From positions 295,910 to 359,909 of the forward strand of contig OZ006981.1 of the NCBI GenBank assembly GCA_963931185.1: 64,000 nucleotides of DNA, in the 5' to 3' direction. This stretch comes from an uncultured Bacilli bacterium. GTDB lineage: Bacteria; Bacillota_I; Bacilli_A; RF39; UBA660. Made by a program: the position numbers and the translations under genes. This document shows, in pieces, positions 1-64,000 of this stretch (positions are counted from its first letter, which is position 1; each line of letters begins with the position of its first letter). The notes below the pieces were generated by a model. The model ran no database searches. It was not told the DNA's origin and worked only from the letters and a program-made list of their open reading frames with translations.

Positions 1-692
1 GTTTTTCTTATTTTATCTAACAAAGAGGTCTTTCCATGATCAACATGTCCCATAACAGTAACAATTGGTGGCCTTAGTATTAGATCTTCTTTCTTATCAT
101 TAATTTCATATTTTTCAAAATTACTTATATCCTTAGACTCTTCCCTTTTTACCTCTTTATCATAATCAAGAGCAATAAGCTCAACAATTTCCAAAGAAAG
201 AGAATAATTTATATTAGCCATTATACCTAATTTCATTAATTTTTTAATTATCTCAGTACTATTTACTGATAACAAACTAGATAAATCTGATACAGTCATA
301 TCTTCTTTATAAAGAATAATATTTTCTTCATTAGTATCATCATTTTGCATTAATTTTTCTCTGTGTTTGTATAATTCTTTTCTTTCTTTTTGAAACTTTA
401 CTTTATTATTTTCAATACGTTCAGATTTAGGTTTCAATTTTTGCTTATTAGTAGTATTATCAATATCAATTTTTGCATCATTTATCATTTTTTCTACTTT
501 TTCATCTAAAACTTCATCATCTAAAACATCATTATCCAGACTTGTCTCAATTTCTCCATCCAATAAAACAATATCATCTTCTGTCAACATGGTATTTTCA
601 TTTTCATATTTAATGCCCAATCTTTCACAAAGAATTTTAACCTCTTCTACTGTTTTATTAACGTCATTTGCATATTCTAATATACTCATCAT
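1..692 (-). CDS. infB: Translation initiation factor IF-2, N-terminal part (gene continues beyond window start)
   Basis: Minus-strand frame reads MMSILEYANDV... and reaches the G1 motif VTVMGHVDHGKTSLLD at the window edge. RBS GAAAGAGGTGA lies upstream of the ATG at 692. Confidence 0.8.
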   Translation of the reverse strand, partial: MMSILEYANDVNKTVEEVKILCERLGIKYENENTMLTEDDIVLLDGEIETSLDNDVLDDEVLDEKVEKMINDAKIDIDNTTNKQKLKPKSERIENNKVKFQKERKELYKHREKLMQNDDTNEENIILYKEDMTVSDLSSLLSVNSTEIIKKLMKLGIMANINYSLSLEIVELIALDYDKEVKREESKDISNFEKYEINDKKEDLILRPPIVTVMGHVDHGKTSLLDKIRK

Positions 693-707
693 GATAATCA
701 CCTCTTT

Positions 708-1181
708 CTATTTTTCCTTTATATATTTAACAACTTCAATATTACTTTCCTCTAACATTTCCTTTGATAATGGATCGCTATAATCACTATCGTATACAAT
801 TTTTTTTATTTCAGCATTTATAAGCATTCTAGCACAAATAGAACAAGGATAAGTATTAACATATATTGTTGCATTTTTTATACTTACACCTTTTATTGCT
901 GCACTTATAATAGCGTTCTGCTCAGCATGAACTGCCCTACATACTTCTTGTCTTGTACCAGAGGCAATATTATTATTTTTACGTAAACATCCACCACTAT
1001 CAATACAATGTTTTAATCCTTTAGGTGCACCATTATATCCAGTAGTAACAACTTGATTATCTAAAGTAATAACTGCGCCAACTTTTCTACTTACACAGTT
1101 AGATCTAGTCGCTACAAGATGTGACATATTTATAAAATATTCATCCCAAGTAGGTATTTGTTCATTCTTCATTTTTCTCAC
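708..1181 (-). CDS. comEB: dCMP deaminase (ComEB / cytidine-deoxycytidylate deaminase family)
   Basis: Zinc-binding motifs HAEQNAI and PCSICA; 157 aa. Confidence 0.8.
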   Translation of the reverse strand: MRKMKNEQIPTWDEYFINMSHLVATRSNCVSRKVGAVITLDNQVVTTGYNGAPKGLKHCIDSGGCLRKNNNIASGTRQEVCRAVHAEQNAIISAAIKGVSIKNATIYVNTYPCSICARMLINAEIKKIVYDSDYSDPLSKEMLEESNIEVVKYIKEK

Positions 1182-1443
1182 CTTCCTGAATCATTGCTAT
1201 AATTTCATCATAAATAGAATCTGGAATAACTACTTCCAAATGGCGCTCTAAAGTTTTACTCTTCTTTGCTTTCAATACAACTTCTATATCTTTTTTAATA
1301 TATGCACCATGGCCATTCATTTTTCCATTTAAATCTATTTCTACTTCTCCAAGTGGTGTTCTAACTATTCTTAATAGCTCTTTTTTAGGCAATTTTTCTT
1401 TTGTGATAACACATGTTCTAAGTGGTATTTTTTTCATTTTCAT
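1162..1443 (-). CDS. ylxR: YlxR-like (DUF448) RNA-binding protein of the nusA-infB operon
   Basis: 93 aa, N-terminal KIPLRTCVITKEKLPKKELLRIV typical of YlxR; lies directly downstream of nusA. Confidence 0.7.
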   Translation of the reverse strand: MKMKKIPLRTCVITKEKLPKKELLRIVRTPLGEVEIDLNGKMNGHGAYIKKDIEVVLKAKKSKTLERHLEVVIPDSIYDEIIAMIQEGEKNEE

Positions 1444-1456
1444 AATAATACCTCCC

Positions 1457-2566
1457 CTAATTTTTAAAGTTTATTCCCATTTCTCTTGCTTGTTCAGTAT
1501 TTTTAATATCTATTTTATAATGTGTTAATTTTGAAGCAAGTTTAGCATTTTGTCCTTTTTTCCCAATAGCCAAAGAAAAATTATCATCATCTACTACTAC
1601 AATGGCCTCTTGTTTTTTAGGATCAGTTATTATTACATGTAAATTTTTAGCTGGTGCTAAAGCATTAGCAATAAATACTGCAGGATCTTTATCGTATTTT
1701 ACAAGATCAATTTTTTCTCCAGATAATTCATCAATAATTCTTGTTATTCTACTTCTTTTTTCACCAATACATGCACCAATTGGATCAACATTAGAATATT
1801 CACTGTAAACAGCAACTTTACTTCTTGATCCAGCATCACGTGCTACACTATAAACTAAAACACTTCCATCATTTATTTCTGGTATCTCCAATTCAAAAAG
1901 TCTCTTTAAAAATCCGTAATGACATCTTGATAATAAAATAAATAAACCTTTTCCAGTATTTTCAACTTTACTTACATAAACTTTTATTTGCTTTCCCATT
2001 TCTATTTTTTCTGAAGGTATACATTCCTTTTTAGGCAATATACCATTACTTCTGCCAAGATCTATAAAATAATTATCGACATCTTCTAAAGCAACAGTAC
2101 CAACTAATAATTCGTCTTGTTTATCTCCATATTCTTCCATAATAGAATTTCTTTCAGCTTCTCTTATTTTTTGAACAATTACTTGTTTAGCAGTAGAAGC
2201 TGCAACTCTTCCAAAATCTTTAGGTGTTACTTCAGTATCAATAGTATCTCCAACATTTAAAGCTTTATTAATCTTTCTTGCCTCAGTCAATGTAATATGA
2301 TAATTTGGATTAAATTCTTCTTTTTCTTCATCATCACTATCATCATCTTCCATTTCATCAGGCACAACTGTTTTGTAAGAATATACTTTTATGTCACCAG
2401 TGTTCCTGTCAATTAATATTTTAGAATTAGTCAAAGAATTAAAGTTCTTCTTGTAAGCAGTAGCAAGTGCCAATTCCATAGCTTCAAAAACAATATCTTT
2501 CTCTATTCCTTTTTCTTTAACAATCAAGTCAACTGCTTTTATAAATTCCTTACCATTCATTTTAAT
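1457..2566 (-). CDS. nusA: Transcription termination/antitermination factor NusA
   Basis: NusA-like N-terminus (MNGKEFIKAVDLIVKEKGI...), S1/KH-type body, acidic insertion. The likely start MIKMNG at 2566 overlaps the rimP stop; the ORF track extends to 2593. Confidence 0.85.
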   Translation of the reverse strand: MKMNGKEFIKAVDLIVKEKGIEKDIVFEAMELALATAYKKNFNSLTNSKILIDRNTGDIKVYSYKTVVPDEMEDDDSDDEEKEEFNPNYHITLTEARKINKALNVGDTIDTEVTPKDFGRVAASTAKQVIVQKIREAERNSIMEEYGDKQDELLVGTVALEDVDNYFIDLGRSNGILPKKECIPSEKIEMGKQIKVYVSKVENTGKGLFILLSRCHYGFLKRLFELEIPEINDGSVLVYSVARDAGSRSKVAVYSEYSNVDPIGACIGEKRSRITRIIDELSGEKIDLVKYDKDPAVFIANALAPAKNLHVIITDPKKQEAIVVVDDDNFSLAIGKKGQNAKLASKLTHYKIDIKNTEQAREMGINFKN

Positions 2567-2810
2567 CATCTCCCTTTGATTTAGCATAAACATCTAAAAT
2601 ATATTTTTCATCTATAACATTCTCTTTTTCTAATAAAGGATCTATTATTTTAGTAGCCTCCACTACTTTATCAATGTCTATTATTTCTTCACTATCTAAA
2701 ACTACTCTTAAATAGTTATTCTTTCCTTCTTTTTCATATACAACATCATATATATATACATTTAAATCATCTAATTTATTACCAATTAAACTAATTACTC
2801 TTTCTTTCAA
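2562..2810 (-). CDS. rimP: Ribosome maturation factor RimP (short form, N-terminal domain)
   Basis: 82-aa ORF immediately upstream of nusA with a RimP-like N-terminus; shorter than typical RimP. Confidence 0.5.
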   Translation of the reverse strand: MKERVISLIGNKLDDLNVYIYDVVYEKEGKNNYLRVVLDSEEIIDIDKVVEATKIIDPLLEKENVIDEKYILDVYAKSKGDD

Positions 2811-2913
2811 AATATCACCTCATCAATATAAAAGGTGGAAGTCTTCTTCCACCAGTTGCTATGTCAATTATATTATAATTACAAATAATTATCAAGTATT
2901 TAATTAGAAAATA

Positions 2914-3234
2914 CTATTTTTTCTTATGAATAAATGTCTTAGTAACATAACATAAAAAGCATATATAAATAAATACAAACACCCACATTAATATAGTATA
3001 AAAAATACCATTTGAATATTTTCCAATAACAGAAGGAATACTACTAGGAAAATATCTACCTATTAATGCCTTAAGTTCAGGTATAGGAACATTTTCTTTA
3101 ATAAATGCTAATATTCTTAAAAAAATATCAATTATTGCAACAGCATAAACAAAACTTGAAAATCTTCTAAAGAAAAATAAAACTAGTAGCAATAAAATTA
3201 TTAATATAGTTAAATCAATATACATAATAAACAC
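2914..3234 (-). CDS. Small hydrophobic membrane protein, unknown function
   Basis: 106 aa with 3 predicted TM helices. Confidence 0.4.
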   Translation of the reverse strand: MFIMYIDLTILIILLLLVLFFFRRFSSFVYAVAIIDIFLRILAFIKENVPIPELKALIGRYFPSSIPSVIGKYSNGIFYTILMWVFVFIYICFLCYVTKTFIHKKK

Positions 3235-3262
3235 CTCTTACTATAAATATAATATCATAAAT

Positions 3263-3787
3263 TTAACTATTAAAATAGATATTTTTTTCTTTTTCCCTCG
3301 CTAAAGTTGTCGCTTGTCCATGTTCTGGATATATTTTAATATTATCATCATACTTTCTAATTTTAGCTATAGACTTTTTCATTTCAGAAAAACTTCCACC
3401 TTCTAAATCGCATCTTCCTATATTGTTAAAAAAAAGAAAGTCTCCTGTAAACATTACTTTATTTTTATAAAAATAATAAGTAACAGAATCCTCAGAATGT
3501 CCACCGGTAAAAATAACATTAAAAGAAAAGTTCCCCAATTTATAATTTTCTTCATCTAAATTCATTTTTTCATATACTGGTACTTTATATTCATTTAATA
3601 ATTGTTCTAGTGCTCCTATATGATCATAATGTCTATGCGTAAGTAACACCCCAAGGACTTTACTTTTAATATTACTTTTAATTTTGTCAAAATCACTACC
3701 TGGATCGATTATTAAACATTCGTTGTTTTTTTCTAAAATATAACAATTTTCTTCCAAAAAACCTGTTTTTATACATTTTATATTCAT
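3263..3787 (-). CDS. MBL-fold metallo-hydrolase (glyoxalase II-like)
   Basis: THRHYDH motif (LLTHRHYDHIGA). Start chosen at MNIKCIKTG, which abuts the queH stop; the N-terminal extension in the ORF track is likely spurious. Confidence 0.7.
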   Translation of the reverse strand: MNIKCIKTGFLEENCYILEKNNECLIIDPGSDFDKIKSNIKSKVLGVLLTHRHYDHIGALEQLLNEYKVPVYEKMNLDEENYKLGNFSFNVIFTGGHSEDSVTYYFYKNKVMFTGDFLFFNNIGRCDLEGGSFSEMKKSIAKIRKYDDNIKIYPEHGQATTLAREKEKNIYFNS

Positions 3788-3788
3788 A

Positions 3789-4409
3789 TTAATCCTCTTT
3801 ATTTTCCTTTTTAGAATATTTACAACCGCAATAATTTTGTCTATATAAATTATAAATATGAGATAATTCAATACTACGTTTATAACCATTTTTTTTCTTA
3901 AAGTCAGAATAAAGATATTTAATATTATAAATTTCACTTAATTTTTTCCCAATTTCATTCAACACTTTAGAACTTTTATAAGGACTTATAGATAATGTAG
4001 TAGTAAAATAGTCAAAATGATTATCAAAAGCAAATTTAGCAGTTTCTTCAAGTCTAAGATAATAACACTTATGACAACGTAATCCACCTTCTTGTTCTTT
4101 TTCTAAGCCTAAAATCACATTTTCAAATTTTTCATTGTCATATGGTGCATCAACAAATTTTACTGGATTAACAAAATTACACTCTTCGATAAATCTTTTT
4201 TGCTCACTCATTCTTTTTAAATACTCTTCCTTAGAAGATATATTAGGATTATAATAAAAAACTGTTATAAAAAAATACTTAGATAAGTACTCAAGCACAT
4301 ATGATGAACATGGTGCACAACAACTATGAAGTAATAAGGTAGGCTTTTCATTATTTCTTATAATATTATCTATTGTTTTATCTAAAATTATTTGATAGTT
4401 ATCGTTCAT
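3789..4409 (-). CDS. queH: Epoxyqueuosine reductase QueH (DUF208)
   Basis: LLLHSCCAPCSSY motif and conserved Cys pattern of QueH. Confidence 0.75.
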   Translation of the reverse strand: MNDNYQIILDKTIDNIIRNNEKPTLLLHSCCAPCSSYVLEYLSKYFFITVFYYNPNISSKEEYLKRMSEQKRFIEECNFVNPVKFVDAPYDNEKFENVILGLEKEQEGGLRCHKCYYLRLEETAKFAFDNHFDYFTTTLSISPYKSSKVLNEIGKKLSEIYNIKYLYSDFKKKNGYKRSIELSHIYNLYRQNYCGCKYSKKENKED

Positions 4410-4465
4410 TTAAATCACCACATTCATTTTAAAGCTTTATATACAAAATGTCAAAAAAAAGCAAT

Positions 4466-5368
4466 TTATGCAAAATATTTACTAAAATTTGTTAAATGCT
4501 TTTTTAAAGTATTTGTTTTAATTTTTGGTAGAGAAACACCCATTTTCTTAGCATAAGGTTTAACTATCTCTAAAAACCTTTTTTCAAACGGTTCAATTAA
4601 TTCTTTATCAGTAATTTTTGCTGCTTCTATATTTCTTAATGTATCAATTAATCCTTCTTTATTATCAAATTCCCCAGTTGTTGCTATAGAAAAATCTATA
4701 TCAGCCATTCGACAAAGAGCAACATTAGTAGCTAATGGATAATGTCTAAATCCTCTATTATCATCTTCTAAATCATTAACATAACTACAGATATCATAAG
4801 CAAGAGAATTTTCTAAACCTCTTTTTTCTAAACGTTCTTTTTGAATCTGCCACAAACCTAAATAAGCACCGAAATAAAAATCTTCAGTCATATCCAAACT
4901 TTCAATATAACCACATTCTCTTTCTCTACCAGCGATTCCTAATTCAACTAGCTCATACATATTTTTAAATTTTTTATCACTATTTATAGCTTCTGACACT
5001 CTTTTTGAATATGAACTACTTAAACGTTCATTTTCTAAAATTCTAGTCATTCTTTTAGCATTTAAATGTGTACTAATATTAACGTTAATATTATTATTAT
5101 GATAAGGTACACCTTTAGGTAATTCGACATTAGAAGTTATTCCAGCAGCAACTAAGGCTATTCTTAAATTATTAGAAATTACACCATCTTCAACACCTAT
5201 TTTTACACAGTTCGTTTTACAAGAAATAATTTCGTATAAAACAATATCCTCCAAATAAGCTTTAAATATTGCCAATTGCTCTTTGGTTGGTTTGAATATT
5301 TGATTTATCTGATAAACTGATGAAAGAACTGCTTTTTCAATTTCATTCAAACTTTTATAATCATACAT
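4466..5368 (-). CDS. Hypothetical protein
   Basis: 300-aa ORF with coding-like composition; no motif recognised. Confidence 0.5.
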   Translation of the reverse strand: MYDYKSLNEIEKAVLSSVYQINQIFKPTKEQLAIFKAYLEDIVLYEIISCKTNCVKIGVEDGVISNNLRIALVAAGITSNVELPKGVPYHNNNINVNISTHLNAKRMTRILENERLSSSYSKRVSEAINSDKKFKNMYELVELGIAGRERECGYIESLDMTEDFYFGAYLGLWQIQKERLEKRGLENSLAYDICSYVNDLEDDNRGFRHYPLATNVALCRMADIDFSIATTGEFDNKEGLIDTLRNIEAAKITDKELIEPFEKRFLEIVKPYAKKMGVSLPKIKTNTLKKHLTNFSKYFA

Positions 5369-5419
5369 GTATATCCCTCCAATTTGTAGCTGCTATTATA
5401 ACAAACAAAAGTATAATTG

Positions 5420-6655
5420 TCAATTTACTATATTACTTATTGCCATAATAATTGCCAACTTTCCATATTCATAAGTAAGAGATCCTTGTTGATAAGCAAT
5501 GTAAGGCTCTCTTATCGGTCCATCACAAGATAATTCAATAGATGACCCTTGTGTAAAAGTTCCTGCAGCCATTATAACTTGATTTGAGTATCCTGGCATA
5601 TCCCAAGGAATTGGCAAAACATTAGAATCAATTGGAGAAGCACTTTGAATTCCTTGACAATATTTAATAAGTTTTTCTTTATTATGAAAAATAATATTTT
5701 GCACAATATCACATCTATGTTCATTATACTTTGGTTCAACATCATAACCTAATTTTTCTAAAACTTTACTAGTAAGAACTGCAACTTTTAAACTATTAGC
5801 AACAACACTTGGAGATAAAAATAGCCCTTGTAATAATTTCTTATTAATACCTAAAGTAGGCCCTACTTCACGACCTTCGCCAGGCAAAGTTAATCTCTCA
5901 GCAGCAAGTATTACTAAATCTTTTCTACCAGCAATATATGCACCATTAGGAGCAATTCCACCGCCAAGATTTTTAATCAAAGAACCAACAATTATATCAG
6001 CACCCACCGTTAAAGGAGTCTTTTCTTCAGTTAATTCACAATAACAGTTATCAATCATTATTATTACTTCTTTATCTATTTTCCTTATAAAATTTATAAC
6101 TTTTTCTAATTTATAAATATCAATACTTTTTCTTGTAGAATAACCTTTAGATCTTTGGATTTCAATAACTTTTACTTTATTATTCTCTAAAAAATTTTCT
6201 ATTTTATCATAATCAAATTCATTATCAATTAAATCAATTTGTTCATATTTGACACCAAAAGATTTTAAAGAACTAGCGTTTTCTTTTATCCCAATAACTT
6301 CATCTAAAGTATCATAAGGCTTACCTGTAATACTTAAAAATATATCATTGGGTCTTAAAAATGCAAAAAAAGCTACTGTCAAAGCATGAGACCCAGAAAT
6401 AAATTGACTTCTGACAATAGCATCTTCTGCATCCAAAACCTCAGCAAAAACTTTTTCTATTACATCTCTACCAATATCATTGTATCCATAACCAGTAGAA
6501 GAATTAAAATGAATTTCTGAAACATTATTATTTCTAAAAGCATTAAGAATCTTTAAACTATTCTTTTCACATAAAATATCTATCTTATCAAATTGATCTT
6601 TAACATCTTTCTCACATTCATTAACTAAATCATATATTTTATTATCTATCATCAA
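5420..6655 (-). CDS. PLP-dependent C-S lyase of the methionine gamma-lyase-like / aluminium-resistance (YnbB) family
   Basis: GADIIVGSLIKNLGGGIAPNGAYIAGRKDLV block typical of this family. Confidence 0.55.
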   Translation of the reverse strand: MMIDNKIYDLVNECEKDVKDQFDKIDILCEKNSLKILNAFRNNNVSEIHFNSSTGYGYNDIGRDVIEKVFAEVLDAEDAIVRSQFISGSHALTVAFFAFLRPNDIFLSITGKPYDTLDEVIGIKENASSLKSFGVKYEQIDLIDNEFDYDKIENFLENNKVKVIEIQRSKGYSTRKSIDIYKLEKVINFIRKIDKEVIIMIDNCYCELTEEKTPLTVGADIIVGSLIKNLGGGIAPNGAYIAGRKDLVILAAERLTLPGEGREVGPTLGINKKLLQGLFLSPSVVANSLKVAVLTSKVLEKLGYDVEPKYNEHRCDIVQNIIFHNKEKLIKYCQGIQSASPIDSNVLPIPWDMPGYSNQVIMAAGTFTQGSSIELSCDGPIREPYIAYQQGSLTYEYGKLAIIMAISNIVN

Positions 6656-7398
6656 TAACTTCCTCCATCTATTCTTATTACTTCACTATTGATATAAGAA
6701 CTTTTATCGCTAGCTAAAAATAAAACTAAATTTACTATATCATCAATAGTACCAAATCGATTTAACAAAATATTTCTACTTTCAGAAGAAATAAAATTAT
6801 TATCTAATGAATCATCTAAATTTAAGATTTTATCTGTCATAATCCATCCTGGTGCAATAGCATTAACATTAATATATGGTGCATATTGCTTAGCAAAATT
6901 ATGTGTCATAGAAATAAGAGCAGCTTTTGACGCATCATATTCTAAAGTAATAGGATCATACTTATCAAATGCATTATTAGACGATATATTAATTATTTTA
7001 CCATATTTATTCTTATACATTTCTTCAGCTATTTTTCTACTAATTAAAAATGTTCCTACTAAATTAATCTCTAAAGTATGCATAAACATTTCCTTAGTTT
7101 TATCGCAAAATTCAAGATTATATTCTACTGCCGCATTATTAACTAAAACATCTATTTTTTTGAAATATTCTATTGCTTCATCTACGCTTTCACAAATCAT
7201 TTCTTCACTAGCTAAATCACACTTTAAAATTAAAACATCTACTTTATATTTATCATTTATAATATTTTTTAATTTTTCAGCGCCATTTTTACTATTATTA
7301 TAAGTTATCACTAAATCGTATCCATCTTTAGCAAAACCTAAAGACAAATATTCTCCTAATCCGCTTGCTCCTCCAGTAATAAAAGCTACTTTTCTCAT
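6652..7398 (-). CDS. SDR family oxidoreductase (3-oxoacyl-ACP reductase-like)
   Basis: TGGASGLG cofactor motif and YxxxK (YDASKAAL). Start MRKVAF at 7398 with a GGTGA RBS. Confidence 0.75.
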   Translation of the reverse strand: MRKVAFITGGASGLGEYLSLGFAKDGYDLVITYNNSKNGAEKLKNIINDKYKVDVLILKCDLASEEMICESVDEAIEYFKKIDVLVNNAAVEYNLEFCDKTKEMFMHTLEINLVGTFLISRKIAEEMYKNKYGKIINISSNNAFDKYDPITLEYDASKAALISMTHNFAKQYAPYINVNAIAPGWIMTDKILNLDDSLDNNFISSESRNILLNRFGTIDDIVNLVLFLASDKSSYINSEVIRIDGGSY

Positions 7399-7473
7399 CC
7401 TAATCACCAAACTTATTATAACAAAAATTGAAATAAAATTTAATTATTTTTACTATAAAAAAAAGCATATATA

Positions 7474-8031
7474 CTATGCTCTTGATACATATTTGCCATC
7501 AGCAGTAGAAACTAATATTTTTTCGCCCTCATCGATAAACATAGGAACTTTTACTACCATTCCATTTTCTAGTTCAGCATCTTTCATTGCAGTTGAAGTA
7601 GTATTACCTTTAACACCAGGTTCTGATTTAGTAATCATATATTCTATTTTATCAGGTAAAATCATTCCTAATACTTCACCTTCATAAAAAGATATTATAA
7701 CTTCTAAATTTTCCTTTAAGAATTTATAATCATCACCTAACTGTGATTTTTTTAGTTCAACTTGATCATAAGTTACCATGTTCATAAAGTAATAAGTATC
7801 ACCTTGTGCATATAAAAATTGCATATTTTGCTTTTCAATACGAGCGGTTTCTAATTTAACATTCGTATTATAAGTTGTTTCAACTGTCGTTCCAGTTCTT
7901 AAATTTTTTAATTTAGTTCGAACAAAAGCAGAACCTTTTCCAGGTTTTACATGTTGAAACTCTACTACTTGATATAAATTATTGTCTATTTTAATTGTTA
8001 AGCCATTTTTAATATCATTTACATTTATCAT
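7474..8031 (-). CDS. efp: Elongation factor P
   Basis: KPGKGSAFVRTKLKNLRTG motif; 185 aa. Confidence 0.9.
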   Translation of the reverse strand: MINVNDIKNGLTIKIDNNLYQVVEFQHVKPGKGSAFVRTKLKNLRTGTTVETTYNTNVKLETARIEKQNMQFLYAQGDTYYFMNMVTYDQVELKKSQLGDDYKFLKENLEVIISFYEGEVLGMILPDKIEYMITKSEPGVKGNTTSTAMKDAELENGMVVKVPMFIDEGEKILVSTADGKYVSRA

Positions 8032-8051
8032 ATGTTTTCACCTACAATCTA

Positions 8052-8217
8052 ATTACTTCTTTTCTTTATGAACAGTATGTTGTTTACATCTATTACAATA
8101 TTTATTTAATTCTAGACGATCAGTTGTATTTTTTACATTCTTAGAAGTAACGTAATTTTCTTCTTTACAATTTTGACATACAAGAATTTTATCTTGTCTA
8201 TTACCTACTTTAGCCAT
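8052..8217 (-). pseudogene. rpmG: 50S ribosomal protein L33 (zinc-ribbon type), apparently frameshifted in an A/T homopolymer
   Basis: Reads [39 protein letters not shown], then hits a stop at codon 42. The conserved L33 C-terminus [15 protein letters not shown] continues in another frame after a T4 run at 8098-8101. Confidence 0.45.
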
Positions 8218-8325
8218 TTTATCCCTCCTTGGTTTCTATTGGTATTATATCAAAAAAATAATATTTTGCAAATTTTTTTTGTTAAAGATATATAAAAAGT
8301 TGCAACATGGGATATTATAACACAA

Positions 8326-10353
8326 TTATCCATATAATTCAAAGAATTTATTAGCTATTAATCTAGTTACTCTAATATTACCATAACTTCTATTATCACT
8401 ATCTGAACTGACTATATTGGGAAATGTTACTGCCATAGACATTTTAGGATTTTCAAATGGATAATAACCTACAAAAGAATTTGTAATGGTAGGTGTATCT
8501 ATTATTCCATCATCATTTGTATCAATGAATGATTCTGAAGTCCCAGTTTTCCCCGCAGGAGATGGTACTCCTTTCATATAATTTTTTCCAAGTCCTGTAG
8601 TCATAACCTCTCTAAAACCTAACTGAACTCTTTCAATATATTCTTTTTTAGTAGTAACTTTATTAAGAACTATACTATCTTGTCTATATAAAAGTGTTCC
8701 TAAATTACTACCATTGTCACTTTCATAAACTTCTTTTAACAAATGAGGTTTATATCGTATACCACCAGTTGCTATTGTAGAAATATATTCAGATAATTGC
8801 ATAGTAGTATAAGTATCATATTGTCCAATTACATAATTTAAAAGTAAATCTGGCTCACTACTTTTTCCAACATTACCAATTCCATCAATAGGTAGATCTA
8901 TTTCTGTCTTAACACCCAAACCGAACTCATTAAATGTCTTACGATATTTTTCAAAAGCATTTTCAGTATTTATAAATTTTCCATTATAAGTATATTCATA
9001 TCCCGCCACTTTCATTGCTGTTTTAAACTGATAAACATTAGAAGATTGACTCAACGCTGTTATATCGTTTATTCTTCCTAATGTTGTCCACGAACATTTT
9101 TCTGGTTTGGAATATAATTTAATACATTCATCAACTTGATATTCACCTATCTCTATAGCATTTTCATTATATCCAACTAATATTGAAGCTCCTTTAACTA
9201 CACTACCTGGCGTTACTGGATTAGTAATTACTCCTGGCGTTACATCATAAATATAATATTCGCCATTTTTTTTAATAACTTGTTTACCAACCATTGCTAG
9301 AATTTCACCAGTATTAGGTTCTTTAATAACAACATATATATGATTAAACAAATCTGTCCCTGGATCTTTCTTTATTTTGATAATTTCTTCTTCTAATATT
9401 TTTTCAATTTCTTGTTGTAGATTTATATCAATAGTTAAAACAATATCATTTCCTCTTTTCCCAGAATCAATCATAACAATTTCATTATTGTCAATCGTAT
9501 AAGTTCCTTTTTTTCCTTTTAATATATCCTCATATTGTTTTTCGATATAACTAACACCAACTATATCATTCAATGAATAGCCTTTAGATAAATAATAATC
9601 TTTTTCTTCCTTAGATATTTTTGATATATTCCCTAAAATTGATCTAAAAGTATCACCATATGGATATACTCTTTCCCAATCATATTTTATATAAAAGCCA
9701 GGAATTTTAGTTAAATTATCGGAAATTTTTGCAAGTTCTGAATCTGTTAGATTTTCTTTTTTTATTATTTTTTCCTCATATGAATAACCATTATTCATTA
9801 AATAATAGATATAAGCAGCCTTTTTCTCTATATCATCATATTTGCTTAAAGTTTCTCCAGTTATTCTACTTAATTTTAAATAATAAATATCTTCATCATC
9901 TAGTTTTCTGTTTTCATATTTTTGCCATTCCTCTTTGCTTATTAATGTTTTAGAAAAAGTAGCATTTTCAACTAACCAATAATCTTTTAACATTCGTTCA
10001 GTGAGTTTTGAATAATCAAGTTCAATAATTTCACTAATTAAATTAGCATATTTAATCTCACTTATAGAATCTACTTTATTTGGCTTTAAATAATAAAGAA
10101 CTGGTATGCTTATATTATCTACAATAATATTATAATTCCTATCATATATTCTCCCACGTGGGACAGTAGAAAATGAATAAATATTGTTCGTTTTTTCAAT
10201 CAATAATTTACTATAATAAGAATTTTTTATTATTGTAATATTAAATATTTGAAATAATATTATTATAAAAGAAATATATATTATATATTTTAAAATATTT
10301 AATCTTTTATTAATATTTTTTTTTAAATTATTTTTTATTTTTATTTTTTTCAT
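8326..10353 (-). CDS. Class B penicillin-binding protein (PBP2/FtsI-like transpeptidase)
   Basis: N-terminal TM segment; transpeptidase motifs SVVK (SxxK), SSN, KTGT. Confidence 0.85.
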   Translation of the reverse strand: MKKIKIKNNLKKNINKRLNILKYIIYISFIIILFQIFNITIIKNSYYSKLLIEKTNNIYSFSTVPRGRIYDRNYNIIVDNISIPVLYYLKPNKVDSISEIKYANLISEIIELDYSKLTERMLKDYWLVENATFSKTLISKEEWQKYENRKLDDEDIYYLKLSRITGETLSKYDDIEKKAAYIYYLMNNGYSYEEKIIKKENLTDSELAKISDNLTKIPGFYIKYDWERVYPYGDTFRSILGNISKISKEEKDYYLSKGYSLNDIVGVSYIEKQYEDILKGKKGTYTIDNNEIVMIDSGKRGNDIVLTIDINLQQEIEKILEEEIIKIKKDPGTDLFNHIYVVIKEPNTGEILAMVGKQVIKKNGEYYIYDVTPGVITNPVTPGSVVKGASILVGYNENAIEIGEYQVDECIKLYSKPEKCSWTTLGRINDITALSQSSNVYQFKTAMKVAGYEYTYNGKFINTENAFEKYRKTFNEFGLGVKTEIDLPIDGIGNVGKSSEPDLLLNYVIGQYDTYTTMQLSEYISTIATGGIRYKPHLLKEVYESDNGSNLGTLLYRQDSIVLNKVTTKKEYIERVQLGFREVMTTGLGKNYMKGVPSPAGKTGTSESFIDTNDDGIIDTPTITNSFVGYYPFENPKMSMAVTFPNIVSSDSDNRSYGNIRVTRLIANKFFELYG

Positions 10354-10418
10354 GCTATCACATTAATATTTTGTGTAATATTTAAAAAGTTATTTAATAT
10401 ATTTTAATAGGTGATAAT

Positions 10419-10664
10419 TTGGAATTTGTTATTAAAGAATTTATTAGTCGATTAACAGAAGATGATATAAATAATTTTGCTTTAAAAGAAGGAATAACAC
10501 TAGAAAATGATGAACTCAAAACTATATACATGTATATAAAAAATTATTGGCAAATTTTTTATAAAGAAGATGCAAGTTATTTGCTCAATGAATTAAAAGA
10601 AAAACTCAAACCAAATACATATACTAAAATAGTTGAACTATTAAACAAATATAAAAAGAAATAG
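10419..10664 (+). CDS. Small hypothetical protein (TTG start)
   Basis: 81-aa ORF with an AGGTGA RBS 3-12 nt upstream of the TTG. Confidence 0.35.
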   Translation: MEFVIKEFISRLTEDDINNFALKEGITLENDELKTIYMYIKNYWQIFYKEDASYLLNELKEKLKPNTYTKIVELLNKYKKK

Positions 10665-10666
10665 AA

Positions 10667-11539
10667 CTAAACTATTTCTTTTAATTTTGTATCAAAATCT
10701 TTATTTATTATCATTTTTATTTCTTCTTTATAAGGAGCTCTATCTTTTATCCAAGGTGTTTCAAGTATTTTAGGAATATTTTCTAATCGTTTATTATAAA
10801 CAATATTTATTAAAGTATTAAAGCCAATAGTTCCATATCCAAAATTTTCATGCCTATCTTTTTTAGCACCTTTAATATTTTTACTATCATTAATATGAAT
10901 ACAATGAACATATTGTAATCCAATTATTCTATCAAACTCATCCAAAATAGCATCAAAATTTTCAATATTATATCCACTATCATTTAAATGACAAGTATCT
11001 AAACAAACACCAATTTTACTTTTTTCTTCTACACCATCAATTATTCTTTTTAATTCAAGAAAATTAGAACCTATTTCAGTTCCTTTACCAGCCATCGTTT
11101 CAAGCAATATTACAACACTATCATTTTGCTTATTCACTTCATTCAAAGCCTTAATAATATTATTAATGCCTTTATCAACACCTAATCCAACATGACTACC
11201 TGGATGAAGAACTAAAAACTTAATTCCAATTACAGAACAGCGCTTAATCTCTTCAATCAAAAAATTAATTGAAAAGTTATATTTATCTTCTTCTTTATCA
11301 TTAGCAAGATTAATTATATATGGTGAATGAACAATTATATTATTCAATTCAATTTTATTTTCATTCATCAGCTTTTTTGCTTCATTAGTTTTTTCTAAAG
11401 AAATTTTAGTTCGAGAAGTATTTTGCGGAGCTCCAGTATAAAACATAAAAGTATTACTACCATAACTAAGAGCTTCTTTTACACTACCTAGTAGCTGTTC
11501 TTTTGAATTAAAACTAACATGACTACCTATTATTAACAT
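10667..11539 (-). CDS. nfo: Endonuclease IV (AP endonuclease family 2)
   Basis: LIIGSHVSF start and HxGxH / HLNDS metal-site motifs. Confidence 0.85.
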   Translation of the reverse strand: MLIIGSHVSFNSKEQLLGSVKEALSYGSNTFMFYTGAPQNTSRTKISLEKTNEAKKLMNENKIELNNIIVHSPYIINLANDKEEDKYNFSINFLIEEIKRCSVIGIKFLVLHPGSHVGLGVDKGINNIIKALNEVNKQNDSVVILLETMAGKGTEIGSNFLELKRIIDGVEEKSKIGVCLDTCHLNDSGYNIENFDAILDEFDRIIGLQYVHCIHINDSKNIKGAKKDRHENFGYGTIGFNTLINIVYNKRLENIPKILETPWIKDRAPYKEEIKMIINKDFDTKLKEIV

Positions 11540-11656
11540 AAAACCACCTATAAAAATTTTATTATAAATATTTTAAAAATGCAACAAAATAAAAAGGATG
11601 ATTAATTCATCCTTATACCTTAATTGAATTTACTTTAATATTATTATATTTCTTTA

Positions 11657-12319
11657 TTATTTACAATTATCTACTGCAACAATTTCAATTTGAGAAATAG
11701 TTTTACCTTCAGCATCAGTAATTACTTCAGCTAAACCTTTAACTGAATCAGCTGTAGTTGGTTCAGTCCAAACTTCTCCCTCACCTTCATCTGGTGCTTG
11801 CATTAAGTAAATTTTATCAGTAGTTTTTTGTGCATATTGAGTTTTTAAAACATCATAAGTTCTTAACTCATTTGAACCAGAAACTACAAGATCTCCTGTT
11901 TTATCAGCTAATTCTTCTTGGCTTACAAAGTTAATACCTTGATTTGATGAATCTTTAGCTATAAAGTAATAATTATAACTTGTACCATTGTAAGTAACTC
12001 CTACATATGCATATTCCCAAGTATCAGAATATGGAGAAGCACCACCTTTTTCAAGTGAAACACAAGAAGATTCTTCTTCATGACCAACAGGTACTAAATA
12101 TAAAGTGTTAACATCAAAAAATTGTACCTTTTGTGCTTGGTTAACCATTGTTCTAGTACCATCAATATAACTAACAGCACTATCAGCAAAAGCACTCTTT
12201 CTTGAACTTGAGATATACTCAGTAACACTTGGAATAGCAATAATCATTAAAACACCTAGTATAATGATAACTGCAAGTAATTCAATTAATGTAAAACCTT
12301 TTTTGTTTGTTTTTTTCAT
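11657..12319 (-). CDS. Prepilin-type (class III signal peptide) pilin/pseudopilin
   Basis: KGFTLIELLAVIIILGVL N-terminal methylation motif. GAGGAAGGA RBS before MKKTNKKGF. Confidence 0.7.
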   Translation of the reverse strand: MKKTNKKGFTLIELLAVIIILGVLMIIAIPSVTEYISSSRKSAFADSAVSYIDGTRTMVNQAQKVQFFDVNTLYLVPVGHEEESSCVSLEKGGASPYSDTWEYAYVGVTYNGTSYNYYFIAKDSSNQGINFVSQEELADKTGDLVVSGSNELRTYDVLKTQYAQKTTDKIYLMQAPDEGEGEVWTEPTTADSVKGLAEVITDAEGKTISQIEIVAVDNCK

Positions 12320-12408
12320 TTTAAAAATTCCTTCCTCTCTTATTTTATAAATCAATTCTATTATAATTATTTTTTTTTGTCAATAAATTAATTGCATTAT
12401 TTTTTTTC

Positions 12409-12978
12409 TTAATATACATTTACATTATCCCTGTCAAGTTTACTTTTTATACTTTCTATGTCTAAAATTAAATCTCTTTCAACTTCAGAACCTTTCACTA
12501 CCAAATCATATCGATCAGAAGTATCTAAATCAGTCAATTTACTTAAATTAATTCCTCGATTATATGCTGCAGAATCAATATCAGTATTTTCACATTTCTC
12601 ATCTGTACATGACACTAAATGTGCATAATATACATACTCATATTCAGCTGTTCCCACAATCTGCTCTTTAGTTATAGCCACAAAAGACTTTTCTTTAGAA
12701 TAATATGTATCATATGGAGAACTGCTCAACTCAAAGTTATCAAGGCTTTCCATTTTTATAACAACAACACTATACTGATCAGGATAGTTAATGGAAGTAT
12801 CACTTCTTATTTTATATTCTGCAGAACTAATCATTTGCTTTGCGTCTTCCAAAAAAGTCTCTTTTTTATTTTTATCCAAAGTTGATATAATATTTGGAAT
12901 TGCTATTGTCATAATTACTCCCAAAATCACTATAACAGCTAAAAGTTCAATTAATGTAAATCCCTTATCTTTTAACAT
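12409..12978 (-). CDS. Prepilin-type pilin/pseudopilin (second tandem copy)
   Basis: KGFTLIELLAVIVILGVI motif; start MLKDKGF with a GGTGA RBS. Confidence 0.7.
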   Translation of the reverse strand: MLKDKGFTLIELLAVIVILGVIMTIAIPNIISTLDKNKKETFLEDAKQMISSAEYKIRSDTSINYPDQYSVVVIKMESLDNFELSSSPYDTYYSKEKSFVAITKEQIVGTAEYEYVYYAHLVSCTDEKCENTDIDSAAYNRGINLSKLTDLDTSDRYDLVVKGSEVERDLILDIESIKSKLDRDNVNVY

Positions 12979-13089
12979 AACATAATCACCATACCTTAAC
13001 ATGATTATAATATTTTAAAAAAAACTTTTCAAGAAAAATATTTTTTCAAATATATGGTTTTAAACAAAAAAAAACTCATCAAAATGAGT

Positions 13090-13515
13090 TTATTTTTGCA
13101 ACATATTCAATAAATTTACTTTAAACATATCTTTTTCAGGATGAGTTTTTGAAATCATAACACCTTTATAAGTTGATAATTCAGCACGATGACCTTCTTC
13201 AAGAATCCCCTCAGGTGTTATATTAGTAAGTAATACTATTTTTTTATCTTCGTATACAGTATAATGTAATCTTATTTCACCATGTACTTTTGCAAATAAT
13301 TTAGCCGTAGGCAACTTCAATTCATAACTACTAGTTTTTTCCTTTTTAGACACAGACACTAACTCACCTAAAAAATTACCACTTCTAATTTCAGGATAAT
13401 ACTCAAATGTTAATTTTTTATAGGCAAACATATTATATTTCCTTACAGTTCTTTCTTTTTTTCTAAAATCATTTTCATTTTGATATTCAAATATATAATT
13501 TTGTTTCATAAACAT
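13090..13515 (-). CDS. Hypothetical protein
   Basis: 141-aa ORF, no recognised motif. Confidence 0.4.
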   Translation of the reverse strand: MFMKQNYIFEYQNENDFRKKERTVRKYNMFAYKKLTFEYYPEIRSGNFLGELVSVSKKEKTSSYELKLPTAKLFAKVHGEIRLHYTVYEDKKIVLLTNITPEGILEEGHRAELSTYKGVMISKTHPEKDMFKVNLLNMLQK

Positions 13516-13628
13516 TCAACCCCCTAAAAACATACATACACATCCAACCCCTATTATCAAGATGTGTATGTATTATACCATAGCTTTACAAAAATGTCAA
13601 CTTTAATGTTATTTTTGATGACATTTTT

Positions 13629-13919
13629 TTAACTTTTATATATACTATCTATCTTTATTAACTTTAAATCATAATCAAATGACATTGCTATATGATATGC
13701 TCCACTTGATGAAGTATATTGCCATTGTATGAAATAATAATTTATCATTTCTGATACAGAGTTAGGACTACCTAACAATAACTTAACTTCATCTAATGTC
13801 ATACCAATTTTAATTTTATCTAAATTATTATCAAAATCATTTAATTTTTTACTTTCAAGCATAGGTGTTACTATCATACATACTATAAATAAAAAGAATA
13901 AAATACCCATAAATAACAC
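13629..13919 (-). CDS. Small secreted/membrane protein, unknown function
   Basis: 96 aa with an N-terminal hydrophobic helix. Confidence 0.4.
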   Translation of the reverse strand: MLFMGILFFLFIVCMIVTPMLESKKLNDFDNNLDKIKIGMTLDEVKLLLGSPNSVSEMINYYFIQWQYTSSSGAYHIAMSFDYDLKLIKIDSIYKS

Positions 13920-14047
13920 TACTTCTTTCTTTTATTAGTTTTTTAAATCTTTGTCTAATGGATAAGTTAAATATCTTGTTTCTATTTTAGAGTTATCACT
14001 TAATGTTGTCAATACATAATATGACATTTTAATGTTATTTTTAAAAA

Positions 14048-14575
14048 TTATAACAAATTATCGCATATCACATTTGCATTTTCATGAATATAATTAATTT
14101 TTATTGTTTTAATAATCCCATTCTTCTCAATTGAAATATCATATATAGCTGTATTAGTAGAGTTATCATAATAAAACACAAAATCACCGCAACTATAACG
14201 AGGAAAACTAGATAAATAACTAGAAAAATATTCCCTTAAGTATTCAGACTTTCGTAAAGTCTTTAACACTATTTCATTATCCTCATCTTTAATAAAAAAG
14301 CTCAATAATGGAATATTTACATCTATATAATCTGTTTTATAATTTTCCCTAAAAAAAGTTCTATTACATAATAAAATTAACATAAATATTACAATTATAA
14401 TAATAGTAACAGCCTCAAATATATATCTTTTCTTTCTGATTTCAATAATTTTTTCTTTTTCTAATGTTAATTTTTTAAATGCCTTATTAATCTTTTTTTT
14501 TCTTTTTTTTTCTTCTTTTCTTATTGCTTTTTTCTTTTCTTTATCAATATTAACTCCTTTAGTATTTTCTTCCAT
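14048..14575 (-). CDS. Membrane protein with Lys-rich cytoplasmic N-terminus, unknown function
   Basis: Start MEENTKG at 14575 with a strong AGGAGG RBS; one TM helix. Confidence 0.45.
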   Translation of the reverse strand: MEENTKGVNIDKEKKKAIRKEEKKRKKKINKAFKKLTLEKEKIIEIRKKRYIFEAVTIIIIVIFMLILLCNRTFFRENYKTDYIDVNIPLLSFFIKDEDNEIVLKTLRKSEYLREYFSSYLSSFPRYSCGDFVFYYDNSTNTAIYDISIEKNGIIKTIKINYIHENANVICDNLL

Positions 14576-14728
14576 AGTAAAAGACCTCCTATTATATCTC
14601 ATATTATATAATAACATATACTATATTTCAAGAAAGAAATGAATACCATTTAATCATTTAAATTAACACAAATTAATGTTAAAATAATTTTATATTCACT
14701 TTAACCAACTTACATATGGAGGATAATT

Positions 14729-15568
14729 ATGAAAATCAAGAATCTAATATTGCCAGAAACATCTCCTATATATTTTAACAAAAAAAATTTACAAAATCCC
14801 AAAAGAATAGCAAAAATATTAAATATAAATTATCAAATTGTAAAAACATGGAACAATTGGTTTTATATAAATAACAAATGGTATTATTATAAAAATTTTC
14901 TTCAATACCAAAATTCAGATGAGCATTTCCTAAATGAACTAATTGGAGAATTTTTAGCAACCTTTTTAGGATTAAATACCATAAATTATCAAATTGGATG
15001 TACACTTAATTGTGAAAAAGAAATGGAATATGGATTATTATCAGAAAACTTTAGACAAAAAAGAAAAAAATATATTGTTCCTACTGATTTATATTTAGAA
15101 GTTAATTGTACTCAGCTCAATAACTTAATAAATCTTAAACATTACTGTAAATCAAATGAAATGTATAAAAAATTATTATTGCAGTTATTGAAAATGATTG
15201 CATTAGACATTTATATGAATCAACAAGATAGAACAAAAAACAATTTTCTCTTTGAAAAAGAAAAAAATGGTATTATATTAGCGCCACTTTATGATTATGA
15301 AAAATCTCTCACAATAACATCATCAACAACAGACAGTCCACAATATAGTTCATGTATTTTTGGAATTGACATGTCAAATTACAACGAATTAGTTAAATAT
15401 CCGGAATTACAAAATTTATTACAAATAATAACTACATTAGATATAAATGATATACTTGATATAATTAGTAATAAATATAAAATTAAAATTCCTATTCTAC
15501 AAAGGAAAAAATATACAGAGATAACAGAAAAACGTAAAAAATTAATACGGAAATATTTAAAAAATTAA
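14729..15568 (+). CDS. HipA_C-like (CtkA/HipA fold) putative Ser/Thr kinase
   Basis: QQDRTKNNFLF...NGIILAPLYDYEKS resembles the HipA catalytic block GNGDAHLKNFSLL...LSPAYDL. GGAGG RBS. Confidence 0.5.
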   Translation: MKIKNLILPETSPIYFNKKNLQNPKRIAKILNINYQIVKTWNNWFYINNKWYYYKNFLQYQNSDEHFLNELIGEFLATFLGLNTINYQIGCTLNCEKEMEYGLLSENFRQKRKKYIVPTDLYLEVNCTQLNNLINLKHYCKSNEMYKKLLLQLLKMIALDIYMNQQDRTKNNFLFEKEKNGIILAPLYDYEKSLTITSSTTDSPQYSSCIFGIDMSNYNELVKYPELQNLLQIITTLDINDILDIISNKYKIKIPILQRKKYTEITEKRKKLIRKYLKN

Positions 15569-15698
15569 TATCTAAAACAAATAATAAAATAAAAGATTTT
15601 GTTTTCATGAAAATTTATAATTAATTTTAAAAAAATAAAAGATCGTACCTTATATTTTATAAGTAACAATCTTCTACTAAAATTATTTAAAAGTATCT

Positions 15699-15731
15699 TT
15701 TTGAATATCAGGTACAAAAAGATACATTTAA
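15699..15731. terminator. Bidirectional hairpin terminator between the HipA-like gene and tRNA-Ser
   Basis: GTATCTTTTTG...CAAAAAGATAC inverted repeat flanked by T/A runs. Confidence 0.45.
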
Positions 15732-15765
15732 TAAATATATTTTTCTAAAAATAATATCAAAATAA

Positions 15766-15856
15766 TGGCGGAGACAGAGGGATTTGAACCCTCGCACCAG
15801 TTTCCCAGTCTACACCCTTAGCAGGGGCGCCTCTTCGGCCTCTTGAGTATGTCTCC
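15766..15856 (-). tRNA. tRNA-Ser(GCU)
   Basis: 91-nt cloverleaf with long variable arm, anticodon loop CTGCTAA, encoded CCA. Acceptor stem GGAGACA/TGTCTCC. Confidence 0.85.
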
Positions 15857-16145
15857 AGCTGACTAATTAATTATACCTTAAATTAGTAATCATAGTCAAC
15901 TATTAAATTCTTTTTTAATATTATTTTGTTATCAAAATAATATTAAAATAAAAATAACACTAACTTAAATAAATAAAAGATATAATCATATTATTAATAA
16001 ACTAATCAAAAAATCATTTCAACTACTAAATAGATAACTATAATTAAAAAATAATATAAATTCAATTTAATTCATTATATATTTACAAAAAATTATAATA
16101 AAATATTTTCACAAATATAATTAAATTATCTTTTCAAAAAAAGAA

Positions 16146-16192
16146 AACTACTTTTACTTTTATTTCAATGTAGTTTTTATTTAATACAAAAA
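16146..16192 (-). terminator. Rho-independent terminator downstream of the split tRNA-Lys 3' half
   Basis: AAACTAC...GTAGTTT hairpin followed by a T-run on the minus strand. Confidence 0.4.
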
Positions 16193-16211
16193 ATTATTCT
16201 ATAACAATAAA

Positions 16212-16260
16212 TGGTGGGGCGTTAGGGATTCGAACCCTAGACCCACTGATTAAGAGTCAG
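16212..16260 (-). other. 3' half of the disrupted host tRNA-Lys(CUU) gene, including the 13-bp att core (16248-16260)
   Basis: Minus strand reads CTGACTCTTAATCAGTGGGTCTAGGGTTCGAATCCCTAACGCCCCACCA. This is a T-arm, acceptor 3' strand and CCA that pair perfectly with the 5' half at 26172-26198. Confidence 0.8.
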
Positions 16261-16404
16261 AGGGCTTACTTCCCTTTTTCTAAGGCTCCACCATATTGTC
16301 AAAAAACTTAAGCAACTTATTTTTCCCTTATTTTACGGGGCTTTGCTTGGTTTGTTGTATTTACTATAGCATTTTTTAGTTGGCTCTACAATAGCCTTTT
16401 TTTT

Positions 16405-16432
16405 GTTGTGGGTGCCGAAAAGGTGCCGAAAT
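16405..16432. promoter_or_regulatory. Candidate integrase arm-type sites, left end (GGTGCCGAA x2)
   Basis: GTGGGTGCCGAAAAGGTGCCGAAATG direct repeats between the att core and the int stop. The same 9-mer family recurs at the right end. Confidence 0.45.
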
Positions 16433-16446
16433 GTTAAAATCGTGTC

Positions 16447-17562
16447 TTAATTGATACTCAATGCACCATTTAACATGTTAGCAACCTCGGTTCTATTTGC
16501 TTGGAAAATGTGAGAGTAAATGCCTGTTGTTACTGCCATAGAAGAATGACCCATTCTTTCTTGTATCAATTTTGTGTGAACACCTAGTGCAATTTGTAAA
16601 CTTGCTGAACTATGTCTCAATGAGTGAAAGTTCATTTTTGGTAGTCCATATTTAACTGCTACTTTTTGAAATATTTTGCCACAAGTGGTTGGATACATAG
16701 GTTTCCCGTCTTTTGCTAGGAACAATTTATTGTTTGCTTTCCAATTATTTGATAAAGATAACTCCTCTTTGTAGGCTTTTAATATCTCAATAGTTGTATC
16801 GGTTAATACCATTTTTCTTGTTGATGTATCGTTCTTTGTTGCCTTTTCTACAATTTCGCCTTTAATAACATCTAGCGATTTATTGATAGTTAATACTTTG
16901 GTATCAAAATCAATATCGTTCCAAGTTAATGCCAAAATCTCACTTCTTCTTGCTCCCGAGTCTAGTGCTAGAACAATAAGTGCTTGATATTTTAGACACT
17001 CATTTTTTAACCCATTTAATAATGTATGTATTTGCTCTAGGTCGTAACACTCGGCAAGATGTTTTTCTTTTTTGGGTCTAGGTATATCAATATTAGGGTT
17101 AGTTTCAAGTAGTTTCCATTTAACGGCTTGTGTAAACATTAAATTGATTAAGTTGTAATAATGTAATAAAGTGTTATTTGTTACAACTTTTTTTCTTGTG
17201 CCATTTTTTAATTTTTTATATAGTTCCATTAAAGTAAAAGTTTCAATATCTTTTAGTTGCCAATTACCAATATAGCCATTGATTTTTTCTAACATTGACT
17301 TGTATCCGTCCAAAGTTTTTACACCGACATTTTCTTCACAATAGTTACGAATAAAGAAGTTCCCAAAATCTTCAAAGGTCATATTTTTGCTATCAACAAC
17401 AAAGCCACCTTTTGCATATTGTTGCTTGATTTCAAACTCTCTTGTTTCGGCTTGTTTTTTCGTTCCCTCAAAAATCTCCGTTTTTCTCTTTCTTTTTCCG
17501 TCTATATTGTAGCCAATTTCTGCTATTATTTTATATTTATTTTTTGATAGTTGTTTTATCAT
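16447..17562 (-). CDS. int: Site-specific tyrosine recombinase (phage/ICE-type integrase)
   Basis: N-terminal arm-binding-like domain (KNKYKIIAEIGYNIDGKRKRK). C-terminal catalytic HSLRHSSAS...HSSMAVTTGIYSHI (R, HxxR, Y). GGAGG RBS before MIKQLSK. Confidence 0.85.
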   Translation of the reverse strand: MIKQLSKNKYKIIAEIGYNIDGKRKRKTEIFEGTKKQAETREFEIKQQYAKGGFVVDSKNMTFEDFGNFFIRNYCEENVGVKTLDGYKSMLEKINGYIGNWQLKDIETFTLMELYKKLKNGTRKKVVTNNTLLHYYNLINLMFTQAVKWKLLETNPNIDIPRPKKEKHLAECYDLEQIHTLLNGLKNECLKYQALIVLALDSGARRSEILALTWNDIDFDTKVLTINKSLDVIKGEIVEKATKNDTSTRKMVLTDTTIEILKAYKEELSLSNNWKANNKLFLAKDGKPMYPTTCGKIFQKVAVKYGLPKMNFHSLRHSSASLQIALGVHTKLIQERMGHSSMAVTTGIYSHIFQANRTEVANMLNGALSIN

Positions 17563-17635
17563 TTTTCGTTCCTCCAATCATTTGATAAAACAATCTCTAT
17601 CTACTTATAATTATACCATATTTTCCTTGTTTTTC

Positions 17636-17833
17636 CTAGTAAAATAGAGATGTTTTGCTTTCTTTTTCTTGTAATTTTTCTACCCATGTATTGATACTTT
17701 TTAAATCAAACATAATACGATTTCCTATTCTAAAGTGTGGTATTTTTTTCTCTCTTACCAACTTTCTAATTTCCGATATAGATATTTTTAAATAGTTTGA
17801 TAAATCTTTTAAATTACATATTTCTTTTGTCAT
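17636..17833 (-). CDS. xis: Excisionase/Xis-family small HTH DNA-binding protein
   Basis: 65 aa; ISISEIRKLVREKKIPHFRIGNRIMF matches the excisionase-family HTH; GGAGG RBS; directly upstream of int. Confidence 0.7.
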   Translation of the reverse strand: MTKEICNLKDLSNYLKISISEIRKLVREKKIPHFRIGNRIMFDLKSINTWVEKLQEKESKTSLFY

Positions 17834-17939
17834 TTGTTAAACCTCCAATTTTTTGATTTTCCGTTCGAACAATTAGAGTTTACCTTTAACAAAAGCCTCA
17901 AATCTCGTACAAGTTTTTTGATTAAGTGTTCCATTTTGA

Positions 17940-18230
17940 AAACTAAAAAAAGCCCGTAATATAAGGGCTAGAGAGATTTACTTGTCCGATTTTTCGAGTA
18001 ATAAGTTTTAATTTTGTTATGATATTTTTTGATAAGTTGTGATACTTTGTGATAGTTTATGATACTTTTTTCGCCCAACACCCTATATATATAAATAAGG
18101 AAAAAATACGGGGCTAGCAAAATCAAAAAAAATGAAAATATTTTATACTTATTTTTGACCTTTTAACTCGAAAAATCGGTATTAAAAAACAAGAAAAAGC
18201 CCGTAAGTAAAGGGTTTTCATACTTTCAAA
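17940..18230. promoter_or_regulatory. Highly structured ORF-free control region (hairpins, inverted repeats, iterons)
   Basis: AAGCCCGTAA(T/G)ATAAGGG hairpins at 17947-17972 and 18198-18222. Inverted repeat GTCCGATTTTTCGAGT (17984-17999) / ACTCGAAAAATCGG (18164-18177). GTGATACTTT-type iterons at 18019-18066. Confidence 0.5.
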
Positions 18231-18375
18231 AAAGAACACTTTTACTTGTTTTATGATACTTTCTTTTAGGTATTTTCTTGGTAAGATGTAATCACAAACG
18301 AAGCAAGTCGACTTAAAAGTTTGTAAAAAAAATGTTAGAATAGTGGTAACCCCACAAATGAAAGGAATGATTAAA

Positions 18376-18861
18376 ATGACTAACAAAGAACCAAGAACTG
18401 TTTTTATAGGAAGTGTTGAAGAACTTAAGGAGGTTATAAAAGAAGCCCGTGAATTAGAAAAAAATAAAAATGCAATGAAAGAGAAAGTAAAAGTATCTAA
18501 TAAAGACTTAAAAAGATTTGAAGAAGAATATAAGATTTGGATAGAGAAAATCAATAATGCTATGAAAAAACATAACTCTGATAAGTTTGATAGCGAAAAT
18601 AGTGATTTAGAAGATATATTACTAATCGACTATGAGTTATATCTAGGCAAAAAAATGGAAGATATTTTCAATGAGTATGAATATTTATATGATAGCATAG
18701 ACGATATGATTTATATTATGAAAAATACAGGTTTTATAATTGCACCATTTATAATAAGTGATAGAACTATGTTATTAGATACTATTGAAAGTTTTGAAAA
18801 TGGCGATTATGATGTTGAAGATGGTATTAAAAGAGAATATTTTAATTTAAATAACTATTAA
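18376..18861 (+). CDS. Island cargo protein A, unknown function (acidic C-terminus)
   Basis: 161 aa from MTNKEP with an AAAGGA RBS; followed by a hairpin terminator at 18868-18898. Confidence 0.55.
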   Translation: MTNKEPRTVFIGSVEELKEVIKEARELEKNKNAMKEKVKVSNKDLKRFEEEYKIWIEKINNAMKKHNSDKFDSENSDLEDILLIDYELYLGKKMEDIFNEYEYLYDSIDDMIYIMKNTGFIIAPFIISDRTMLLDTIESFENGDYDVEDGIKREYFNLNNY

Positions 18862-18867
18862 AATAAA

Positions 18868-18898
18868 GGTTATCTTATATGAGATAGCCTTTTTTCGT
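18868..18898 (+). terminator. Hairpin terminator after cargo gene A
   Basis: GGTTATCT-tatatg-AGATAGCC stem followed by TTTTTT. Confidence 0.5.
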
Positions 18899-18906
18899 GG
18901 TATAAT
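18897..18906 (+). promoter_or_regulatory. Extended -10 promoter element (TGnTATAAT) for cargo genes B-C
   Basis: GTGGTATAAT, the same 10-mer as at 21248-21257; lies 10-20 nt upstream of the B gene RBS. Confidence 0.5.
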
Positions 18907-18927
18907 TAAGGCATGGAGGCTTTAATT

Positions 18928-20076
18928 ATGGGAAAAAGACACAATACCTTATCGGACGATATTTTTCGCAATAGCAAGTATATAAACACTTTAGAACAAG
19001 CACTTGAAATTGACGACTTTAGAAAAGAATACAAAGAACAATATGACATTATGCTTGAAGTATATAAAATGCTTATCACAATAAACAATATAATATTCGC
19101 TGATAGTAATAAATCTATCAATGATAAAATATACGAAATGGAACTTGAGTTTGAAAAAATTGTTGGGGAACAAGTTGACGAAGAAAGCGACGAAAAAAGA
19201 AAACATAAATATAGTGTAAGAACTTTAAAAGGCTTGATAGATAGTAATACGAGATACTTATTCAATAAGTTTGTTGAGTGGTATGATTATTTAATGAACT
19301 TTAACAAATTAGATATGGTTAAGCAAGAGGTCGAAGAAGAAATGAAAAGACTTGAAAGCATTGACTTTGACAAAGTTGTTAAAGGTGGTCTACTTTATGA
19401 GAAAAATAAAAATAGCAACTATAAAATCTATACAAGCAAACTAGATTATCTATTCCTTAACAATAAAGATGTATGGAAAGAATACAAGCAAGACTTTTAC
19501 GACACATACGGAATCCAACTAACGGATCGAGAGAAAAACGATATTTACTTTGTATTTAAGTTAATTGCTTATGCAAATAATGGTATTGTAAAATTACTAT
19601 TTCAAGACGAAATAAAAGACTTTGAATTAACCGAAAAAGACAATGCCGAAGATTATTTCAAAGCCTATCTAACATCTTTAAATATAGATATAAAAGATAA
19701 TAGAAAGTTTATGAGTAAAGCCGACATCTTTTTAAATGAGTTGCTGATAACTAACAATGTTATTATAGAACAATTAGAAAATGACACTAAAAACGAGCAT
19801 ATCATTGATATATCACATATTGAGGTTGAGCCTTTTGTTGCAAATTATGACTTATACTTTTTCTATGTAAATATGGAAAAGATAACTACGGGCTTATATG
19901 AGTTTACTATCAAAACTGATGTTATAGTTAAGATTATCAATGACTTAAAAGAAATCTATAATCTTATGTATGACAATGTGCCTACTATCACGGACGAAAA
20001 ACAAGTGCAAGAGGCTTTTTCTAAAATACAAAATATAATTGATAGAAATAAGAAAATGTTTGAGAGGTTGAGTTAA
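18928..20076 (+). CDS. Island cargo protein B, unknown function
   Basis: 382 aa from MGKRHNT with a GGAGG RBS; no nucleotide-binding or nuclease motif recognised; stop overlaps the gene C start (TAATG). Confidence 0.6.
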   Translation: MGKRHNTLSDDIFRNSKYINTLEQALEIDDFRKEYKEQYDIMLEVYKMLITINNIIFADSNKSINDKIYEMELEFEKIVGEQVDEESDEKRKHKYSVRTLKGLIDSNTRYLFNKFVEWYDYLMNFNKLDMVKQEVEEEMKRLESIDFDKVVKGGLLYEKNKNSNYKIYTSKLDYLFLNNKDVWKEYKQDFYDTYGIQLTDREKNDIYFVFKLIAYANNGIVKLLFQDEIKDFELTEKDNAEDYFKAYLTSLNIDIKDNRKFMSKADIFLNELLITNNVIIEQLENDTKNEHIIDISHIEVEPFVANYDLYFFYVNMEKITTGLYEFTIKTDVIVKIINDLKEIYNLMYDNVPTITDEKQVQEAFSKIQNIIDRNKKMFERLS

Positions 20077-20795
20077 TGAAATCAATAAATGTTGTTAAGA
20101 TGTTAGAGGAAGAAGAAAAAACAAAGGCAAAAGAACGAAAAAGCACGGATGCTGAAACACTATTAAAAGATATAATATGGAATTGTATTGATAACTTTAT
20201 AATGCCCTATGTGAAATCAAAAATTGAAATAACGGAACACGAGCAAGTCGTATATGAAGATAACCTTTTTAATTTATTAGTTAAGCATAATGACTTTACG
20301 GAAGAAGATAGTATCGCCTTTGACGAGGAAGAAAGAAACTTTTTAAATACAAGCAATAGGAAAGTTAAAGTTGATATGGGCAAACGATATGCTGAAACAA
20401 TTATAAGAACACATACACTTGACGAAAAAGTGGAAGAATATTATATCAAGTATACAAAGCCTATGCTTAAGGAATTACAAAAACAAAATGTTATTATCTA
20501 TGATACTGAAGCATTAGATAATAAAACAAAAAGTGCTACCACTAAAATAGATAAATTAGTAAAAAAGATTATTACTGATAAAGCCAAAGAAAGCAAGATG
20601 TATTCGCTTTTTAAAAAAATATTCGGTAATGAGTTTATAGAAAAAAATGATGTTATCTTTAGTGATAACAAAGAACAAAAGGAAAAGTTTTGTAATTGTA
20701 TCAAGACTTATATAGAAAATAACTACGATAATATTGACTATAAAGCCATTGATAACATTGACTTTGCTGATATGAACGAGTTTAAACTCGATTAA
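20076..20795 (+). CDS. Island cargo protein C, unknown function
   Basis: 239 aa; translationally coupled to B; followed by a strong terminator. Confidence 0.6.
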   Translation: MKSINVVKMLEEEEKTKAKERKSTDAETLLKDIIWNCIDNFIMPYVKSKIEITEHEQVVYEDNLFNLLVKHNDFTEEDSIAFDEEERNFLNTSNRKVKVDMGKRYAETIIRTHTLDEKVEEYYIKYTKPMLKELQKQNVIIYDTEALDNKTKSATTKIDKLVKKIITDKAKESKMYSLFKKIFGNEFIEKNDVIFSDNKEQKEKFCNCIKTYIENNYDNIDYKAIDNIDFADMNEFKLD

Positions 20796-20797
20796 AG

Positions 20798-20822
20798 AGG
20801 TTTTAAGCCTCTTTTTTGATGT
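20798..20822 (+). terminator. Rho-independent terminator after cargo gene C
   Basis: AGAGG-ttttaag-CCTCT hairpin followed by TTTTTT. Confidence 0.6.
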
Positions 20823-20924
20823 TTTAAACTTTGGTATATATAAATAACACTCCTAACATAAATCATTTAAATAGTAGGCAAAAAATGGCTATTTTCGAGC
20901 ATTTAAAACATGTGATACACACCT

Positions 20925-21176
20925 TTACTTGTTTTCGTCTATGGGAGCAAATAACTCTCTTATATCTATACCTAAAATCTTTGCTAAATGGTAAAGACTA
21001 CCTACTGAAATAGTTTGAAATACTTTGTCGCTTTCGAGGTTGCCAATAAAACTTAAAGCATAGTTGCTTGCCTCGGCTAATCGTTCTTGGGTAAAGCCTT
21101 TGTCTTTTCGTAATTTTTTCAAGTTTTGACCTATCACATAGTAGATATAATTTTCATCGTTTTTGTTGTCATTCAT
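20925..21176 (-). CDS. XRE-family (Cro/CI-type) HTH transcriptional regulator
   Basis: LKKLRKDKGFTQERLAEASNYALSFIGNLESDK HTH; divergent from the 21279 operon. Confidence 0.75.
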   Translation of the reverse strand: MNDNKNDENYIYYVIGQNLKKLRKDKGFTQERLAEASNYALSFIGNLESDKVFQTISVGSLYHLAKILGIDIRELFAPIDENK

Positions 21177-21247
21177 AGCCTCACCACCTATATATAAATT
21201 ATCTCAAAAATAAAGTTTTAACTTTATCTATGGTTCGTGGATAAAAT

Positions 21248-21257
21248 GTGGTATAAT
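21248..21257 (+). promoter_or_regulatory. Extended -10 promoter (TGnTATAAT) of the XRE-divergent operon
   Basis: TGTGGTATAAT sits 22 nt upstream of the gene D ATG. Confidence 0.55.
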
Positions 21258-21278
21258 GTTAGTGAAAGGAGTTTGTTT

Positions 21279-21737
21279 ATGCTAACTAAAGATATTTTTG
21301 TAAAAGGTTTAACTACTGTTACCAAAGAGGATTTGAAAACTTATTTAGTCTTTGTTCAACAGTATTTTGATGTAATAGATGAATATTGTCTAAAAGTCCA
21401 AGAGACTCAAAGTGCTATCTTAAATCAAAAGCCAGATACGAATGACCGAGAGGCTGTAGAAGTTTTAATTATGGATAAGTTTAAAAGTGATGAAATGAGC
21501 AGATTATTAAAGGACTATGATAGAACAGAAAGATTAACAAAAGAGTTAGAATTATTGAAAAGAAATTTTAGAACATCAGAAAGAGATATTTTATGGAATT
21601 TAGAATCTTTTGACCGAAAAAGTAATTATAGACTTTATGGTTGTCTAAAACAAGTTGAACGTGATTATGAAGAACTTGAGACATTATTAACAGAAGTCGA
21701 TAAATTCACTACTGAGAGTCACAACTATCACTTTTAA
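21279..21737 (+). CDS. Island protein D, unknown function
   Basis: 152 aa from MLTKDIF with leader GAAAGGAGTTTGTTTATG. Confidence 0.5.
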   Translation: MLTKDIFVKGLTTVTKEDLKTYLVFVQQYFDVIDEYCLKVQETQSAILNQKPDTNDREAVEVLIMDKFKSDEMSRLLKDYDRTERLTKELELLKRNFRTSERDILWNLESFDRKSNYRLYGCLKQVERDYEELETLLTEVDKFTTESHNYHF

Positions 21738-21753
21738 CTAAGGGAGTTTGTTT

Positions 21754-22257
21754 ATGAAAAGAAGAAGTTATTTTAAATTGACTGGTAAAGAAAAACAAAT
21801 GGTAAATAATATTATGTTAAAACAAGAGGGTTATTTTAGTATGTTTAATATATCTATTATGACAATATCAGTATTGTGTATATTTATATCTATTTCGCAA
21901 AATAATATAATATTCGTATTGATAATATCTCTTATTATGTTTTTGGTGTTAAGATTTAAAATGTTTTATTATTATTTAAAGCATACTGAAATAAATTTTG
22001 ACATCAATAGTAAAGAAAACAATGAGATGTCAAAATATACTGATAATCAAACAAAGTTTATTTTAGGAATATTTGGGGTAGTAATGGTAATCGGTGCTAT
22101 GGGGTTGCTTGGTGTTTTTGATAACAATGACACTGGTGGAAGTTCCGACAATGGGTATAAAACTAATTGCTATCCAAGAAGTGATGGAAAAATATGTTGC
22201 ACATCTTGTAAAAAGACGAGTTATGGCGATATAGGTTGTGGAACAACCTGTAATTAA
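21754..22257 (+). CDS. Two-TM membrane protein with Cys-rich C-terminal tail
   Basis: Leader AGGGAGTTTGTTTATG nearly identical to that of gene D; two hydrophobic helices; C-terminus CYPRSDGKICCTSCKKTSYGDIGCGTTCN carries 7 Cys. Confidence 0.5.
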   Translation: MKRRSYFKLTGKEKQMVNNIMLKQEGYFSMFNISIMTISVLCIFISISQNNIIFVLIISLIMFLVLRFKMFYYYLKHTEINFDINSKENNEMSKYTDNQTKFILGIFGVVMVIGAMGLLGVFDNNDTGGSSDNGYKTNCYPRSDGKICCTSCKKTSYGDIGCGTTCN

Positions 22258-22275
22258 AAAGGAGGGAATTAAAAA

Positions 22276-22572
22276 ATGGCTTTAATTAAGTGTAGTGAGT
22301 GTGGCAAAGAGATAAGCGACAAATCTAAAAAATGTATTTATTGTGGCAACCCTATTACAATAATTGCAATAAATAGACATTGTGAATTGTGTGGTGGAGA
22401 AATAGACTTAAATAATTGTGAATGTTTAAGATGTGGTTTTACTGATATATCTCTTTTGAATAAGAAAACAAGGGACGAAAGTCTTAAAAGGTTTAGGGAA
22501 AAAATGGAAGAAATAGCAACAGGAAGTTCTAAAAGTTTTAGAAAGAGAGAAAAAGAAAATGAAAAAAATTAG
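22276..22572 (+). CDS. Double zinc-ribbon protein
   Basis: CSECGK...CIYCG and CELCGG...CLRCG (two CxxC pairs in tandem); AAGGAGGG RBS. Confidence 0.55.
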   Translation: MALIKCSECGKEISDKSKKCIYCGNPITIIAINRHCELCGGEIDLNNCECLRCGFTDISLLNKKTRDESLKRFREKMEEIATGSSKSFRKREKENEKN

Positions 22573-22930
22573 TTTAGTATTATTATGTGGGGTTATTTTA
22601 TTAGGTGTATGTGGTTGTGGTAGTAAAGAAGAAAAATTAAATGAAATGGAAAATATCATTTATAATTCAATGATTAAAACAAGTAAAACAGCCGATAGCC
22701 CATCTGATTTAAGGTTAATTGAGGTATTTAAAAAAGATGGTAATTTTTATATAAATCTTAATAAAGGAGATGGAACATATTGCTATTATGTGAACACATC
22801 AAGAGAAGAATTATCTTATGAATATGGCACTTGTCATATAGCAGAATTGCAAAACGAAACTTATGATGATGTTTCTATTTCAAAAGTAAATAATAAATAT
22901 AAAAAATATGTTGAGGATATGGGATTATGA
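22559..22930 (+). CDS. Lipoprotein, unknown function
   Basis: Signal peptide with lipobox LLGVCGC. Confidence 0.55.
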   Translation: MKKISLVLLCGVILLGVCGCGSKEEKLNEMENIIYNSMIKTSKTADSPSDLRLIEVFKKDGNFYINLNKGDGTYCYYVNTSREELSYEYGTCHIAELQNETYDDVSISKVNNKYKKYVEDMGL

Positions 22931-23751
22931 AAAAAAAGAAAATAATTGTTGGGATAGCATTGTTAGTAATAATTTGTGTAATATTATGTATAGTGTTTAT
23001 GTTCAATAAAAATAATGGTTTATTAGAGTTTGACAAAGTTATATCAAGTGGGACAAAAACGGTAGTTATTTTTGAAAATAATCAAGCCCAAGAAGAAAAG
23101 TTGAAAAATATTTTAGAAGAAAATAATGTCAATTTTATTTCTATTGATGTATCCAAATTAAAAGATAATGATAAAAATAAATTGAAAACGACATTAGACT
23201 TGGAAAACTTAACTACTTATTATGGAGCAATTATTGAAAATAATGATGTTTTACGAAAAATATACTTAAAAGATATTGAAACAAATGATAATGAAAAAAT
23301 TATGCAAATGCTTGCTTATTATGGGGTATTAGAAAACTCAAAAGAATATTTAAACGATTACAACTATAAAATGGGTGTTGAGGCACTTAATAATGGTCTA
23401 ATTTATAGTGCTAATAGTTACTTGAAAAGTGTCGATAAAGACTATAAAGATGTCAATGAATTATTAAAAGATAAAAGATTTTTTCTATTAAATAAATATC
23501 ATTATGATTACCCAGATAATATTAGAAAAATGACTTTTCAATATTTACCAAATGATAAAATATATCACGATAGCTTTGTTGGAGAAGAATACAATCAAAA
23601 AGCATATGTTAAAAATGATATTATTTATATATGCACTCGTAGTTGTGATAGTGAATATGCTAACACAAGAGAATTTTTACATATAGATTATGTTAATGAA
23701 ACAGAGTTAAAATTTAAGGAGTGGGATTTTGTTTTAAAAAAAGTTGACTAA
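22927..23751 (+). CDS. N-terminally membrane-anchored protein, unknown function
   Basis: MKKKKIIVGIALLVIICVILCIVF anchor plus a ~240-aa extracytoplasmic domain; ATGA overlap with the lipoprotein gene. Confidence 0.55.
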   Translation: MKKKKIIVGIALLVIICVILCIVFMFNKNNGLLEFDKVISSGTKTVVIFENNQAQEEKLKNILEENNVNFISIDVSKLKDNDKNKLKTTLDLENLTTYYGAIIENNDVLRKIYLKDIETNDNEKIMQMLAYYGVLENSKEYLNDYNYKMGVEALNNGLIYSANSYLKSVDKDYKDVNELLKDKRFFLLNKYHYDYPDNIRKMTFQYLPNDKIYHDSFVGEEYNQKAYVKNDIIYICTRSCDSEYANTREFLHIDYVNETELKFKEWDFVLKKVD

Positions 23752-23837
23752 CTTTATATAGGACGAGGCGACCGATTTTTGAAAAGTCAAGCCATAAATT
23801 ACTAAAGCCCACCCCGTGTATGTGTCTATATAAAAAT

Positions 23838-23868
23838 CAAAGTTGTGCGATGCACAACTTTTTTATAT
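23838..23868 (+). terminator. Rho-independent terminator ending the 21279-23751 operon
   Basis: GTTGTGC-gat-GCACAAC hairpin followed by TTTTTTAT. Confidence 0.6.
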
Positions 23869-24018
23869 TGTCAATAGGTTTGGTGCTGGAATATATGGGC
23901 TTGGTGCAACTTTAAGCACTACCATAGCAATTATACTATGCTTGCACTAACTCTTGTTAAATGCCTTATATTGCCTTAATATGAGGTGTTTTTTTATGCC
24001 TCGATCCGAGTGCTTGCT

Positions 24019-24110
24019 ACCCTATAAATTGATATAAGTATCTTTTGTATATTTTTGGTTGTTCTTGTTTCCTCTTAAGTAAGGGTAAGTGTTAGTGGCT
24101 ACCCTATAAG
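24019..24110. repeat. 12-bp direct repeat GCTACCCTATAA (x2, 80 bp apart) in an ORF-free, GC-richer region
   Basis: Copies at 24019-24030 and 24099-24110, upstream of the second Xis-like gene. Confidence 0.5.
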
Positions 24111-24129
24111 ACACGGGAGGTATGTATCA

Positions 24130-24294
24130 ATGAATTATTACACTACAAAGGAAATAAGCGAGATTTTAGGACTATCAATTAAGACTATTCAAAAGTTAAT
24201 TAGAACAAGACAACTAAAAGCATTTAAAATTGGTAATCGTTTCATAGTCGAAGAAAGCACACTAAAAGACTACATCAATGCAAGACAAGTATAG
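24130..24294 (+). CDS. Second excisionase/MerR-like small HTH protein
   Basis: 54 aa, MNYYTTKEISEILGLSIKTIQKLIRTRQLKAFKIGNRFIVEE; GGGAGG RBS; below the ORF-track size cutoff. Confidence 0.55.
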   Translation: MNYYTTKEISEILGLSIKTIQKLIRTRQLKAFKIGNRFIVEESTLKDYINARQV

Positions 24295-24372
24295 ACTTAA
24301 CAAGCACTAGATAACATTTTTATAATTGTATCAATGAAAGGAAAAAACTATTTTAATGGGGGGGCAAGATAA

Positions 24373-24771
24373 ATGGCAAAAGTTGATATGGAGCAAGCCT
24401 CGTGGCAAGATGTATTGCAAGCAATAAAAGAAAGCAATATCAATTATGGCAAAGACTATGACATTTATACTTATTATCACTATGACAATGGCAATATAGT
24501 TGGGGTTGTTTATGGTTGGTTTTATGATAGGTGCTTATACATTGACATTGTTTTTGTTAGTGCCGAGTATCGAGGCAAAGGAATTGCTACATCAATGCTT
24601 AAGAGAGTAATACAAGAAATAAAAAGCAAAGACATTGACAATATTATTGTTGAGTTGGTGCAATATAAAGGAAAATATCTACTTGCAAATATTCTTGTCC
24701 GTCTTGGTTTTTGTTTGCATAGTCTATATTACATCTTAAGGCAAAGAGTTATCTATTATATGTCGTTGTAA
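24373..24771 (+). CDS. GNAT family N-acetyltransferase
   Basis: VSAEYRGKGIATSMLKRVIQE acetyl-CoA-binding motif (R/Q-x-x-G-x-G/A). Confidence 0.65.
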   Translation: MAKVDMEQASWQDVLQAIKESNINYGKDYDIYTYYHYDNGNIVGVVYGWFYDRCLYIDIVFVSAEYRGKGIATSMLKRVIQEIKSKDIDNIIVELVQYKGKYLLANILVRLGFCLHSLYYILRQRVIYYMSL

Positions 24772-24931
24772 TTAGATAATAGATAGATAAACACATAATC
24801 TTTGTTAGTTTGCCGTCTAATTAAAAGAAAAAACGGCTTTTCAATATAAGCCATTTTTGTTCAATTTTACGAATAATTATATGCCACCATTGACTTATGC
24901 CCTTTTTGGCACATATTTAGGAGGTTTGAAA

Positions 24932-25450
24932 ATGAAAAAACAAGCAATAGGTTTTATCGTTGACGAACACGGAGTTGTTAATAAAGAGATATACATAGGC
25001 GACCGAGTTCGTATTATACGAGAAAGCCAAAGACAACATTTACAAGATTTTAAAAAGACAAATAAAAGCAAAACATATTGTAAGGTATTTTGTAAGGCAA
25101 GCGATATATTGGCAAGTCTTAATTTAACAGCAAGTGAATATAAACTAATTTTTGCTATGCTCGGTCATATCGGTTTTGCCGAGTTTAGTGGCTACCTTAT
25201 AAAAGTTCAATGCAATATGTTTTGTGGTTACTTAAACGGCGAGGAATTAAAAAGTATTGCTAATATGCAAGATAGGACATTTTGGCGAGCCATTGATAGT
25301 TTAGTAAAAAAAGAGATTATCGCCATTGAGAAAGTTGGACGAGAAAATCATTTTTTGGTTAATCCGTTTATATTTATGAAAAATGACGAAATAACTCGTA
25401 CCTTATTCAATTTGTTTTGTGATACAAAGTTCAATTATTTAAACGAATAA
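24932..25450 (+). CDS. Putative winged-helix replication/regulatory protein (RepL-like?)
   Basis: AGGAGG RBS 7 nt before MKKQAIGF; 172 aa. Family assignment is uncertain. Confidence 0.4.
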   Translation: MKKQAIGFIVDEHGVVNKEIYIGDRVRIIRESQRQHLQDFKKTNKSKTYCKVFCKASDILASLNLTASEYKLIFAMLGHIGFAEFSGYLIKVQCNMFCGYLNGEELKSIANMQDRTFWRAIDSLVKKEIIAIEKVGRENHFLVNPFIFMKNDEITRTLFNLFCDTKFNYLNE

Positions 25451-25494
25451 TTGCTCTCACTTAATTAGTAGGCCATTACAAAAAGAGATAAACT

Positions 25495-25752
25495 TTACTT
25501 GTCTATCTCTTTTTTGCTACTTAAGTAACTACGAATTATTGCTACTTGCACGGGGTTTTGTTCTTGTATTTCTTTTGCGAACATATACTTTAATTTTTCA
25601 AAATGTTTTTCTAAAAGTTTTCTATCTTTTTTTGATAGTTCGCACTCGTCTAGTATTTGACGAGTTGTTGCCATTTCAAGAACAATGTTTTTAAACTCCT
25701 TTGTAATAGTAAATTGTAAGTCTTTTAAGTTTTCAATATCTTTTTCGTCCAT
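25495..25752 (-). CDS. Small hypothetical protein
   Basis: 85-aa charged helical protein. Confidence 0.4.
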   Translation of the reverse strand: MDEKDIENLKDLQFTITKEFKNIVLEMATTRQILDECELSKKDRKLLEKHFEKLKYMFAKEIQEQNPVQVAIIRSYLSSKKEIDK

Positions 25753-25837
25753 TTCTTCTTAACTCCTATCTTATATTTTTTATTTGCTCCTTATCAATGT
25801 TTTATCAAAAAAATTGGTTAATAGATAGAGATTTTAG

Positions 25838-25872
25838 AAAAGGTGCCGAACGGGTGCCGTAAAAGGTGCCGT
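25838..25872. promoter_or_regulatory. Candidate integrase arm-type sites, right end (GGTGCCGAA/GGTGCCGTA/GGTGCCGTC)
   Basis: AAAAGGTGCCGAACGGGTGCCGTAAAAGGTGCCGTC: three copies of the 9-mer family seen at 16408-16432, about 290 bp from the right att core. Confidence 0.45.
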
Positions 25873-25877
25873 CTTAT

Positions 25878-25913
25878 GATAATTTGTGATACTTTATGAT
25901 ACTTTTGTAATTT
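25878..25913. repeat. TGATA(A/C)TTT iterons (x3)
   Basis: TTATGATAATTTGTGATACTTTATGATACTTTTG; the same iteron family as 18019-18066 and 18248-18258. Confidence 0.5.
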
Positions 25914-25995
25914 TCTAAAAAAGTCATTTTTCACTTAAAAATACATTTTTTTATATCAAAATTTGATACTATTTTTTCAAAATAATTTTAAAATC

Positions 25996-26044
25996 AAAAA
26001 ATAAAAAAGTCTAGCAAACCCTTATAATTGCTAGGCTTTTTAAT
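25996..26044 (-). terminator. Terminator downstream of the element-borne tRNA-Lys
   Basis: TAGCAA...TTGCTA hairpin followed by a T-run on the minus strand. Confidence 0.45.
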
Positions 26045-26052
26045 ATTCAACA

Positions 26053-26128
26053 TGGTGGATTGTTAGGGATTCGAACCCTAGACCCATCGATTAAGAGTCG
26101 ATTGCTCTACCAACTGAGCTAACAATCC
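26053..26128 (-). tRNA. tRNA-Lys(CUU), element-borne intact copy
   Basis: GGATTGTTAGCTCAGTTGGTAGAGCAATCGACTCTTAATCGATGGGTCTAGGGTTCGAATCCCTAACAATCCACCA. Perfect acceptor stem GGATTGT/ACAATCC, anticodon loop CTCTTAA, CCA encoded. Confidence 0.85.
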
Positions 26129-26158
26129 ATTTTTAAGGCTCCTTAACTTGGAACAACC

Positions 26159-26198
26159 GATTAAGAGTCAGTTGCTCTACCAACTGAGCTAACGCCCC
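26159..26198 (-). other. 5' half of the disrupted host tRNA-Lys(CUU) gene, including the att core copy (26159-26171)
   Basis: Minus strand reads GGGGCGTTAGCTCAGTTGGTAGAGCAACTGACTCTTAATC, then diverges into non-tRNA sequence (GGTTGTTCC...). Confidence 0.8.
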
Positions 26199-26272
26199 AA
26201 AATAAGCTACTAATAAATTATAACATATTTTAAAAAAAAGAAAAGACTTTATTTAAAAAATAATATAAAATC

Positions 26273-26572
26273 TTACAAATTACTATTTATCAATGTTTCT
26301 ATGTCCTTATCTGTATTGATATAATTATTACAAACAGTTTCTAAATATGATATATATTTCTCATTACTAGCAATAATTTCTTCAAATTTATTATACAAAT
26401 TTTTCAAATCATTAATTACTACATCACTTGTTTGAGATAACCAAAAATTTGGTATTTGATTAGCTTTAGTCTTAACATTATCAAACAATGTAGCAATATT
26501 TAAATTTTCTTTTTTTAATTCTGCTATTTTCTCCTTTAATCCATTGAAATCTATTTTTATATTACTTGTCAT
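26273..26572 (-). CDS. Small helical protein, WXG100/Lap-like (uncertain)
   Basis: 99 aa, predicted all-helical; sits next to a WXG100-like gene. Confidence 0.4.
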   Translation of the reverse strand: MTSNIKIDFNGLKEKIAELKKENLNIATLFDNVKTKANQIPNFWLSQTSDVVINDLKNLYNKFEEIIASNEKYISYLETVCNNYINTDKDIETLINSNL

Positions 26573-26873
26573 TATTACTTCTCCATTCTAAATTACTAGA
26601 CAAATCTTTATCAATATTTCCATGTTTAATCGCCATTTCTTTTAATAATTCTCCTTTCTCTATCATAAAAAGTTCTACTTCATTTATGCTCACTAAAAAT
26701 TCATTGTAATTTTCATAAAACATTTCAGAATCAATTCCATTCCATAAAGCTTTAATATCTTCGTTTGTTTTTTTCATATTATCAACAATATTTTTTAAGT
26801 TATTACCTTGCAAATTAAAAAAAGCTCCAATTTTGTATAATTCTTTACAATTTATTTTAAAAATATTTGCCAC
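26562..26873 (-). CDS. WXG100-family (ESAT-6-like) protein
   Basis: 103 aa with a central W-N-G (ALWNGIDSE) at about residue 43 between two predicted helices. Confidence 0.5.
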   Translation of the reverse strand: MANIFKINCKELYKIGAFFNLQGNNLKNIVDNMKKTNEDIKALWNGIDSEMFYENYNEFLVSINEVELFMIEKGELLKEMAIKHGNIDKDLSSNLEWRSNNDK

Positions 26874-28030
26874 TATTCTATTTCCTCCCTATAAAAAATA
26901 TTAGATAAAATTTTTTGATTATTCTCCATATCTAAATTACAGAACATATTAAAAAATTCTTTTGAATTTATAATTGGTAATAAATAGTTTCTTGAATCTC
27001 CATTAAGTATCTGTTCAGAACTAGTATTGTTGTTTTCTGCTACTACATCAATCATAGTTTTCAAAGCAGAAACACTATTAGAATCCAAATTATAAATATT
27101 TTTGCCTTCATATATATTTAATATTTTTTCTCTAAACCTAAATACATTATCACTTGAAATTGAATCTATATAATTTAAAGCATTATTAAAATAATTAAAG
27201 TTATTATAAAGAAGTTGTTGATTTTCTGCATTACTTATCAAAGAATTATAATCAGTATTATTAATATTTGCTATTTTTGTAAAATAAGAATTCAAAAACT
27301 CTATATTTTCTGAATTTATTAAATTTATATTACCAGAAGAATATAGTTTAACCAATATTTGTTTCAAAGCAGAAATATCCATATTAAGTAAACTTTTTTT
27401 CAATTCATCAGTTATATTAATAGAATTTAGTAATTCTTTTTTTACATTCTCTATTTTGATATCATCATTAACTATATCAAAAAAAGTTGAATTTGAAGCA
27501 GATAGAAACTTTGATAAGACAACCGATATTCCTATATAGTCTATCAAATTAAAATCATTAACGCCCATTTGATTAGAATTTATACTAGCATTATAAAAAT
27601 TATTATTAACTGTAGTATTGGCTTTTCTATACGAATTGTTAACTGAATTAGTCGTATAATCATTATTTATAACTTTATTATTAGAATATGACTCATCTAC
27701 CATAATCTGACTATTCTTACTATTATTAATACTATCGTTAATATTATTAATAGTCAAAATTATTGAATTAATAGCTGTAGACAAAGATACACAATAATTT
27801 TCTAGAATACCATATGAAGAAAAATATCTTAAAGCTGAACTGGTAATTCGTTCTGAAGTGAGATTGAGATTATTAACTCTTGACTTCCAATTAGAACATA
27901 AATCTGTTATAGAAGCAGAATTTAAAAATATTTCCTTTTCAGGTAATGAATTTAAATTCATTAAGTCTTCGCCGCTGTATTCAATATTCTCAGTATAATT
28001 CTGAATAGAATTTTCGTTCATAAAAACCAC
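26873..28030 (-). CDS. Asn/Ser-rich low-complexity protein, possible secreted substrate
   Basis: 385 aa with no enzymatic motif; first gene of the three-gene minus-strand unit that includes the WXG100-like genes. Confidence 0.4.
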   Translation of the reverse strand: MVFMNENSIQNYTENIEYSGEDLMNLNSLPEKEIFLNSASITDLCSNWKSRVNNLNLTSERITSSALRYFSSYGILENYCVSLSTAINSIILTINNINDSINNSKNSQIMVDESYSNNKVINNDYTTNSVNNSYRKANTTVNNNFYNASINSNQMGVNDFNLIDYIGISVVLSKFLSASNSTFFDIVNDDIKIENVKKELLNSINITDELKKSLLNMDISALKQILVKLYSSGNINLINSENIEFLNSYFTKIANINNTDYNSLISNAENQQLLYNNFNYFNNALNYIDSISSDNVFRFREKILNIYEGKNIYNLDSNSVSALKTMIDVVAENNNTSSEQILNGDSRNYLLPIINSKEFFNMFCNLDMENNQKILSNIFYREEIE

Positions 28031-28095
28031 CTAACCTATTATGTGTATAATATAATACATTAAAAAAATTATGTCAATAAAACTCAATTATTAAA

Positions 28096-28902
28096 TTATA
28101 CTAATAAATAAATTATAACAAATATACCAAAGATTAATCGATATAGCATAAACATCTTAAAATCATAGTGTTTTAGAAATTGTAATAAAGTCTTTATACA
28201 TATTATTCCAGTTACAAATGAAATAAGCATTCCAAGAAAAAATATACCAGCATTATTTACAATTATTGTTAAATCACACTTTAAAAGTTGCAAAACAACT
28301 GCTCCAATTACAACTGGAGCCGATAAGTAAAAAGAAAATTTAGCAGCATTCTCTCTATCTAGTTTTAAAATTCTACCTGCTATAATCGTGGTACCACTTC
28401 TTGAAAATCCAGGAATTAGTGCAAATACTTGGCTGCATCCAATTATGAAAGCTTCTTTAATAGTTAAATCGTTCATTACTTTATTATTTGGCATTTTTTT
28501 ATCAACTAAATATAATATTATACCAACAAAAATTAATGCTAAAGCAATTAAAAAATACTTTGTACGTAAAATATCTTCAATAATATCTTCAAACAAAACA
28601 CCAACTATAGCAGCTGGTATTGTTGCAATAATTATATACCACAACATTTTTCCTTCACTATCTTTCATTCCTTTAGTTATTCCTCTAGTTACCATATTCC
28701 AAAAATCACGAAAAAAGAAAATTAATATAGCCAATGCTGTTCCAAAATGTAACGCAATATCAAAAGAAAGAGCCAATTCAGTATCAATAACGTCTTTCCC
28801 CAAAGAAAAAAGATCTCTAAAAATTATTAAATGTGCCGATGAAGATATTGGTAAAAACTCAGAAATTCCTTGTATTATACCTAGAATTATAATTGCTATC
28901 AT
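28096..28902 (-). CDS. uppP: Undecaprenyl-diphosphate phosphatase
   Basis: GISEFLPISSSAHL motif; 8 TM helices. Confidence 0.85.
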   Translation of the reverse strand: MIAIIILGIIQGISEFLPISSSAHLIIFRDLFSLGKDVIDTELALSFDIALHFGTALAILIFFFRDFWNMVTRGITKGMKDSEGKMLWYIIIATIPAAIVGVLFEDIIEDILRTKYFLIALALIFVGIILYLVDKKMPNNKVMNDLTIKEAFIIGCSQVFALIPGFSRSGTTIIAGRILKLDRENAAKFSFYLSAPVVIGAVVLQLLKCDLTIIVNNAGIFFLGMLISFVTGIICIKTLLQFLKHYDFKMFMLYRLIFGIFVIIYLLV

Positions 28903-29023
28903 AATATAAACACCTCTTTATTAATAATATGTTAATTATAACATCAAATTTAAAAAAATTAAAATAAAAAAAATATAACTACGAATAATTCCTTGCATAA
29001 GAAACAAGTATATTTATCCATAA

Positions 29024-31360
29024 TTATATCTTTTTATTACGAATTTTTTTATTATTTTGCTGCAAAATAAGATTATTATAAATATCTTTATAATTGTCTA
29101 CTAATATAAATTCAATTTTTTCTTTAATATCATCAGTAACTTCTTTTAAATCTTTTTCGTTTTCTCTAGGTATAAAAATCTTTGTTATTCTAGCTCTATA
29201 TGCACCAATAACCTTTTCTTTTAGACCACCAATAGGTAATACTTTTCCAGTTAGTGTAATTTCACCAGTCATACTTATTTTAGATGAAATTGGTTTTTTA
29301 GAAAGCAAACTAATTAAGGCTGTAGTTAGTGCTACTCCAGCAGATGGACCTTCTTTTTGAATTGCACCTTCTGGAACATGAATATGGATAGACTTATCTA
29401 CTAAATTATTTAAATCAATATCAAACTGTTCAGCATTAGATTTAATATAATCCAATGCAATTTTAGCAGATTCTTGCATAACCTCGCCTAAAGAACCGGT
29501 CAAAATAAGTTCTTCTTTTCCATTAAATAAAGTAGTTTCAATAGGTAAAATATCTCCACCATAAATAGTGTAAGCCAATCCATTAACAATACCAATTTGC
29601 ATATTATCATTATTGTCATTATATAAATATTTTTTAATGCCCAAGTATTCTTCAAGACTATCAGATGTAATTATATACTTTTCTTTACTTTTATCAACTA
29701 CAATTTTCTTTACTATCTTTCTCATTATTGTAGCTATCAATCTATCTAATTCTCTTACACCAGATTCTTTGGTATAATTACGAATTAGAGTTAATATTGA
29801 ATCATCATCAAATATTACTTGTCCATTTTTCAATCCATGTTCTTTAGATTGATTAACAATTAAATGCTTTTTTGCAATATCTAATTTTTCAAATTCTGTA
29901 TAAGAAGATAATTCTATTATTTCTAATCTATCACGAAGTTCATCAGGAATTTGAGATAAATAATTTGCAGTAGCAATAAACATTACACTACTAAGATCAA
30001 ATTCTTCCTCTATATAATGATCAACAAAATATTTATTTTGTTCTTTATCTAAAACTTCAAGAAGACTAGATGCTGGATCACCTTTAATATCTTTAGTCAT
30101 TTTATCAATTTCATCTATTATAAATACTGGATTTTTTGTTCCTGCTTTTCTCATGCCTTGAATTATAAGTCCAGGAGCAGCACCTATATAAGCTCTACGA
30201 TGACCAATAATTTCAGCTTCATCATTGATACCACCAACAGAAATTTTTGTAAACTTTCGATTTAAGCTTTTTGCAATATTTTTTGCAAATGTAGTTTTTC
30301 CAACACCTGGTGGTCCTACTAAACAAATTATTGGACTTCGGAGATTATTAGTATTTTGTTTAACAGCTAAATATTCTATTACCCTATCTTTAACATTATC
30401 AAGTCCATAATGAGTGCTATCTAATATTTCACGTACTTTATTTAAATCTTTTCGATCATCAGTATATTTATTCCACGGTAAATTAATAAGCCAATCTATA
30501 TAATTCCTAATCATTCCAGTCTCAGGAGAAGAAAAGTTTGCCATCGAATATTTATTAAGTTCTACTAGCAACTTCTCCTTTACTTTTTTTGGACATTCTA
30601 ATTTATTAATTTTATCTTTCAAAATTTCTACTTCATTTTGTTCTTCTTCGCCCAATTCTTCTCTTATTGCCTTAATCTTTTCACGCAACACGAATTCCTT
30701 TTGTGTTTGCTCAAGTCCTGCCGCAACAGAGGATTCTATTTTTTGTTCCAGACGAATTATTTCTATATCACGATTTATATCGTCTAAAATCATTTTTACT
30801 CTAGATGTTGATGAAAATTCTTTTAAATATTCTTGCTTTCTTTCAAAATTAATTGGTAAATAAAGAACTACAATATCTGTTAATCTTTCAATACTATTAA
30901 TACCAGCAGTTTGAGATAAAATAGTATTAGACATATAAGGAACTTCTCTTACATAAACATCAATATGTTTATTTAAAGCTCGTACATAAGCAATCTCCTC
31001 TTTTACACTCATTTCTTCAATCGAAGCATTACTATATAAAGCTTCATAAATTCCATCATCTTTAGAATAAGCATAAATCTTTGCACGATTTTCGCCCAAC
31101 AAAATTATACGAGTTTTTCCATTAGGCATATCGAGTTTCATCTTTATTTTTCCCACAACTCCATAATTAGGTAATTCATCTATCTCAGGATCAGTTTCTA
31201 AACTATCATTAGGATTAACAATTAAAATACTATTTTCGTAACAAGATTCTGATAAAGAAAGAAGCTTTTTATCATTATCATTCTCAAATTCTAACCTTAT
31301 CTCATTATAAGGAAATAACACCATATTCTTAAGTAAAAGTACAGGTAAATTACTTTTCAT
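29024..31360 (-). CDS. lon: ATP-dependent Lon protease
   Basis: N-terminal LON domain, Walker A GPPGVGKTT, protease Ser motif KEGPSAGVA. Confidence 0.9.
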   Translation of the reverse strand: MKSNLPVLLLKNMVLFPYNEIRLEFENDNDKKLLSLSESCYENSILIVNPNDSLETDPEIDELPNYGVVGKIKMKLDMPNGKTRIILLGENRAKIYAYSKDDGIYEALYSNASIEEMSVKEEIAYVRALNKHIDVYVREVPYMSNTILSQTAGINSIERLTDIVVLYLPINFERKQEYLKEFSSTSRVKMILDDINRDIEIIRLEQKIESSVAAGLEQTQKEFVLREKIKAIREELGEEEQNEVEILKDKINKLECPKKVKEKLLVELNKYSMANFSSPETGMIRNYIDWLINLPWNKYTDDRKDLNKVREILDSTHYGLDNVKDRVIEYLAVKQNTNNLRSPIICLVGPPGVGKTTFAKNIAKSLNRKFTKISVGGINDEAEIIGHRRAYIGAAPGLIIQGMRKAGTKNPVFIIDEIDKMTKDIKGDPASSLLEVLDKEQNKYFVDHYIEEEFDLSSVMFIATANYLSQIPDELRDRLEIIELSSYTEFEKLDIAKKHLIVNQSKEHGLKNGQVIFDDDSILTLIRNYTKESGVRELDRLIATIMRKIVKKIVVDKSKEKYIITSDSLEEYLGIKKYLYNDNNDNMQIGIVNGLAYTIYGGDILPIETTLFNGKEELILTGSLGEVMQESAKIALDYIKSNAEQFDIDLNNLVDKSIHIHVPEGAIQKEGPSAGVALTTALISLLSKKPISSKISMTGEITLTGKVLPIGGLKEKVIGAYRARITKIFIPRENEKDLKEVTDDIKEKIEFILVDNYKDIYNNLILQQNNKKIRNKKI

Positions 31361-31851
31361 TATGGTTACACCTCCTTAAAGTCATGCTTTTTATTATAAC
31401 TTTTATATAATAAAAATGCAATAAAAAAGATTAAAAAGATTGTATCAAAACTAAAATATAATCTTAAAATAGCAATATAAAATTAAATGTTGTTACATCT
31501 AACAAATAATAACTACAGACAATAAAATAATCTTTTATTAATGAATGAAAATTCAAAAAGTTAATTGAATATTCTGTATCCATTAAATTATTCAAAAGAT
31601 TACTTAATATTCTATGCTAATTTAAGATATAAACACACCATACATTGAATAAATAAACTACAAAATTCCAAAATATTCAATGATTCTTTAATAATAAAAG
31701 CATTATGATATTCCAAATACACTATATAAATATATTCTTCTTTTTATATAACATACAACATTCACCGCTATATTTATTGATATGCAATAATCAAAAAGAA
31801 GTATAAAATAAACTACTAAATAAAAAACATACAAATTTATTATTGTATGTT

Positions 31852-33222
31852 CTACAAATTATCTTCAATTAATAAAATAAATTCCTTTTTTAAACTTTCT
31901 AAATCATTTAAAGTCTTAGCTTCAAATCTTGCTGTTATATTAGGCCCTGTATTACTAGCACGTACAAGTGCCCATCCATAGTCAAAGTTAACTCGCACTC
32001 CATCAATTGTCAATAAATCATACCCTTTACTTTCAGCATATTCTCTAATTTTATCAACTATTAAGAACTTTTTATCATCCTGTGATTTAAATTTTAATTC
32101 CGCTGTCGAATAATATTGATTTATTCCATTTAAAAGTTCACTAACCTTTTTATCAGTTTTAGATAATATTTCAATTAATCTTAATCCGGCATAAAGGCCA
32201 GAATCAAAACATGGCCATCTATCATTAAAATAAACATGACCAGAAAGTTCTCCACCAAACGGAATATTATCGTCCTTAACTTTTGCTTTAGTATAGGAAT
32301 TACCAGTTCTATAGCAAATTCCTTCTGCCCCTAATTTTTTTATTTCATCAGATAATGCCTTAGAGCATTTTACATCATATAAAAATTTTTTTTCTCTGAC
32401 CTTATCAAAAATATCTCTTATAATAATAATCATATATTTGTCAGTTGCAATATAATTACCATGTTCATCAACAATACCTAATCTATCACCATCACCATCA
32501 AATCCTATTCCTAAATCGGCATTTGTTTCCAAAACTCTTTTCTTCAAAGATTCCAAGTTACTTTCAACACAAGGATCAGGATGGTGATTTGGAAATTCTG
32601 GATTACTATCACCAAAAATTACATCAACATCAATCGGAAACATTTCATATAAATCCTTTGCAATAATCGAAGTAGTACCATTACCAGGATCAAGTACAAC
32701 TTTTATTCTTTTTGAACCAAATTCTAAAGACTTTTTAAAAAGAGAAATATATTCATCACGAACATCATAAGTTGTAAGAATACCTTGACCATTTTCAAAA
32801 TCTTGATTGAAAGTAAAATCTCTAAATTCTTCAATCATTTGTCCACGAGCATTTCCTCTTTCATCAAAAGCAAATTTAAAACCATTATCATCTTTAGGAT
32901 TATGACTAGCGGTTACCATAACACCAGTTGGATTATTTAATTTTATACAAGCATAATAATACATAGGTGTAGTAACTAATCCTAAATCAATAACATCTAT
33001 TCCTGTATCTAATATACCACTTACTAATGCATTTTTTAATTCTAACGAAGAATATCTATTATCCATACCTACTATCGCTTTATTTTTGCCTAATCTTTTA
33101 ACATAACTTCCAAAACTTTTACCAATAGTGTATGCAACATCACAATTCAAATCAACCGGATAAATACCTCTTATATCATATCCTCTAAATATATATTTAT
33201 TAATATTTTTAGTTAAATTCAT
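31852..33222 (-). CDS. Phosphoglucomutase/phosphomannomutase family protein
   Basis: Active-site TASHNPKDDNG. Start MNLTKN at 33222 abuts the upstream gene stop; the ORF track extends to 33276. Confidence 0.8.
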   Translation of the reverse strand: MNLTKNINKYIFRGYDIRGIYPVDLNCDVAYTIGKSFGSYVKRLGKNKAIVGMDNRYSSLELKNALVSGILDTGIDVIDLGLVTTPMYYYACIKLNNPTGVMVTASHNPKDDNGFKFAFDERGNARGQMIEEFRDFTFNQDFENGQGILTTYDVRDEYISLFKKSLEFGSKRIKVVLDPGNGTTSIIAKDLYEMFPIDVDVIFGDSNPEFPNHHPDPCVESNLESLKKRVLETNADLGIGFDGDGDRLGIVDEHGNYIATDKYMIIIIRDIFDKVREKKFLYDVKCSKALSDEIKKLGAEGICYRTGNSYTKAKVKDDNIPFGGELSGHVYFNDRWPCFDSGLYAGLRLIEILSKTDKKVSELLNGINQYYSTAELKFKSQDDKKFLIVDKIREYAESKGYDLLTIDGVRVNFDYGWALVRASNTGPNITARFEAKTLNDLESLKKEFILLIEDNL

Positions 33223-33223
33223 A

Positions 33224-33754
33224 TTACTTCCTTTCCTCTTTTTTAACAGTTGATGTACTTTCACAAGTATACCCATTACTTTTATAATAATTCATTTGTG
33301 CTGGAGCCGGCTTATAATAATCAGAAAGTTCAACTAAATCAAACAAATCCGAATTATTTGTATAATCAAATGTAAATTTATAACCGTCACTTATTTTTTC
33401 ACTTAAAATTCTATCTGAATCTATAGCTAAGAACTGATTAACCTCTGCAATTCCTTCACCATCACTACTTTCATATGTATATTCAGCAACAGACTTCTGC
33501 AAAATACTATCCTTGTATGAATTATTAATTATCATTGATACCTTTTTTCCATCACGATAAACAGCTTTACGACATGATAATTCTAAATAAACTACTTCAA
33601 TTTCATTTTTATTACTTTCTTCATCATAAAATACTACTCTAAAAATAGGTGGAATAAAAATCATAATAAAAAGTATTGCCATACCTATATAGCAAACAAT
33701 ATCTAACTTTGTATTTTTCTTTAACCCTTCTTCAATTATCTTTTGTTCTTCCAT
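33224..33754 (-). CDS. Membrane-anchored hypothetical protein
   Basis: 176 aa with one N-terminal TM helix. Confidence 0.45.
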   Translation of the reverse strand: MEEQKIIEEGLKKNTKLDIVCYIGMAILFIMIFIPPIFRVVFYDEESNKNEIEVVYLELSCRKAVYRDGKKVSMIINNSYKDSILQKSVAEYTYESSDGEGIAEVNQFLAIDSDRILSEKISDGYKFTFDYTNNSDLFDLVELSDYYKPAPAQMNYYKSNGYTCESTSTVKKEERK

Positions 33755-33826
33755 AAAAGCACCTCTATCTTAATAAATATATAATAACATAAAAAAAAAC
33801 AAAAAAAAAGTTCTTTAATGAACTTT

Positions 33827-35101
33827 TTACTTATTATATTCTTTTAATAATTCAATTACTTTTCTAATTTCTAAATCGTATTGAACCATTTCTATTCCAC
33901 CAAACATTTTGACAAAATCATCTTTCTTCATTTGATACTTTTTAGCTAGTTCTTCTGCTTCTTTTTGAGCTTCATCATCTGAAATTTCAATTTTTTCAAT
34001 ATTTGCTATTTCTTCTAACATTAATCGATATAATACATGATTATATGCTTCTTTTTCCATATTAGCTCGCAATTGTTTTTCAGTAGTCTTTGTAAACTGA
34101 TAATACATTTCTAAAGTTATACCTTGCATTTTTAATTGTTCTTCGTAACGATGAATTAATCTATCTATTTCCTCTTCAACCATTTCTTCTGGAATATCAA
34201 CTTCCACATTTTTTGCAACAGCTTCTAATAAAGAATCAACATATTTATTTTCATTTTCCATTTCTTTTTGTTCTCTTATTGTATTTTCAATATGTTTCTC
34301 TAATTTTTCTTTTGAATCTACACCTTCAATAGATAAATCTTCAAACAATTCTTTATCAAACTCTCTTTGAATTTTCTCTTTAATTTCATTAACTTTTACA
34401 TTAAATGTTACCTTTTTTCCTTTTAAATCTTCATGAGGATAATCTTTTGGAAAAACTACTTCTATTTCTTTTTCTTCATTTAATTTCATATCAATTAATT
34501 GTTCTTCAAATCCAGGTATAAAAGTATTACTTCCTATTTCTAATTCATAATTTTCAGCTTTTCCACCCTCAAATGGTACTTTATCTTTAAATCCTTCAAA
34601 ATCAATTACAGCAATGTTTCCTTTTTCAACCTTTCCATTTTCCTTAGATACAGTTTCACTATATTTTTCTAACAAATGCCCAATTTCATGTTCAATTTCT
34701 TCTTTAGTAACATTTACTTTTTCTGGCTTAATATTTAATCCCTTATATTTCTTAATATTTATTTCAGGTTTAGTTATTATTTTAAATACAAATTCAATAC
34801 CACTATCATCAACACTCTTTACTTCTAATTTAGGTTGTACAACTGGAACTAACTTTGATTCTTCTAAAGCTTTTTTATATGCTTTTTCTACAACATAATC
34901 ACTTGCTGGTAAATACAAACTTTCTTTTCCAAACTTTTTCTCATATATATCACGAGGTACTTTACCTTTTCTAAAACCTGCAACTGTTGTATTTTTTACT
35001 TTTTCAGAAAAAGCTCTATCTAAAGCTTTATTCCAATCTTCGCCTTCTATTTTTACTATTACTTCTTTAAATTTCTTATCTTTTGTCATTTTTACCTCCA
35101 C
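33827..35101 (-). CDS. tig: Trigger factor
   Basis: GFRKGKVP ribosome-binding signature; 424 aa. Confidence 0.9.
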   Translation of the reverse strand: MEVKMTKDKKFKEVIVKIEGEDWNKALDRAFSEKVKNTTVAGFRKGKVPRDIYEKKFGKESLYLPASDYVVEKAYKKALEESKLVPVVQPKLEVKSVDDSGIEFVFKIITKPEINIKKYKGLNIKPEKVNVTKEEIEHEIGHLLEKYSETVSKENGKVEKGNIAVIDFEGFKDKVPFEGGKAENYELEIGSNTFIPGFEEQLIDMKLNEEKEIEVVFPKDYPHEDLKGKKVTFNVKVNEIKEKIQREFDKELFEDLSIEGVDSKEKLEKHIENTIREQKEMENENKYVDSLLEAVAKNVEVDIPEEMVEEEIDRLIHRYEEQLKMQGITLEMYYQFTKTTEKQLRANMEKEAYNHVLYRLMLEEIANIEKIEISDDEAQKEAEELAKKYQMKKDDFVKMFGGIEMVQYDLEIRKVIELLKEYNK

Positions 35102-35181
35102 ATTTCCATTATATTATATAATATTTGAATATTTAAAACAAGAAAAAATAATTATACAAAAAACATTAGATAATCTAATGT

Positions 35182-35649
35182 TTATTTTATACCAGTAATC
35201 TCTATTTTATATACTCCATTTGGACTTTCTACTTCAACAATATCTCCTACTTTTCTATTTAAAAGGGCTTTTGCTATTGGAGATTCATTAGATATTTTAC
35301 TCATAAATGGATCTGCTTCTTGACTTCCTACAATTTTATACTCATCTGTTTCATCATCATCAACGTATTTTATTTCAACTGTAGAACCAAGCTCAACTTT
35401 ATCTGATGACTTATTTTCAATTATCTCATAATTTTCCAACATTTTTTCAATCTTTTTTATTCTTCCTTCTAATTCAGCTTGATCGTTCTTTGCAGCATCA
35501 TAATCAGCATTTTCTGACAAATCACCCAAAGCTCTAGCTTCTTTAATAGCCTTTAAGTTTGCTGGTCTTTTAACATTTATTAATTCATCTAATTCTTTTT
35601 TTAAATCATTTAATCCTTCTTCAGTCAACAATGTTTTTTTCTCTTTCAC
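35182..35649 (-). CDS. greA: Transcription elongation factor GreA
   Basis: N-terminal coiled coil plus FKBP-like C-terminus; typical GreA sequence. Confidence 0.85.
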   Translation of the reverse strand: MKEKKTLLTEEGLNDLKKELDELINVKRPANLKAIKEARALGDLSENADYDAAKNDQAELEGRIKKIEKMLENYEIIENKSSDKVELGSTVEIKYVDDDETDEYKIVGSQEADPFMSKISNESPIAKALLNRKVGDIVEVESPNGVYKIEITGIK

Positions 35650-35704
35650 GACGAATCACCTCTTTTTTCATTAAGCATAATGATATCATAAATAGCACTT
35701 TCTG

Positions 35705-36826
35705 TCAATCGTTTTTAGTTAACAGTTTTAACATACTAATAAAATAATCATCAGTCATACCTGCTATAAAATCTATCACTATTCTTTTATTGTCGTTCTT
35801 ATTAATATATTCAAAAGGCATATTATTTATGAATACTTTATATATAATACTATCATCTTTATTTTTATTTAAATCATCTAATAAAAAATAATATAGTTTA
35901 TTCATTCGATCTTCGTAATATTTTATTTGTTCTTTAGTATTTGCTTTTTCATATATTTCCTTATAATTAAACCTTTTTAATTCACTAATAGCCTTAAATA
36001 CTCTCTTACTTAAAACTATTTTATCTTTTCCATAACTATTTTCAATTATATCCAATATAATATTGTTAATAATTTCACGATTATTATTACCTAATACATT
36101 TTTTATATTTTCAGGAATCATTTCTCTTTTCAATTTACCAATTCTAATTGCATCTTCAATATCGCGACCAATATATGCAATAATATCTGATATTCTAACA
36201 ACACACCCCTCTAAAGTCATAGGTCTTAATTTCTTTGCATAATCAAAACTCACACAGGCTAAAGCATAATCATTTAAAAAATCTTCTTTACTTTTCTTTT
36301 TAGGCTCATAAATATTATCTAATATCTCTCCATTGTGACACATTATTCCATCTAAAACTTGAATAGTTAAATTATCATTTTTTAAAGTTACAAAAGTTCT
36401 AACACTTTGTAAATTATGCATAAAAGGAGTTTTAATTTCCCTAATAGAAATATCATTTAATATTTTTTCTCCAACATGTCCTAAAGGTGTATGACCAATA
36501 TCATGGCCTAAAGCGATCGCTTCAATCAAATCTTCATTCAAATTAAGTGCTCTTCCTATAGTCCTAGCAACTTTACTGACCAATTGTACATGTATCATTC
36601 TTTTAGATATATTATCATTATCATTAAAAGAAAAAACCTGTGTTTTGTCTATATAACGGCTATAAGAAGTACTATGGATTATTGTATCTATATCATGAAA
36701 AAAAGCTGGTCTAATATCTTCTTTTTTTTCTACAATTCTTATTGCATCTTTACTTTTAGTCGCATAAATAGACAAATTCTTCTCTCTTTCTAATAAATTT
36801 TCTTTTACAAATAATAAAACATCCAT
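35705..36826 (-). CDS. HD-domain dGTPase-like triphosphohydrolase
   Basis: HDIGHTPLGH motif. Confidence 0.7.
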   Translation of the reverse strand: MDVLLFVKENLLEREKNLSIYATKSKDAIRIVEKKEDIRPAFFHDIDTIIHSTSYSRYIDKTQVFSFNDNDNISKRMIHVQLVSKVARTIGRALNLNEDLIEAIALGHDIGHTPLGHVGEKILNDISIREIKTPFMHNLQSVRTFVTLKNDNLTIQVLDGIMCHNGEILDNIYEPKKKSKEDFLNDYALACVSFDYAKKLRPMTLEGCVVRISDIIAYIGRDIEDAIRIGKLKREMIPENIKNVLGNNNREIINNIILDIIENSYGKDKIVLSKRVFKAISELKRFNYKEIYEKANTKEQIKYYEDRMNKLYYFLLDDLNKNKDDSIIYKVFINNMPFEYINKNDNKRIVIDFIAGMTDDYFISMLKLLTKND

Positions 36827-38007
36827 TATTTCACCTTGATCCTCATCATTGAATTTTTTTCAATTGGAAAATCCACTATTAACTTAATTATTTGTTCTGG
36901 GTGCCTAGCTACTTCAATAGAATTCATATTTTCATCATAAACTTTATCTATTTTAAATGAATAAATGCTACCACTAGGAGTAAAAATTTCTACTTCATCA
37001 TTTTCTTTAAAGTAGTTTCTTTGGGTAAGAGTTACTATTTTAGTATTCTTATCATAATCTAAAATTAAGCCTAAATAGTCTTGATTAGAATTTTCTTGTC
37101 TGCCAGTATAATACTGATCAGTGTAGTCTGCTTTTTTCATATAATAATGGGAACTTGTTTCTCGATTAGCAACACGCGATAATATTTTTTCTTCCTTCTT
37201 TATTATATCTTTATTCAGTGTCCCATCATAATAGCTATCAATAAGTTTTCGATAAGAAGAAATAACAGTAGCCAAATAATAAGGTGAACGCATTCTCCCT
37301 TCAATTTTCAACGACTTAACTCCACTTGCAATTAACATATCTAAATATTCTGCCATATTTAAATCTTTAGTTGCCATAGTAAACTTTTCTTCATAATTAG
37401 CTATATCAAAGGCAAAGCGACATATTTGAGCACAGCCCCCACGATTAGAGTCTCTATTAGTAAAATAATTTGATAAACAACAGCGACCACTATAGAAAGT
37501 ACACATTGCACCATGAATAAATACTTCTAAATCAATATCAATTTTATCTAAAATTTCTTTAATCTCTTTAATAGATACCTCTCTTGCCAAAACAACTCTA
37601 TCAATTTTTTCTTTTTTCCAAAATTTAATTGCTTCTAAATTTGTTGTCGAACCTTGTGTACTTAAATGAACTTCAACATCAAAATTATCTTTTATATATT
37701 TTACTAAAAAAGGATCGCTAACAATAAAAGCATCAATTTTGGCATCTACAACTTTTTTTATAAAGTCATATACACCATATAAATCTTCGTTATGAAAAAC
37801 AATATTTAAAGTTAAATATACTTTCTTTCCCAAATTGTGAGCAAAAGTAGTAGCTTGTTTTATTTCATCTAAACTAAAATTATTAGCATTAGCCCTCAAA
37901 CTGTATTCTTGTCCACCAATATATACAGCATCGGCACCATACAATAAAGCTATTTTTAAGCGTTCCAAATCACCGGCTGGTGATAACAATTCCACCTTTT
38001 TAATCAT
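36826..38007 (-). CDS. Peptidase U32 family protein (TrhP/YrrO-like)
   Basis: VELLSPAGDLERLKIALLYGADAVYIGG N-terminus; sits in the mltG-yrrM-yrrN-yrrO gene order. Confidence 0.75.
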   Translation of the reverse strand: MIKKVELLSPAGDLERLKIALLYGADAVYIGGQEYSLRANANNFSLDEIKQATTFAHNLGKKVYLTLNIVFHNEDLYGVYDFIKKVVDAKIDAFIVSDPFLVKYIKDNFDVEVHLSTQGSTTNLEAIKFWKKEKIDRVVLAREVSIKEIKEILDKIDIDLEVFIHGAMCTFYSGRCCLSNYFTNRDSNRGGCAQICRFAFDIANYEEKFTMATKDLNMAEYLDMLIASGVKSLKIEGRMRSPYYLATVISSYRKLIDSYYDGTLNKDIIKKEEKILSRVANRETSSHYYMKKADYTDQYYTGRQENSNQDYLGLILDYDKNTKIVTLTQRNYFKENDEVEIFTPSGSIYSFKIDKVYDENMNSIEVARHPEQIIKLIVDFPIEKNSMMRIKVK

Positions 38008-38869
38008 TTTTCTTCACCTTATAAATTGTTTTTTGAAAAAAGAATCCTTGATAATTTCCAATTAGTTTTTTTATTTCATCAACTGCTTTTACATTTTTAT
38101 TATTTATAATTTCTTTACACAAAGTAATTATTTTTTCAAAAGTATTTCCTTCAATTTCGAATTCATTTAAAATAGCATAATCAACAGTTATATTATTTAA
38201 AATAGAACTTCCATTCAAAATTTTCCCGTAATAAATACCATCACCAGAATCTTCCTCTTTTATAAAATAGTCTTCATTATTATTAGTCAGACGATATATT
38301 AAAGATTCCTGTTTCTTTTTATTAGCAAAAAAATAATTACTTAATAGACTTCTTCTTGAAAAAGACATTAATGGATAACCAATAACCATAGCAAATAATA
38401 ACATATTAGTATTCTTTTTAATATCATTTATTTCTTCTAAAGTTATTTCTGTAGAAACAACACCATATTTTACACCTTTTTCATAGTAATAATTACATGT
38501 TTTATAATTTGTTACCATATGTGTTTGATTCCATACTAAATCTACTGATAATCTATTTTTTAATTTAAGATTTAATATTGCTAAATCATAAAATAAAATC
38601 CCTGAGATTTTTAATTTATCTAAATATAAAAGGTTTTCTTCTAATTGATTTAATTCATCATTAAAAATATTTTTATTAATAGAAATAAAAATTTCTATAT
38701 CTCTATTTTCATCAACGATTTCTTTAATTTCTTCTTTATTTAAAGTAAGATTATAACCAGAAGAAAATCCTTTTAACCCAAAAATAAAGGCATCTGCCCC
38801 TATTTTTTTATATTTTTTAATATTTTCTTTTTTATTTGGCACTACTACTAGTTTCATGATATCACCCAA
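38000..38869 (-). CDS. Peptidase U32 family protein (YrrN-like)
   Basis: KKIGADAFIFGLKGFSS; paired with the preceding U32 gene. Confidence 0.65.
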   Translation of the reverse strand: MGDIMKLVVVPNKKENIKKYKKIGADAFIFGLKGFSSGYNLTLNKEEIKEIVDENRDIEIFISINKNIFNDELNQLEENLLYLDKLKISGILFYDLAILNLKLKNRLSVDLVWNQTHMVTNYKTCNYYYEKGVKYGVVSTEITLEEINDIKKNTNMLLFAMVIGYPLMSFSRRSLLSNYFFANKKKQESLIYRLTNNNEDYFIKEEDSGDGIYYGKILNGSSILNNITVDYAILNEFEIEGNTFEKIITLCKEIINNKNVKAVDEIKKLIGNYQGFFFQKTIYKVKKND

Positions 38870-39467
38870 CTTCTTTTTTATTAGTTACAGCTATGCCATC
38901 ACCAATTTCATAAAATTTTGTTGAATAAACATTTGAATTTTTTAAATATTCAATATATTTTTTTATTTTTTTTACTAAACCTCTTAAATTTCTACTTTTA
39001 ATTTCTCTTTCATCTTTCTTAACATAACCATGAAAATTAATATTATCTGTTATAAAAAATCCTTCTTTTTCTAAATTACCTTCAAAATGTTCTAAAAAAT
39101 CAATATTTTTGCCCTTAGCACCATCTAAAAATATTAAATCAAATTTATCATCTAAATTAACATTCAAAGCATCCCCAAATATCAAAGTTATTCTATTTTC
39201 TAAATCAAATTTTTTAACATTTTTTAGAGCCTCTAAGTATCTTGCCTCATCACGTTCAATCGTTACAATTTTTAAATTAGGACTAGATAAAGCCATTATT
39301 ATTGAAGAATAACCTATTGCTGTTCCAATCTCTAAAACCTTAGTTATTTGATGCTTTAATATAAAAGTTGTTAAAAACTCTATACCATCATCTAACATAA
39401 TTGGAACATTTTCTTTTAAAGCATAATCCTTAATTTCCTTAACCATTGTATGAAATTTACCAATCAT
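38862..39467 (-). CDS. Class I SAM-dependent O-methyltransferase (YrrM/TrmR-like)
   Basis: VLEIGTAIGYSSI SAM-binding motif. Confidence 0.75.
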   Translation of the reverse strand: MIGKFHTMVKEIKDYALKENVPIMLDDGIEFLTTFILKHQITKVLEIGTAIGYSSIIMALSSPNLKIVTIERDEARYLEALKNVKKFDLENRITLIFGDALNVNLDDKFDLIFLDGAKGKNIDFLEHFEGNLEKEGFFITDNINFHGYVKKDEREIKSRNLRGLVKKIKKYIEYLKNSNVYSTKFYEIGDGIAVTNKKEVG

Positions 39468-39482
39468 TTCATTCTCCTTTAA

Positions 39483-40550
39483 TTATCTTTGCCATTTTCC
39501 AGATTGAATAAGTTCATTTTTCTTTGCAATCTGTTCTTGTAGAGTCTTAAAAAAATATGTTACTCCTTCATTATCAGATAAAAAGTATAAATTATCAGAC
39601 TCTTCAGGAGTTATTGCTGCTACTATAGCACTCATCCCAGGAAGAGAAATAGGACCAATTGGTAAAGATTTTAAAATATAAGTATTATAATCATTAACAT
39701 TAGACATCATTTCACTAGTAGCAATACCTACTTCATCAAAATCCATTCCCATTCCATAATATGCAGTGGCGCAACTACCTAAAGACATATTTAATTTTAA
39801 TCTATTATAAAAAACAGATGAAATTTTGCCAAAATCTTTAGTTTTTCCTTCTTTTTCTATTATTGAAGCTAATGTTAAAATCTCATGAACATTTAAATCA
39901 CTATTTTTAATTTTATCTTTATATTCTTCTAAAACACTTCCCATTTTATCCAACATTTTTTCAAGTATTTCTTTTACTGTCACATTTTTACTTGAAAAAT
40001 AATAAGTATCAGGGAATAAATAACCTTCTAAAGAATAATATAACTTATCGTTTTTTATATTATCTGTTATAAACCAATATTTTTCTATTAATTCATCCAA
40101 ATATTTATCATCATTTAAAGTACTAATTACATCATCATAAGAATTATTAGTATTATCTTGTATAAGTGTCGCTAATTTTCTTATATTAATACCTTCTTTA
40201 AAAGTAATTGCTATTTGATTTGGATTATAAGAATTACCATTTTCTAAAACAGATATTATTTCTTTTAAATCCATATTTTTAGATAAATAATAAGTTGATG
40301 CCTTAAAATCTTTAGTATCAAATAACTTTATGTAAATACTAAAAAAATTACTACTTCTTATTAAACCATTTTCTTCTAAAATATTACCTACTTCTTTTTT
40401 ACTAGTTCCTTGTGGAATTATCACTTCTATTTTACTATCATCATTTTTATCTACTGCTTTAATATTTATATTATAAATTGTACAAAGAGATAATATAGTT
40501 ATCCCTAATAATACTAATATAATTGCTGCTATATTTCTAAATATTTTCAC
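39483..40550 (-). CDS. mltG: Endolytic murein transglycosylase MltG (YceG-like)
   Basis: N-terminal TM helix and YceG-like domain; operon context. Confidence 0.8.
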   Translation of the reverse strand: MKIFRNIAAIILVLLGITILSLCTIYNINIKAVDKNDDSKIEVIIPQGTSKKEVGNILEENGLIRSSNFFSIYIKLFDTKDFKASTYYLSKNMDLKEIISVLENGNSYNPNQIAITFKEGINIRKLATLIQDNTNNSYDDVISTLNDDKYLDELIEKYWFITDNIKNDKLYYSLEGYLFPDTYYFSSKNVTVKEILEKMLDKMGSVLEEYKDKIKNSDLNVHEILTLASIIEKEGKTKDFGKISSVFYNRLKLNMSLGSCATAYYGMGMDFDEVGIATSEMMSNVNDYNTYILKSLPIGPISLPGMSAIVAAITPEESDNLYFLSDNEGVTYFFKTLQEQIAKKNELIQSGKWQR

Positions 40551-40570
40551 AACTATAATATAACGAGCAA

Positions 40571-40900
40571 CTATTGCTCGTTATTTCCTTCTTCATTATT
40601 AGCAGTATCAATTTTCTTTTTAATTTCTTCTTGTAATGTATTCAAAATAGTTTCTATAACTTTCCACTCTTGTTCAGTAGTTATTGGTTCTAATTTTTGA
40701 TCTTCTTGATTTGGATCATATATTGAAGCATAAACTTGAATATTACCACTTTCATCTTTTGAGTTGTCTGTATATACTATATAACTTTTTTTTGTTTCCT
40801 CAGAATCAAAAGTAAAAAGTATATCACACATAATTTCTTCACCACGATCATTTATAACTTTAAATGTATTCTCTTCTTGTTTTAATTCATTATCTTCCAT
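40571..40900 (-). CDS. DUF1292 (YrzB-like) protein
   Basis: 109-aa acidic protein in the conserved position next to ruvX. Confidence 0.6.
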   Translation of the reverse strand: MEDNELKQEENTFKVINDRGEEIMCDILFTFDSEETKKSYIVYTDNSKDESGNIQVYASIYDPNQEDQKLEPITTEQEWKVIETILNTLQEEIKKKIDTANNEEGNNEQ

Positions 40901-40916
40901 ATTCTAATCTCCTTTT

Positions 40917-41333
40917 TTATTTTCTAATCATATTTAAATATGATTGTAATATAATGGTTGCAGCTAAACTATCAATTACTTTTTTTCTTTTTTTTCTAGA
41001 TGTATCATTCTTTATCAATAAATTAGTTGCTTCTTTAGTTGTTAATCTCTCATCTACTAATATTACTTCTCTATCAATTTTTGATTCCAATAATTGTTTA
41101 AAATTGTAAGACAGTTCTCCTTTAAAGCCAATTGTATTATTCATATTTTTAGGTAGTCCCAATACAATTTTTTCTATTTTCTCTTTTTCTACAACATTCT
41201 TCACTTCTTCAACTAATCTTTCATATTCTTCATCATGTCTTATTATTTTATAACTAGAAGCAATTATTCCATTAGGATCAGATAAAGCCATTCCTAAAGT
41301 TTTACTTCCTAAATCCAGTCCTAAATACCTCAT
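40917..41333 (-). CDS. ruvX: Putative pre-16S rRNA nuclease / Holliday junction resolvase-like RuvX (YqgF)
   Basis: MRYLGLDLGSKTLGMALSD. Confidence 0.85.
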   Translation of the reverse strand: MRYLGLDLGSKTLGMALSDPNGIIASSYKIIRHDEEYERLVEEVKNVVEKEKIEKIVLGLPKNMNNTIGFKGELSYNFKQLLESKIDREVILVDERLTTKEATNLLIKNDTSRKKRKKVIDSLAATIILQSYLNMIRK

Positions 41334-41638
41334 AATTTACTTACATAGTTTTTAAGTAAAACTTCAATTATTGTACTTCTTTCAATACTAGTTATTTTAT
41401 TTCTAGCATCATTATGTGAAGATATATATCCAGGATCACCACTCATAATATATCCAACCAATTGATTTATTTCATTATAACCTTTTTCTTTTAATGCAAT
41501 ACAAACTTCTTTTAAAGTTGTAGCTACTAAAGAGCTTTCAAATTCATCAATCGAATATAAAGTTGTCTGTTCTATTTCTTTATTTTCAGAAGAATTATCC
41601 ATATTACCACCTCTATCACTATAGAATAATTCTATCAT
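41330..41638 (-). CDS. UPF0297/IreB-like small regulatory protein
   Basis: 102 aa in the conserved position upstream of ruvX. Confidence 0.55.
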   Translation of the reverse strand: MIELFYSDRGGNMDNSSENKEIEQTTLYSIDEFESSLVATTLKEVCIALKEKGYNEINQLVGYIMSGDPGYISSHNDARNKITSIERSTIIEVLLKNYVSKL

Positions 41639-41653
41639 TTAATTATTAATTAA

Positions 41654-42829
41654 TCAACTAAAATTAACATAATTAAAAGCTATGAACAATAACAACATAA
41701 TAAATAATATAGATACTATTAAACCATTTATTTTTTCAAAATTATTGCTTTTGTATTTAACCCCTACACCAATAGTTATTAATAATCCTCCGATAAGTCC
41801 ACCAATATGAGCATAATTATCTATATTACTACCGGGTAAAAATCCAAATAATAGATTAATGACAATTATTGGAATAATTTGACTTTTTATCACTCCACCC
41901 AAATATACTCTATAATGATATCCAAAATATAAAAGAGAGCCTAACAAACCAAATATAGCACCTGATGCACCAATTGATGCATATCTATTCAATATTATTG
42001 ACAAAAGACTTGCAGATAAAATACTAAAAAAATAAATTATTATATATTTAACTTTTCCCATAAAGTTTTCAATTTGTGTTCCTATTAAATAAAGTGCATA
42101 CATATTAAACAAAAAATGAAATATATCAGCATGAAGAAAAGCACCAGTAATCAATCGATAATATTCATGATGAACAACAATATCATAACCATAAACAGAA
42201 TAGTTATAAACAAAATAGTCATATTTATCAAACATAAACATTAATATAAACATTATTGTATTTATTGCAATTAATATATATGTAATATATGTTTTTTTCT
42301 GTTTAAAAACCTCATCTACTTTTATAGCATCTTCTTTATTCTTTTTATTTATATCGGCAGTTATTTTCATAAATAATTGAAACCCTTCTTCAGAAAATGT
42401 CATTTTTTTACTTATATCCGGAAAAGCACTATATATAAATTTATACTTTTTTAAATCATTTATATCATACAATGAAATACAATCAATATTTTTAACATTT
42501 TCTAACACTATATCATCAGCAAGATCAGTAAAAATACTTAAAACATTCATTTTAAATGAAAATGTTTTCTTTTTAATTTTCTTTACTACATGTCTTGTTT
42601 TATATAAATCGAAATCCAATTGTTCCTCATTATGAATATGATTAGATACTATTCTTACAATCTTATAATCACCATTCAAATTTTCAAGCCATATCTCATC
42701 TTCTGCACCTTGAAGAATTATTGGATTATAATTCTTTTCAGTTATAAAATAATGAAGAAGCTTCATTGCTATTAAGTTTTTCCTATCTAATGCCTCTTGC
42801 AATTTTATCACTCCTTTAATTAATAACAT
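41654..42829 (-). CDS. Rhomboid-family intramembrane serine protease with N-terminal domain
   Basis: GASGAIFGLLG (GxSG) and the HIGGLIGG catalytic His segment. Confidence 0.75.
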   Translation of the reverse strand: MLLIKGVIKLQEALDRKNLIAMKLLHYFITEKNYNPIILQGAEDEIWLENLNGDYKIVRIVSNHIHNEEQLDFDLYKTRHVVKKIKKKTFSFKMNVLSIFTDLADDIVLENVKNIDCISLYDINDLKKYKFIYSAFPDISKKMTFSEEGFQLFMKITADINKKNKEDAIKVDEVFKQKKTYITYILIAINTIMFILMFMFDKYDYFVYNYSVYGYDIVVHHEYYRLITGAFLHADIFHFLFNMYALYLIGTQIENFMGKVKYIIIYFFSILSASLLSIILNRYASIGASGAIFGLLGSLLYFGYHYRVYLGGVIKSQIIPIIVINLLFGFLPGSNIDNYAHIGGLIGGLLITIGVGVKYKSNNFEKINGLIVSILFIMLLLFIAFNYVNFS

Positions 42830-42870
42830 TATACATTATAACATAAAATTAATAAAGAGGTGTAAAATAA

Positions 42871-43326
42871 GTGAAATATGTAATTTTTCCCATTTTTGCA
42901 TTATTTATCCTTTTCATTAATCTTTTAATAATTAAAAATTTTTATTTGTTTAAAATTCCGTTTTTTGCACTTCCAGCTACTATTTACAAATATTGTAGTA
43001 TCATTATATATTTAATATCAATTATACCAATACTTATTATATCAAAAAATTTTAATGGTTCATTTTTAGAATTTAATAGAAGATTAAAAAATATTATCAT
43101 AATAAATATTTTTTTATATATTTTATATAACATTTTTACTTTTAGATTAATAAGCCCCTTCTTATCTTTCTCAACAAAAATTTTTCAATTTGTTTCCTCT
43201 TTATATTTAAATGAAGAAATAATTTCACAAAGTAAAACAAGTGCCAAGTTTTTAAACATATATATATTATGGTGTTTTTACTTAACTCTTGTTTCTATTT
43301 CTATATTCTTTTTAAACAATTCTTAA
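42871..43326 (+). CDS. Hypothetical membrane protein
   Basis: 151-aa very hydrophobic ORF in a ~500-bp gap; uncertain. Confidence 0.3.
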   Translation: MKYVIFPIFALFILFINLLIIKNFYLFKIPFFALPATIYKYCSIIIYLISIIPILIISKNFNGSFLEFNRRLKNIIIINIFLYILYNIFTFRLISPFLSFSTKIFQFVSSLYLNEEIISQSKTSAKFLNIYILWCFYLTLVSISIFFLNNS

Positions 43327-44198
43327 CTAAGTTTATCAAAATATTCTTTAAATTCATACGGTATATCACTTTCAAAATATAACTCTTCTTTAGTAATTGG
43401 ATGAGAAAATTTTATACTTTTAGAATGTAAAAATTGTCCAAAAGAAGTAGTATTTTTATTTTTCCCATACAGTGGATCATTTACAATTGGATAACCAATA
43501 TATGCTAAATGGACTCTAATTTGATGTGTCCTTCCTGTATCTAATTTGCATTCTATTAATGTATTATTAGCATATCTTTTCAAAACTCTAAAATGCGTAA
43601 CTGCCTCTTTACTATTAATATCCGTAACAGACATTTTTTGACGATTAACAATATCTCTTCCAATTGGCGCATCTATTGTTCCAGTATCATGTTTTATAAC
43701 CCCAGATACTAATGCTAAATATTTTCTTTCCACTTTTTTTTCTTTTATCATTTTACTTAATAATTCATGAGTTTTATCATCTTTTGCGACAAGCATTAAT
43801 CCAGAAGTATCTTTATCTATTCGATGAACAATACCTGGTCTAAATTTGTTTTCACCTTTACTCAAACTAAATTTATACAAAAGGGCATTAACTAAAGTTT
43901 GATTATAATTCCCTGGTGCTGGATGAACTACCATACCACTTTTTTTATTTACAACAAGTAAATATTGATCTTCGTAAACAATATCTAACGGTATATTTTC
44001 TGGTTCAACTTTAATTTCATAACTCAAATCACCATTAACATCTATTTTATCATTATCATCAACTAAATAATTAGATTCCTTAACAACCCCATTAACAAAA
44101 ACGCAACCATCTTTTATCAATTTTTGTGCTCTACTTCTAGAAACATTTAATAAATTAGCTAAATATAAATCCAATCTTTCCTTATTTTCTTTTTTCAA
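43323..44198 (-). CDS. rluD: RluA-family pseudouridine synthase (RluD-like)
   Basis: HRIDKDTSGLMLVAKD catalytic motif; N-terminal S4 domain. Confidence 0.85.
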   Translation of the reverse strand: MKKENKERLDLYLANLLNVSRSRAQKLIKDGCVFVNGVVKESNYLVDDNDKIDVNGDLSYEIKVEPENIPLDIVYEDQYLLVVNKKSGMVVHPAPGNYNQTLVNALLYKFSLSKGENKFRPGIVHRIDKDTSGLMLVAKDDKTHELLSKMIKEKKVERKYLALVSGVIKHDTGTIDAPIGRDIVNRQKMSVTDINSKEAVTHFRVLKRYANNTLIECKLDTGRTHQIRVHLAYIGYPIVNDPLYGKNKNTTSFGQFLHSKSIKFSHPITKEELYFESDIPYEFKEYFDKLS

Positions 44199-44649
44199 TT
44201 AAATCATCCCTTACAAAATTTATTATTAAAATTATAACTCCTATTACAATCAATGTATCTGCAATATTAAAAATTGGATAATTGTAATCTAATATAATAA
44301 ATCTAAAAAAATCAATAACATATCCCCTAAACAATCTATCTATAAGATTACCTACAATGCCACCAACTATTAAACCAAATGCTACTTCATAAAAAAAACT
44401 TACTTTAGACAATTCTTCAATATATTTTATAAAAAAAATTAAAAATAAAATACTTATTATAGATAATAATAATGTATTATTTGAAAACATTCCCCATGCT
44501 GCACCAGTATTTCTAACATAAGTTATTGAAAAAAAGCCATTTATAACATTAACAACTTCATTTAATTTTAATAAACTTGTTATCAATAATTTTGTAGTCT
44601 GGTCTAAAATTATACCAATAATCGCTAATAAATAGATTTTCTTTTTCAT
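44182..44649 (-). CDS. lspA: Lipoprotein signal peptidase
   Basis: 4 TM helices; FNIADT motif. Confidence 0.8.
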   Translation of the reverse strand: MKKKIYLLAIIGIILDQTTKLLITSLLKLNEVVNVINGFFSITYVRNTGAAWGMFSNNTLLLSIISILFLIFFIKYIEELSKVSFFYEVAFGLIVGGIVGNLIDRLFRGYVIDFFRFIILDYNYPIFNIADTLIVIGVIILIINFVRDDLIEKRK

Positions 44650-44686
44650 TTTATCACCAAAATTATTTTATCAAATAACTTTATTA

Positions 44687-44920
44687 TTATAAAGAAATAT
44701 TTACTAAAATAACATCTTCACCTATTTTTTCAATATTTTTCCATTTAATTTCAGTATCAACTTTTCCTTTATTAAAAGAAAAAAAATTTTTATTTGGCTC
44801 TATAACTAAAGAAACAATATTTCCTGTTTCTTCATCTATTTTAACATCTATTATATTACCTATATTTTTTCCATCTTGTACATTAACTATATATTTAGTT
44901 TGTAAATCTGATAATCGCAT
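44687..44920 (-). CDS. YlmC/YmxH-family PRC-barrel protein
   Basis: MRLSDLQTKYIVNVQDGKNIGNIIDVKIDEETGNI. Confidence 0.7.
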   Translation of the reverse strand: MRLSDLQTKYIVNVQDGKNIGNIIDVKIDEETGNIVSLVIEPNKNFFSFNKGKVDTEIKWKNIEKIGEDVILVNISL

Positions 44921-44991
44921 ATTTCCTCCTAATAAATTATACTAAAATAGAAAGAAACAATTACAAAAAATACTGACCCTAAAGGTCAATA

Positions 44992-45636
44992 TTAATTTTT
45001 ATTAGAATTTTTTCTTAATATTTCTATTCTTTCATCATAATTATCACTATCTATTACATAACTACCACTAACTATTATATCAACGAAATCTAATCTTTTA
45101 GCAACTTCATCATTTATACCACCATCAATGCTTATTTTAGTTTTTAATTTTTTGCTAACAAGAATTTTCTTTATTTTCAATATTTTTTTTATACTATCAT
45201 CAATAAATTCTTGTCCTCCCATCCCAGGATTAACACTCATAATTAAAATTAAATCAATTTTAGACAAATATGGTAACAATATTGAAATATCTGTTTCAGG
45301 ATTTATTGCTAATCCGCATTTTATTCCATATTCCTTTATCAAATCAAGATACTTGTCAACTTTTTCTAATTCAGCATGTACTGTTATATATTCAGTATTA
45401 AGTGAGGCATAATAATTTATATTTTTCAAAGGATTTTTATCCATCAAATGAACATCAAGCCTTTTTGTCATGACAGTGGATAATTTAGATAATATTTTAA
45501 ATGGATTATTTTTATTTTTTACAAACCTACCATCCATCACATCAACATGAATGTAGTCAGTATTACTAATATCCAAATTCAATATATCTTTCTCTTTATT
45601 ATTACTGCTTAAAAATGAAACAGATATTTTCTTCAT
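44992..45636 (-). CDS. rpe: Ribulose-phosphate 3-epimerase
   Basis: HVDVMDGRFVKN motif. Confidence 0.8.
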   Translation of the reverse strand: MKKISVSFLSSNNKEKDILNLDISNTDYIHVDVMDGRFVKNKNNPFKILSKLSTVMTKRLDVHLMDKNPLKNINYYASLNTEYITVHAELEKVDKYLDLIKEYGIKCGLAINPETDISILLPYLSKIDLILIMSVNPGMGGQEFIDDSIKKILKIKKILVSKKLKTKISIDGGINDEVAKRLDFVDIIVSGSYVIDSDNYDERIEILRKNSNKN

Positions 45637-45645
45637 AAATCCTCC

Positions 45646-46488
45646 TTAAGAATGCTTATCTTTATTTAAAAACTTTAAATAATTTTCATATCTACTTTTC
45701 AAAATTTTTCCAGATTCTACAGCTTTCTTTATGCTACATTCTTCTATTGATTCATTAGTATGAGTACAATTGCTGTATTTACAAATATAATTTTTAAATT
45801 CTATAAAGTTATCTCTAATTTGTTCATTTAAAAAAATAGATAAATCAATACTTGAAAAACCCGGAGTATCAACTAACTTGCCATCAAAAATTTCAATCAA
45901 CTCTACACATCTAGTAGTATGTTTACCTCTACCTAATGCAATAGAAACTTCGCCTACATCCAAATTTAATCTACTATCAAGTTTATTAAAAAGGCTAGAT
46001 TTTCCAGCACCGGTCTGCCCAGTGAACACTGTGGTTTTATTCTTAAATATCCTTTTTAATTTATCTAATTGTGTATTATAATAAACATCATAACCTATTT
46101 TTTTATAATAATTTAAAATATTCCTGTATTTATTCTTTTCTTTCTCATTAACTAAATCTTCTTTTGTTATGCAAATTATTGGTTTTATTTTATTTATTTC
46201 CATAACTAATAATAACTTATCTAAAAGATTTTCAGAAAAGTCTGGTGTTTTAAGACTAGTTACAATTAAACCTTGATCAATATTAGCTACTAAAGGTCTT
46301 ATTAAAAAATTTTTTCTTGGCAATATTTCTAAAATATAATTATCATCTTTATCTATGATACAAAAATCTCCAACTACAGGCAAAATATTTTTATTTCGAA
46401 AATTGCCTCTACTATGACATTTGTAAATTTCACTATTGCAATTTACAAAATATAAATTACTAATTATTTTTATAATTTGACCTTTCAT
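45646..46488 (-). CDS. rsgA: Ribosome small-subunit-dependent GTPase A
   Basis: GQTGAGKSSLFN, DTPGF, and a C-terminal Cys/His zinc cluster. Confidence 0.85.
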   Translation of the reverse strand: MKGQIIKIISNLYFVNCNSEIYKCHSRGNFRNKNILPVVGDFCIIDKDDNYILEILPRKNFLIRPLVANIDQGLIVTSLKTPDFSENLLDKLLLVMEINKIKPIICITKEDLVNEKEKNKYRNILNYYKKIGYDVYYNTQLDKLKRIFKNKTTVFTGQTGAGKSSLFNKLDSRLNLDVGEVSIALGRGKHTTRCVELIEIFDGKLVDTPGFSSIDLSIFLNEQIRDNFIEFKNYICKYSNCTHTNESIEECSIKKAVESGKILKSRYENYLKFLNKDKHS

Positions 46489-46496
46489 AAAACTCC

Positions 46497-48236
46497 TTAT
46501 TCATTTTTTTCTAAATCATCATCTAAAATTTCCTCATCATCACTTGGAACAATCTCATCTTTAACATGAGTAACTGTTATAGTAAGTGAGGCTCCTTCTA
46601 CTATCTTTCCAGTTCGTGATTGATTTATTATGGTTCCATCAGCATATTCTGTAGATTCAATATATTTAATATCCAAAATTAAATTATATTTTTTAGCAAA
46701 TTCTTCTACTTCACCAACTGTCCATCCTTCTTTTACAAAATCAGGATATTGATCATAAACATTTGGAATATAAAGAGTTATTTTAGCAGGTTCTTCTTCC
46801 GATATAGTAATAGTAGTTCCTGGTTCTAAACTTTGATCAATAATAAGCTGCAAATCCATATCTTCTGTAATTTCAATATCTTTTTTTTCAATTGTTACAT
46901 TCATTTTATAAATTTTCTCTAAAGTAGTTTGAATTTCAATATAATTTTTTCCAGTGTAATCTTCTATAACATAAGTATCATTTTTCCCAAGAGACTCAAT
47001 AAGAGTTATAACTGTTCCTTTAGGCCTACTTCTTCCAATTGCTGGATCTGTCCCTATTACTTTTCCCTCAGAAATAGTATCACTATATTCTTCGATTGTA
47101 TCGTTTGATACTTTAAAGCCAATATTTGTAAGTGCTTTTTCAGCTTGTTCAACACTGAGATTTGTAACATCAGGTATTTTTACATTATCAGAACCTTTAA
47201 AAGTCGGATATATTATTATTCCTAAACTAATAACACCAACTAAAAATACTATTGCCAATATCCAAATAATAGCATTTGATTTTCCTTCTTTTTCATCAGT
47301 TATTTGTTTAGCAACTGGTTCCTCATCTTCCTTTACTTCTTGCAAAATAGGTTCTTTTTCATCAACATCGTGTTCTGGATACTTGTATACATATTTAGGT
47401 TCATTAGTCCTATTTTCATCTAGAGCTGTCTTTAAATCATTATACATTTCTCTTACATCATTATACCTATTCTTAGGATTTTTTGCTGTTGCTTTTAAAA
47501 TAATATTCTCGACACTTTGTGGTAAATCTGGATTAATTTTTCTAACACTAGGTATTGGATCTTTCATATGTTTTAAAGCAATCTCAACAGCATTATCCCC
47601 CTTAAAAGGAAGTTTTCCAGTAAGCAATTCAAAGAAAAGTATTCCCATTGAATATATATCAGATTTTGTAGTTGAACCTTTACCACTAGCTTGTTCTGGT
47701 GGTAAATAATGAACAGATCCCATAACAGAATTAGTCTGAGTTAATTGAGTAGAATTTAAAGCCATGGCTATACCAAAATCCGTTATTTTTATTGCGCCAT
47801 TATCTGCTATCATTATATTTTGTGGTTTTAAATCTCTATGAATTATATAACTATCGTGTGCATGTGCAATACCATCTGTAAGCTGAAGCATTATGTCAAT
47901 TACTTCTGTCGGTGTAAGTGTTCCTCTTTTTTTAAGCAGTTGCTTTAACGTTTTGCCTTCAACATATTCCATTACTATATAATAATTGCCATTATCTTCA
48001 CCAACGTCATACATCTCAACAATGTTAGGATGAGACAAAGAAGATGCCGCTATTGCTTCTCTTTGAAATCTTCTTATAAATTTTTCATCATTTGCTAAAT
48101 CACCACGTAATACTTTTATTGCTACTTTTCTATTTAAAATAATATCTTCAGCTAAATAAACATTAGCCATTCCACCCTCGCCAATACTTTTAATGATTTC
48201 GTATCGATCATTTATTTTTTGCCCCTTTGTTATCAA
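46497..48236 (-). CDS. prkC: Ser/Thr protein kinase with PASTA repeats (PrkC/Stk1-like)
   Basis: HRDLKPQN catalytic loop, DFG, a TM helix and extracellular PASTA repeats. Confidence 0.85.
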   Translation of the reverse strand: MITKGQKINDRYEIIKSIGEGGMANVYLAEDIILNRKVAIKVLRGDLANDEKFIRRFQREAIAASSLSHPNIVEMYDVGEDNGNYYIVMEYVEGKTLKQLLKKRGTLTPTEVIDIMLQLTDGIAHAHDSYIIHRDLKPQNIMIADNGAIKITDFGIAMALNSTQLTQTNSVMGSVHYLPPEQASGKGSTTKSDIYSMGILFFELLTGKLPFKGDNAVEIALKHMKDPIPSVRKINPDLPQSVENIILKATAKNPKNRYNDVREMYNDLKTALDENRTNEPKYVYKYPEHDVDEKEPILQEVKEDEEPVAKQITDEKEGKSNAIIWILAIVFLVGVISLGIIIYPTFKGSDNVKIPDVTNLSVEQAEKALTNIGFKVSNDTIEEYSDTISEGKVIGTDPAIGRSRPKGTVITLIESLGKNDTYVIEDYTGKNYIEIQTTLEKIYKMNVTIEKKDIEITEDMDLQLIIDQSLEPGTTITISEEEPAKITLYIPNVYDQYPDFVKEGWTVGEVEEFAKKYNLILDIKYIESTEYADGTIINQSRTGKIVEGASLTITVTHVKDEIVPSDDEEILDDDLEKNE

Positions 48237-48238
48237 TA

Positions 48239-48979
48239 TTAATCACCGCTTTCCACAAATTCCATATATGCTATTGATATGTTATCAGTTCCACCTCGGT
48301 TGTTACTCTTTCTTATTAATTTAATAACTTTATCTTCTATTTCCAATTCACTTAATAATACTTTTTCAATTTGCTCAACATCTAACATTGAAGTTAATCC
48401 ATCACTACATAATAATATTGAAGAAATATCAACATCGCAATCAAAAATATCTATATCGATTGGATTATTAGCTCCAAGTGCTTTCATCAAAACATTTTTC
48501 TTAGGATGATCTTTTGCTTCTTCTTCTGTTAATTCTCCTGCTTTTAATAGCAAATTAACTAAAGTATGATCATAAGTAACTTTATGCAATTTATCATTTT
48601 TAACCACAAATCCAGAAGAGTCCCCTATATTGCCTATTAGCACATAATCTTTTGTAACTAAAGCAATTACTAAAGTAGTTCCCATTCCTTTACTTTCAGG
48701 ATGCTCATCAACATAACTAAAAATCAACTCATTTACTTCTGAAGCCATTTCACGTAACCATTCAACAGCTTTAGATTTTTCCATATTACAAAAAGATTCA
48801 TTAAAGCATTTACTTATATGACTAATTGTTATAGAAGATGCAACTTCCCCAGCAGAATGTCCCCCCATTCCATCAGCAACAGCCATTAAATAATCTCCAC
48901 TTTGATTTTTAGTTATTATAACACTATCTTCATTATGTGAACGCACTTTCCCAGCATCTGTCAAATAAAATGTTTTCAT
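48239..48979 (-). CDS. stp: PP2C-family Ser/Thr phosphatase (Stp/PrpC)
   Basis: VADGMGGH motif; paired with prkC. Confidence 0.85.
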   Translation of the reverse strand: MKTFYLTDAGKVRSHNEDSVIITKNQSGDYLMAVADGMGGHSAGEVASSITISHISKCFNESFCNMEKSKAVEWLREMASEVNELIFSYVDEHPESKGMGTTLVIALVTKDYVLIGNIGDSSGFVVKNDKLHKVTYDHTLVNLLLKAGELTEEEAKDHPKKNVLMKALGANNPIDIDIFDCDVDISSILLCSDGLTSMLDVEQIEKVLLSELEIEDKVIKLIRKSNNRGGTDNISIAYMEFVESGD

Positions 48980-49998
48980 ATATCCTCCCTCTTGCTTCTA
49001 AGTTGACCACAAGCAGCACTAATATTTGTTCCAAACTCTCTTCTTATTGTAACATTTATATTATTCTTTTTTATTATATCATAAAATTCTAATATTTTGC
49101 TTTTTTTACTTCTCTTATAGTCTATATTATTTGTTTCATTATAAGGAATTAAATTTACATAACAATTCAATCCCTTAAGTAAACTAACCAATTGCTTAGC
49201 ATTTTCAACACTATCATTTATTTCATCAAGCATTATATATTCAAAAGTAATTCTTCTTTTAGTACAATTATAATATATTTTTAAAGCATCCAATAACATT
49301 TCAATTGGATACACTTTATTAATTGGCATTATTTTATTTCTTATTTCATTATTTGGAGCATGTAAACTTATAGCCAAATTAATTTGATAAGGGAATTTAG
49401 CAAATTCAAGTATTTTAGGAACTATGCCAGCCGTTGAAACAGTAATATGTCTACTTCCAATACTTAAACCCTTCGGATTATTTATAATTTTAATAAATTT
49501 CGTTACGTTTTCATAATTATCAAATGGTTCACCTATTCCCATTATAACTATATGAGTAATCTTCTCATTAATATCTTCTTCTACTTCCATTATCTGATTA
49601 ACAATTTCACCAGAAGATAGATTCCTTACTTTCTTTAATCTGCCACTTTCACAAAATTTACAGCCCATATTACATCCAACTTGACTAGATACACATATAC
49701 TATTTCCATAATCATGACGCATTAAAACACTTTCAACTAATGTATTATCATATAAACTAAAAAGGTATTTATTTACTTCTATATCCCTTTCTACTTTTAT
49801 CTTCTTTAGATTTCCTATTACAAAATCTTCCTTTAATTTTTCAATTACATTTTTCTTAATATCTGTTATCTCTTCAAATTTTTTTATTTTTTTATCATAT
49901 AACCAAGTATATAGTTGAATTGCTTTAAATTTTTTTTCATTAATAGAAATAAAATATTGTTCTAGTTCTTCAATTGTCAAATCATAAATATTCTTCAT
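48976..49998 (-). CDS. rlmN: 23S rRNA/tRNA m2A methyltransferase RlmN (radical SAM)
   Basis: CNMGCKFC radical SAM motif. Confidence 0.85.
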   Translation of the reverse strand: MKNIYDLTIEELEQYFISINEKKFKAIQLYTWLYDKKIKKFEEITDIKKNVIEKLKEDFVIGNLKKIKVERDIEVNKYLFSLYDNTLVESVLMRHDYGNSICVSSQVGCNMGCKFCESGRLKKVRNLSSGEIVNQIMEVEEDINEKITHIVIMGIGEPFDNYENVTKFIKIINNPKGLSIGSRHITVSTAGIVPKILEFAKFPYQINLAISLHAPNNEIRNKIMPINKVYPIEMLLDALKIYYNCTKRRITFEYIMLDEINDSVENAKQLVSLLKGLNCYVNLIPYNETNNIDYKRSKKSKILEFYDIIKKNNINVTIRREFGTNISAACGQLRSKREDI

Positions 49999-50273
49999 AA
50001 TCCACTTCCACCAATAACATTATTATATCATGTTATATTTTTACAGTAAAAAAAAAGAAACTAATTTACATTTGTTTACGCTTCTTTTTACAACCAAACT
50101 TATTAAAAAAACACAATGTATTTAAAATAGGAATAAGAGTAGCACCAATATCAGTAAATACTGCCAATCACATAATAACTATCCCAAAAACACTTAAAAG
50201 CAAAATAGGAAACTTCATTTCAATTGCAAAAAAACAAATTTTGTTTAATTACTAAACAAATTAAATTACATAA

Positions 50274-52121
50274 TTATTCATAAAAAATAGAATCAAGCTT
50301 TTCTTTAATTTGTTCTTTAGTAAAAGGCTTTGATATATAATCGGTAAAACCTTCATCTTTATATTTTTGATCTGCTCCACTAATAGCATCAGCGGTAAGG
50401 GCAATTACCGGAACTGAAAAATTATCAATTTTTCTTAATTCTTTTAAACATTCTTCTCCACCCATTTCAGGCATCATTATATCCATTAAAATAATATTAT
50501 AAATATTGCCATTAATTATTTTTTCTAAACATTCTTTTCCATTATAACATTCATCAAACGTCGCTATTCCTAAAGCTTCTAAGCTTCTTTTAGCTACTTT
50601 AATATTTAACTTGTTATCATCAACAATTAAGATTTTTTTCTTTGAATAATCAACCTGTTTATCTAAAGGTTTATATGTAACAGATTCTTCTTTATATTCC
50701 AAATCTATCTTTTGTGGCAATGTAACCATAAATATTGATCCTTTACCAAAATTGCTTTCAACATTTATTTTTCCACCCATCAACTCAACTAATCTTTTCG
50801 TTATGGCTAAACCTAGACCTGTACCTTCAGCAGTAGTATTTTTTTCAATATCAAGTCTTTCAAACTTGTCAAATAATTTTGAAATATTCTCTGCCTTAAT
50901 TCCACGTCCTGAATCTTTAACAATAATAAACAAAGTACAAATATCTTTTTTGTTAATACATTTAATATCTAATTCAACAAATCCTTGTTCTGTATATTTA
51001 ATTGCATTAGTTAATAAGTTATTTATAATTGATTTAACATGAATTTTATCACCAATTAATTGATATGGAATATCACTAGAAATATTAATTATATAATTGA
51101 TTGGTTTATTTCCTATTCTAGTACCTACAACTTTTGCCAAACTAGTTATTTCTTCACTAAAATTATATTTTACATCGATTATTTCTAATTTATCACTTTC
51201 AATTTTATTAATATCCATTATATTTCCAACAATCTCTAATAAAGTTTTTGATGCTGAAACCACATCACTCAAGTCTTCTTTTATATCACTAGAAACATCT
51301 TTTCGATTATATATATCCGAAGAAAGACCAACAATTGCATTTAAAGGTGTCCTTATTTCATGTGACATACTAGATAAAAAATCACTTTTCGCCATATTAG
51401 CTTTCTCAGCTCGTTCTTTTGCTAAATTAAGTTCTGTAATCATTTTTATATCTGGATTTTCTATTGTAAAATACATTAATGCAACCGCAAGAGAAAATGG
51501 CAACGAATTCAATAAAATTCCTGGATTAATTTGCCTAATAATTAAAGCACCACCGGTAAAAATAACAAACAAGAATAAAGGAGAATATTTTTTATAACCA
51601 GTTTTACTTGTTTTAAAAATAAGACTAAAAAGCCAAAAAGAAAAATAAAGTGCGTAAACAATTATTAAATAATCAGCCGCTTGACCATAAGAATAAGAAT
51701 ATGTACCATTATTGAATTGATGTAATTCTAGGGTAAATAGAAAAAAAATACTTATTATAAAAAATAATAATGATAAATAAAAGAAAATACCTTTATTTTT
51801 TCTAGAAAATTTTTTTGATATTTCATCATTAGGATTAAAAGATATTTTTAAAATATAAAGTGAAAATACCGTTATCCAGCTAAACATAGCTACTAAAAAT
51901 AAACGGTTCAATAACATATTATAAAAATTTTCAGAATCTATACCTAAAAGCACATTAGTACATAAACTAAGTTCCAAAATCATATTAATCATTGCTAAAA
52001 CTATTAATAGATTATAAATCTTAGTTTCAAAATTATTCACTTTTTTCTTAAAAAAATATAATACTGATATTAAAAACGTATAAAGAAAGCTGCAACCAAT
52101 AGCAGTCATACTAATAATCAT
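50274..52121 (-). CDS. Hybrid sensor histidine kinase / response regulator
   Basis: Multi-TM sensor; H-box [11 protein letters not shown]; HATPase; C-terminal REC domain (DIMMPEMGG). Confidence 0.8.
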
Positions 52122-52229
52122 ACTATCACCTATTAATAATTATAACAAATTAATAATTATGTGTAAATCAATTAAAAATTAGTAAATAAAAAAGTGATAT
52201 ATTTATACAAATATCACTTAATCTAGTAT

Positions 52230-54137
52230 TTATTTAACTAATATTTTTCTTGGTGCTGGTGGATTCAATGGCTTAATGTCTTCAGTGTTAGTAACCGGTT
52301 CATAAATAATATCACCATTTTCCGGAATCGTTACTTTAAGAATCTCACCATCTTTGCTTAAGCAATAATAATCTGTTCTTTCGTCATGCAATGAGACAGT
52401 TTCTCTTTTATCAGTTGCTAAACTACGTGCAAAGTTTGTCCTAAAAATAAGACCTTCTGGAACAAATTTATCTTCTTCAGAATAAGAATCATAAACTTCT
52501 TTAATGATATCAACTGGATTTAAATTTCTAGCTATTACTAAATTAACAACAGGTACTCCAGATTTATCTTCTTTATTATTTGAAATCAATAAAGCTTCTG
52601 CCTCAATAACACCTGGAACATTCAATAATTTATCGCGCATATCAAATAAAAATTTTCCTTTTGATAAATCTACTGGATCTATTTTATTGCCTGAAAAAGT
52701 AATACCTGGAGTATATCTTTTTGTTCCATCCACTGGTAAAACAAAATCATTTACCCTACCACAAATTGAATAAATTGGTTTATCATTATATTCACCTGTT
52801 ACAGCTGCAATATCATTATTTGTTCCCCAAATATTTCCTTCGTCATCAATGTAATTATAAAATGATTGAGTCGCTTTTTGATCATTTAAATATTCTTTCA
52901 TTTGCCAAGGACATTTTGCATATAAAATTCCTCTTTCACCTGGTTGAACATCTTTTCTTGTCAATGGATTAATAATTTTTGCTTCTGCGTTAGGAATCAA
53001 TACACCTGTTTCATTTTCTCTACCAATAATTCCATAAGTAGTCATTATTGCTGAACCAAATTCAGTACTTCCGCCACCTATAACAATTGGTTCTGATCCA
53101 GCTTTCATAAGTAAATCATTTACTACTTTAGTAGGTCCTAAAGGAGTTGGCTCACCACCACAACTAGGCTTCAAATATTTTAAATCACCTTCCTTTAATG
53201 GAGAATGAGCAACTGCTACATAAAGTCCAAAAGGAGCAATAACATCACTTATTTCATCTTCTACTAACGCTTTAGTAATCTTATCTGGTTCAAATGCTCC
53301 TGGATTATAAATAATATCAGCTCCACTAGCACGTCTTAATAACAATGCATAAAATTGACTAGTAATATGTGAAATTGGTATTAATAATAAAGATTTATCC
53401 CCTTCTTTAACAGGAAATTCTGGAAAAATATCATTTTCGTGTGCTTTTAGTAGTTCAATAATTCCCCTATGAGTATGTACTGCACATTTAGGAATACCAG
53501 TAGTTGTACCACCTGTATTTGAATAAGTTGCATTATGGTCTAATAAGTTAATCGAACTATCATTTTTAATTATACTAAAATTATTACTATACTTACTTTT
53601 TATTTCTCCAGGATAAACTATTTCTATATCTTTTGGTAAATCTAAAGAATTTATCAACTGCTTAAAATCATATTGGTTATTGTATTTTTGTTCATTTTCT
53701 TCACTGCGAAAATCACCTGCTGAAGTAAAAATAATTCTTTTAATTTTATTTTTTCCAGAATTAATATCCTGCAATATTTTTTTTAATTCAGGTGTAATAT
53801 ATTCAGCACTTAATACTATTGTATCTGCCCCCTTATCAATAGTATGTCTTTTTATATCACTCATAAAAAACGATAAACTAACAGTACTAACAATTGCACC
53901 TAGTTCTAATAAAGCCATATACATAAATTCATATTCTGGAACATTTCGATTGCATATTGTGACAGGTTTACCACATCCATAAAAAAAGCCTTGTGACAAA
54001 AAATAATTTTTATAATGTTCAACTAATTTCCAATATTCGTCTCTAGTTATTTTTCTTCCATCAAATTCAATGACAATTCCATCCTTATCTCTTTTTTCAT
54101 CTCTTTTTCTTATATAATCAACTACTGATAAAGCCAT
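52230..54137 (-). CDS. Adenylate-forming (AMP-binding) enzyme, acyl-CoA synthetase-like
   Basis: YSNTGGTTTGIPK AMP-binding signature. Confidence 0.65.
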   Translation of the reverse strand: MALSVVDYIRKRDEKRDKDGIVIEFDGRKITRDEYWKLVEHYKNYFLSQGFFYGCGKPVTICNRNVPEYEFMYMALLELGAIVSTVSLSFFMSDIKRHTIDKGADTIVLSAEYITPELKKILQDINSGKNKIKRIIFTSAGDFRSEENEQKYNNQYDFKQLINSLDLPKDIEIVYPGEIKSKYSNNFSIIKNDSSINLLDHNATYSNTGGTTTGIPKCAVHTHRGIIELLKAHENDIFPEFPVKEGDKSLLLIPISHITSQFYALLLRRASGADIIYNPGAFEPDKITKALVEDEISDVIAPFGLYVAVAHSPLKEGDLKYLKPSCGGEPTPLGPTKVVNDLLMKAGSEPIVIGGGSTEFGSAIMTTYGIIGRENETGVLIPNAEAKIINPLTRKDVQPGERGILYAKCPWQMKEYLNDQKATQSFYNYIDDEGNIWGTNNDIAAVTGEYNDKPIYSICGRVNDFVLPVDGTKRYTPGITFSGNKIDPVDLSKGKFLFDMRDKLLNVPGVIEAEALLISNNKEDKSGVPVVNLVIARNLNPVDIIKEVYDSYSEEDKFVPEGLIFRTNFARSLATDKRETVSLHDERTDYYCLSKDGEILKVTIPENGDIIYEPVTNTEDIKPLNPPAPRKILVK

Positions 54138-54259
54138 AAATATCCCCCTTAAGCATTAACTTTGCATGTATTATATCATAATTGTCAAAAAAATGTCAAC
54201 CAATTATAATAATATAAACACATAATAAAACTTGAATAATAATTATTCAAGTTTTATAT

Positions 54260-54520
54260 TTACACTATTTCAACAAGTAATTTTATAGCTGTTCTTTCTT
54301 CTTCTCCAATCATGATATCAGCAAAAGCAGGAACACAAATTATGTTTTTACCAGAAGGAGCTAAAAATCCTCTGCAAATTATTATTGCTTTAATAGCTTG
54401 ATTCAATGCTCCGGCTCCTATAGATTGTATCTCTACCTTACTTTTTTCTTTAAATATATTAGCTAAAGCACCAGCTACAGAATTCGGATTTGATTTATTC
54501 GATACTTTAAGTGTTTCCAT
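54260..54520 (-). CDS. spoVS: SpoVS-family protein
   Basis: METLKVSNKSNPNSVAGALA...EIQSIGAGALNQAIKAI is highly conserved SpoVS sequence. Confidence 0.8.
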   Translation of the reverse strand: METLKVSNKSNPNSVAGALANIFKEKSKVEIQSIGAGALNQAIKAIIICRGFLAPSGKNIICVPAFADIMIGEEERTAIKLLVEIV

Positions 54521-54597
54521 TATTATATATCTTCCTTTCTACAATAATAATATGTAAAAATTCTTTTTTTATGAAAAAAAATACCAAATAATGGTAT

Positions 54598-55650
54598 TTA
54601 AAATTCTAATTTTTCAATTTCTTCTTTTTTATCTTCAACTATATTTTCTTGTCCAGATGATGATGTTGCTGGTTGAGAAGCTATAGACGTTGGTGTTGGA
54701 ACTGTTGGTTGAGAAACTGATGATGTTGGGGTTGGCATTGTTGGTTGAGAAATTGAAGGCGTTGGTGTTGGCGTTGGTGTTGGCATTGTTGGTTGAGAAA
54801 TTGATGGTGTTGGTGTACTTAAATTAACTGCAGAATCAACTGGTTCATTTAATGTTTGCTCAATTTTAGGCTCAACTACTGATGAAATAACTGGCTCTGT
54901 TTTAGTTTCCACAGTTGTTCCACTTGAAGGAGTAGCAATTCCACCTGAATATGCTTCACGCACTGTATTAGTAGGAATTGGTGCAGTATTTTCTAATGGA
55001 TTTGCTCCACCGTATATCTCTCTTGGCTTTTCTTCTAAAATTTCTTTTTTTATTACTGTCTCTGGATTAGTACCACCATAAACTGTAATTGGAGTAGTTT
55101 CTTCTTTTACCATAGATTCATTATTTAGACTATTACTATCAGTAATATTTATTTTTTCCAAAGCAGTTGGTGTATTACTTAATTCTTCAGTTTTATTATC
55201 TATTCCAAGTGTTTCAATTTTGATATCTTGTTTTTCTGCTTCTTCTGTAAAATTAATTGGCTCAACCACAGGAGTCGTTGCACCTTCTTGTAAACCACCT
55301 GATGTTGAAGGAACAATTATAGGTTTAGCTTCACCAGCGTTATTTACCATACTAGGAGCATTTTGAACTAATTGAGGCTCGTTTACTATTGGGGTTTCAA
55401 CTTTTGGCATTTCTGGCGTAACACTTGGTGTATTATTAACAATAGGAGCAGTTGCTATATTCTCTTCTTTTACTATTGAACTATTTGTTTCAGTAGTTGC
55501 AGAAGCATCATCTTTCTTCTTTTCTTTTCCCATACAAAGTAAAACTATTCCAATTATCAAGAATAAAATTCCAACAATAATTAAAATCCCCTCAATGGAC
55601 GTAACAAACTCAACAATATCAAAACTTAATAATTCAAAAATATTCATCAT
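54598..55650 (-). CDS. Membrane-anchored Pro/Thr-rich repeat protein
   Basis: N-terminal TM helix; C-terminal tandem SISQPTMPTPTPTPTP repeats encoded by DNA tandem repeats around 54690-54800. Confidence 0.55.
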   Translation of the reverse strand: MMNIFELLSFDIVEFVTSIEGILIIVGILFLIIGIVLLCMGKEKKKDDASATTETNSSIVKEENIATAPIVNNTPSVTPEMPKVETPIVNEPQLVQNAPSMVNNAGEAKPIIVPSTSGGLQEGATTPVVEPINFTEEAEKQDIKIETLGIDNKTEELSNTPTALEKINITDSNSLNNESMVKEETTPITVYGGTNPETVIKKEILEEKPREIYGGANPLENTAPIPTNTVREAYSGGIATPSSGTTVETKTEPVISSVVEPKIEQTLNEPVDSAVNLSTPTPSISQPTMPTPTPTPTPSISQPTMPTPTSSVSQPTVPTPTSIASQPATSSSGQENIVEDKKEEIEKLEF

Positions 55651-55713
55651 ATATCCTTCTTCCCTAATCTATTCTAATAAAATAATAACAAAATTCAAAT
55701 ATAAATGCAAGAT

Positions 55714-56415
55714 TTATTTTACAAAATATTCGTTAAAATATCCCCACCCCGAATCTTTTAAGCTAGGATATTTTTCAAAAGTCATTTCTTTCTTTAATAC
55801 AGGATGTATTATTGACAATTTATAAGCCCATAAAGCGATTTGTTTATTTTTACTACAACCATATCTTTGATCACCATATAAAGCATGATTTCTCGATGCA
55901 AACTGAACTCTAATTTGATGATGTCTCCCAGTTATTAGTTCTACCTCTATCAATGACAAATTTAGTTCTAACTTTTCATCTAATAATTTATACTTAAGTT
56001 TACAATATTTACCATTTTTTGACACAATTGTATTACCATTTTCTTTTTTTAAAAGATAATCTTCTAATTCACCACTTTTTACTTCTAATTTTCCAGTTAT
56101 TATTGCTAAATATTTCTTCGTAAACTGATGCTTCTTTATCATCTCTGACATTCTTGACGCTGCTTTAGAAGTTTTAGCAAACACCATTAGTCCCCCCACC
56201 GGTCTATCTAATCTTTGAACCATTCCAACATAAACATTTCCTGGTTTATTATATTTATCTTTTATATATTTTTTTACTATAGTTAGCATATCAATATCAT
56301 TAGTATTATCTTGCTGAGTTAATATATTAGGTGGTTTAACAACTACAATAATATGATTATCTTCATAAATAACTTCTAAACTATTCATATGATTCAAACC
56401 TTGAACATATTCCAC
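55714..56415 (-). CDS. RluA-family pseudouridine synthase
   Basis: RLDRPVGGLMVFAKT. Confidence 0.8.
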   Translation of the reverse strand: MEYVQGLNHMNSLEVIYEDNHIIVVVKPPNILTQQDNTNDIDMLTIVKKYIKDKYNKPGNVYVGMVQRLDRPVGGLMVFAKTSKAASRMSEMIKKHQFTKKYLAIITGKLEVKSGELEDYLLKKENGNTIVSKNGKYCKLKYKLLDEKLELNLSLIEVELITGRHHQIRVQFASRNHALYGDQRYGCSKNKQIALWAYKLSIIHPVLKKEMTFEKYPSLKDSGWGYFNEYFVK

Positions 56416-57250
56416 ATGGAAGTACTATATCTTTATTTTTTATAGGTAATCCAATTTCTTCAGAATAAATTTTGCCATTATATTTCGATCCCACTGTCAT
56501 TTTAATAATATTAGTAAATACTTCTTTCGACAACCCTGTAGTATAAGAATTTATTATAAAGAACAATGGCTTATCACTCAACAAATTTGTACACATTTCT
56601 ACTAAATTAAATAAATCTTTTTCGATATCCCAAACTTCTTTATTTGAACCTCGACCATAACTAGGAGGATCCATTACAATAGCATCATATTTATGTCCTC
56701 TTCTTATTTCTCTTTGAACAAATTTTACAACATCATCAACAATATATCTTACATTCTCATTTTCCAAATTATTTAACTTTACATTTTCCTTGGCCCAATC
56801 AACCATTCCACGTGATGAATCAACATGAACTACACTAGCTTTTTTCTTTAAACAAGCAACGGTTGCACCACCTGTATATGCAAACAAATTCAACACCTTA
56901 ATTTTTCTATTAGAACTTTCTATTTTACTCATCATAAAATCCCAATTTATAGCTTGTTCGGGAAATAACCCTGTATGTTTAAACCCCATTTGCTTAATAT
57001 TAAATATTAAATCTTTATATTTAACCTGCCAACTACAAGGTGTCGATTTTAAATTTTCCCAATAGCCACCACCTTTGTTATTTCTATGATAACAAGAATT
57101 TATACAATTATATTCTTTAAAATTAACTCCTGTATTCCAAATTATCTGTGGATCTGGTCTCAATAAATATATATCTTTCCAACGTTCTAATTTTTGACCA
57201 TCAGATGCTTCAATTAATTCATAATCTTTCCAATTTTTAGCTAAAATCAT
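56381..57250 (-). CDS. Class I SAM-dependent rRNA methyltransferase (RlmI/RlmK-like)
   Basis: LNLFAYTGGATVA SAM-binding motif. Confidence 0.65.
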   Translation of the reverse strand: MILAKNWKDYELIEASDGQKLERWKDIYLLRPDPQIIWNTGVNFKEYNCINSCYHRNNKGGGYWENLKSTPCSWQVKYKDLIFNIKQMGFKHTGLFPEQAINWDFMMSKIESSNRKIKVLNLFAYTGGATVACLKKKASVVHVDSSRGMVDWAKENVKLNNLENENVRYIVDDVVKFVQREIRRGHKYDAIVMDPPSYGRGSNKEVWDIEKDLFNLVEMCTNLLSDKPLFFIINSYTTGLSKEVFTNIIKMTVGSKYNGKIYSEEIGLPIKNKDIVLPCGICSRFESYE

Positions 57251-57310
57251 AATATCACCAAATCAATTATAACATTTGTCTTATATTATAGAAAGAAAAA
57301 AACTATAAGA

Positions 57311-58018
57311 TTAATTCATTTTAATGAATTCATCATATAGTTTTCTACATTCTTCCTTATTCATCTCTGGTATATTTTTACATGGATAATCTATATTTAA
57401 TTTTTGATATTTTTCTTCTCCTAATTTATGATATGGAAGAAAATCTATTCTTTCAATATTTTTTATTTTCGTCAAATATTTTTTTAAACCCTCTAAATAA
57501 TCAATATTATCCATAATGCCAGGAACAATTACTTGTCGTATCCATACTTTTTTATTTTGTTTATTAACTTCATCAATAAATTTTTCAGACTCTTCTATAT
57601 TATAACCGGTTAATTCGTGATAACCATCTTGTGTAATATGTTTAATATCTAATATTACTAAGTCTGTATATTTTAAAATTTCTTCATAATGACCAATACC
57701 AGCACCAGCAGTATCCAATGCAATATGAACATTATTTTCTTTTAAAAGTTTCATAGTTTCGATTAAAAATTCAGGTTGTAATAAAGGTTCACCACCAGAA
57801 AAAGTAACCCCACCATTATTACTATAATAACTTTTATATCTAACTATTTTATCAACTAATTCTCGAGGTGTATAATTTTTATCCTGCATTTGCCACATCT
57901 CAGGATTATGACAATATTTGCAACGTAATTTACAACCATTCATAAATATGACTGTTCTTATTCCTGGACCATCAACTAAACCAAAAGTTTCTATTGAATT
58001 TATACTACCTTTTACCAT
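57311..58018 (-). CDS. pflA: Pyruvate formate-lyase activating enzyme
   Basis: CKLRCKYCHNPE radical SAM motif; adjacent to pflB. Confidence 0.85.
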   Translation of the reverse strand: MVKGSINSIETFGLVDGPGIRTVIFMNGCKLRCKYCHNPEMWQMQDKNYTPRELVDKIVRYKSYYSNNGGVTFSGGEPLLQPEFLIETMKLLKENNVHIALDTAGAGIGHYEEILKYTDLVILDIKHITQDGYHELTGYNIEESEKFIDEVNKQNKKVWIRQVIVPGIMDNIDYLEGLKKYLTKIKNIERIDFLPYHKLGEEKYQKLNIDYPCKNIPEMNKEECRKLYDEFIKMN

Positions 58019-58019
58019 A

Positions 58020-60251
58020 TTACATTTTCTCGTGAAAAGTTCTTGCTATAACTTCTTCTTGTTGTTTTCTTGTAAGTCTATTAAAACGAACTGCATATCC
58101 TGAAACACGAATAGTTAAAAGTGGATATTTTTCTGGATGTTCCATTGCATCTATCAATGTTTCTCTATTCAATACATTAACATTTAAATGATGTGCTTTT
58201 TGAATAAAATATCCATCTAATAATGAAACAAGATTATTAATTCTTTCTTCTTCACTAGTACCTAAGGCTGAAGGAACTATTGAAAATGTATTAGATATTC
58301 CATCTCTACAGCAATTGCAATAATCTAACTTTGCAACAGAATTTAAACTTGCTAATGCTCCACTTTTATCTCTTTCATGCATTGGATTAGCACCTGGCGC
58401 AAAAGCAATTCCTTTTTTTCTTCCGTCTGGAGTTGATCCTGTTTTAGAACCATAAACAACATTTGAAGTAATTGTTAATACTGATAATGTTACTTCAGCA
58501 TTTCTATGTGTTTTATGACTTGCTAACTCTTTATACATTTTTTCCAATACTTCTTTTGCAATATTATCTACTCTATCATCATCATTTCCGTATTTTGGAA
58601 AATCTCCTTCTATTTCAAAATCTACAGCTATTCCATTTTCATCACGTATTGGTTTTACCTTTGCATATTTAATAGCAGATAAACTATCAGCTACTACTGA
58701 AAGTCCTGCTACACCATAAGCCATAAGTCTATGAACATCAGTATCATGCAAAGCCATTTGTCCTGCTTCGTAAGCATATTTATCATGCATATAATGAATT
58801 ATATTCATAGCATTTGAATATATTTCAGCTATTTTTTCTAACATTTTAAAATAACTTTTCTTTACTTTAGCATAATCAAGAACCTCGTCTTGCATAATTT
58901 CAAAACCATCTATTACTTTATCACCTTTAATTTCATCAATTCCACCATTAATAGAATAAAGTAATGCTTTAGCTAAATTACAACGTGCCCCAAAATATTG
59001 CATATCTTTACCAACACGCATAGCAGAAACACAACATGCAATTGCATAATCTTCACCATATATTGGACGCATAATATCATCATTTTCATATTGAATAGAA
59101 TCAGTAACAATACTCATTTTTGCACAATATTTTTTAAACGCATCTGGTAAATCCTTACTCCATAGAACAGTTAAATTTGGCTCTGGTGCTGAATCTAAAT
59201 TAGTTAGTGTATGTAAAATACGATAACTTGTCTTAGTAACCATAGATTTACCTTTTTTATTTAGACCACCAATTGAACAAGTTACCCATGTTGGATCACC
59301 AGAGAATAGTTCATCATATTCTGGTGTTCTTAAATGCCTTGCAATTCTTAATTTAATAACAAACTGATCTATTAATTCTTGAGCATCTTTTTCTGTTAAT
59401 GTTCCATCATTAATATCTCTATTTATATATATATCGAAGAAAGCGTCTACTCTACCTAAACTCATTGCAGCGCCATTATTTTCTTTAATAGCAGCAAGAT
59501 AACCAAAATAAGTCCATTGAATAGCTTCTTTTGCATTTTTTGCTGGTTTTGAAATATCAAAGCCATATTTACTTGCCATACTTTTTATTGCAGCAAGAGC
59601 GCGATATTGCATTGATACATCTTCTCGTAGTTGTATAAGCTCATCAGACATTGGTCCTACAAGTTTATTATCCCATTCATTTTTTTTCTGTTCCATTAAA
59701 TAATCAATACCATACAAAGCAATACGACGATAATCACCAATTATTCTTCCACGACCATAGGCATCTGGAAGACCTGTTAATAAACCAACATGTCTTGCCT
59801 TACGAATATCATTTGTATAAGCATCAAATACTCCTTGATTATGAGTTTTTCTAAACTCATTAAAATACTTATCGACATCTTTATTAAGTTCATAACCATA
59901 TGCTTCAAGTTCTTGATAAACCATTCTTATTCCACCATATGGATTAACAATTCTCTTTAAAGGTTCATCCGTTTGAAGTCCAACAATTACTTCATTGTCT
60001 TTATCAATATAACCAGCTTCAAAATTATCTATTCCTGACATATGATCAACATCAATATCAAGAACATGTTTCTTTAACTCTTCTTTTAATAATTCTTGAC
60101 ATTTATCCCATACATTTTTAGTTTTAGACGTTACAGCTGATAAAAACTTTTCATCGCCATCATAACTTTCATAGTTTTCTTGAATAAAACTATCTACATC
60201 TATTTCTTTAACCCAATTCCCCTCTTTAAAATTTTTCCATTCTTCTTTCAT
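58020..60251 (-). CDS. pflB: Formate C-acetyltransferase (pyruvate formate-lyase)
   Basis: Glycine-radical motif RVSGYAV and active-site CC (IACCVSAM). Confidence 0.9.
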
Positions 60252-60362
60252 TCTGTTACCTCCATTAATTATGCATGATTTATGATTATATCATTTTATT
60301 TAAAAAATTTCTATATTTTTTTATCATATTATATATTTTATTATTTAATTTTATTTTAATAC

Positions 60363-61460
60363 TTAATTTGAATTATCTTCTAAACATTTTTTTATTTTTA
60401 AAGCAATTTCTTCTTTTCCATTAAACAAATGAGCAATAGAAATATTATTGTTAAGTGTATTTATAATATTAGCTACTTGACTAGAGCAATCAACTGAAAA
60501 AAACCATTTTTCTTTTTTTACACTATCTGGAACATAAGATAAATTAGTTGAATAAATTTTATTAAATAATCTATTCTTATAAGCTTCTTTAAAATTATCA
60601 ATTCCCTCTGTAAATAATGCAAATGTCGTAACCAAAAAAATTTTTCTAGCACCTTTTTTCTTCAACTCTTCGCAAACTTCAATCATAGATCCACCACTTG
60701 CAATCATATCATCTACAACAATAATATTTTTTCCAAAAACGTCGTCCCCCATATATGCATGACATATTATTGGATTTTTTCCATCTACAATTTTACTATA
60801 ATCTCTTCTTTTATAAAAAAGGCCAACATTACATCCTAACATATCAGCATAATATCTAGCTCTTTCCATAGCACCAGTATCTGGGCTAATAACTAAAAGA
60901 TTATCTATACTATCAATTTCATTTTCAACTATTTTATCTAAAATAGTATGTGTTGGATAAAAATTTTCAAAAGGAAGTGTTGGTATTGCATTACAAATAT
61001 TAGGATCATGTGCGTCAAATGTGACAATATCATTTATCCCTAACCTTTCTAATTCTTGAAGTGCTATAGCACAATCTAAAGATTCTCTTCCTTTCCTTCT
61101 ATGTTGTCTTGACTGATACAATAAAGGCATGATTAATGTTATTTTATTAGCATGACCAGATATTGCACTTATAACTCTTTTAATATCTTGAAAATGTTCA
61201 TCAGGAGCCATAAAATGTTCTTTACCATGAAGCATATAACTAATATTATAGTTACCTATATCTGTTAAAATAAAAATATTTTTTCCTCTTACAGTTTCAT
61301 TAATTTTTACCTTACCTTCACCATTTTGAAATCTACTAGCTGAAATGCTTATCAAATGATTTTCGTTACTACCATTTATTTTATTTAAATTTTTGTCTAA
61401 TAAATCTCCAAATTCCTTCATTGAATCCATAACTATTATTTTTAAATCACTACTACTCAT
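60363..61460 (-). CDS. prs: Ribose-phosphate pyrophosphokinase family protein (long form)
   Basis: VISPDTGAMERARYYADMLG and PRPP-binding IVVDDMIASGGSM. Confidence 0.7.
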   Translation of the reverse strand: MSSSDLKIIVMDSMKEFGDLLDKNLNKINGSNENHLISISASRFQNGEGKVKINETVRGKNIFILTDIGNYNISYMLHGKEHFMAPDEHFQDIKRVISAISGHANKITLIMPLLYQSRQHRRKGRESLDCAIALQELERLGINDIVTFDAHDPNICNAIPTLPFENFYPTHTILDKIVENEIDSIDNLLVISPDTGAMERARYYADMLGCNVGLFYKRRDYSKIVDGKNPIICHAYMGDDVFGKNIIVVDDMIASGGSMIEVCEELKKKGARKIFLVTTFALFTEGIDNFKEAYKNRLFNKIYSTNLSYVPDSVKKEKWFFSVDCSSQVANIINTLNNNISIAHLFNGKEEIALKIKKCLEDNSN

Positions 61461-61499
61461 AAAACCTCCACTACTTTTACTACAAAAAAAAGGAATCCA

Positions 61500-62072
61500 C
61501 TATTTTGATTTTAGTTGATCCCTATTAACATAAGTTATAATTACTAAATACATAAACGGCAATATAATATATGCATTAGCACTAAATAGGGTAATATATT
61601 TTAATCCAGATACAAACGCTGAATCATATAATACAAAATAATGTAAAATAGACGCAACTATTGCAACGAAGAAGAAAATAAACAAATTAGTAGCTACCCT
61701 TACTTTATTATTATATTCCATAATATTTTTCACAGTATAATATGCATAAGCTACCATAAGAATTAACTGAGTAAGTAAAACCATATAGATTGATAAATCA
61801 GGTCTTATTACACGTGGTAAAGTATCATAAAATAAACAATTCATATTTGACAAAACACTACACTCTGTTACTTCACCTACTGACTTTAATGAATAAAATC
61901 CAACACATATATAACTTAATAATAAAAACATAAGTGAAAATGCAATAAATATCAATAAATTTTCTTTGCCTTTTCTTTTTACTTTAACATCTCTTAAAAA
62001 TAATGTTGTAGGTATATATACTACAAAACAAAATGATGCTATTAAAATTGCAATAAAAATTATTAATTCCAT
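61500..62072 (-). CDS. Hypothetical polytopic membrane protein
   Basis: 190 aa with about 5 TM helices. Confidence 0.4.
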   Translation of the reverse strand: MELIIFIAILIASFCFVVYIPTTLFLRDVKVKRKGKENLLIFIAFSLMFLLLSYICVGFYSLKSVGEVTECSVLSNMNCLFYDTLPRVIRPDLSIYMVLLTQLILMVAYAYYTVKNIMEYNNKVRVATNLFIFFFVAIVASILHYFVLYDSAFVSGLKYITLFSANAYIILPFMYLVIITYVNRDQLKSK

Positions 62073-62163
62073 AAATCCTCCTATTACTTATCTTATATTA
62101 TTGTTATATCATATATTAAAAAAATAAACAAATAAAATTATATTTTTTTTATTACTTTTACAT

Positions 62164-63024
62164 TTATTTTTCGAAAACTTTTTTTAAATTTAAACTAGCC
62201 AAATATATTTGATTTTTTTTTAATGATTTATTATTCTGTAATATTTTTATTGCATCCTTTAAAGAACAATTATTTTTTACAATTATATCCACTAGTAATG
62301 CCTCAATACTAAAACAAGTATCTTCTTTTTTTTCATTAAATTCTTTTTTTTCTTTTTGTAATACAACTACATATTCACCTTTCTCAATATTAGGATCTTC
62401 CTTTAAGATTTGTAATACCTCACTTATCTTTCCGAAAAAACCTCTTTCGTGAATCTTAGTTAAATCAGAAGCTATAAAAACTAAAGCGTCACTAAAAGTT
62501 TTATTTAATATTTCTATTAGTTTTAATAAACGCCTTGGAGATTCATAAATTACAAATGTATTTATATCGCTATTTTTTATTTCATCTAATTTCTTTTTCA
62601 ATTTTGTATTATCTGTTGGAAGAAAGCCACAAAAAGAAAAAGTCGAAGTATCTAATCCAGAAATTGATAATGCAGTTATTATGGCAGATGGACCAGGTAT
62701 TCCTATAATTGTTATTTTATTTTCTCTAGCTAATTTCACTAATTCATATCCAGGATCTGATATACAAGGAGTTCCTGCATCAGATACTAATACTACATTT
62801 TTACCTTCTAATATTTTTTCAATTATAACATTACTTTTACTTTTTTCATTAAACTTATGATATGATGTCATGCTTTTTTTAATACCATAATAATTCAATA
62901 ACTTTACAGTATTGCGTGTATCTTCAGCTGCAATAAAATCACAATTATTTAAAACATCTAAAACTCTTTTTGATATATCATTTAAATTTCCAATAGGAGT
63001 AGCTACAACAAATAAAGTTCCCAT
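62164..63024 (-). CDS. rsmI: 16S rRNA (cytidine1402-2'-O)-methyltransferase RsmI
   Basis: MGTLFVVATPIGNLNDIS tetrapyrrole-methylase-fold N-terminus. Confidence 0.85.
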   Translation of the reverse strand: MGTLFVVATPIGNLNDISKRVLDVLNNCDFIAAEDTRNTVKLLNYYGIKKSMTSYHKFNEKSKSNVIIEKILEGKNVVLVSDAGTPCISDPGYELVKLARENKITIIGIPGPSAIITALSISGLDTSTFSFCGFLPTDNTKLKKKLDEIKNSDINTFVIYESPRRLLKLIEILNKTFSDALVFIASDLTKIHERGFFGKISEVLQILKEDPNIEKGEYVVVLQKEKKEFNEKKEDTCFSIEALLVDIIVKNNCSLKDAIKILQNNKSLKKNQIYLASLNLKKVFEK

Positions 63025-63473
63025 ATTTTCATCACCAAAACAATTATAGCATGTATATAATTATAATTAAACTTAAAGAAAATAAAAATATCACTTATGG
63101 ATATTTACAATGGACATTTTTAATTTTTTTAATCATCATAAATGACAGCCAACATAATTTTGTAATATTAGTCTAAAGTTCTTTATATAAAATAGATAAA
63201 TGTATAACAATTATAATATAGAAAACGATAAGTTACTTTTACCCTAATATTGTATATGCACGTCTTTTTATGTTGTTAAGACTTATCTAATTATTACTTC
63301 TAATAGTTATGCTAAACTATTTTTTCTCTTTATAATATTCTTTAGTTTGTCAACTAATTACAATATTTTACAAAAAATTTAAAAATTTAATTTACATATT
63401 TAAAATATTAATTATTATAAAAATAATGCTAACAATCATTATAATAATTGCTAAAGTTTTATACCAATCAAGT

Positions 63474-63980
63474 TTAATCTTCATTTTTCCTCCTTTTAAT
63501 ACCTAAATATTTTGGATATTGTGTAGGATGTAATAACACTGTCGACGACACCATTTTATCTGCAACAGTAACAATCCATGATTCAATATATTTAGGAGGT
63601 ATTGGATTGAGTGGAAACATATGCTTCACTATAATATCTTTTATTTTTGGAGTAATTAAGTCATTAAAATATTTTTTTGAATTTTTGTAAGCATCTCTAG
63701 CATGTGTAAAGCCATGCATTTTAAATAAAGAAGTTTTTTCATTGTTATTTTCCTGCCATGGTTTACTATAAAAATCATGAAGTAAGCCACCTATAGTAGC
63801 ACTTTTATAATCCACGCCCATCTTTTTTGCAATTTTATATGACAACAATGATACTTTTAATGAATGATTATACACACTCTCATTTTCATGATGCATAAAT
63901 TTTTTTCTTTTTCTAAATTCCTCGTTTTCTAATATTGGTTTTATTATGTTATAATATTCAATAAAATGATGAATTCGCAT
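63474..63980 (-). CDS. HD-domain phosphohydrolase
   Basis: H...HD motif (NHSLKV...GGLLHDF). Confidence 0.55.
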   Translation of the reverse strand: MRIHHFIEYYNIIKPILENEEFRKRKKFMHHENESVYNHSLKVSLLSYKIAKKMGVDYKSATIGGLLHDFYSKPWQENNNEKTSLFKMHGFTHARDAYKNSKKYFNDLITPKIKDIIVKHMFPLNPIPPKYIESWIVTVADKMVSSTVLLHPTQYPKYLGIKRRKNED

Positions 63981-64000
63981 TTATTTATCACTTTCTTTTT

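Follow-up and report, generated by a model that had tools for sequence, protein, structure and literature searches.

What does a tight operon of five small genes, transcribed away from an XRE-type regulator gene, do for the uncultured, small-genome gut Bacilli member that carries it? We analyzed this operon (genes D to H) within a stretch of 64,000 nucleotides, here called the window. Small-genome gut Bacilli of this kind are abundant, but they have not been cultured, and almost nothing is known of their mobile elements or of how they interact with phages. The locus is valuable because it lies on a compact, delimited element whose occupied and empty sites can be compared, because it has a simple and testable pair of repressor and candidate operator, and because its tiny, predicted membrane-displayed proteins have no known relatives and recombine as cassettes. 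Our preferred reading, to which we give a probability of about 0.4, is that D to H form an exclusion or defense-type cargo module of the cell envelope.

The operon and its divergent regulator

The operon, its regulator gene and the control sites between them are as follows.

20925-21176, minus strand: XRE/Cro-type HTH regulator, 83 aa, with HTH_19, HTH_26 and HTH_3 above the Pfam cut-offs
21198-21206, minus strand: candidate -10 of the XRE promoter, TGAGATAAT, read from the sequence
21223-21245: operator-like dyad, TTTATCTA-N7-TGGATAAA, covering the -35 of each divergent promoter
21247-21257, plus strand: predicted extended -10 promoter of the operon, TGTGGTATAAT, with the TGnTATAAT core at 21249-21257
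21279-21737, plus strand: D, 152 aa, acidic, helical, predicted cytoplasmic
21754-22257, plus strand: E, 167 aa, three transmembrane (TM) segments and a C-terminal six-Cys knob
22276-22572, plus strand: F, 98 aa, double zinc ribbon, predicted cytoplasmic, basic tail
22559-22930, plus strand: G, 123 aa, lipoprotein, lipobox by script
22927-23751, plus strand: H, 274 aa, N-terminal anchor, thioredoxin fold without CxxC, helical linker and candidate lipocalin-like barrel
23839-23861: bidirectional intrinsic terminator (10-bp stem, then T-run) that closes the operon

D to H are predicted to be one transcription unit under the divergent small XRE gene. The five genes are co-oriented and as tightly packed as the initial annotation had claimed, with gaps of 16 and 18 nt (D/E and E/F) followed by overlaps of 14 and 4 nt (F/G and G/H). 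The terminator that it had proposed is present and strong, and its coordinates have been revised to those given above. Public gene calls on other contigs return the same five products of 152, 167, 98, 123 and 274 aa. Measured against diverged homologues, D, E, G, H and the XRE gene have dN/dS values of 0.2-0.46 (about 0.24 for D), which indicates purifying selection, and thus they are real genes.

The XRE gene was also found as first described, on the minus strand and divergent from the operon. Its product matches HTH_19 (38.7 bits against a cut-off of 30.2; 9.4e-10), HTH_26 (35.3 against 22) and HTH_3 (34.7 against 23) in Pfam, and a PHROG transcriptional repressor at 2.9e-11. The divergent arrangement is kept in all homologous loci with enough flank. 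A generic promoter scan of this AT-rich DNA gave 56 sites where 64 were expected, that is, no enrichment, and therefore a lone promoter match tells little. The motif T(G/A)TGnTATAAT is kept in nine loci of XRE types A, B and C, whose intergenic sequences are otherwise very different; the version in locus L021 is TATGATACAAT. The consensus extended -10 proposed earlier is thus present and conserved, and it begins one base earlier than first placed. The ATTATC of the XRE -10 is kept in the intergenic regions of types A, C and C', and type B (L004 and L020) has ATTTTC.

The dyad occurs only once in the island, and its arms are perfect in L003, L006, L008 and L027. Loci of one XRE type share the dyad, while the arms co-vary between types: those of types B and C differ, with the centre ATTCG retained. 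This co-variation supports the predicted local repression by XRE at the candidate operator, so that the control of the operon by XRE suggested at the outset is now backed by comparison. An XRE dimer would bind the dyad and throttle both divergent promoters. When the element enters an XRE-free cell, the operon would fire and later settle at a low, regulated level.

In its HTH regulator of ~80 aa, its back-to-back promoters and a candidate dyad operator that spans the -35 sites, the locus is like Cro/CI-type (XRE) switches and the C-protein controllers of mobile restriction-modification systems, and this layout implies negative autoregulation and an expression burst in a naive cell. Unlike those systems, it has one dyad instead of a tripartite operator, no second opposing regulator, and envelope proteins as targets.

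Predicted products of the five genes

Topology was predicted by hydropathy and a lipobox script. The hydropathy script found no TM segments in D or F, and we infer a cytoplasmic location for these two proteins and a display of the E, G and H ectodomains outside the membrane. The composition reported initially, with cytoplasmic, Cys-tailed membrane, zinc-ribbon, lipoprotein and anchored proteins, agrees with ours except that the hydrophobic segments of E number three (29-47, 52-70 and 103-121) rather than two. With three TM segments, the Cys-rich tail of E would face outward. This extracytoplasmic C-terminus forms a six-Cys knob that ends in -TTCN. Relatives of E fall into 24 clusters with the invariant motif C-Y-x-R-x-D-G-x2-C-C-T-x-C-x-K-x2-Y-G-x3-C-x-T-x-C-N, and in other proteins the knob is joined to unrelated N-termini. 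In L040 the knob has a gene to itself (70 aa, signal-like N-terminus), adjoining a 95-aa gene that corresponds to the N-terminal half of E. D has relatives in just 11 clusters, and an E-like gene is always directly downstream of it.

F passes the Pfam cut-off for Zn_Ribbon_1 (29.8 bits against 25; 4.8e-07) and is slightly under that for DZR (25.4 bits against 27.3; 1.6e-05). Eight of its nine cysteines are in four CxxC pairs. Its N-terminus, MALIKCSECGKE, recurs in the zinc-ribbon (ZnR) proteins of every sister locus, to which a TM segment and an ectodomain are often added. In G the lipobox script found a signal peptide and a lipobox (LGVC/GC), MKKISLVLLCGVILLGVCGC, and the protein is identical or near-identical among the element variants; in L013 and L020 a G-like protein follows H.

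H has a single N-terminal anchor at residues 6-24 by the hydropathy script, and its homologue P0071 is a lipoprotein form with a lipobox. The N-terminal domain tested positive for a thioredoxin fold. The distant relatives P0080-P0082 carry CSAC, CHWC or CYFC at the site that reads FENNQAQEE in H. Both active-site cysteines are absent from H and its close family, and thus H cannot be an oxidoreductase. The C-terminal domain is a candidate lipocalin-like barrel. We compared H with two groups of the thioredoxin fold, the membrane-anchored proteins outside the cytoplasm (ResA, Etrx or Bta-like) and the redox-inactive chaperone domains (PDI b', ERp29). The sequence relatives furthest from H are anchored and have CxxC, but H differs from the ResA/Etrx/Bta-like proteins in the missing cysteines and in the extra candidate lipocalin-like domain.

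Searches of Pfam, PHROGs, NCBIfam and PADLOC matched D to H to no exclusion, abortive-infection or defense family, and no known lysis or bacteriocin family was matched either. Matches to PADLOC-DB protein models were at chance level (E at least 0.0045, under 15 bits), and neither the Ltp repeat domain nor a PHROG exclusion family was matched at E <= 0.1 in Pfam and PHROGs. These two libraries also gave no lysin catalytic domain, holin or lysis family in D to H. In IMG/VR there was no relative of D, E, H or the 239-aa protein of the element backbone; in INPHARED, H had no relative by tblastn and the operon DNA no match by blastn. Since D to H have no catalytic motif, they are probably binders.

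The knob raises another explanation, in which E supplies a Cys-rich antimicrobial or signaling peptide, released or tethered, and the other genes are accessories. The N-terminal hairpin of E and G would then give immunity, and H would be a thioredoxin-fold chaperone. The separate knob gene of L040 and the unrelated N-termini on which the knob occurs are consistent with this, and lipoprotein immunity is known for lantibiotics. However, profile searches of the element found no bacteriocin or lanthipeptide leader, exporter, protease or modification enzymes, and specifically no double-glycine leader, C39/ABC exporter, Lan or radical-SAM enzyme. Moreover, H has lost its CxxC, H and G are mostly found without E, and in most homologues the knob is behind a TM anchor. 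We regard a peptide system as very unlikely.

The integrative element and its mosaic slot

The operon fills the variable cargo slot of a 9,911-bp integrative element that splits the host tRNA-Lys in the anticodon loop. The other features of the element are listed below.

16212-16260: displaced 3' half of the host tRNA-Lys
16248-16260: left att core, 13 nt, GATTAAGAGTCAG, in the host tRNA-Lys anticodon stem-loop, exact repeat confirmed
16447-17577, minus strand: tyrosine integrase, Phage_integrase (2.6e-26) and SAM-like N-terminal domains
17636-17833, minus strand: excisionase-like HTH_17 gene, 65 aa, upstream of int; the identical L001 gene carries PF12728
18018-18064, plus strand: cluster of 10-bp iterons, T(G/A)TGATA(C/G), with the repeat again at 25875-25901
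18376-20795, plus strand: backbone operon of three acidic cytoplasmic proteins, 161 aa, 382 aa (18928-20076) and 239 aa (20076-20795)
24130-24294, plus strand: AlpA/Xis-like HTH_17 gene, 54 aa
24373-24771, plus strand: GNAT gene
24932-25450, plus strand: Rep-like winged-helix gene, weak matches to Rep3_N (0.026) and phage O N-terminus (0.03)
25495-25752, minus strand: 85-aa gene
26053-26128, minus strand: element-borne complete tRNA-Lys(CTT), found by ARAGORN, which replaces the split host gene
26159-26171: right att core, 13 nt, with the orphan 5' half of the host tRNA-Lys next, to ~26200

The location on an island, which had been suggested earlier, was confirmed by an intact empty site in a sister strain: L031 aligns to window positions 15569-16260 and 26156-26279. 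The element tRNA-Lys scores 73.6 bits in Rfam, compared with 32.2 for the chimera at attL and 25.6 for the orphan 5' half. In public gene calls the integrase is 371 aa with its start at 17562, and the exact protein is present in public MAGs. The iteron pattern has 8 matches against 0.76 expected, six of them within the two clusters. The three-gene acidic operon stops at a terminator (20794-20814). Its genes are conserved in L001-L010, L029 and L042, and their products belong to no known family in Pfam or PHROGs.

This element is like tRNA-targeting tyrosine-recombinase islands and PICI-like satellites in having int and Xis, an AlpA-like HTH protein, a weak Rep-like protein with iterons and a length of ~10 kb, and in being inserted in a tRNA gene with short flanking direct repeats and coexisting occupied and empty sites. 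It is unlike them in that it is inserted in the anticodon loop and brings a whole replacement tRNA instead of a rebuilt 3' end, and in that sister elements use a large serine recombinase in place of the tyrosine integrase. Furthermore, no packaging or interference gene (including terS and a capsid-redirecting gene), primase or relaxase was recognized in the element.

Related elements in MAGs of uncultured gut Bacilli have a common backbone of recombinase, three acidic proteins, XRE, AlpA-like HTH and Rep-like protein. Between the XRE and AlpA-like genes the gene content is mosaic, with the same parts in changing combinations: ZnR59-G-H, 95aa-G-H, ZnR384-E-lipoprotein, E-ZnR200, ZnR-H-G-like and 162aa-E-like-ZnR-H. 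Slot parts have been exchanged at gene boundaries, judging by sequence comparison, and mosaic breakpoints are at 21278-81, 22538-51, 23741, 24362 and 25466-81. On the same comparison, D to H are two reshuffling sub-modules, a D-E pair and a ZnR-G-H trio. The single five-gene unit of the initial annotation is therefore not upheld, since sister elements carry only ZnR(59 aa)-G-H in the slot. The D-E pair is present in the window, L038, L040 and L045.

D to H might instead serve the life cycle of the element, in induction sensing or in exit and entry, for example by membrane remodeling or with E acting like a holin. No element variant has an empty slot, and the slot always directly follows the sole repressor-like gene and precedes the AlpA-like gene and the Rep gene; the three TM segments of E would also suit such a role. 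However, no slot gene is universal (L004 is without ZnR, most variants are without D and E, and several are without H), and a strong terminator stands between the operon and the AlpA-like and Rep genes. The module is also found away from the backbone, and lysin, holin family match and transfer gene are all absent (Pfam, PHROGs). Machinery of this kind is thus unlikely.

A degraded prophage lysis or structural remnant, which had been named at the start as the finding that would overturn the operon interpretation, is scarcely credible. The setting is a small integrase-bearing island, and there is a weak PHROG match to an Rz-like spanin (E = 0.006), but that match is in a 172-aa backbone protein and not in an operon gene. 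The five genes are intact and occur in many assemblies, with D, E, G and H under purifying selection. Neither lysin, holin, capsid, tail nor terminase was matched in Pfam and PHROGs, and INPHARED gave no DNA or protein match.

Envelope exclusion as the proposed function

As an envelope exclusion module, E would show its six-Cys knob at the outer face of the membrane, G would add a small lipoprotein domain outside it, and H would display there its redox-dead thioredoxin domain together with the putative lipocalin-like barrel. The module would shield the carrier cell and the element, with phage DNA or related elements stopped at the membrane. The slot would be so mosaic because of diversifying pressure from invading phages and elements. 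The weakest step of this proposal is the exclusion function itself, which is deduced from the location and the type of proteins. The parallel with exclusion, abortive infection or surface modulation drawn in the initial annotation has the same footing.

The closest functional parallel is with Ltp-type and other membrane-anchored superinfection-exclusion proteins from temperate phages of low-GC Gram-positives (PMC3952083). They too are small lipoproteins or anchored proteins at the outer face of the membrane, and their genes adjoin the repressor/integrase region of an integrated element. Ltp of the Streptococcus thermophilus phage TP-J34, a lipoprotein from the lysogeny module, blocks the injection of DNA from its tethered position outside the membrane (PMC3952083). 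The present locus differs from Ltp in that there is no homology, there are five genes instead of one, and the 9.9-kb carrier has no phage structural genes.

Several observations count against exclusion. No recognizable phage or conjugation genes are in the element, so that the excluded target is not evident. A tight XRE shut-off in the integrated state would leave no standing exclusion expressed, and the cytoplasmic D and F have no part in a simple surface block. The Cys knob is strongly conserved, unlike arms-race diversification. The module of L021, between valS and tRNA-Arg/nrdD, has no visible mobile backbone, and the lack of IMG/VR relatives of D, E and H, like that of INPHARED matches to H (tblastn) and to the operon DNA (blastn), points the same way.

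The slot might alternatively carry surface-variation or host-interaction cargo, that is, swappable surface lipoproteins or binders that serve the bacterium in the gut by adhering, capturing ligands or evading immunity, rather than acting against invading DNA. The products are small, membrane-tethered and non-enzymatic, putative lipocalin-like barrels recur, and the hosts are small-genome gut Bacilli. The content is mosaic, yet G and H are near-identical across samples of several cohorts, which also fits. However, these tiny ectodomains are right on the membrane of a walled cell (PBP is present) and would be under the peptidoglycan, poorly exposed. The tight XRE switch and the linkage to a mobile element are more typical of element-centered functions. 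We find this explanation unlikely.

To return to exclusion, the blocks shuffled in the XRE-gated slot of this new ~10-kb element family may, tentatively, represent an undescribed class of envelope exclusion or defense cassettes. With the same reserve, its blocks would be ones outside the domain libraries (a tethered six-Cys knob, a redox-dead thioredoxin-lipocalin protein and Zn-ribbon membrane adaptors). Equally tentatively, the elements could be integrative and possibly satellite-like, confined to RF39-like uncultured gut Bacilli, and inserted by splitting tRNA-Lys while bringing a spare copy. If the cassettes block the entry of phages or elements, they would be a new structural class of exclusion systems and would help to account for strain-level phage resistance in a part of the gut microbiota that is difficult to study. 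In either case, the six-Cys knob and the thioredoxin-lipocalin protein without CxxC deserve definition as clean new domain families.

In L038, the D, E and ZnR genes are in an operon with xis and int, adjoining portal and terminase genes. This position in a phage lysogeny region is in favor of exclusion.

A tRNA-Lys integrative element with a variable slot

Almost every gene of the window is encoded on the minus strand, and a reversal of the GC skew is confined to about 18-26 kb. ARAGORN gave two tRNAs, a tRNA-Lys(CTT) (26053-26128) and an odd one (16212-16289). Two recombination genes adjoin the left tRNA:

16447-17577, tyrosine integrase
17636-17833, 65-aa HTH_17 Xis-like gene

A contig from another sample (L031) has the same flanking genes with nothing between them and one intact tRNA-Lys. 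Its alignment with the window put the junctions at a 13-nt repeat (GATTAAGAGTCAG, 16248-16260 and 26159-26171), and the inserted unit is 9,911 bp. The island setting proposed in the initial annotation thus holds, as a tRNA-Lys integrative element with an integrase, a 13-nt repeat and an empty site. Since the 13-nt core is the anticodon stem-loop, the host tRNA-Lys is split, with the 3' half at 16212-16260 and the 5' half at about 26159-26200, while the complete tRNA-Lys at 26053-26128 is the element's own. An Rfam scan of the island found tRNAs only and no other RNA family, with scores of 73.6 bits for the element tRNA, 32.2 for the attL chimera (threshold 29) and 25.6 for the orphan half. The element tRNA-Lys is 90% identical to the host copy; the host gene is left as two halves and not rebuilt.

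The backbone of the element family was drawn from public contigs carrying exact H or relatives of H, E or D, the products of the operon listed further below (homologous loci are numbered L001-L045).

Backbone of the element family
1, recombinase: tyrosine integrase and Xis, or large serine recombinase
2, 86-172-aa protein, acidic, no family
3, 382-387-aa and 239-aa proteins, acidic, no family
4, XRE, opposite strand
5, slot (variable cargo site)
6, 54-aa HTH_17 (AlpA/Xis-like)
7, GNAT or 116-aa Cys protein
8, Rep-like winged-helix protein (weak Rep3_N and phage-O N-terminus matches only)
9, 85-aa gene, opposite strand

Contents of the slot (ZnR, zinc-ribbon protein of the family of F)
Window, L001 and L002: D-E-F-G-H
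L003 and L005-L010: ZnR(59 aa, ribbon and TM)-G-H
L004: 95 aa-G-H
L027, L041 and L042: ZnR(384 aa, multi-TM)-E-lipoprotein
L029: E-ZnR(200 aa, ribbon, TM and ectodomain)
L020: ZnR(132 aa)-H-G-like

DNA comparison placed the breakpoints at gene boundaries (21278-81, 22538-51, 23741, 24362 and 25466-81), with 97-100% identity on one side and none on the other. These comparisons show a mobile, strain-variable element whose slot is reshuffled like a set of cassettes. Two loci had no visible backbone: in L013, XRE is found with ZnR-lipoprotein-H-G-like between collagen-like and thioredoxin-reductase-like genes, and in L021 with 162 aa-E-like-ZnR-H between valS and tRNA-Arg/nrdD.

A spacer string at the ribosome-binding site, AGGAGTTTG(T/A)TTT, occurs before D (21264-21281) and E (21741-21756), and also at the first-slot-gene junctions of L003-L008, L020 and L027. 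Since the mosaic breakpoints coincide with it, this string may be where cassettes cross over and are exchanged. In L013, a short decayed zinc-ribbon start (572-630; MAMVKCKEWGKEM..., then a stop) separates the promoter from the intact ZnR gene, which is the footprint of an earlier cassette replacement. A second swap point follows the AlpA-like gene, where either a GNAT acetyltransferase (window 24373-24771) or a protein of 112-116 aa with Cys residues clustered at its C-terminus is encoded (swap seen at the equivalents in L004, L006, L008 and L029). In L003, L004 and L005 (loci 94-2009), a large serine recombinase (517-528 aa) replaces the tyrosine integrase and Xis (window 16447-17833). Slot and backbone are nearly identical in these sisters, and thus the integration module has been swapped.

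Three strongly acidic cytoplasmic proteins (161, 382 and 239 aa; 18376-20795) are conserved in all elements, with net charges of -11, -20 and -8 for the longer 172-, 387- and 239-aa ORFs. They had no match in Pfam, PHROGs, PADLOC, NCBIfam, PDB sequences or INPHARED, and they are the best candidates for element mobilisation. Furthermore, 10-bp iterons, T(G/A)TGATA(C/G), cluster at 18018-18064, upstream of the acidic-protein operon, and at 25875-25901, in the gap that separates the 85-aa gene from the element tRNA (8 matches versus 0.76 expected); they may be binding sites of the Rep or AlpA-like protein, or an origin. With int, an AlpA-like HTH, a Rep-like protein and iterons, this tRNA-targeting recombinase island has some features like those of PICIs; neither a packaging gene nor a transfer gene was recognised in it.

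The operon and its divergent regulator

The layout in the initial annotation, one minus-strand and five plus-strand genes in 20925-23868, stands. The minus-strand gene (start at 21176) encodes the 83-aa XRE regulator, whose HTH_19, HTH_26 and HTH_3 matches exceed the Pfam cut-offs. The operon genes are:

21279-21737, plus strand, D
21754-22257, plus strand, E
22276-22572, plus strand, F
22559-22930, plus strand, G
22927-23751, plus strand, H

They are as tightly packed as described, with gaps of 16 nt (D/E) and 18 nt (E/F) and overlaps of 14 nt (F/G) and 4 nt (G/H). Good ribosome-binding sites precede the start codons (GAAAGGAGTTTGTTTATG at D, AGGGAGTTTGTTTATG at E), and independent gene calls in public assemblies yield the identical five products. 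Against diverged homologues, D, E, G, H and XRE have dN/dS of 0.21-0.46, and therefore they are functional genes. The idea that the operon is a decayed lysis or structural module, which the initial annotation had named as a possible refutation, is hardly credible, since the genes are intact and under selection and have no phage matches.

The extended -10 promoter string TGTGGTATAAT is at 21247-21257. In this DNA of 26% G+C promoter-like strings are not enriched (56 observed versus 64 expected), and thus a lone match carries no weight. The promoter is instead supported by conservation: T(G/A)TGnTATAAT keeps its position in nine homologous intergenic regions while the remaining sequence has diverged. 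At the end of the operon, the predicted terminator was recovered as a 10-bp stem followed by a T-run (23839-23861). It is part of a 378-nt non-coding spacer 3' of H (23752-24129), which is 85-99% conserved among element variants and holds a second hairpin with a T-run near 23964-23995. The spacer, between H and the HTH_17 gene, had an unremarkable folding z-score of -1.9 and no Rfam match; it probably carries the promoter of the AlpA-like gene.

Between the XRE start and the operon -10 is a dyad, TTTATCTA-N7-TGGATAAA (21223-21245). XRE proteins of type A, nearly the same in four loci, have perfect dyad arms with variable first spacer bases; with type B (57% identical) the arms are TCAAC/GTTGA, and with type C (49% identical) CACC/GGTG. 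In all types the dyad centre ATTCG and the spacing to the -10 are unchanged. Such co-variation of XRE type and dyad arms would be expected of a cognate repressor-operator pair, here a putative one. A plausible candidate for the XRE promoter is TGAGATAAT on the minus strand (21198-21206), and the dyad spans the -35 position of both divergent promoters. The operon appears to be tightly regulated, with putative binding by XRE, and this layout is ordinary for a Cro/C-protein-like divergent switch. Because the island has a single dyad, XRE looks like a putative local regulator of the divergent pair; a role as master repressor of the whole element was rejected on the same count.

Domains and relatives of the operon products

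A hydropathy and lipobox script found no TM segments in D and F, a lipoprotein signal in G and a single N-terminal anchor in H, in agreement with the lipoprotein and the membrane-anchored 274-aa protein described before. E had been assigned two TM segments, but the script gives three. D, E, G and H had no match, with chance-level scores only, in scans of Pfam, PHROGs, NCBIfam and PADLOC, and phmmer against PDB sequences with D, the 387-aa protein, the Rep-like protein and the C-terminal domain of E found nothing. There was also no match for H and the 387-aa protein in INPHARED (tblastn), for the operon among phages and plasmids (blastn), or for four element proteins in IMG/VR, where H, the 239-aa protein, E and D had no relatives. 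The memberships that hold are the XRE HTH, the zinc ribbon, a thioredoxin fold without the redox motif, the lipoprotein and the tRNA-integrating element; none was found in the Ltp, Abi/PADLOC, lysis or bacteriocin families. The cargo proteins are outside all described families.

The 12 residues with which F begins (MALIKCSECGKE) and its first ribbon recur in the ZnR proteins of every sister locus. In the sisters a TM segment usually comes next, often with a GxW-containing ectodomain, whereas F continues with another ribbon and a basic tail. The mature form of the lipoprotein G has about 104 residues, and G-like proteins with its C-terminal motif are encoded 3' of H in L013 and L020. H has only 13 relatives in a set of 1.84 billion representative proteins. 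The nearer ones are anchored proteins or lipoproteins of the same two-domain length; the three most distant have a CxxC, which H lacks at that position. The AlphaFold model of H, made with 9 sequences (pLDDT 85), was used instead of an earlier 3-sequence model that was poor in the C-terminal half. The top viral match of H was a gut Siphoviridae 'lipoprotein' at only E = 4e-3. With H as query, no match came from the GTDB representatives, and a wide alignment of H held no stretch sufficiently conserved to serve as a query.

There are 24 clusters of E relatives, and their last 30 residues, a six-Cys knob, are nearly invariant (C-Y-x-R-x-D-G-x2-C-C-T-x-C-x-K-x2-Y-G-x3-C-x-T-x-C-N, protein end). 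The knob is always preceded by a TM segment and also occurs on unrelated N-termini (the homologous proteins P0104 and P0105, and L021_108 at L021). From three TM segments and the positive charges ahead of the third, it should face outward. In L040 (1824-2323), the parts of E are divided between two genes: one encodes 95 aa with two TM segments, the other 70 aa with a signal-like N-terminus and the knob. This split suggests an origin of E by fusion, or a knob that can be made as a separate exported peptide. Full-length homologues of 163-174 aa are conserved, and thus two genes were rejected for E itself. A Cys-rich peptide as the product of the operon, with partners for immunity and chaperoning, is improbable.

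D has 11 clusters of relatives, and an E-like gene directly follows it in all four independent contexts (window, L038, L040 and L045). The L038 operon that contains D, E and a ZnR-TM protein ends in Tn916-type xis and int and adjoins portal, terminase and protease genes. These genes are thereby linked to a prophage operon on the integrase side. That the D-H operon serves the element's own cycle is a doubtful reading.

Proposed function and host setting

Accessory envelope genes that are gated by a repressor and carried on an integrative element are a known kind of locus, and the domain families are what is new here. Most of the operon products were shown to be small membrane-tethered domains without catalytic motifs, and they would act as binders on the outside of the membrane. 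Exclusion of incoming phage DNA or related elements is the best-fitting candidate class of function, at a probability of roughly 40%. A precedent is Ltp, a lipoprotein of a lysogeny module that is tethered outside the membrane and blocks DNA injection (PMC3952083). However, homology to known exclusion proteins is absent, two of the products (D and F) are cytoplasmic, the knob shows conservation and not diversification, expression of the integrated copy is uncertain, and copies of the module occur outside mobile backbones. Surface or host-interaction cargo is an unlikely alternative, though less so than the other rival readings. The locus is clean and its limits are sharp; it lends itself to testing and adds new domain families from an understudied lineage.

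MAG contigs that encode the exact proteins measure 1.0-1.4 Mb. The relatives that carry names are Candidatus Alloscybalousia and Candidatus Onthousia, together with 'uncultured Bacilli' MAGs recovered from the guts of humans, rabbits and chickens, and one NCBI MAG is labelled Mycoplasma sp. Genetic code 4 was rejected, since code 11 leaves the long genes intact and TGG codons are used. The host genes include PBP transpeptidase, BacA and Lon, and thus the host is walled; PBP transpeptidase and BacA led to rejection of a wall-less host with a plasmavirus-like enveloped virus. An inovirus was rejected because a Zot-like ATPase is absent. Just outside attR, 26273-28030 on the minus strand encodes two WXG100-like proteins (99 and 103 aa; 22.6 and 16.9 bits, under the Pfam cut-off) and a 385-aa Asn-rich protein. 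Since this cluster is also present at the empty site, it is outside the element, and it may be a host type VII secretion substrate cluster.

Follow-up and report, generated by a model that had tools for sequence, protein, structure and literature searches.

Plasmids of the pSN2 type encode RepL, a helix-turn-helix (HTH) initiator of approximately 18 kDa that is poorly characterized biochemically, and many of them also contain a small basic open reading frame (ORF) of 45–60 aa with a suspected regulatory function (PMC5703833). The AICEs are presented as small integrative replicons with int and xis genes, tRNA integration and a Rep protein (PMC2440964). GNAT toxins are defined by partners containing DUF1778 (RHH) or DUF4065 and constitute one clade, the so-called 'true TA clade' (PMC9177977).

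We compared with these systems a locus of an uncultured member of the Bacilli, contained in a window of 64,000 nucleotides (the whole stretch of DNA analyzed, to which all positions refer). The explanation that we favor, with moderate confidence, is that a single integrative element of 9.9 kb has its conserved end, devoted to replication and regulation and containing a cargo slot, in the region 24130–25752. The features considered are the following:

16248–16260, no strand: left att core GATTAAGAGTCAG, junction between the element and the 3' half (16212–16258) of the host tRNA-Lys(CTT) gene
16447–17577, minus strand: tyrosine integrase (Pfam Phage_integrase, 2.6e-26)
17636–17833, minus strand: 65-aa HTH_17 protein adjoining int (HTH_17, 5.2e-11)
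23839–23861, no strand: terminator hairpin, bidirectional, at the end of the upstream operon and at the left edge of the module
23862–24129, plus strand: conserved non-coding leader (alignment; RNA fold z = -2.1)
24130–24294, plus strand: 54-aa HTH_17 DNA-binding protein (Pfam HTH_17, 1.9e-13; TIGR01764 'excise', 1.6e-10)
24297–24326, plus strand: promoter-like TTAACA-18-TATAAT before the cargo slot (11/12 match)
24373–24771, plus strand: minimal GNAT acetyltransferase, 132 aa (Acetyltransf_1, 1.4e-11, above cutoff)
24774–24791, plus strand: 18-bp motif of GATA repeats, AGATAATAGATAGATAAA, with which the rep cassette begins, once in the window
24829–24858, no strand: terminator-like hairpin between the GNAT gene and rep
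24932–25450, plus strand: 172-aa RepL-family winged-helix protein, putative replication initiator (profile, AF2, hhalign)
25495–25752, minus strand: convergent 85-aa protein, ORF85 (108 homologue clusters, 64–92% identity)
25842–25916, plus strand: GGTGCCG in three copies, then TGATA(C) repeated every 10 bp, downstream of ORF85
26053–26128, minus strand: intact tRNA-Lys(CTT) gene of the element (Rfam, 73.6 bits)
26159–26171, no strand: right att core GATTAAGAGTCAG, followed by the 5' half of the host tRNA-Lys gene, to 26197

The four ORFs that a sequence-only reading had placed in 24130–25752, encoding 54, 132, 172 and, convergently, 85 aa, are all present, and they are conserved in more than 100 related metagenomic variants. 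Each of them has protein-level homologues, arranged in the same order, on numerous independent contigs from metagenomes; none is a chance occurrence. The related loci originate from MAGs of uncultured Bacilli and Candidatus Coprosoma, with one 85-aa homologue from Candidatus Scybalousia; sister elements adjoin tRNA-Leu, tRNA-Arg or tRNA-Gly genes, or occupy non-tRNA sites.

The window has a GC content of approximately 26%, and ARAGORN detected in it two tRNA-Lys(CTT) genes that lie approximately 9.8 kb apart. One host tRNA-Lys gene is split, with its 3' half at 16212–16258 and its 5' half at 26158–26197, and the insertion between the halves is bounded by an exact 13-bp repeat at 16248–16260 and 26159–26171. 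The re-joined halves, searched for as a 54-nt exact pattern, are intact in 102 metagenome contigs, and the empty site, with tRNA-Ser, tRNA-Lys and uppP, is found in two syntenic contigs (L088 and L052). The Rfam tRNA model scores only 32.2 and 25.6 bits at the two junctions, compared with 73.6 bits for the intact gene at 26053–26128, which the element carries and which is missing from both syntenic empty sites. Because there is a single integrase, a single att pair and a known empty site, the insertion constitutes one element only, of approximately 9.9 kb (about 16261–26171), located in the anticodon loop of the host tRNA-Lys(CTT) gene. These boundaries are established by direct observation.

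The left end of the element contains the tyrosine integrase and the adjacent 65-aa HTH_17 protein, which is probably the true excisionase; together they would excise the element. The repeats at 25842–25916 were considered as iterons, or as an origin, for the Rep protein and were rejected in this role. GGTGCCG also occurs at 16411 and 16422, beside int, and TGATAC repeats also occur at 18017–18069, upstream of xis; similar repeats are restricted to L016 and L018, two elements with a tyrosine integrase, and L001, L008 and L009 lack them. Owing to this recurrence next to int and xis, and to the restriction to tyrosine-integrase sisters, the repeats probably serve the att region as arm sites for the integrase and as sites for Xis, rather than as iterons. 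Most genes of the element are ORFans. No helicase loader, primase or partition gene was recognizable in the element, and neither transfer genes (FtsK/Tra, relaxase) nor packaging genes were detected.

The 54-aa protein had been described as an excisionase-type HTH, and as a domain assignment this is accurate: residues 3–52 of 54 match HTH_17, and TIGR01764 also matches, so that the domain of an excisionase is present. It is 32% identical to the 65-aa protein. It is probably not the excisionase of the element, as the gene lies 6.5 kb from int and is not exchanged together with a cognate integrase. In L009, the tyrosine int and 65-aa Xis block is replaced by a serine recombinase with a sharp exchange point at approximately 17888 in the DNA comparison: the int-xis block left of this point has no DNA match in L009, a homologue of the 65-aa protein was not found there, and the 54-aa gene is 94% identical. 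The 54-aa protein is retained, then, where the 65-aa Xis is lost. It occurs in all sister modules with 46–98% identity, irrespective of the slot gene, the Rep allele and the integrase type, and is 92–98% identical across most slot/Rep combinations. The 54-aa gene belongs to the backbone, and its product is probably the regulator of the module; it would act as a small DNA-binding module regulator, and as neither an excisionase nor an antitoxin.

The order of the 54-aa HTH_17 gene, the slot gene, the Rep gene and the convergent ORF85 is kept in every sister locus of sufficient length, and the longer sister contigs display the same orf387, orf239 and XRE genes upstream of the module. ORF85 is the most conserved gene of the module and always adjoins the Rep gene. 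It has no family match in Pfam or PHROGs, and is presumably a conserved accessory factor. DNA comparisons locate further sharp exchange points at approximately 24330–24350 and at 24767 for the slot gene, and at 24767 and 25480 for rep, whose alleles move together with their own upstream non-coding DNA (24767–24932).

A tblastn matrix reveals that the slot gene, the Rep allele (three) and the integrase type (tyrosine with Xis, or serine) assort freely. The GNAT is combined with the 172-aa Rep in the window and in L035–L040, and with a 216-aa Rep, 33% identical to the 172-aa protein, in L008–L011; a 70%-identical GNAT accompanies an unrelated 180-aa HTH_36 Rep in L014–L015. A 116-aa slot gene is found with the 180-aa Rep in L029–L034, and 111–115-aa slot genes with the 172-type Rep in L001–L004 and L016–L019. 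The identities of the genes, their conserved order and the independent swapping of modules are direct observations. The element family is a mosaic formed through module exchange, and the second Xis-like gene is no sign of a second element.

The cargo slot occupies a fixed place between the HTH_17 gene and rep, where a conserved promoter-like sequence precedes it. DNA homology with sister elements that lack the GNAT is lost at approximately 24330–24350 and returns at 24767, and the occupant of the slot is either a GNAT or an unrelated protein of 111–118 aa. L012 and L013 contain a chimera in which only the first 44 GNAT residues are kept, which confirms recombination within the slot. The GNAT assignment of the sequence-only reading is correct, with an Acetyltransf_1 score of 45.1 bits against a cutoff of 20.7 and an acetyl-CoA motif (R67-G68-K69-G70-I71-A72) that fits R/Q-x-x-G-x-G/A and is invariant in nine aligned GNAT homologues. 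In this element the slot is filled by a minimal and probably active GNAT. Only 15 homologue clusters were found for it, and the 54-aa HTH_17 gene lies upstream on every contig examined for them.

Several non-coding features accompany the module. Both sides of the stem at 23839–23861 differ between the window and L009/L029, with the pairing kept. The leader holds a 14-bp hairpin followed by U7 (about 23959–23997) and a conserved region upstream of the HTH_17 gene. The -10 element of the site at 24297–24326 is conserved in elements of both cargo types, GNAT and non-GNAT; over the region as a whole, 16 promoter-like sites were counted, compared with 14.1 expected from shuffles, which is not above chance.

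The 172-aa ORF has a good ribosome-binding site, as had been claimed, with AGGAGG located 7 nt before the ATG. Close homologues of the protein are limited to four clusters, and a profile search yielded 251 relatives, mostly of 160–190 aa. Among 102 aligned members, Pfam RepL (PF05732) matches 29 (E<0.01; best 5.5e-9), Phage_rep_O 11, HTH_36 11, Rep3_N 4 and DnaD_N 4, and further members match MarR- or TrmB-type winged-helix (wHTH) models. The protein in the window itself has no Pfam RepL match at E<=1 and reaches no Pfam threshold (Rep3_N, E = 0.018). Nothing specific to the GNAT, to Rep or to ORF85 was obtained from PADLOC, NCBIfam or PHROGs.

The AF2 model calculated with the 102-sequence alignment has a pLDDT of 95.7 (a model from only 4 sequences, with a pLDDT of 53, was set aside). 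The predicted fold begins with a beta-hairpin at the N-terminus, continues through helices and a second hairpin, and contains a winged helix at about residues 103–143; it agrees with the description of RepL as an HTH/winged-helix protein of approximately 18 kDa. Matches in BFVD include uncharacterized phage proteins and proteins annotated as RepL, RepA, replisome organiser and gpO-N. A direct tblastn search with the 172-aa protein returned one weak plasmid match and no phage match. The RepL plasmids were reached only with the family consensus, which matched 259 plasmids, many of 1.4–3.7 kb, whose matched proteins are annotated as 'replication/maintenance protein RepL' or as HTH proteins. The RepL-type protein is the only annotated ORF of a 1,459-bp Col(MG828) plasmid and one of the two ORFs of a 1,526-bp Salmonella plasmid. 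Alignment of the 172-aa family with two small-plasmid RepL-type proteins by hhalign gave probabilities of 96.2% (E 2.7e-9) and 97.0% (E 8.4e-11) over residues 9–154. The aligned span is longer than the wHTH alone. The earlier description of a Rep-like winged-helix protein is supported by the hhalign and AF2 results, and can be sharpened to the RepL family. These profile comparisons place the 172-aa protein in the RepL family, as a distant member. Its function as the replication initiator, by which the excised element would be replicated, is proposed from this relationship.

An alternative is that the 172-aa protein is a MarR/TrmB-like transcription factor of the element genes, and that the module is purely regulatory and has no role in replication. 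The homology to RepL, however, extends over residues 9–154, beyond the wHTH and including the region of the N-terminal beta-hairpin; the RepL-type protein is the sole or nearly the sole ORF of 1.5-kb plasmids; and the rep position of other sister elements holds, besides the 33%-identical 216-aa allele, an unrelated initiator-like protein of 180 aa (HTH_36). We consider a purely regulatory module rather unlikely.

If the 172-aa protein is an initiator, it would bind a cognate site in or next to its own cassette (24767–25480) and start replication of the circular form. The best candidate for the Rep site would be the conserved 18-bp GATA-repeat motif at 24774–24791. A variant, AGATAKRAGATAGATAAA, occurs once in each of 11 loci with the 172-type Rep clade, and in those that were aligned it takes the corresponding position upstream of rep. 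The motif is a candidate for either a Rep binding site or a module-boundary sequence. A DNA fold of the region upstream of rep revealed no unusual structure (z = -0.07). The 18-mer TTAGTGGCTACC(C/T)TATAA is present upstream of the HTH_17 gene (24092–24109) and within rep (25185–25202); it was discarded as evidence of an origin, as no comparable repeat pair was found in the sister loci.

The whole element might also be a phage satellite of the PICI type, with the module as its helper-induced replicon, a view that is compatible with the favored explanation and not opposed to it. Several features are consistent with a satellite: its size of approximately 10 kb; the presence of int and xis, of a small Rep module and of an XRE repressor gene read from the opposite strand; the predominance of ORFans among the other genes; and the occurrence of distant Rep relatives on IMG/VR viral contigs and in two Clostridium phages. 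Against it, no PHROG (or Pfam) match to packaging, capsid-remodelling or terminase small subunit proteins was obtained in an element most of whose genes are ORFans, Rep is absent from annotated phages apart from the two distant Clostridium phage matches, and no helper phage is known. A satellite is unlikely in our judgment.

A broader proposal is unlikely as well. According to it, the family would be an undescribed class of small satellite-like or plasmid-like integrative replicons of uncultured gut Bacilli with a RepL-type initiator, and the fixed cargo slot (GNAT or 111–118-aa protein) would be a hotspot for effectors of defence or counter-defence. The acetylating GNAT would then be an effector of a new type, which may be toxic and be neutralized by something other than a classical antitoxin.

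The sequence-only reading had further raised the possibility that HTH_17 and the GNAT form a toxin-antitoxin or defence module. In this case, the two would constitute a type II toxin-antitoxin or abortive-infection pair, in which the GNAT acetylates aminoacyl-tRNA and is neutralized by the small HTH protein. The arrangement is suggestive, with a small DNA-binding gene directly upstream of a GNAT in a mobile element and a slot that is variable in the manner of defence hotspots. The partner does not fit: the gene upstream of the GNAT encodes an HTH_17/TIGR01764 protein, neither DUF1778 nor DUF4065, which is HTH_17 throughout (residues 3–52) and has no additional neutralizing domain. Co-inheritance was not observed either, as GNAT and non-GNAT cargo alternate across loci beside HTH_17, and in L029–L034 a 96%-identical HTH_17 protein is paired with the unrelated 116-aa gene. 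Furthermore, the HTH_17 and GNAT genes are separated by a 78-bp gap with the conserved promoter-like site. The GNAT, of 132 aa, is shorter than the characterized GNAT toxins, which measure approximately 160–175 aa. Its profile finds as nearest relatives in the PDB the 305-aa N-acetyltransferase 7wx5, Naa30 and further N-acetyltransferases of a generic type; among the 50 PDB matches (E<=10) none is named as a GNAT toxin, the GNAT has no PADLOC match, and its NCBIfam matches fall far below their cutoffs. Neither the PDB matches nor PADLOC place the protein in the toxin clade. A toxin-antitoxin pair is highly improbable on this evidence, and the GNAT is best read as exchangeable cargo rather than as the toxin of such a pair.

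It is likewise highly improbable that 24130–25752 is what is left of another mobile element, one that had an excisionase and a replicon of its own and became nested in the first or fused to it. Two HTH_17 genes within 10 kb, a slightly higher GC content in 24001–25000 (0.317) and clearly recombining modules speak for this. Against it, a single integrase and a single pair of att repeats are present; wherever a sister contig suffices, the entire module, with the 54-aa gene, shows synteny with orf387, orf239 and XRE; and the module is retained where a serine recombinase replaces int and xis. The mosaic inferred earlier from the two Xis-like genes stands insofar as modules recombine, and not as a nested or fused second element, given that the 54-aa HTH_17 protein belongs to the backbone of every sister element, including the serine-recombinase ones without another HTH_17.

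For the favored explanation, an integrative element with its own replication and regulation end, the following consequences can be stated. The relationship to RepL gives an ORFan family of approximately 250 sequence clusters a probable function in replication initiation, and a common, recombining family of integrative elements of approximately 10 kb is defined in Candidatus Coprosoma and related uncultured gut Bacilli. The toxin-antitoxin annotation, tempting as it is, lacks support and is removed. The exchangeable cargo slot and the element-borne tRNA gene provide handles for the study of mobile elements in small-genome gut bacteria. Current understanding is not overturned.

Compared with known systems, the Rep protein is closest to the initiators of the pSN2 family (RepL, PF05732) and of the 1.5-kb enterobacterial plasmids of the Col(MG828) type, which are likewise winged-helix proteins of approximately 18–20 kDa. 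The small basic protein of about 50 aa that accompanies Rep also has a counterpart in many pSN2 plasmids (PMC5703833). RepL plasmids are free, whereas the replicon described here lies within a chromosomally integrated element with an integrase; moreover, the protein of the window remains below the Pfam RepL threshold, and no dso or sso elements were recognized. The general plan, in which int-xis occupies one end, a tRNA gene serves as the integration site and a Rep protein is dedicated to the element, is shared with AICEs (pSAM2), replicating ICEs and PICIs/SaPIs. In contrast to these, neither transfer genes (FtsK/Tra, relaxase) nor packaging genes are detectable, the Rep protein is RepL-like instead of RepSA, RepAM or Pri-Rep, and the host belongs to the uncultured low-GC Bacilli of the gut.

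With the type II GNAT/DUF1778 (RHH) systems TacAT, AtaRT, KacAT and ItaRT, the element has in common a small DNA-binding gene directly upstream of a GNAT, in a mobile element. It differs from them in a partner of the HTH_17 fold, rather than RHH/DUF1778 or DUF4065, and in a pair that is not co-inherited; the GNAT is also shorter than the TacAT-type toxins and no closer to them than to generic N-acetyltransferases. The slot itself is best compared with the 'moron' or cargo slots of prophages. The element is no recognizable prophage, yet it shares with such slots a single gene at a fixed place between backbone genes that is exchanged precisely, with a conserved promoter-like site before it and a hairpin after it.

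Short boundary sequences, for example TATAGGACGAGGCGACCGATTTTTGAAAAGTCAAGCC, are kept across elements that are otherwise diverged, and lie at positions 23757–23806 and 24774–24791 of the window. These conserved stretches may provide the homology that permits module exchange. A chimera of the GNAT gene was found in two related contigs, L012 (3375–4034) and L013 (1178–1837), where a 219-aa open reading frame retains the initial 44 GNAT residues and then continues into unrelated sequence that opens with a collagen-like GPTGPQGADG stretch. In the related contig L005, approximately 100 bp from the 5' portion of rep are tandemly duplicated (1686–1917) immediately upstream of that gene. Distant relatives of the Rep protein, with identities of 28–33%, are encoded on IMG/VR viral contigs (L020 1469–2737 and L026 9138–10474), and GIY-YIG homing-endonuclease genes directly adjoin them in both.

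Conserved non-coding DNA precedes the HTH_17 gene of this part of the element (window about 23870–23997). It includes a promoter-like TTGTCA site, recognised by visual inspection, as well as a 14-bp hairpin with U7 behind it. The predicted RNA fold of the region reaches a z-score of only -2.1, and a search of Rfam returned no match for it. The region may specify a small RNA about 100 nt long; alternatively, it may act as a leader that bears an attenuator. Further to the left, the element encodes a membrane protein of 169 residues with a Cys-rich C-terminal tail (21748–22257; CYPRSDGKICCTSCKKTSYGDIGCGTTCN), for which no family match was found.

Two types of repeats are located near the element ends. 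GGTGCCG repeats lie close to both ends (16411–16433 and 25842–25871), and these account for five of the six copies present in the entire 64-kb window. The other type, TGATAC, recurs with a period of 10 bp; its copies adjoin one end (25874–25916) and also occur upstream of the xis gene (18017–18069). Both types probably function as arm sites for the integrase and as Xis sites or operators.

To the right of the element, three genes encoding proteins of 99, 103 and 385 aa lie between tRNA-Lys and uppP (26273–28030). They are missing in L088 and L052, syntenic relatives with an empty integration site in which uppP directly follows the tRNA, and the region may be a second strain-specific insertion. 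The 99- and 103-aa proteins are WXG100/ESAT-6-like in appearance, as judged by eye alone.

Insertion of the element has interrupted the host tRNA-Lys(CTT) within its anticodon loop (16212–16289 and 26053–26197), and a good tRNA is rebuilt at neither junction, with Rfam scores of 32.2 and 25.6 bits. A complete tRNA-Lys(CTT), which scores 73.6 bits and differs in the acceptor and anticodon stems, is carried by the element itself, 30 bp inside its right end. The sister element L016, which also has a tyrosine integrase, is inserted in tRNA-Leu(GAG) (L016 865–905 and 11108–11193) with its crossover likewise in the anticodon loop; the 5' half of the tRNA is duplicated at the integrase end, and the opposite end has an intact tRNA. 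Most tRNA-integrating elements restore the interrupted gene via a partial copy, whereas the element in the window carries its own complete tRNA-Lys(CTT) instead.

Follow-up and report, generated by a model that had tools for sequence, protein, structure and literature searches.

The window, a 64,000-nt stretch of DNA from an uncultured Bacilli bacterium, contains a host tRNA-Lys(CUU) gene that is interrupted at its anticodon loop by an element of 9,911 bp (16248-26158). The insertion is flanked by a duplicated 13-bp core, CTGACTCTTAATC, which corresponds to the anticodon stem-loop and is found exactly twice within the window, once at attR (16248-16260) and once at attL (26159-26171). All features of the element tRNA, the junctions and the split halves are on the minus strand. 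The host 5′ half (26198-26159) comprises the acceptor strand GGGGCGT, the D arm and the 5′ anticodon stem with the loop, and ends in the attL core. The displaced 3′ half (16260-16212) comprises the 3′ anticodon stem, the variable loop, the T arm and ACGCCCC-A-CCA. The acceptor strands GGGGCGT (26198) and ACGCCCC (16212) pair solely across the insertion. Comparison with strains of the same species provided the empty site: the element is present in L188, whereas the sister strains L189-L191 carry an intact tRNA-Lys(CUU) gene, whose first 40 nt are the 5′ half and whose 3′ part is the displaced half, joined exactly and with identical flanks. We also considered that a second tRNA-Lys(CUU) at 26053-26128 was the restored host gene and 26159-26198 an old relic. 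This was rejected because the outer halves pair only with each other and the empty site consists of those halves.

The end of the element at attR carries a tyrosine integrase with a SAM-like N-terminal and a catalytic domain (16447-17577, minus strand; PF00589 at 2.6e-26, PF14659; PHROG_1 at 9e-67). Directly upstream of this gene lies an HTH_17 protein, a putative excisionase or directionality factor (17636-17833, minus; PF12728 at 5.2e-11 and PHROG excisionase families). Three conserved backbone ORFs of 172, 387 and 239 aa follow (18343-20795, plus), which have 395 metagenome homologues and matched no Pfam or PHROG family; an AlphaFold2 model of the 387-aa protein, built on a 14-sequence alignment, was unusable (pLDDT 44.7). 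Then come a repressor of the XRE/Cro-CI type (20925-21176, minus; Pfam HTH_19 and HTH_3, PHROG transcriptional repressor) and variable cargo comprising membrane, zinc-ribbon and lipoprotein-like ORFs (21748-23751, plus). The remaining genes encode a small HTH_17 DNA-binding protein of excisionase/MerR-like type (24130-24294, plus; PF12728 at 1.9e-13), a GNAT acetyltransferase that we count as cargo (24373-24771, plus; PF00583 at 1.4e-11), a winged-helix protein (24857-25450, plus; probable true start at 24932, giving 172 aa) and an 85-aa backbone ORF conserved among backbone relatives (25495-25752, minus). The winged-helix protein is possibly a replication initiator; its homologues matched DnaD_N, HTH_36 and Rep3_N weakly, and in PDB the similarity to TubR and winged-helix regulators was weak too. 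Pfam and PHROG searches over the element ORFs returned no capsid, terminase, portal, tail or lysis match, the lone virion-type PHROG hit, to an Rz-like spanin (E 0.006), being too weak to count, and recognisable conjugation genes were absent from the element. No close relative was present among IMG/VR and JGI metagenome contigs, and the best phage integrase match was 33% identical. The element is seemingly not a phage, and a satellite or an integrative plasmid-like element is as possible as a phage.

The two junctions read as the earlier note had them: at attL the host 5′ half and core continue into GGTTGTTCCAAG, and at attR GGGAAGTAAGCCCT and the core precede the host 3′ half. Its claim that the host tRNA is not regenerated was borne out by the empty site of L189-L191, which equals the two halves joined, and by the junction chimeras, which are not tRNAs. 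Beyond the anticodon stem, attP and attB are no longer identical (common to both are 13 bp in the window and 17 bp in L003), so that the case which the note had named against itself, a core long enough to restore the host tRNA, does not apply. Because attP and attB have only the stem-loop in common, integration leaves the 5′ half on its promoter, moves the 3′ half away from it and re-forms no tRNA. The opposite reading is a canonical tRNA-targeting island, in which a longer core or a working chimera at 16212-16289 restores the host tRNA and makes the element tRNA redundant. Both ARAGORN and Rfam indeed call a tRNA-Lys across the attR junction (16212/16215-16289), and the calls at other junctions peak with a weak one at the attR of L184 (35.6 bits). 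The call in the window, however, reaches 32.2 bits against 73.6 bits for the element tRNA, has two mismatches in the acceptor and one in the anticodon stem, and lacks the D arm; its score is that of half a tRNA and not of a rebuilt gene. In addition, no tRNA was called at the equivalent junctions of L001, L002, L003, L177, L186 and L171, and the element-side sequence is not kept as the 5′ half of a tRNA: the host acceptor 3′ strands vary (ACGCCCC, AGAGGAC, ACAGCCC, ACAGTCC), while L001, L002 and the window share one element side (GGAGCCT...). We consequently rejected a regenerated chimeric tRNA at attR, and regard the canonical island as a whole as extremely improbable.

The element carries a complete tRNA-Lys(CUU) of its own at 26053-26128. 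ARAGORN called this 76-nt gene, and the Rfam tRNA model scored it at 73.6 bits (gathering score 29) with zero non-standard pairs, so that the predictor check proposed in the earlier note came out high. Its acceptor stem is GGATTGT/ACAATCC, its anticodon stem is ATCGA/TCGAT and the CCA is encoded. The gene lies 30 bp inside the attL core, as had been stated, and the spacer (26129-26158) begins with GGTTG, the C′ core-type half-site, and contains GGAGCCTTA (26134-26142). On the 3′ side, folding identified the proposed terminator of the tRNA, an intrinsic hairpin with a U-run at about 25996-26041 (-12.6 kcal/mol, z -2.4), which is kept with compensatory changes in three relatives (L003, L177 and L179). 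A simple consensus scan did not call this terminator because of its 10-nt loop, and terminators were confirmed by folding instead. The only match to the core with two mismatches in the window is the anticodon arm of the element tRNA itself (TCGACTCTTAATC, 26089-26101), in agreement with the 11/13 match reported previously. The suggestion that attP mimics an anticodon stem-loop was supported, and the attP of L003 contains all 17 bp of the anticodon arm; the special meaning given to this match as a pseudo-core was not, as both sequences are simply anticodon arms of tRNA-Lys(CUU).

The same layout was found in all relatives whose far end is on the contig, with integrases 69-89% identical and in different hosts. 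The attL end is visible in four elements (window, L003, L177 and L179), and each carries an element tRNA of the same isoacceptor, placed and oriented alike at 29-30 bp from the core, across three different host tRNA sequences. Another contig (L181) breaks within an element tRNA of the same type, and L172 starts about 3 nt past the expected position of the CCA of the tRNA; in P0017-type elements (63% integrase identity) the far end falls just outside the 10-kb flank examined. The four element tRNAs scored 72.7-75.7 bits with Rfam and all their cloverleaf pairs are standard. Differences between them are almost all at pairs 2-5:68-71 and 28-29:41-42, where they are compensatory, with position 17 of the D loop as the lone exception; the other loop positions, the T arm and the CCA are invariant. 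The element tRNA of L179 is identical to the host tRNA of the window at 75 of 76 positions.

These patterns bear on the possibility that the tRNA-like sequence is not a working gene, being instead a DNA-level part of attP, needed for spacing or bending, or what remains of an ancestral attP that included tRNA sequence. It does lie between the core and putative arm-type sites, and the attP of tRNA-targeting elements normally contains tRNA-derived sequence. The substitutions, in contrast, are those of RNA stems, compensatory around an invariant T arm, CCA and nearly all loop positions, and both the high Rfam scores and the conserved intrinsic terminator 3′ of the gene are features of a gene. Preservation of Watson-Crick covariation throughout the cloverleaf makes a mere DNA spacer unlikely, and we give this explanation very little weight.

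The anticodon arm itself varies among the elements. We considered whether an "immunised" anticodon stem makes the element's own tRNA unusable as attB, which fits the window, L003 and L177. In L179, however, the arm of the element tRNA is the canonical one of 17 bp, so that divergence of the arm is not a general feature, and this idea was left as a weak possibility. As the arm in L179 is the usual attB, the element tRNA may itself be a target there, which makes the overall picture less simple.

The ends of the element are marked by the heptamer CGGCACC, which matched the window six times against 0.2 expected; five of the matches are at the element ends in one orientation, and these arm repeats are kept in ten related loci. 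Two copies beside int (16411-16428, minus) and three beyond the element tRNA (25842-25871, minus) are, from the motif count and conservation, putative P and P′ arm-type integrase sites, respectively. This places the element tRNA between the core and the putative P′ sites, physically within attP. Two putative promoters were recognised by eye. [quoted passage not shown] The other, TTGTAG-17-TATAGT with a TG extension (16363-16391, minus), belongs to the element and reads towards the core; its TGCTATAAT is kept in L001-L003. A simple consensus scan called neither of the two because of their weak -35 boxes, the host promoter having no good -35. With the element tRNA in the orientation of the host gene, its putative transcription after integration should start from the host tRNA promoter.

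Where strands are exchanged could be read from L179, in which host and attP stems differ. The stem reads ACAGA/TCTGT in the host and ACTGA/TCGGT in attP, and the junctions are ACAGA..TCGGT and ACTGA..TCTGT, each mixing one side of the host with one side of attP, which confines the exchange to GACTCTTAATC. Taking these data together, the 9.9-kb insertion is a site-specific integrative element that probably entered the anticodon stem-loop of the host tRNA-Lys(CUU) through recombination at its attP and whose own tRNA would replace the lost one. In this mechanism, the 7-nt anticodon loop would be the place of strand exchange, the stem would supply inverted core-type sites, and the CGGCACC arm-type sites, two beside int and three past the element tRNA, would position the integrase. 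After integration, the host tRNA promoter would transcribe the 5′ half, the spacer, the element tRNA and the terminator, from which RNase P and 3′ trimming would free a functional tRNA-Lys(CUU) in place of the lost one. In the excised circle, the conserved promoter downstream of int would read over attP into the element tRNA, and excision would give the host gene back.

That the element tRNA would substitute for the destroyed host tRNA, as first proposed in the earlier note, gained comparative support from the constancy of isoacceptor, place and orientation in the four elements and from the compensatory stems. Further support came from relatives that share the backbone but have a different recombinase; they were found through the conserved 85-aa ORF. 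Neither tRNA-Lys nor CGGCACC was present in those with a serine recombinase (L194-L202 and L208-L215) or in L203, which has a tyrosine integrase associated with tRNA-Met. Among the loci compared, the element tRNA strictly co-occurs with the tRNA-Lys integrase module. The main competing explanation is that the tRNA is cargo with another benefit to element or host, such as supplying AAG decoding or acting as a decoy or replacement against anticodon nucleases directed at tRNA-Lys, and that its position by attP is incidental. Phage tRNAs are often explained in this way (PMC10865867), the anticodon stem is altered in three of the four element tRNAs, and the element ORFs use AAG slightly more than host ORFs do (21 vs 17 per 1000 codons). 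Yet this difference is small, the tRNA is in every case of the isoacceptor that the insertion destroys, it never lies outside attP, where it sits at 29-30 bp from the core and reads in the direction of the host promoter, and it is missing from the backbone relatives that integrate elsewhere. As a sole explanation we consider cargo unlikely; the two readings are compatible and may both hold. Against a need for compensation, AAG makes up just 17.5% of Lys codons, and tRNA-Lys(UUU) or another tRNA-Lys(CUU) gene of the host may serve them. Under compensation, the replacement tRNA could be a built-in part of attP, placed between core and P′ arms, that captures the host promoter and swaps the allele at its native locus in one step, and such elements would move tRNA-Lys(CUU) alleles between host species. 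The chances of this extension are about even.

Should this interpretation hold, destroying a tRNA target while bringing a copy of it would extend to uncultured gut Bacilli with small genomes and to a small element without recognisable phage genes. The order int, arm sites, core, 30 bp, tRNA and arm sites would form a self-contained integration module, and integration a route for the horizontal replacement of host tRNA alleles. For mycobacteria, it has been shown that integration-proficient vectors derived from such systems must carry the tRNA (PMC10865867). Annotation is also affected: programs that expect a regenerated tRNA together with a leftover 3′ piece will set the boundaries of such elements wrongly, and island or prophage tools may label the element tRNA as a host gene.

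Canonical elements that target the anticodon loop of tRNA genes, one of the sublocations in the Williams 2002 classification (cited in PMC11476347 and PMC4383910), have a tyrosine integrase, cross over in the 7-nt loop, use the stem as symmetric core sites and are flanked by direct repeats. As they include the whole part of the tRNA that lies 3′ of the crossover, one junction restores the gene. The present element shares with them the tyrosine integrase, the anticodon-loop crossover and the direct repeats that mark its ends; here, in contrast, identity stops at the stem-loop, neither junction forms a cloverleaf, and a separate whole tRNA gene is supplied. The earlier note regarded this arrangement as unusual, but it is not unprecedented, since it matches the published "tRNA-dependent lysogeny" (PMC10865867). 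Guerrero-Bustamante and Hatfull (mBio 2024) described it for Fionnbharth (K4), Cluster L phages, Cain, Gaia, BrutonGaster and others, and their experiments demonstrated that phage-encoded cognate tRNAs rescue an integration that rebuilds no tRNA (PMC10865867). Like this element, those phages have a tyrosine integrase, arm-type sites and an attB in a tRNA gene, often tRNA-Lys, and their common core of 8-17 bp, 13 bp here, is too short for the tRNA to be rebuilt (PMC10865867). A tyrosine integrase acting at a tRNA attB, a short core of the order of 10 bp and a carried cognate tRNA, three of the hallmarks of the system, are found in the window. The requirement for the tRNA is experimental in actinobacteriophages (PMC10865867), whereas here sequence comparison would suggest it.

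Other elements resemble this one in part. Prophage Lj965 of Lactobacillus johnsonii, also a Firmicute element with tRNA genes of its own, reportedly does not rebuild its target tRNA and carries tRNA genes that could complement the loss (Ventura et al. 2003, as cited in PMC10865867 and PMC3714127). It is, however, a 40-kb siphovirus-type prophage, as opposed to 9.9 kb without detectable virion genes, and its GenBank record places tRNA Ser, Glu, Tyr and Phe at 12.8-13.4 kb, about 11.5 kb past the integrase gene (119-1294). In prophages of Alphaproteobacteria, integration in the centre of tRNA-Leu(UAG) inactivates the gene and a carried tRNA-Leu(UAG) replaces it, as proposed here. That carried tRNA resembles genes of unrelated species (97.6% identity to Octadecabacter), whereas the element tRNAs here are of the same tRNA-Lys(CUU) family as those of the hosts. 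Among the actinobacteriophages, the phage tRNA typically lies elsewhere in the genome: that of Fionnbharth, whose promoter has been demonstrated, overlaps gene 37, those of Cluster L are in a tRNA region and that of Gaia is downstream of int (PMC10865867). Here it belongs to attP, at a distance of 30 bp from the crossover, and has the orientation of the host gene. The known cases of tRNA-dependent lysogeny are temperate tailed phages of Actinobacteria, while the host here is an uncultured low-GC gut Bacilli bacterium and the element, at 9.9 kb, has no detectable virion genes. What is new with respect to the published systems is the host phylum and the seemingly non-phage nature of the element, together with a tRNA that is embedded in attP beside the crossover.

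All features relevant here lie on the minus strand. Across the window, ARAGORN made three tRNA predictions, namely tRNA-Ser(GCU) at 15766-15856, a 'tRNA-Lys(CUU)' at 16212-16289 and a tRNA-Lys(CUU) at 26053-26128. Scored with the Rfam tRNA model, the last of these (26056-26128) reached 73.6 bits with a flawless cloverleaf, whereas the match at 16215-16289 reached only 32.2 bits against a gathering score of 29, lacked a D arm and was mismatched at two acceptor positions and one anticodon-stem position. Reading of the sequence revealed an extended -10 promoter-like TGTTATAAT (26225-26217), the 5′ half of the host tRNA-Lys(CUU), GGGGCGTTAGCTCAGTTGGTAGAGCAACTGACTCTTAATC (26198-26159), which extends through the anticodon loop to the second base of the 3′ stem, a 30-nt spacer, GGTTGTTCCAAGTTAAGGAGCCTTAAAAAT, and the complete element tRNA followed by a hairpin and a U-run. 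The 3′ half of the host tRNA, ...GGGAAGTAAGCCCT-CTGACTCTTAATC-AGTGGGTCTAGGGTTCGAATCCCTAACGCCCCACCA (16274-16212), lies ∼9.9 kb further along. The 13-bp core CTGACTCTTAATC is present in exactly two copies in the window (16248-16260 and 26159-26171), and the acceptor strands GGGGCGT and ACGCCCC can pair only across the insertion. These observations bear out the coordinates and junction sequences of the earlier note, as well as its proposals that the host tRNA is regenerated at neither junction and that the element carries a complete tRNA-Lys(CUU) with a downstream hairpin. Integration takes place within the anticodon stem-loop.

An empty-site search was performed in public assemblies using as query the host protein (26273-26572, minus strand) beside attL, the junction on the side of the host 5′ half. 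Contigs of the same species were recovered in two states, with and without the element. A 1.0-Mb contig (L188) carried the element as in the window. Three others (L189, L190 and L191) lacked it and contained one intact tRNA-Lys(CUU) at the equivalent place, with the same terminator and then tRNA-Ser(GCU) downstream. This intact tRNA, GGGGCGTTAGCTCAGTTGGTAGAGCAACTGACTCTTAATCAGTGGGTCTAGGGTTCGAATCCCTAACGCCCCACCA, corresponds exactly to the 5′ and 3′ halves of the window joined together. Because the empty site is the exact join of both halves and L188 is occupied, the insertion is precise, comprises 9,911 bp and is polymorphic within the population.

The same organisation was found in integrase relatives drawn from species-representative genomes and a large protein collection. 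In every relative with the int-distal end on the contig, the order was host promoter, host 5′ half, core, 29-30 bp, complete tRNA-Lys(CUU), terminator and arm sites, and the int side comprised int, arm sites, core and host 3′ half. The acceptor/anticodon stems of the host tRNA were GGGGCGT/ACTGA in the window, GGACTGT/ACTGA in both L003 (integrase 86% identical) and L177 (89%), and GTCTCGT/ACAGA in L179 (69%); those of the element tRNA were GGATTGT/ATCGA, GGACCGT/ATCGA, GGACTGT/AACGA and GGGGCGT/ACTGA, respectively. The L181 contig (68%) breaks within a tRNA-Lys 3′ half, at the expected place, and L172 starts ∼3 nt past where the CCA is expected, and from there on its sequence can be aligned to what follows the tRNA in L179 and L181. 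L001 and L002 (91%) are cut before the int-distal end, and in the P0017 group (63%) the far end lies just past the retrieved flank. The element tRNAs scored 72.7-75.7 bits with the Rfam tRNA model, and all eight tRNAs, from element and host, form a perfect cloverleaf. Almost all differences among the eight are compensatory and fall at paired positions 2-5:68-71 and 28-29:41-42, positions 17 and 60 being the sole exceptions. Apart from these, there is no variation in the loops, T arm, discriminator A or CCA. The terminator hairpins after the element tRNA are also kept, with compensatory changes. At the sequence level, such compensatory stem changes, invariant loops, T arm and CCA, and conserved terminator are what would be expected of a functional RNA gene under selection and not of spacer DNA. 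As to its origin, the L179 element tRNA (86-161) matches the host tRNA-Lys(CUU) of the window species (26198-26159 plus 16247-16212) at 75/76 positions, and the L177 element tRNA has the same acceptor stem as that of its own host, suggesting that host genes of this group of bacteria were the source of the element tRNAs or converted them.

Six copies of the heptamer CGGCACC are found in the window, versus 0.2 expected. Of these, two are located shortly downstream of int (16411-16428) and three at 25842-25871, and all five are oriented like the element tRNA. The sixth (37932-37938, plus strand) is isolated, the sole copy outside the element ends, and probably due to chance. The 2 + 2-3 pattern is also found in L003, L177, L179, L181 and L188, and the int-proximal pair in L001, L002, L171, L184 and L186. 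We infer that these repeats are best read as putative arm-type integrase sites. Placed between the core and the putative P′ arm sites, the element tRNA and its terminator are inside attP. The anticodon stem provides the core-type sites. In L179, this stem is ACAGA/TCTGT in the host and ACTGA/TCGGT in attP, and the junctions read ACAGA-loop-TCGGT and ACTGA-loop-TCTGT, so that exchange is confined to GACTCTTAATC. These sequences are consistent with a crossover within GACTCTTAATC and with the 7-nt anticodon loop as overlap region, a position that corresponds to the anticodon-loop sublocation of tRNA-targeting integrases reportedly described by Williams in 2002. The attP half-sites appear swapped with respect to attB (attB, GCAACTGA-loop-TCAGTGGG; attP, GCCC(T/A)CTGA-loop-TC(G/A)GTTGC), so both junctions are near-perfect palindromes around the anticodon loop (window 16248-16270 and 26149-26181; L003 760-800 and 11290-11325); attL of L003 reads GAGCAACTGA-CTCTTAA-TCAGTTGCTC. 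In addition, the 9-mer GGAGCCTTA has only two copies in the window (16281-16289 and 26134-26142, minus strand; 0.16 expected, at least two in 0/100 shuffles), which in attP form a direct repeat 20 nt before and 16 nt after the core and may be an accessory-protein site. It is also present on the int side of L001 and L002; the flanking repeat of L177 differs (GAGCT..AAAAGAT), and none is obvious in L003 and L179.

The element encodes a tyrosine integrase (16447-17577, minus strand; PF00589, PF14659; PHROG_1, 9e-67) and, just upstream of int, an HTH_17 protein that is a putative excisionase (17636-17833, minus). Domain matches also identified an XRE repressor (20925-21176, minus), a second HTH_17 protein (24130-24294, plus) and a GNAT acetyltransferase (24373-24771, plus); a winged-helix protein (24857-25450, plus) has weak similarity to DnaD_N/HTH_36/Rep3_N. 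There are also zinc-ribbon, membrane and lipoprotein-like ORFs (21748-23751, plus) and conserved ORFs without family, of 172, 387 and 239 aa (18343-20795, plus) and of 85 aa (25495-25752, minus); the 387-aa protein was modelled with AlphaFold2 at a pLDDT of 44.7, too low for use. Searches of the element ORFs against Pfam and PHROG did not credibly identify any capsid, terminase, tail, lysis or conjugation function; the only PHROG match in the lysis category (an Rz-like spanin, E 0.006) is too weak to count. No close relative of the element was found in IMG/VR, and phage integrases were ≤33% identical to its integrase. L209 (1-8232), a serine-recombinase relative sharing the element backbone, has a 98-nt terminal overlap, 97% identical, at a spacing of 8,134 bp, and its recombinase gene runs straight into the 85-aa gene. 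This contig is an 8,134-bp circular form, and thus elements of this backbone do circularise. We regard the insertion as a small integrative element, which could be plasmid-like or a satellite.

The 85-aa ORF, which adjoins the P′ arm, has 108 homologue clusters, and the backbone common to the sampled contexts comprises this ORF, the winged-helix protein, HTH_17, XRE and the 239/378-aa pair. The same backbone is associated with a large serine recombinase, inserted at other loci, in L194-L202 and L208-L215, and with a different tyrosine integrase beside tRNA-Met(CAT) in L203, indicating that integration modules are exchangeable. Both the tRNA-Lys gene and the CGGCACC repeats are absent from all these loci, and therefore the tRNA is found specifically together with the integrase by which tRNA-Lys(CUU) is destroyed. 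This association is the strongest indirect argument that the role of the element tRNA would be to replace the destroyed tRNA-Lys(CUU). Further mobile or element-like DNA was seen past attR, the junction on the side of the host 3′ half. In L172, L174 and L175, the displaced tRNA 3′ half is followed by more element-like genes, with zinc-ribbon ORFs and an HTH repressor (e.g. L172 11700-15300), and this second set may be a tandem or decayed neighbouring element. In L184, just past attR and a dCMP deaminase gene, another mobile region (3357-12306) encodes a second tyrosine integrase, a Mob_Pre relaxase, a DnaB_C-like ATPase and a type IIG/Eco57I-like restriction-modification gene.

The earlier note had proposed that the element substitutes the tRNA instead of restoring it, an inference supported by the empty site and by conservation in the relatives. 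In the integrated state, the host promoter-like TGTTATAAT, which lies 18 nt before the 5′ half and is identical in the empty-site strains, would transcribe the 5′ half, the spacer, the element tRNA and its terminator; no terminator lies between the 5′ half, the spacer and the element tRNA. The element tRNA, with its encoded CCA, would be released by RNase P and 3′ trimming. In the excised circle, a conserved putative extended -10 promoter downstream of int (TTGTAG-17-TATAGT, 16391-16363, minus strand; TGCTATAAT in L001-L003) would read through attP into the element tRNA, and after integration it would face the dead 3′ half. Neither putative promoter was reported by a simple consensus scan. The HTH_17 protein beside int would direct excision, which would restore the host gene. 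The host genome is small (the longest contig with the host's UppP is 1.32 Mb) and AAG represents 17.5% of Lys codons, ∼17 per 1000 codons; loss of tRNA-Lys(CUU) would plausibly matter if the host has no other copy.

The arrangement, described as unusual in the earlier note, is of a kind that was defined as 'tRNA-dependent lysogeny' and experimentally validated by Guerrero-Bustamante and Hatfull (mBio 2024, PMC10865867): a tyrosine integrase acts on an attB located within a tRNA gene, the common core is only 8-17 bp, so that the tRNA is not reconstructed, and its loss is complemented by a phage-encoded tRNA of the same isotype. In their experiments, int-attP plasmids integrated only when the phage tRNA was present, and tRNA-defective phages produced clear plaques. 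As a probable example from outside Actinobacteria, the same work cites Lactobacillus johnsonii Lj965, and Sinorhizobium meliloti prophages are a bioinformatic case (PMC11476347). The element agrees with tRNA-dependent lysogeny in its three sequence-level criteria. In the published cases, the replacement tRNA is typically remote from attP: in Fionnbharth it overlaps gene 37, with a demonstrated promoter of its own, Cluster L phages carry their tRNAs within a tRNA region, Lj965 has four at 12.8-13.4 kb of a 40-kb prophage, and the tRNA of Gaia is downstream of int. In contrast, the tRNA described here lies within attP, at 30 bp from the crossover and in the orientation of the target gene, a layout of which we found no description in the literature searched, with incomplete coverage. 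The element also differs in its host group, small size and apparently non-viral nature. The arrangement is a variant of the published tRNA-dependent lysogeny, new in layout, host and type of element.
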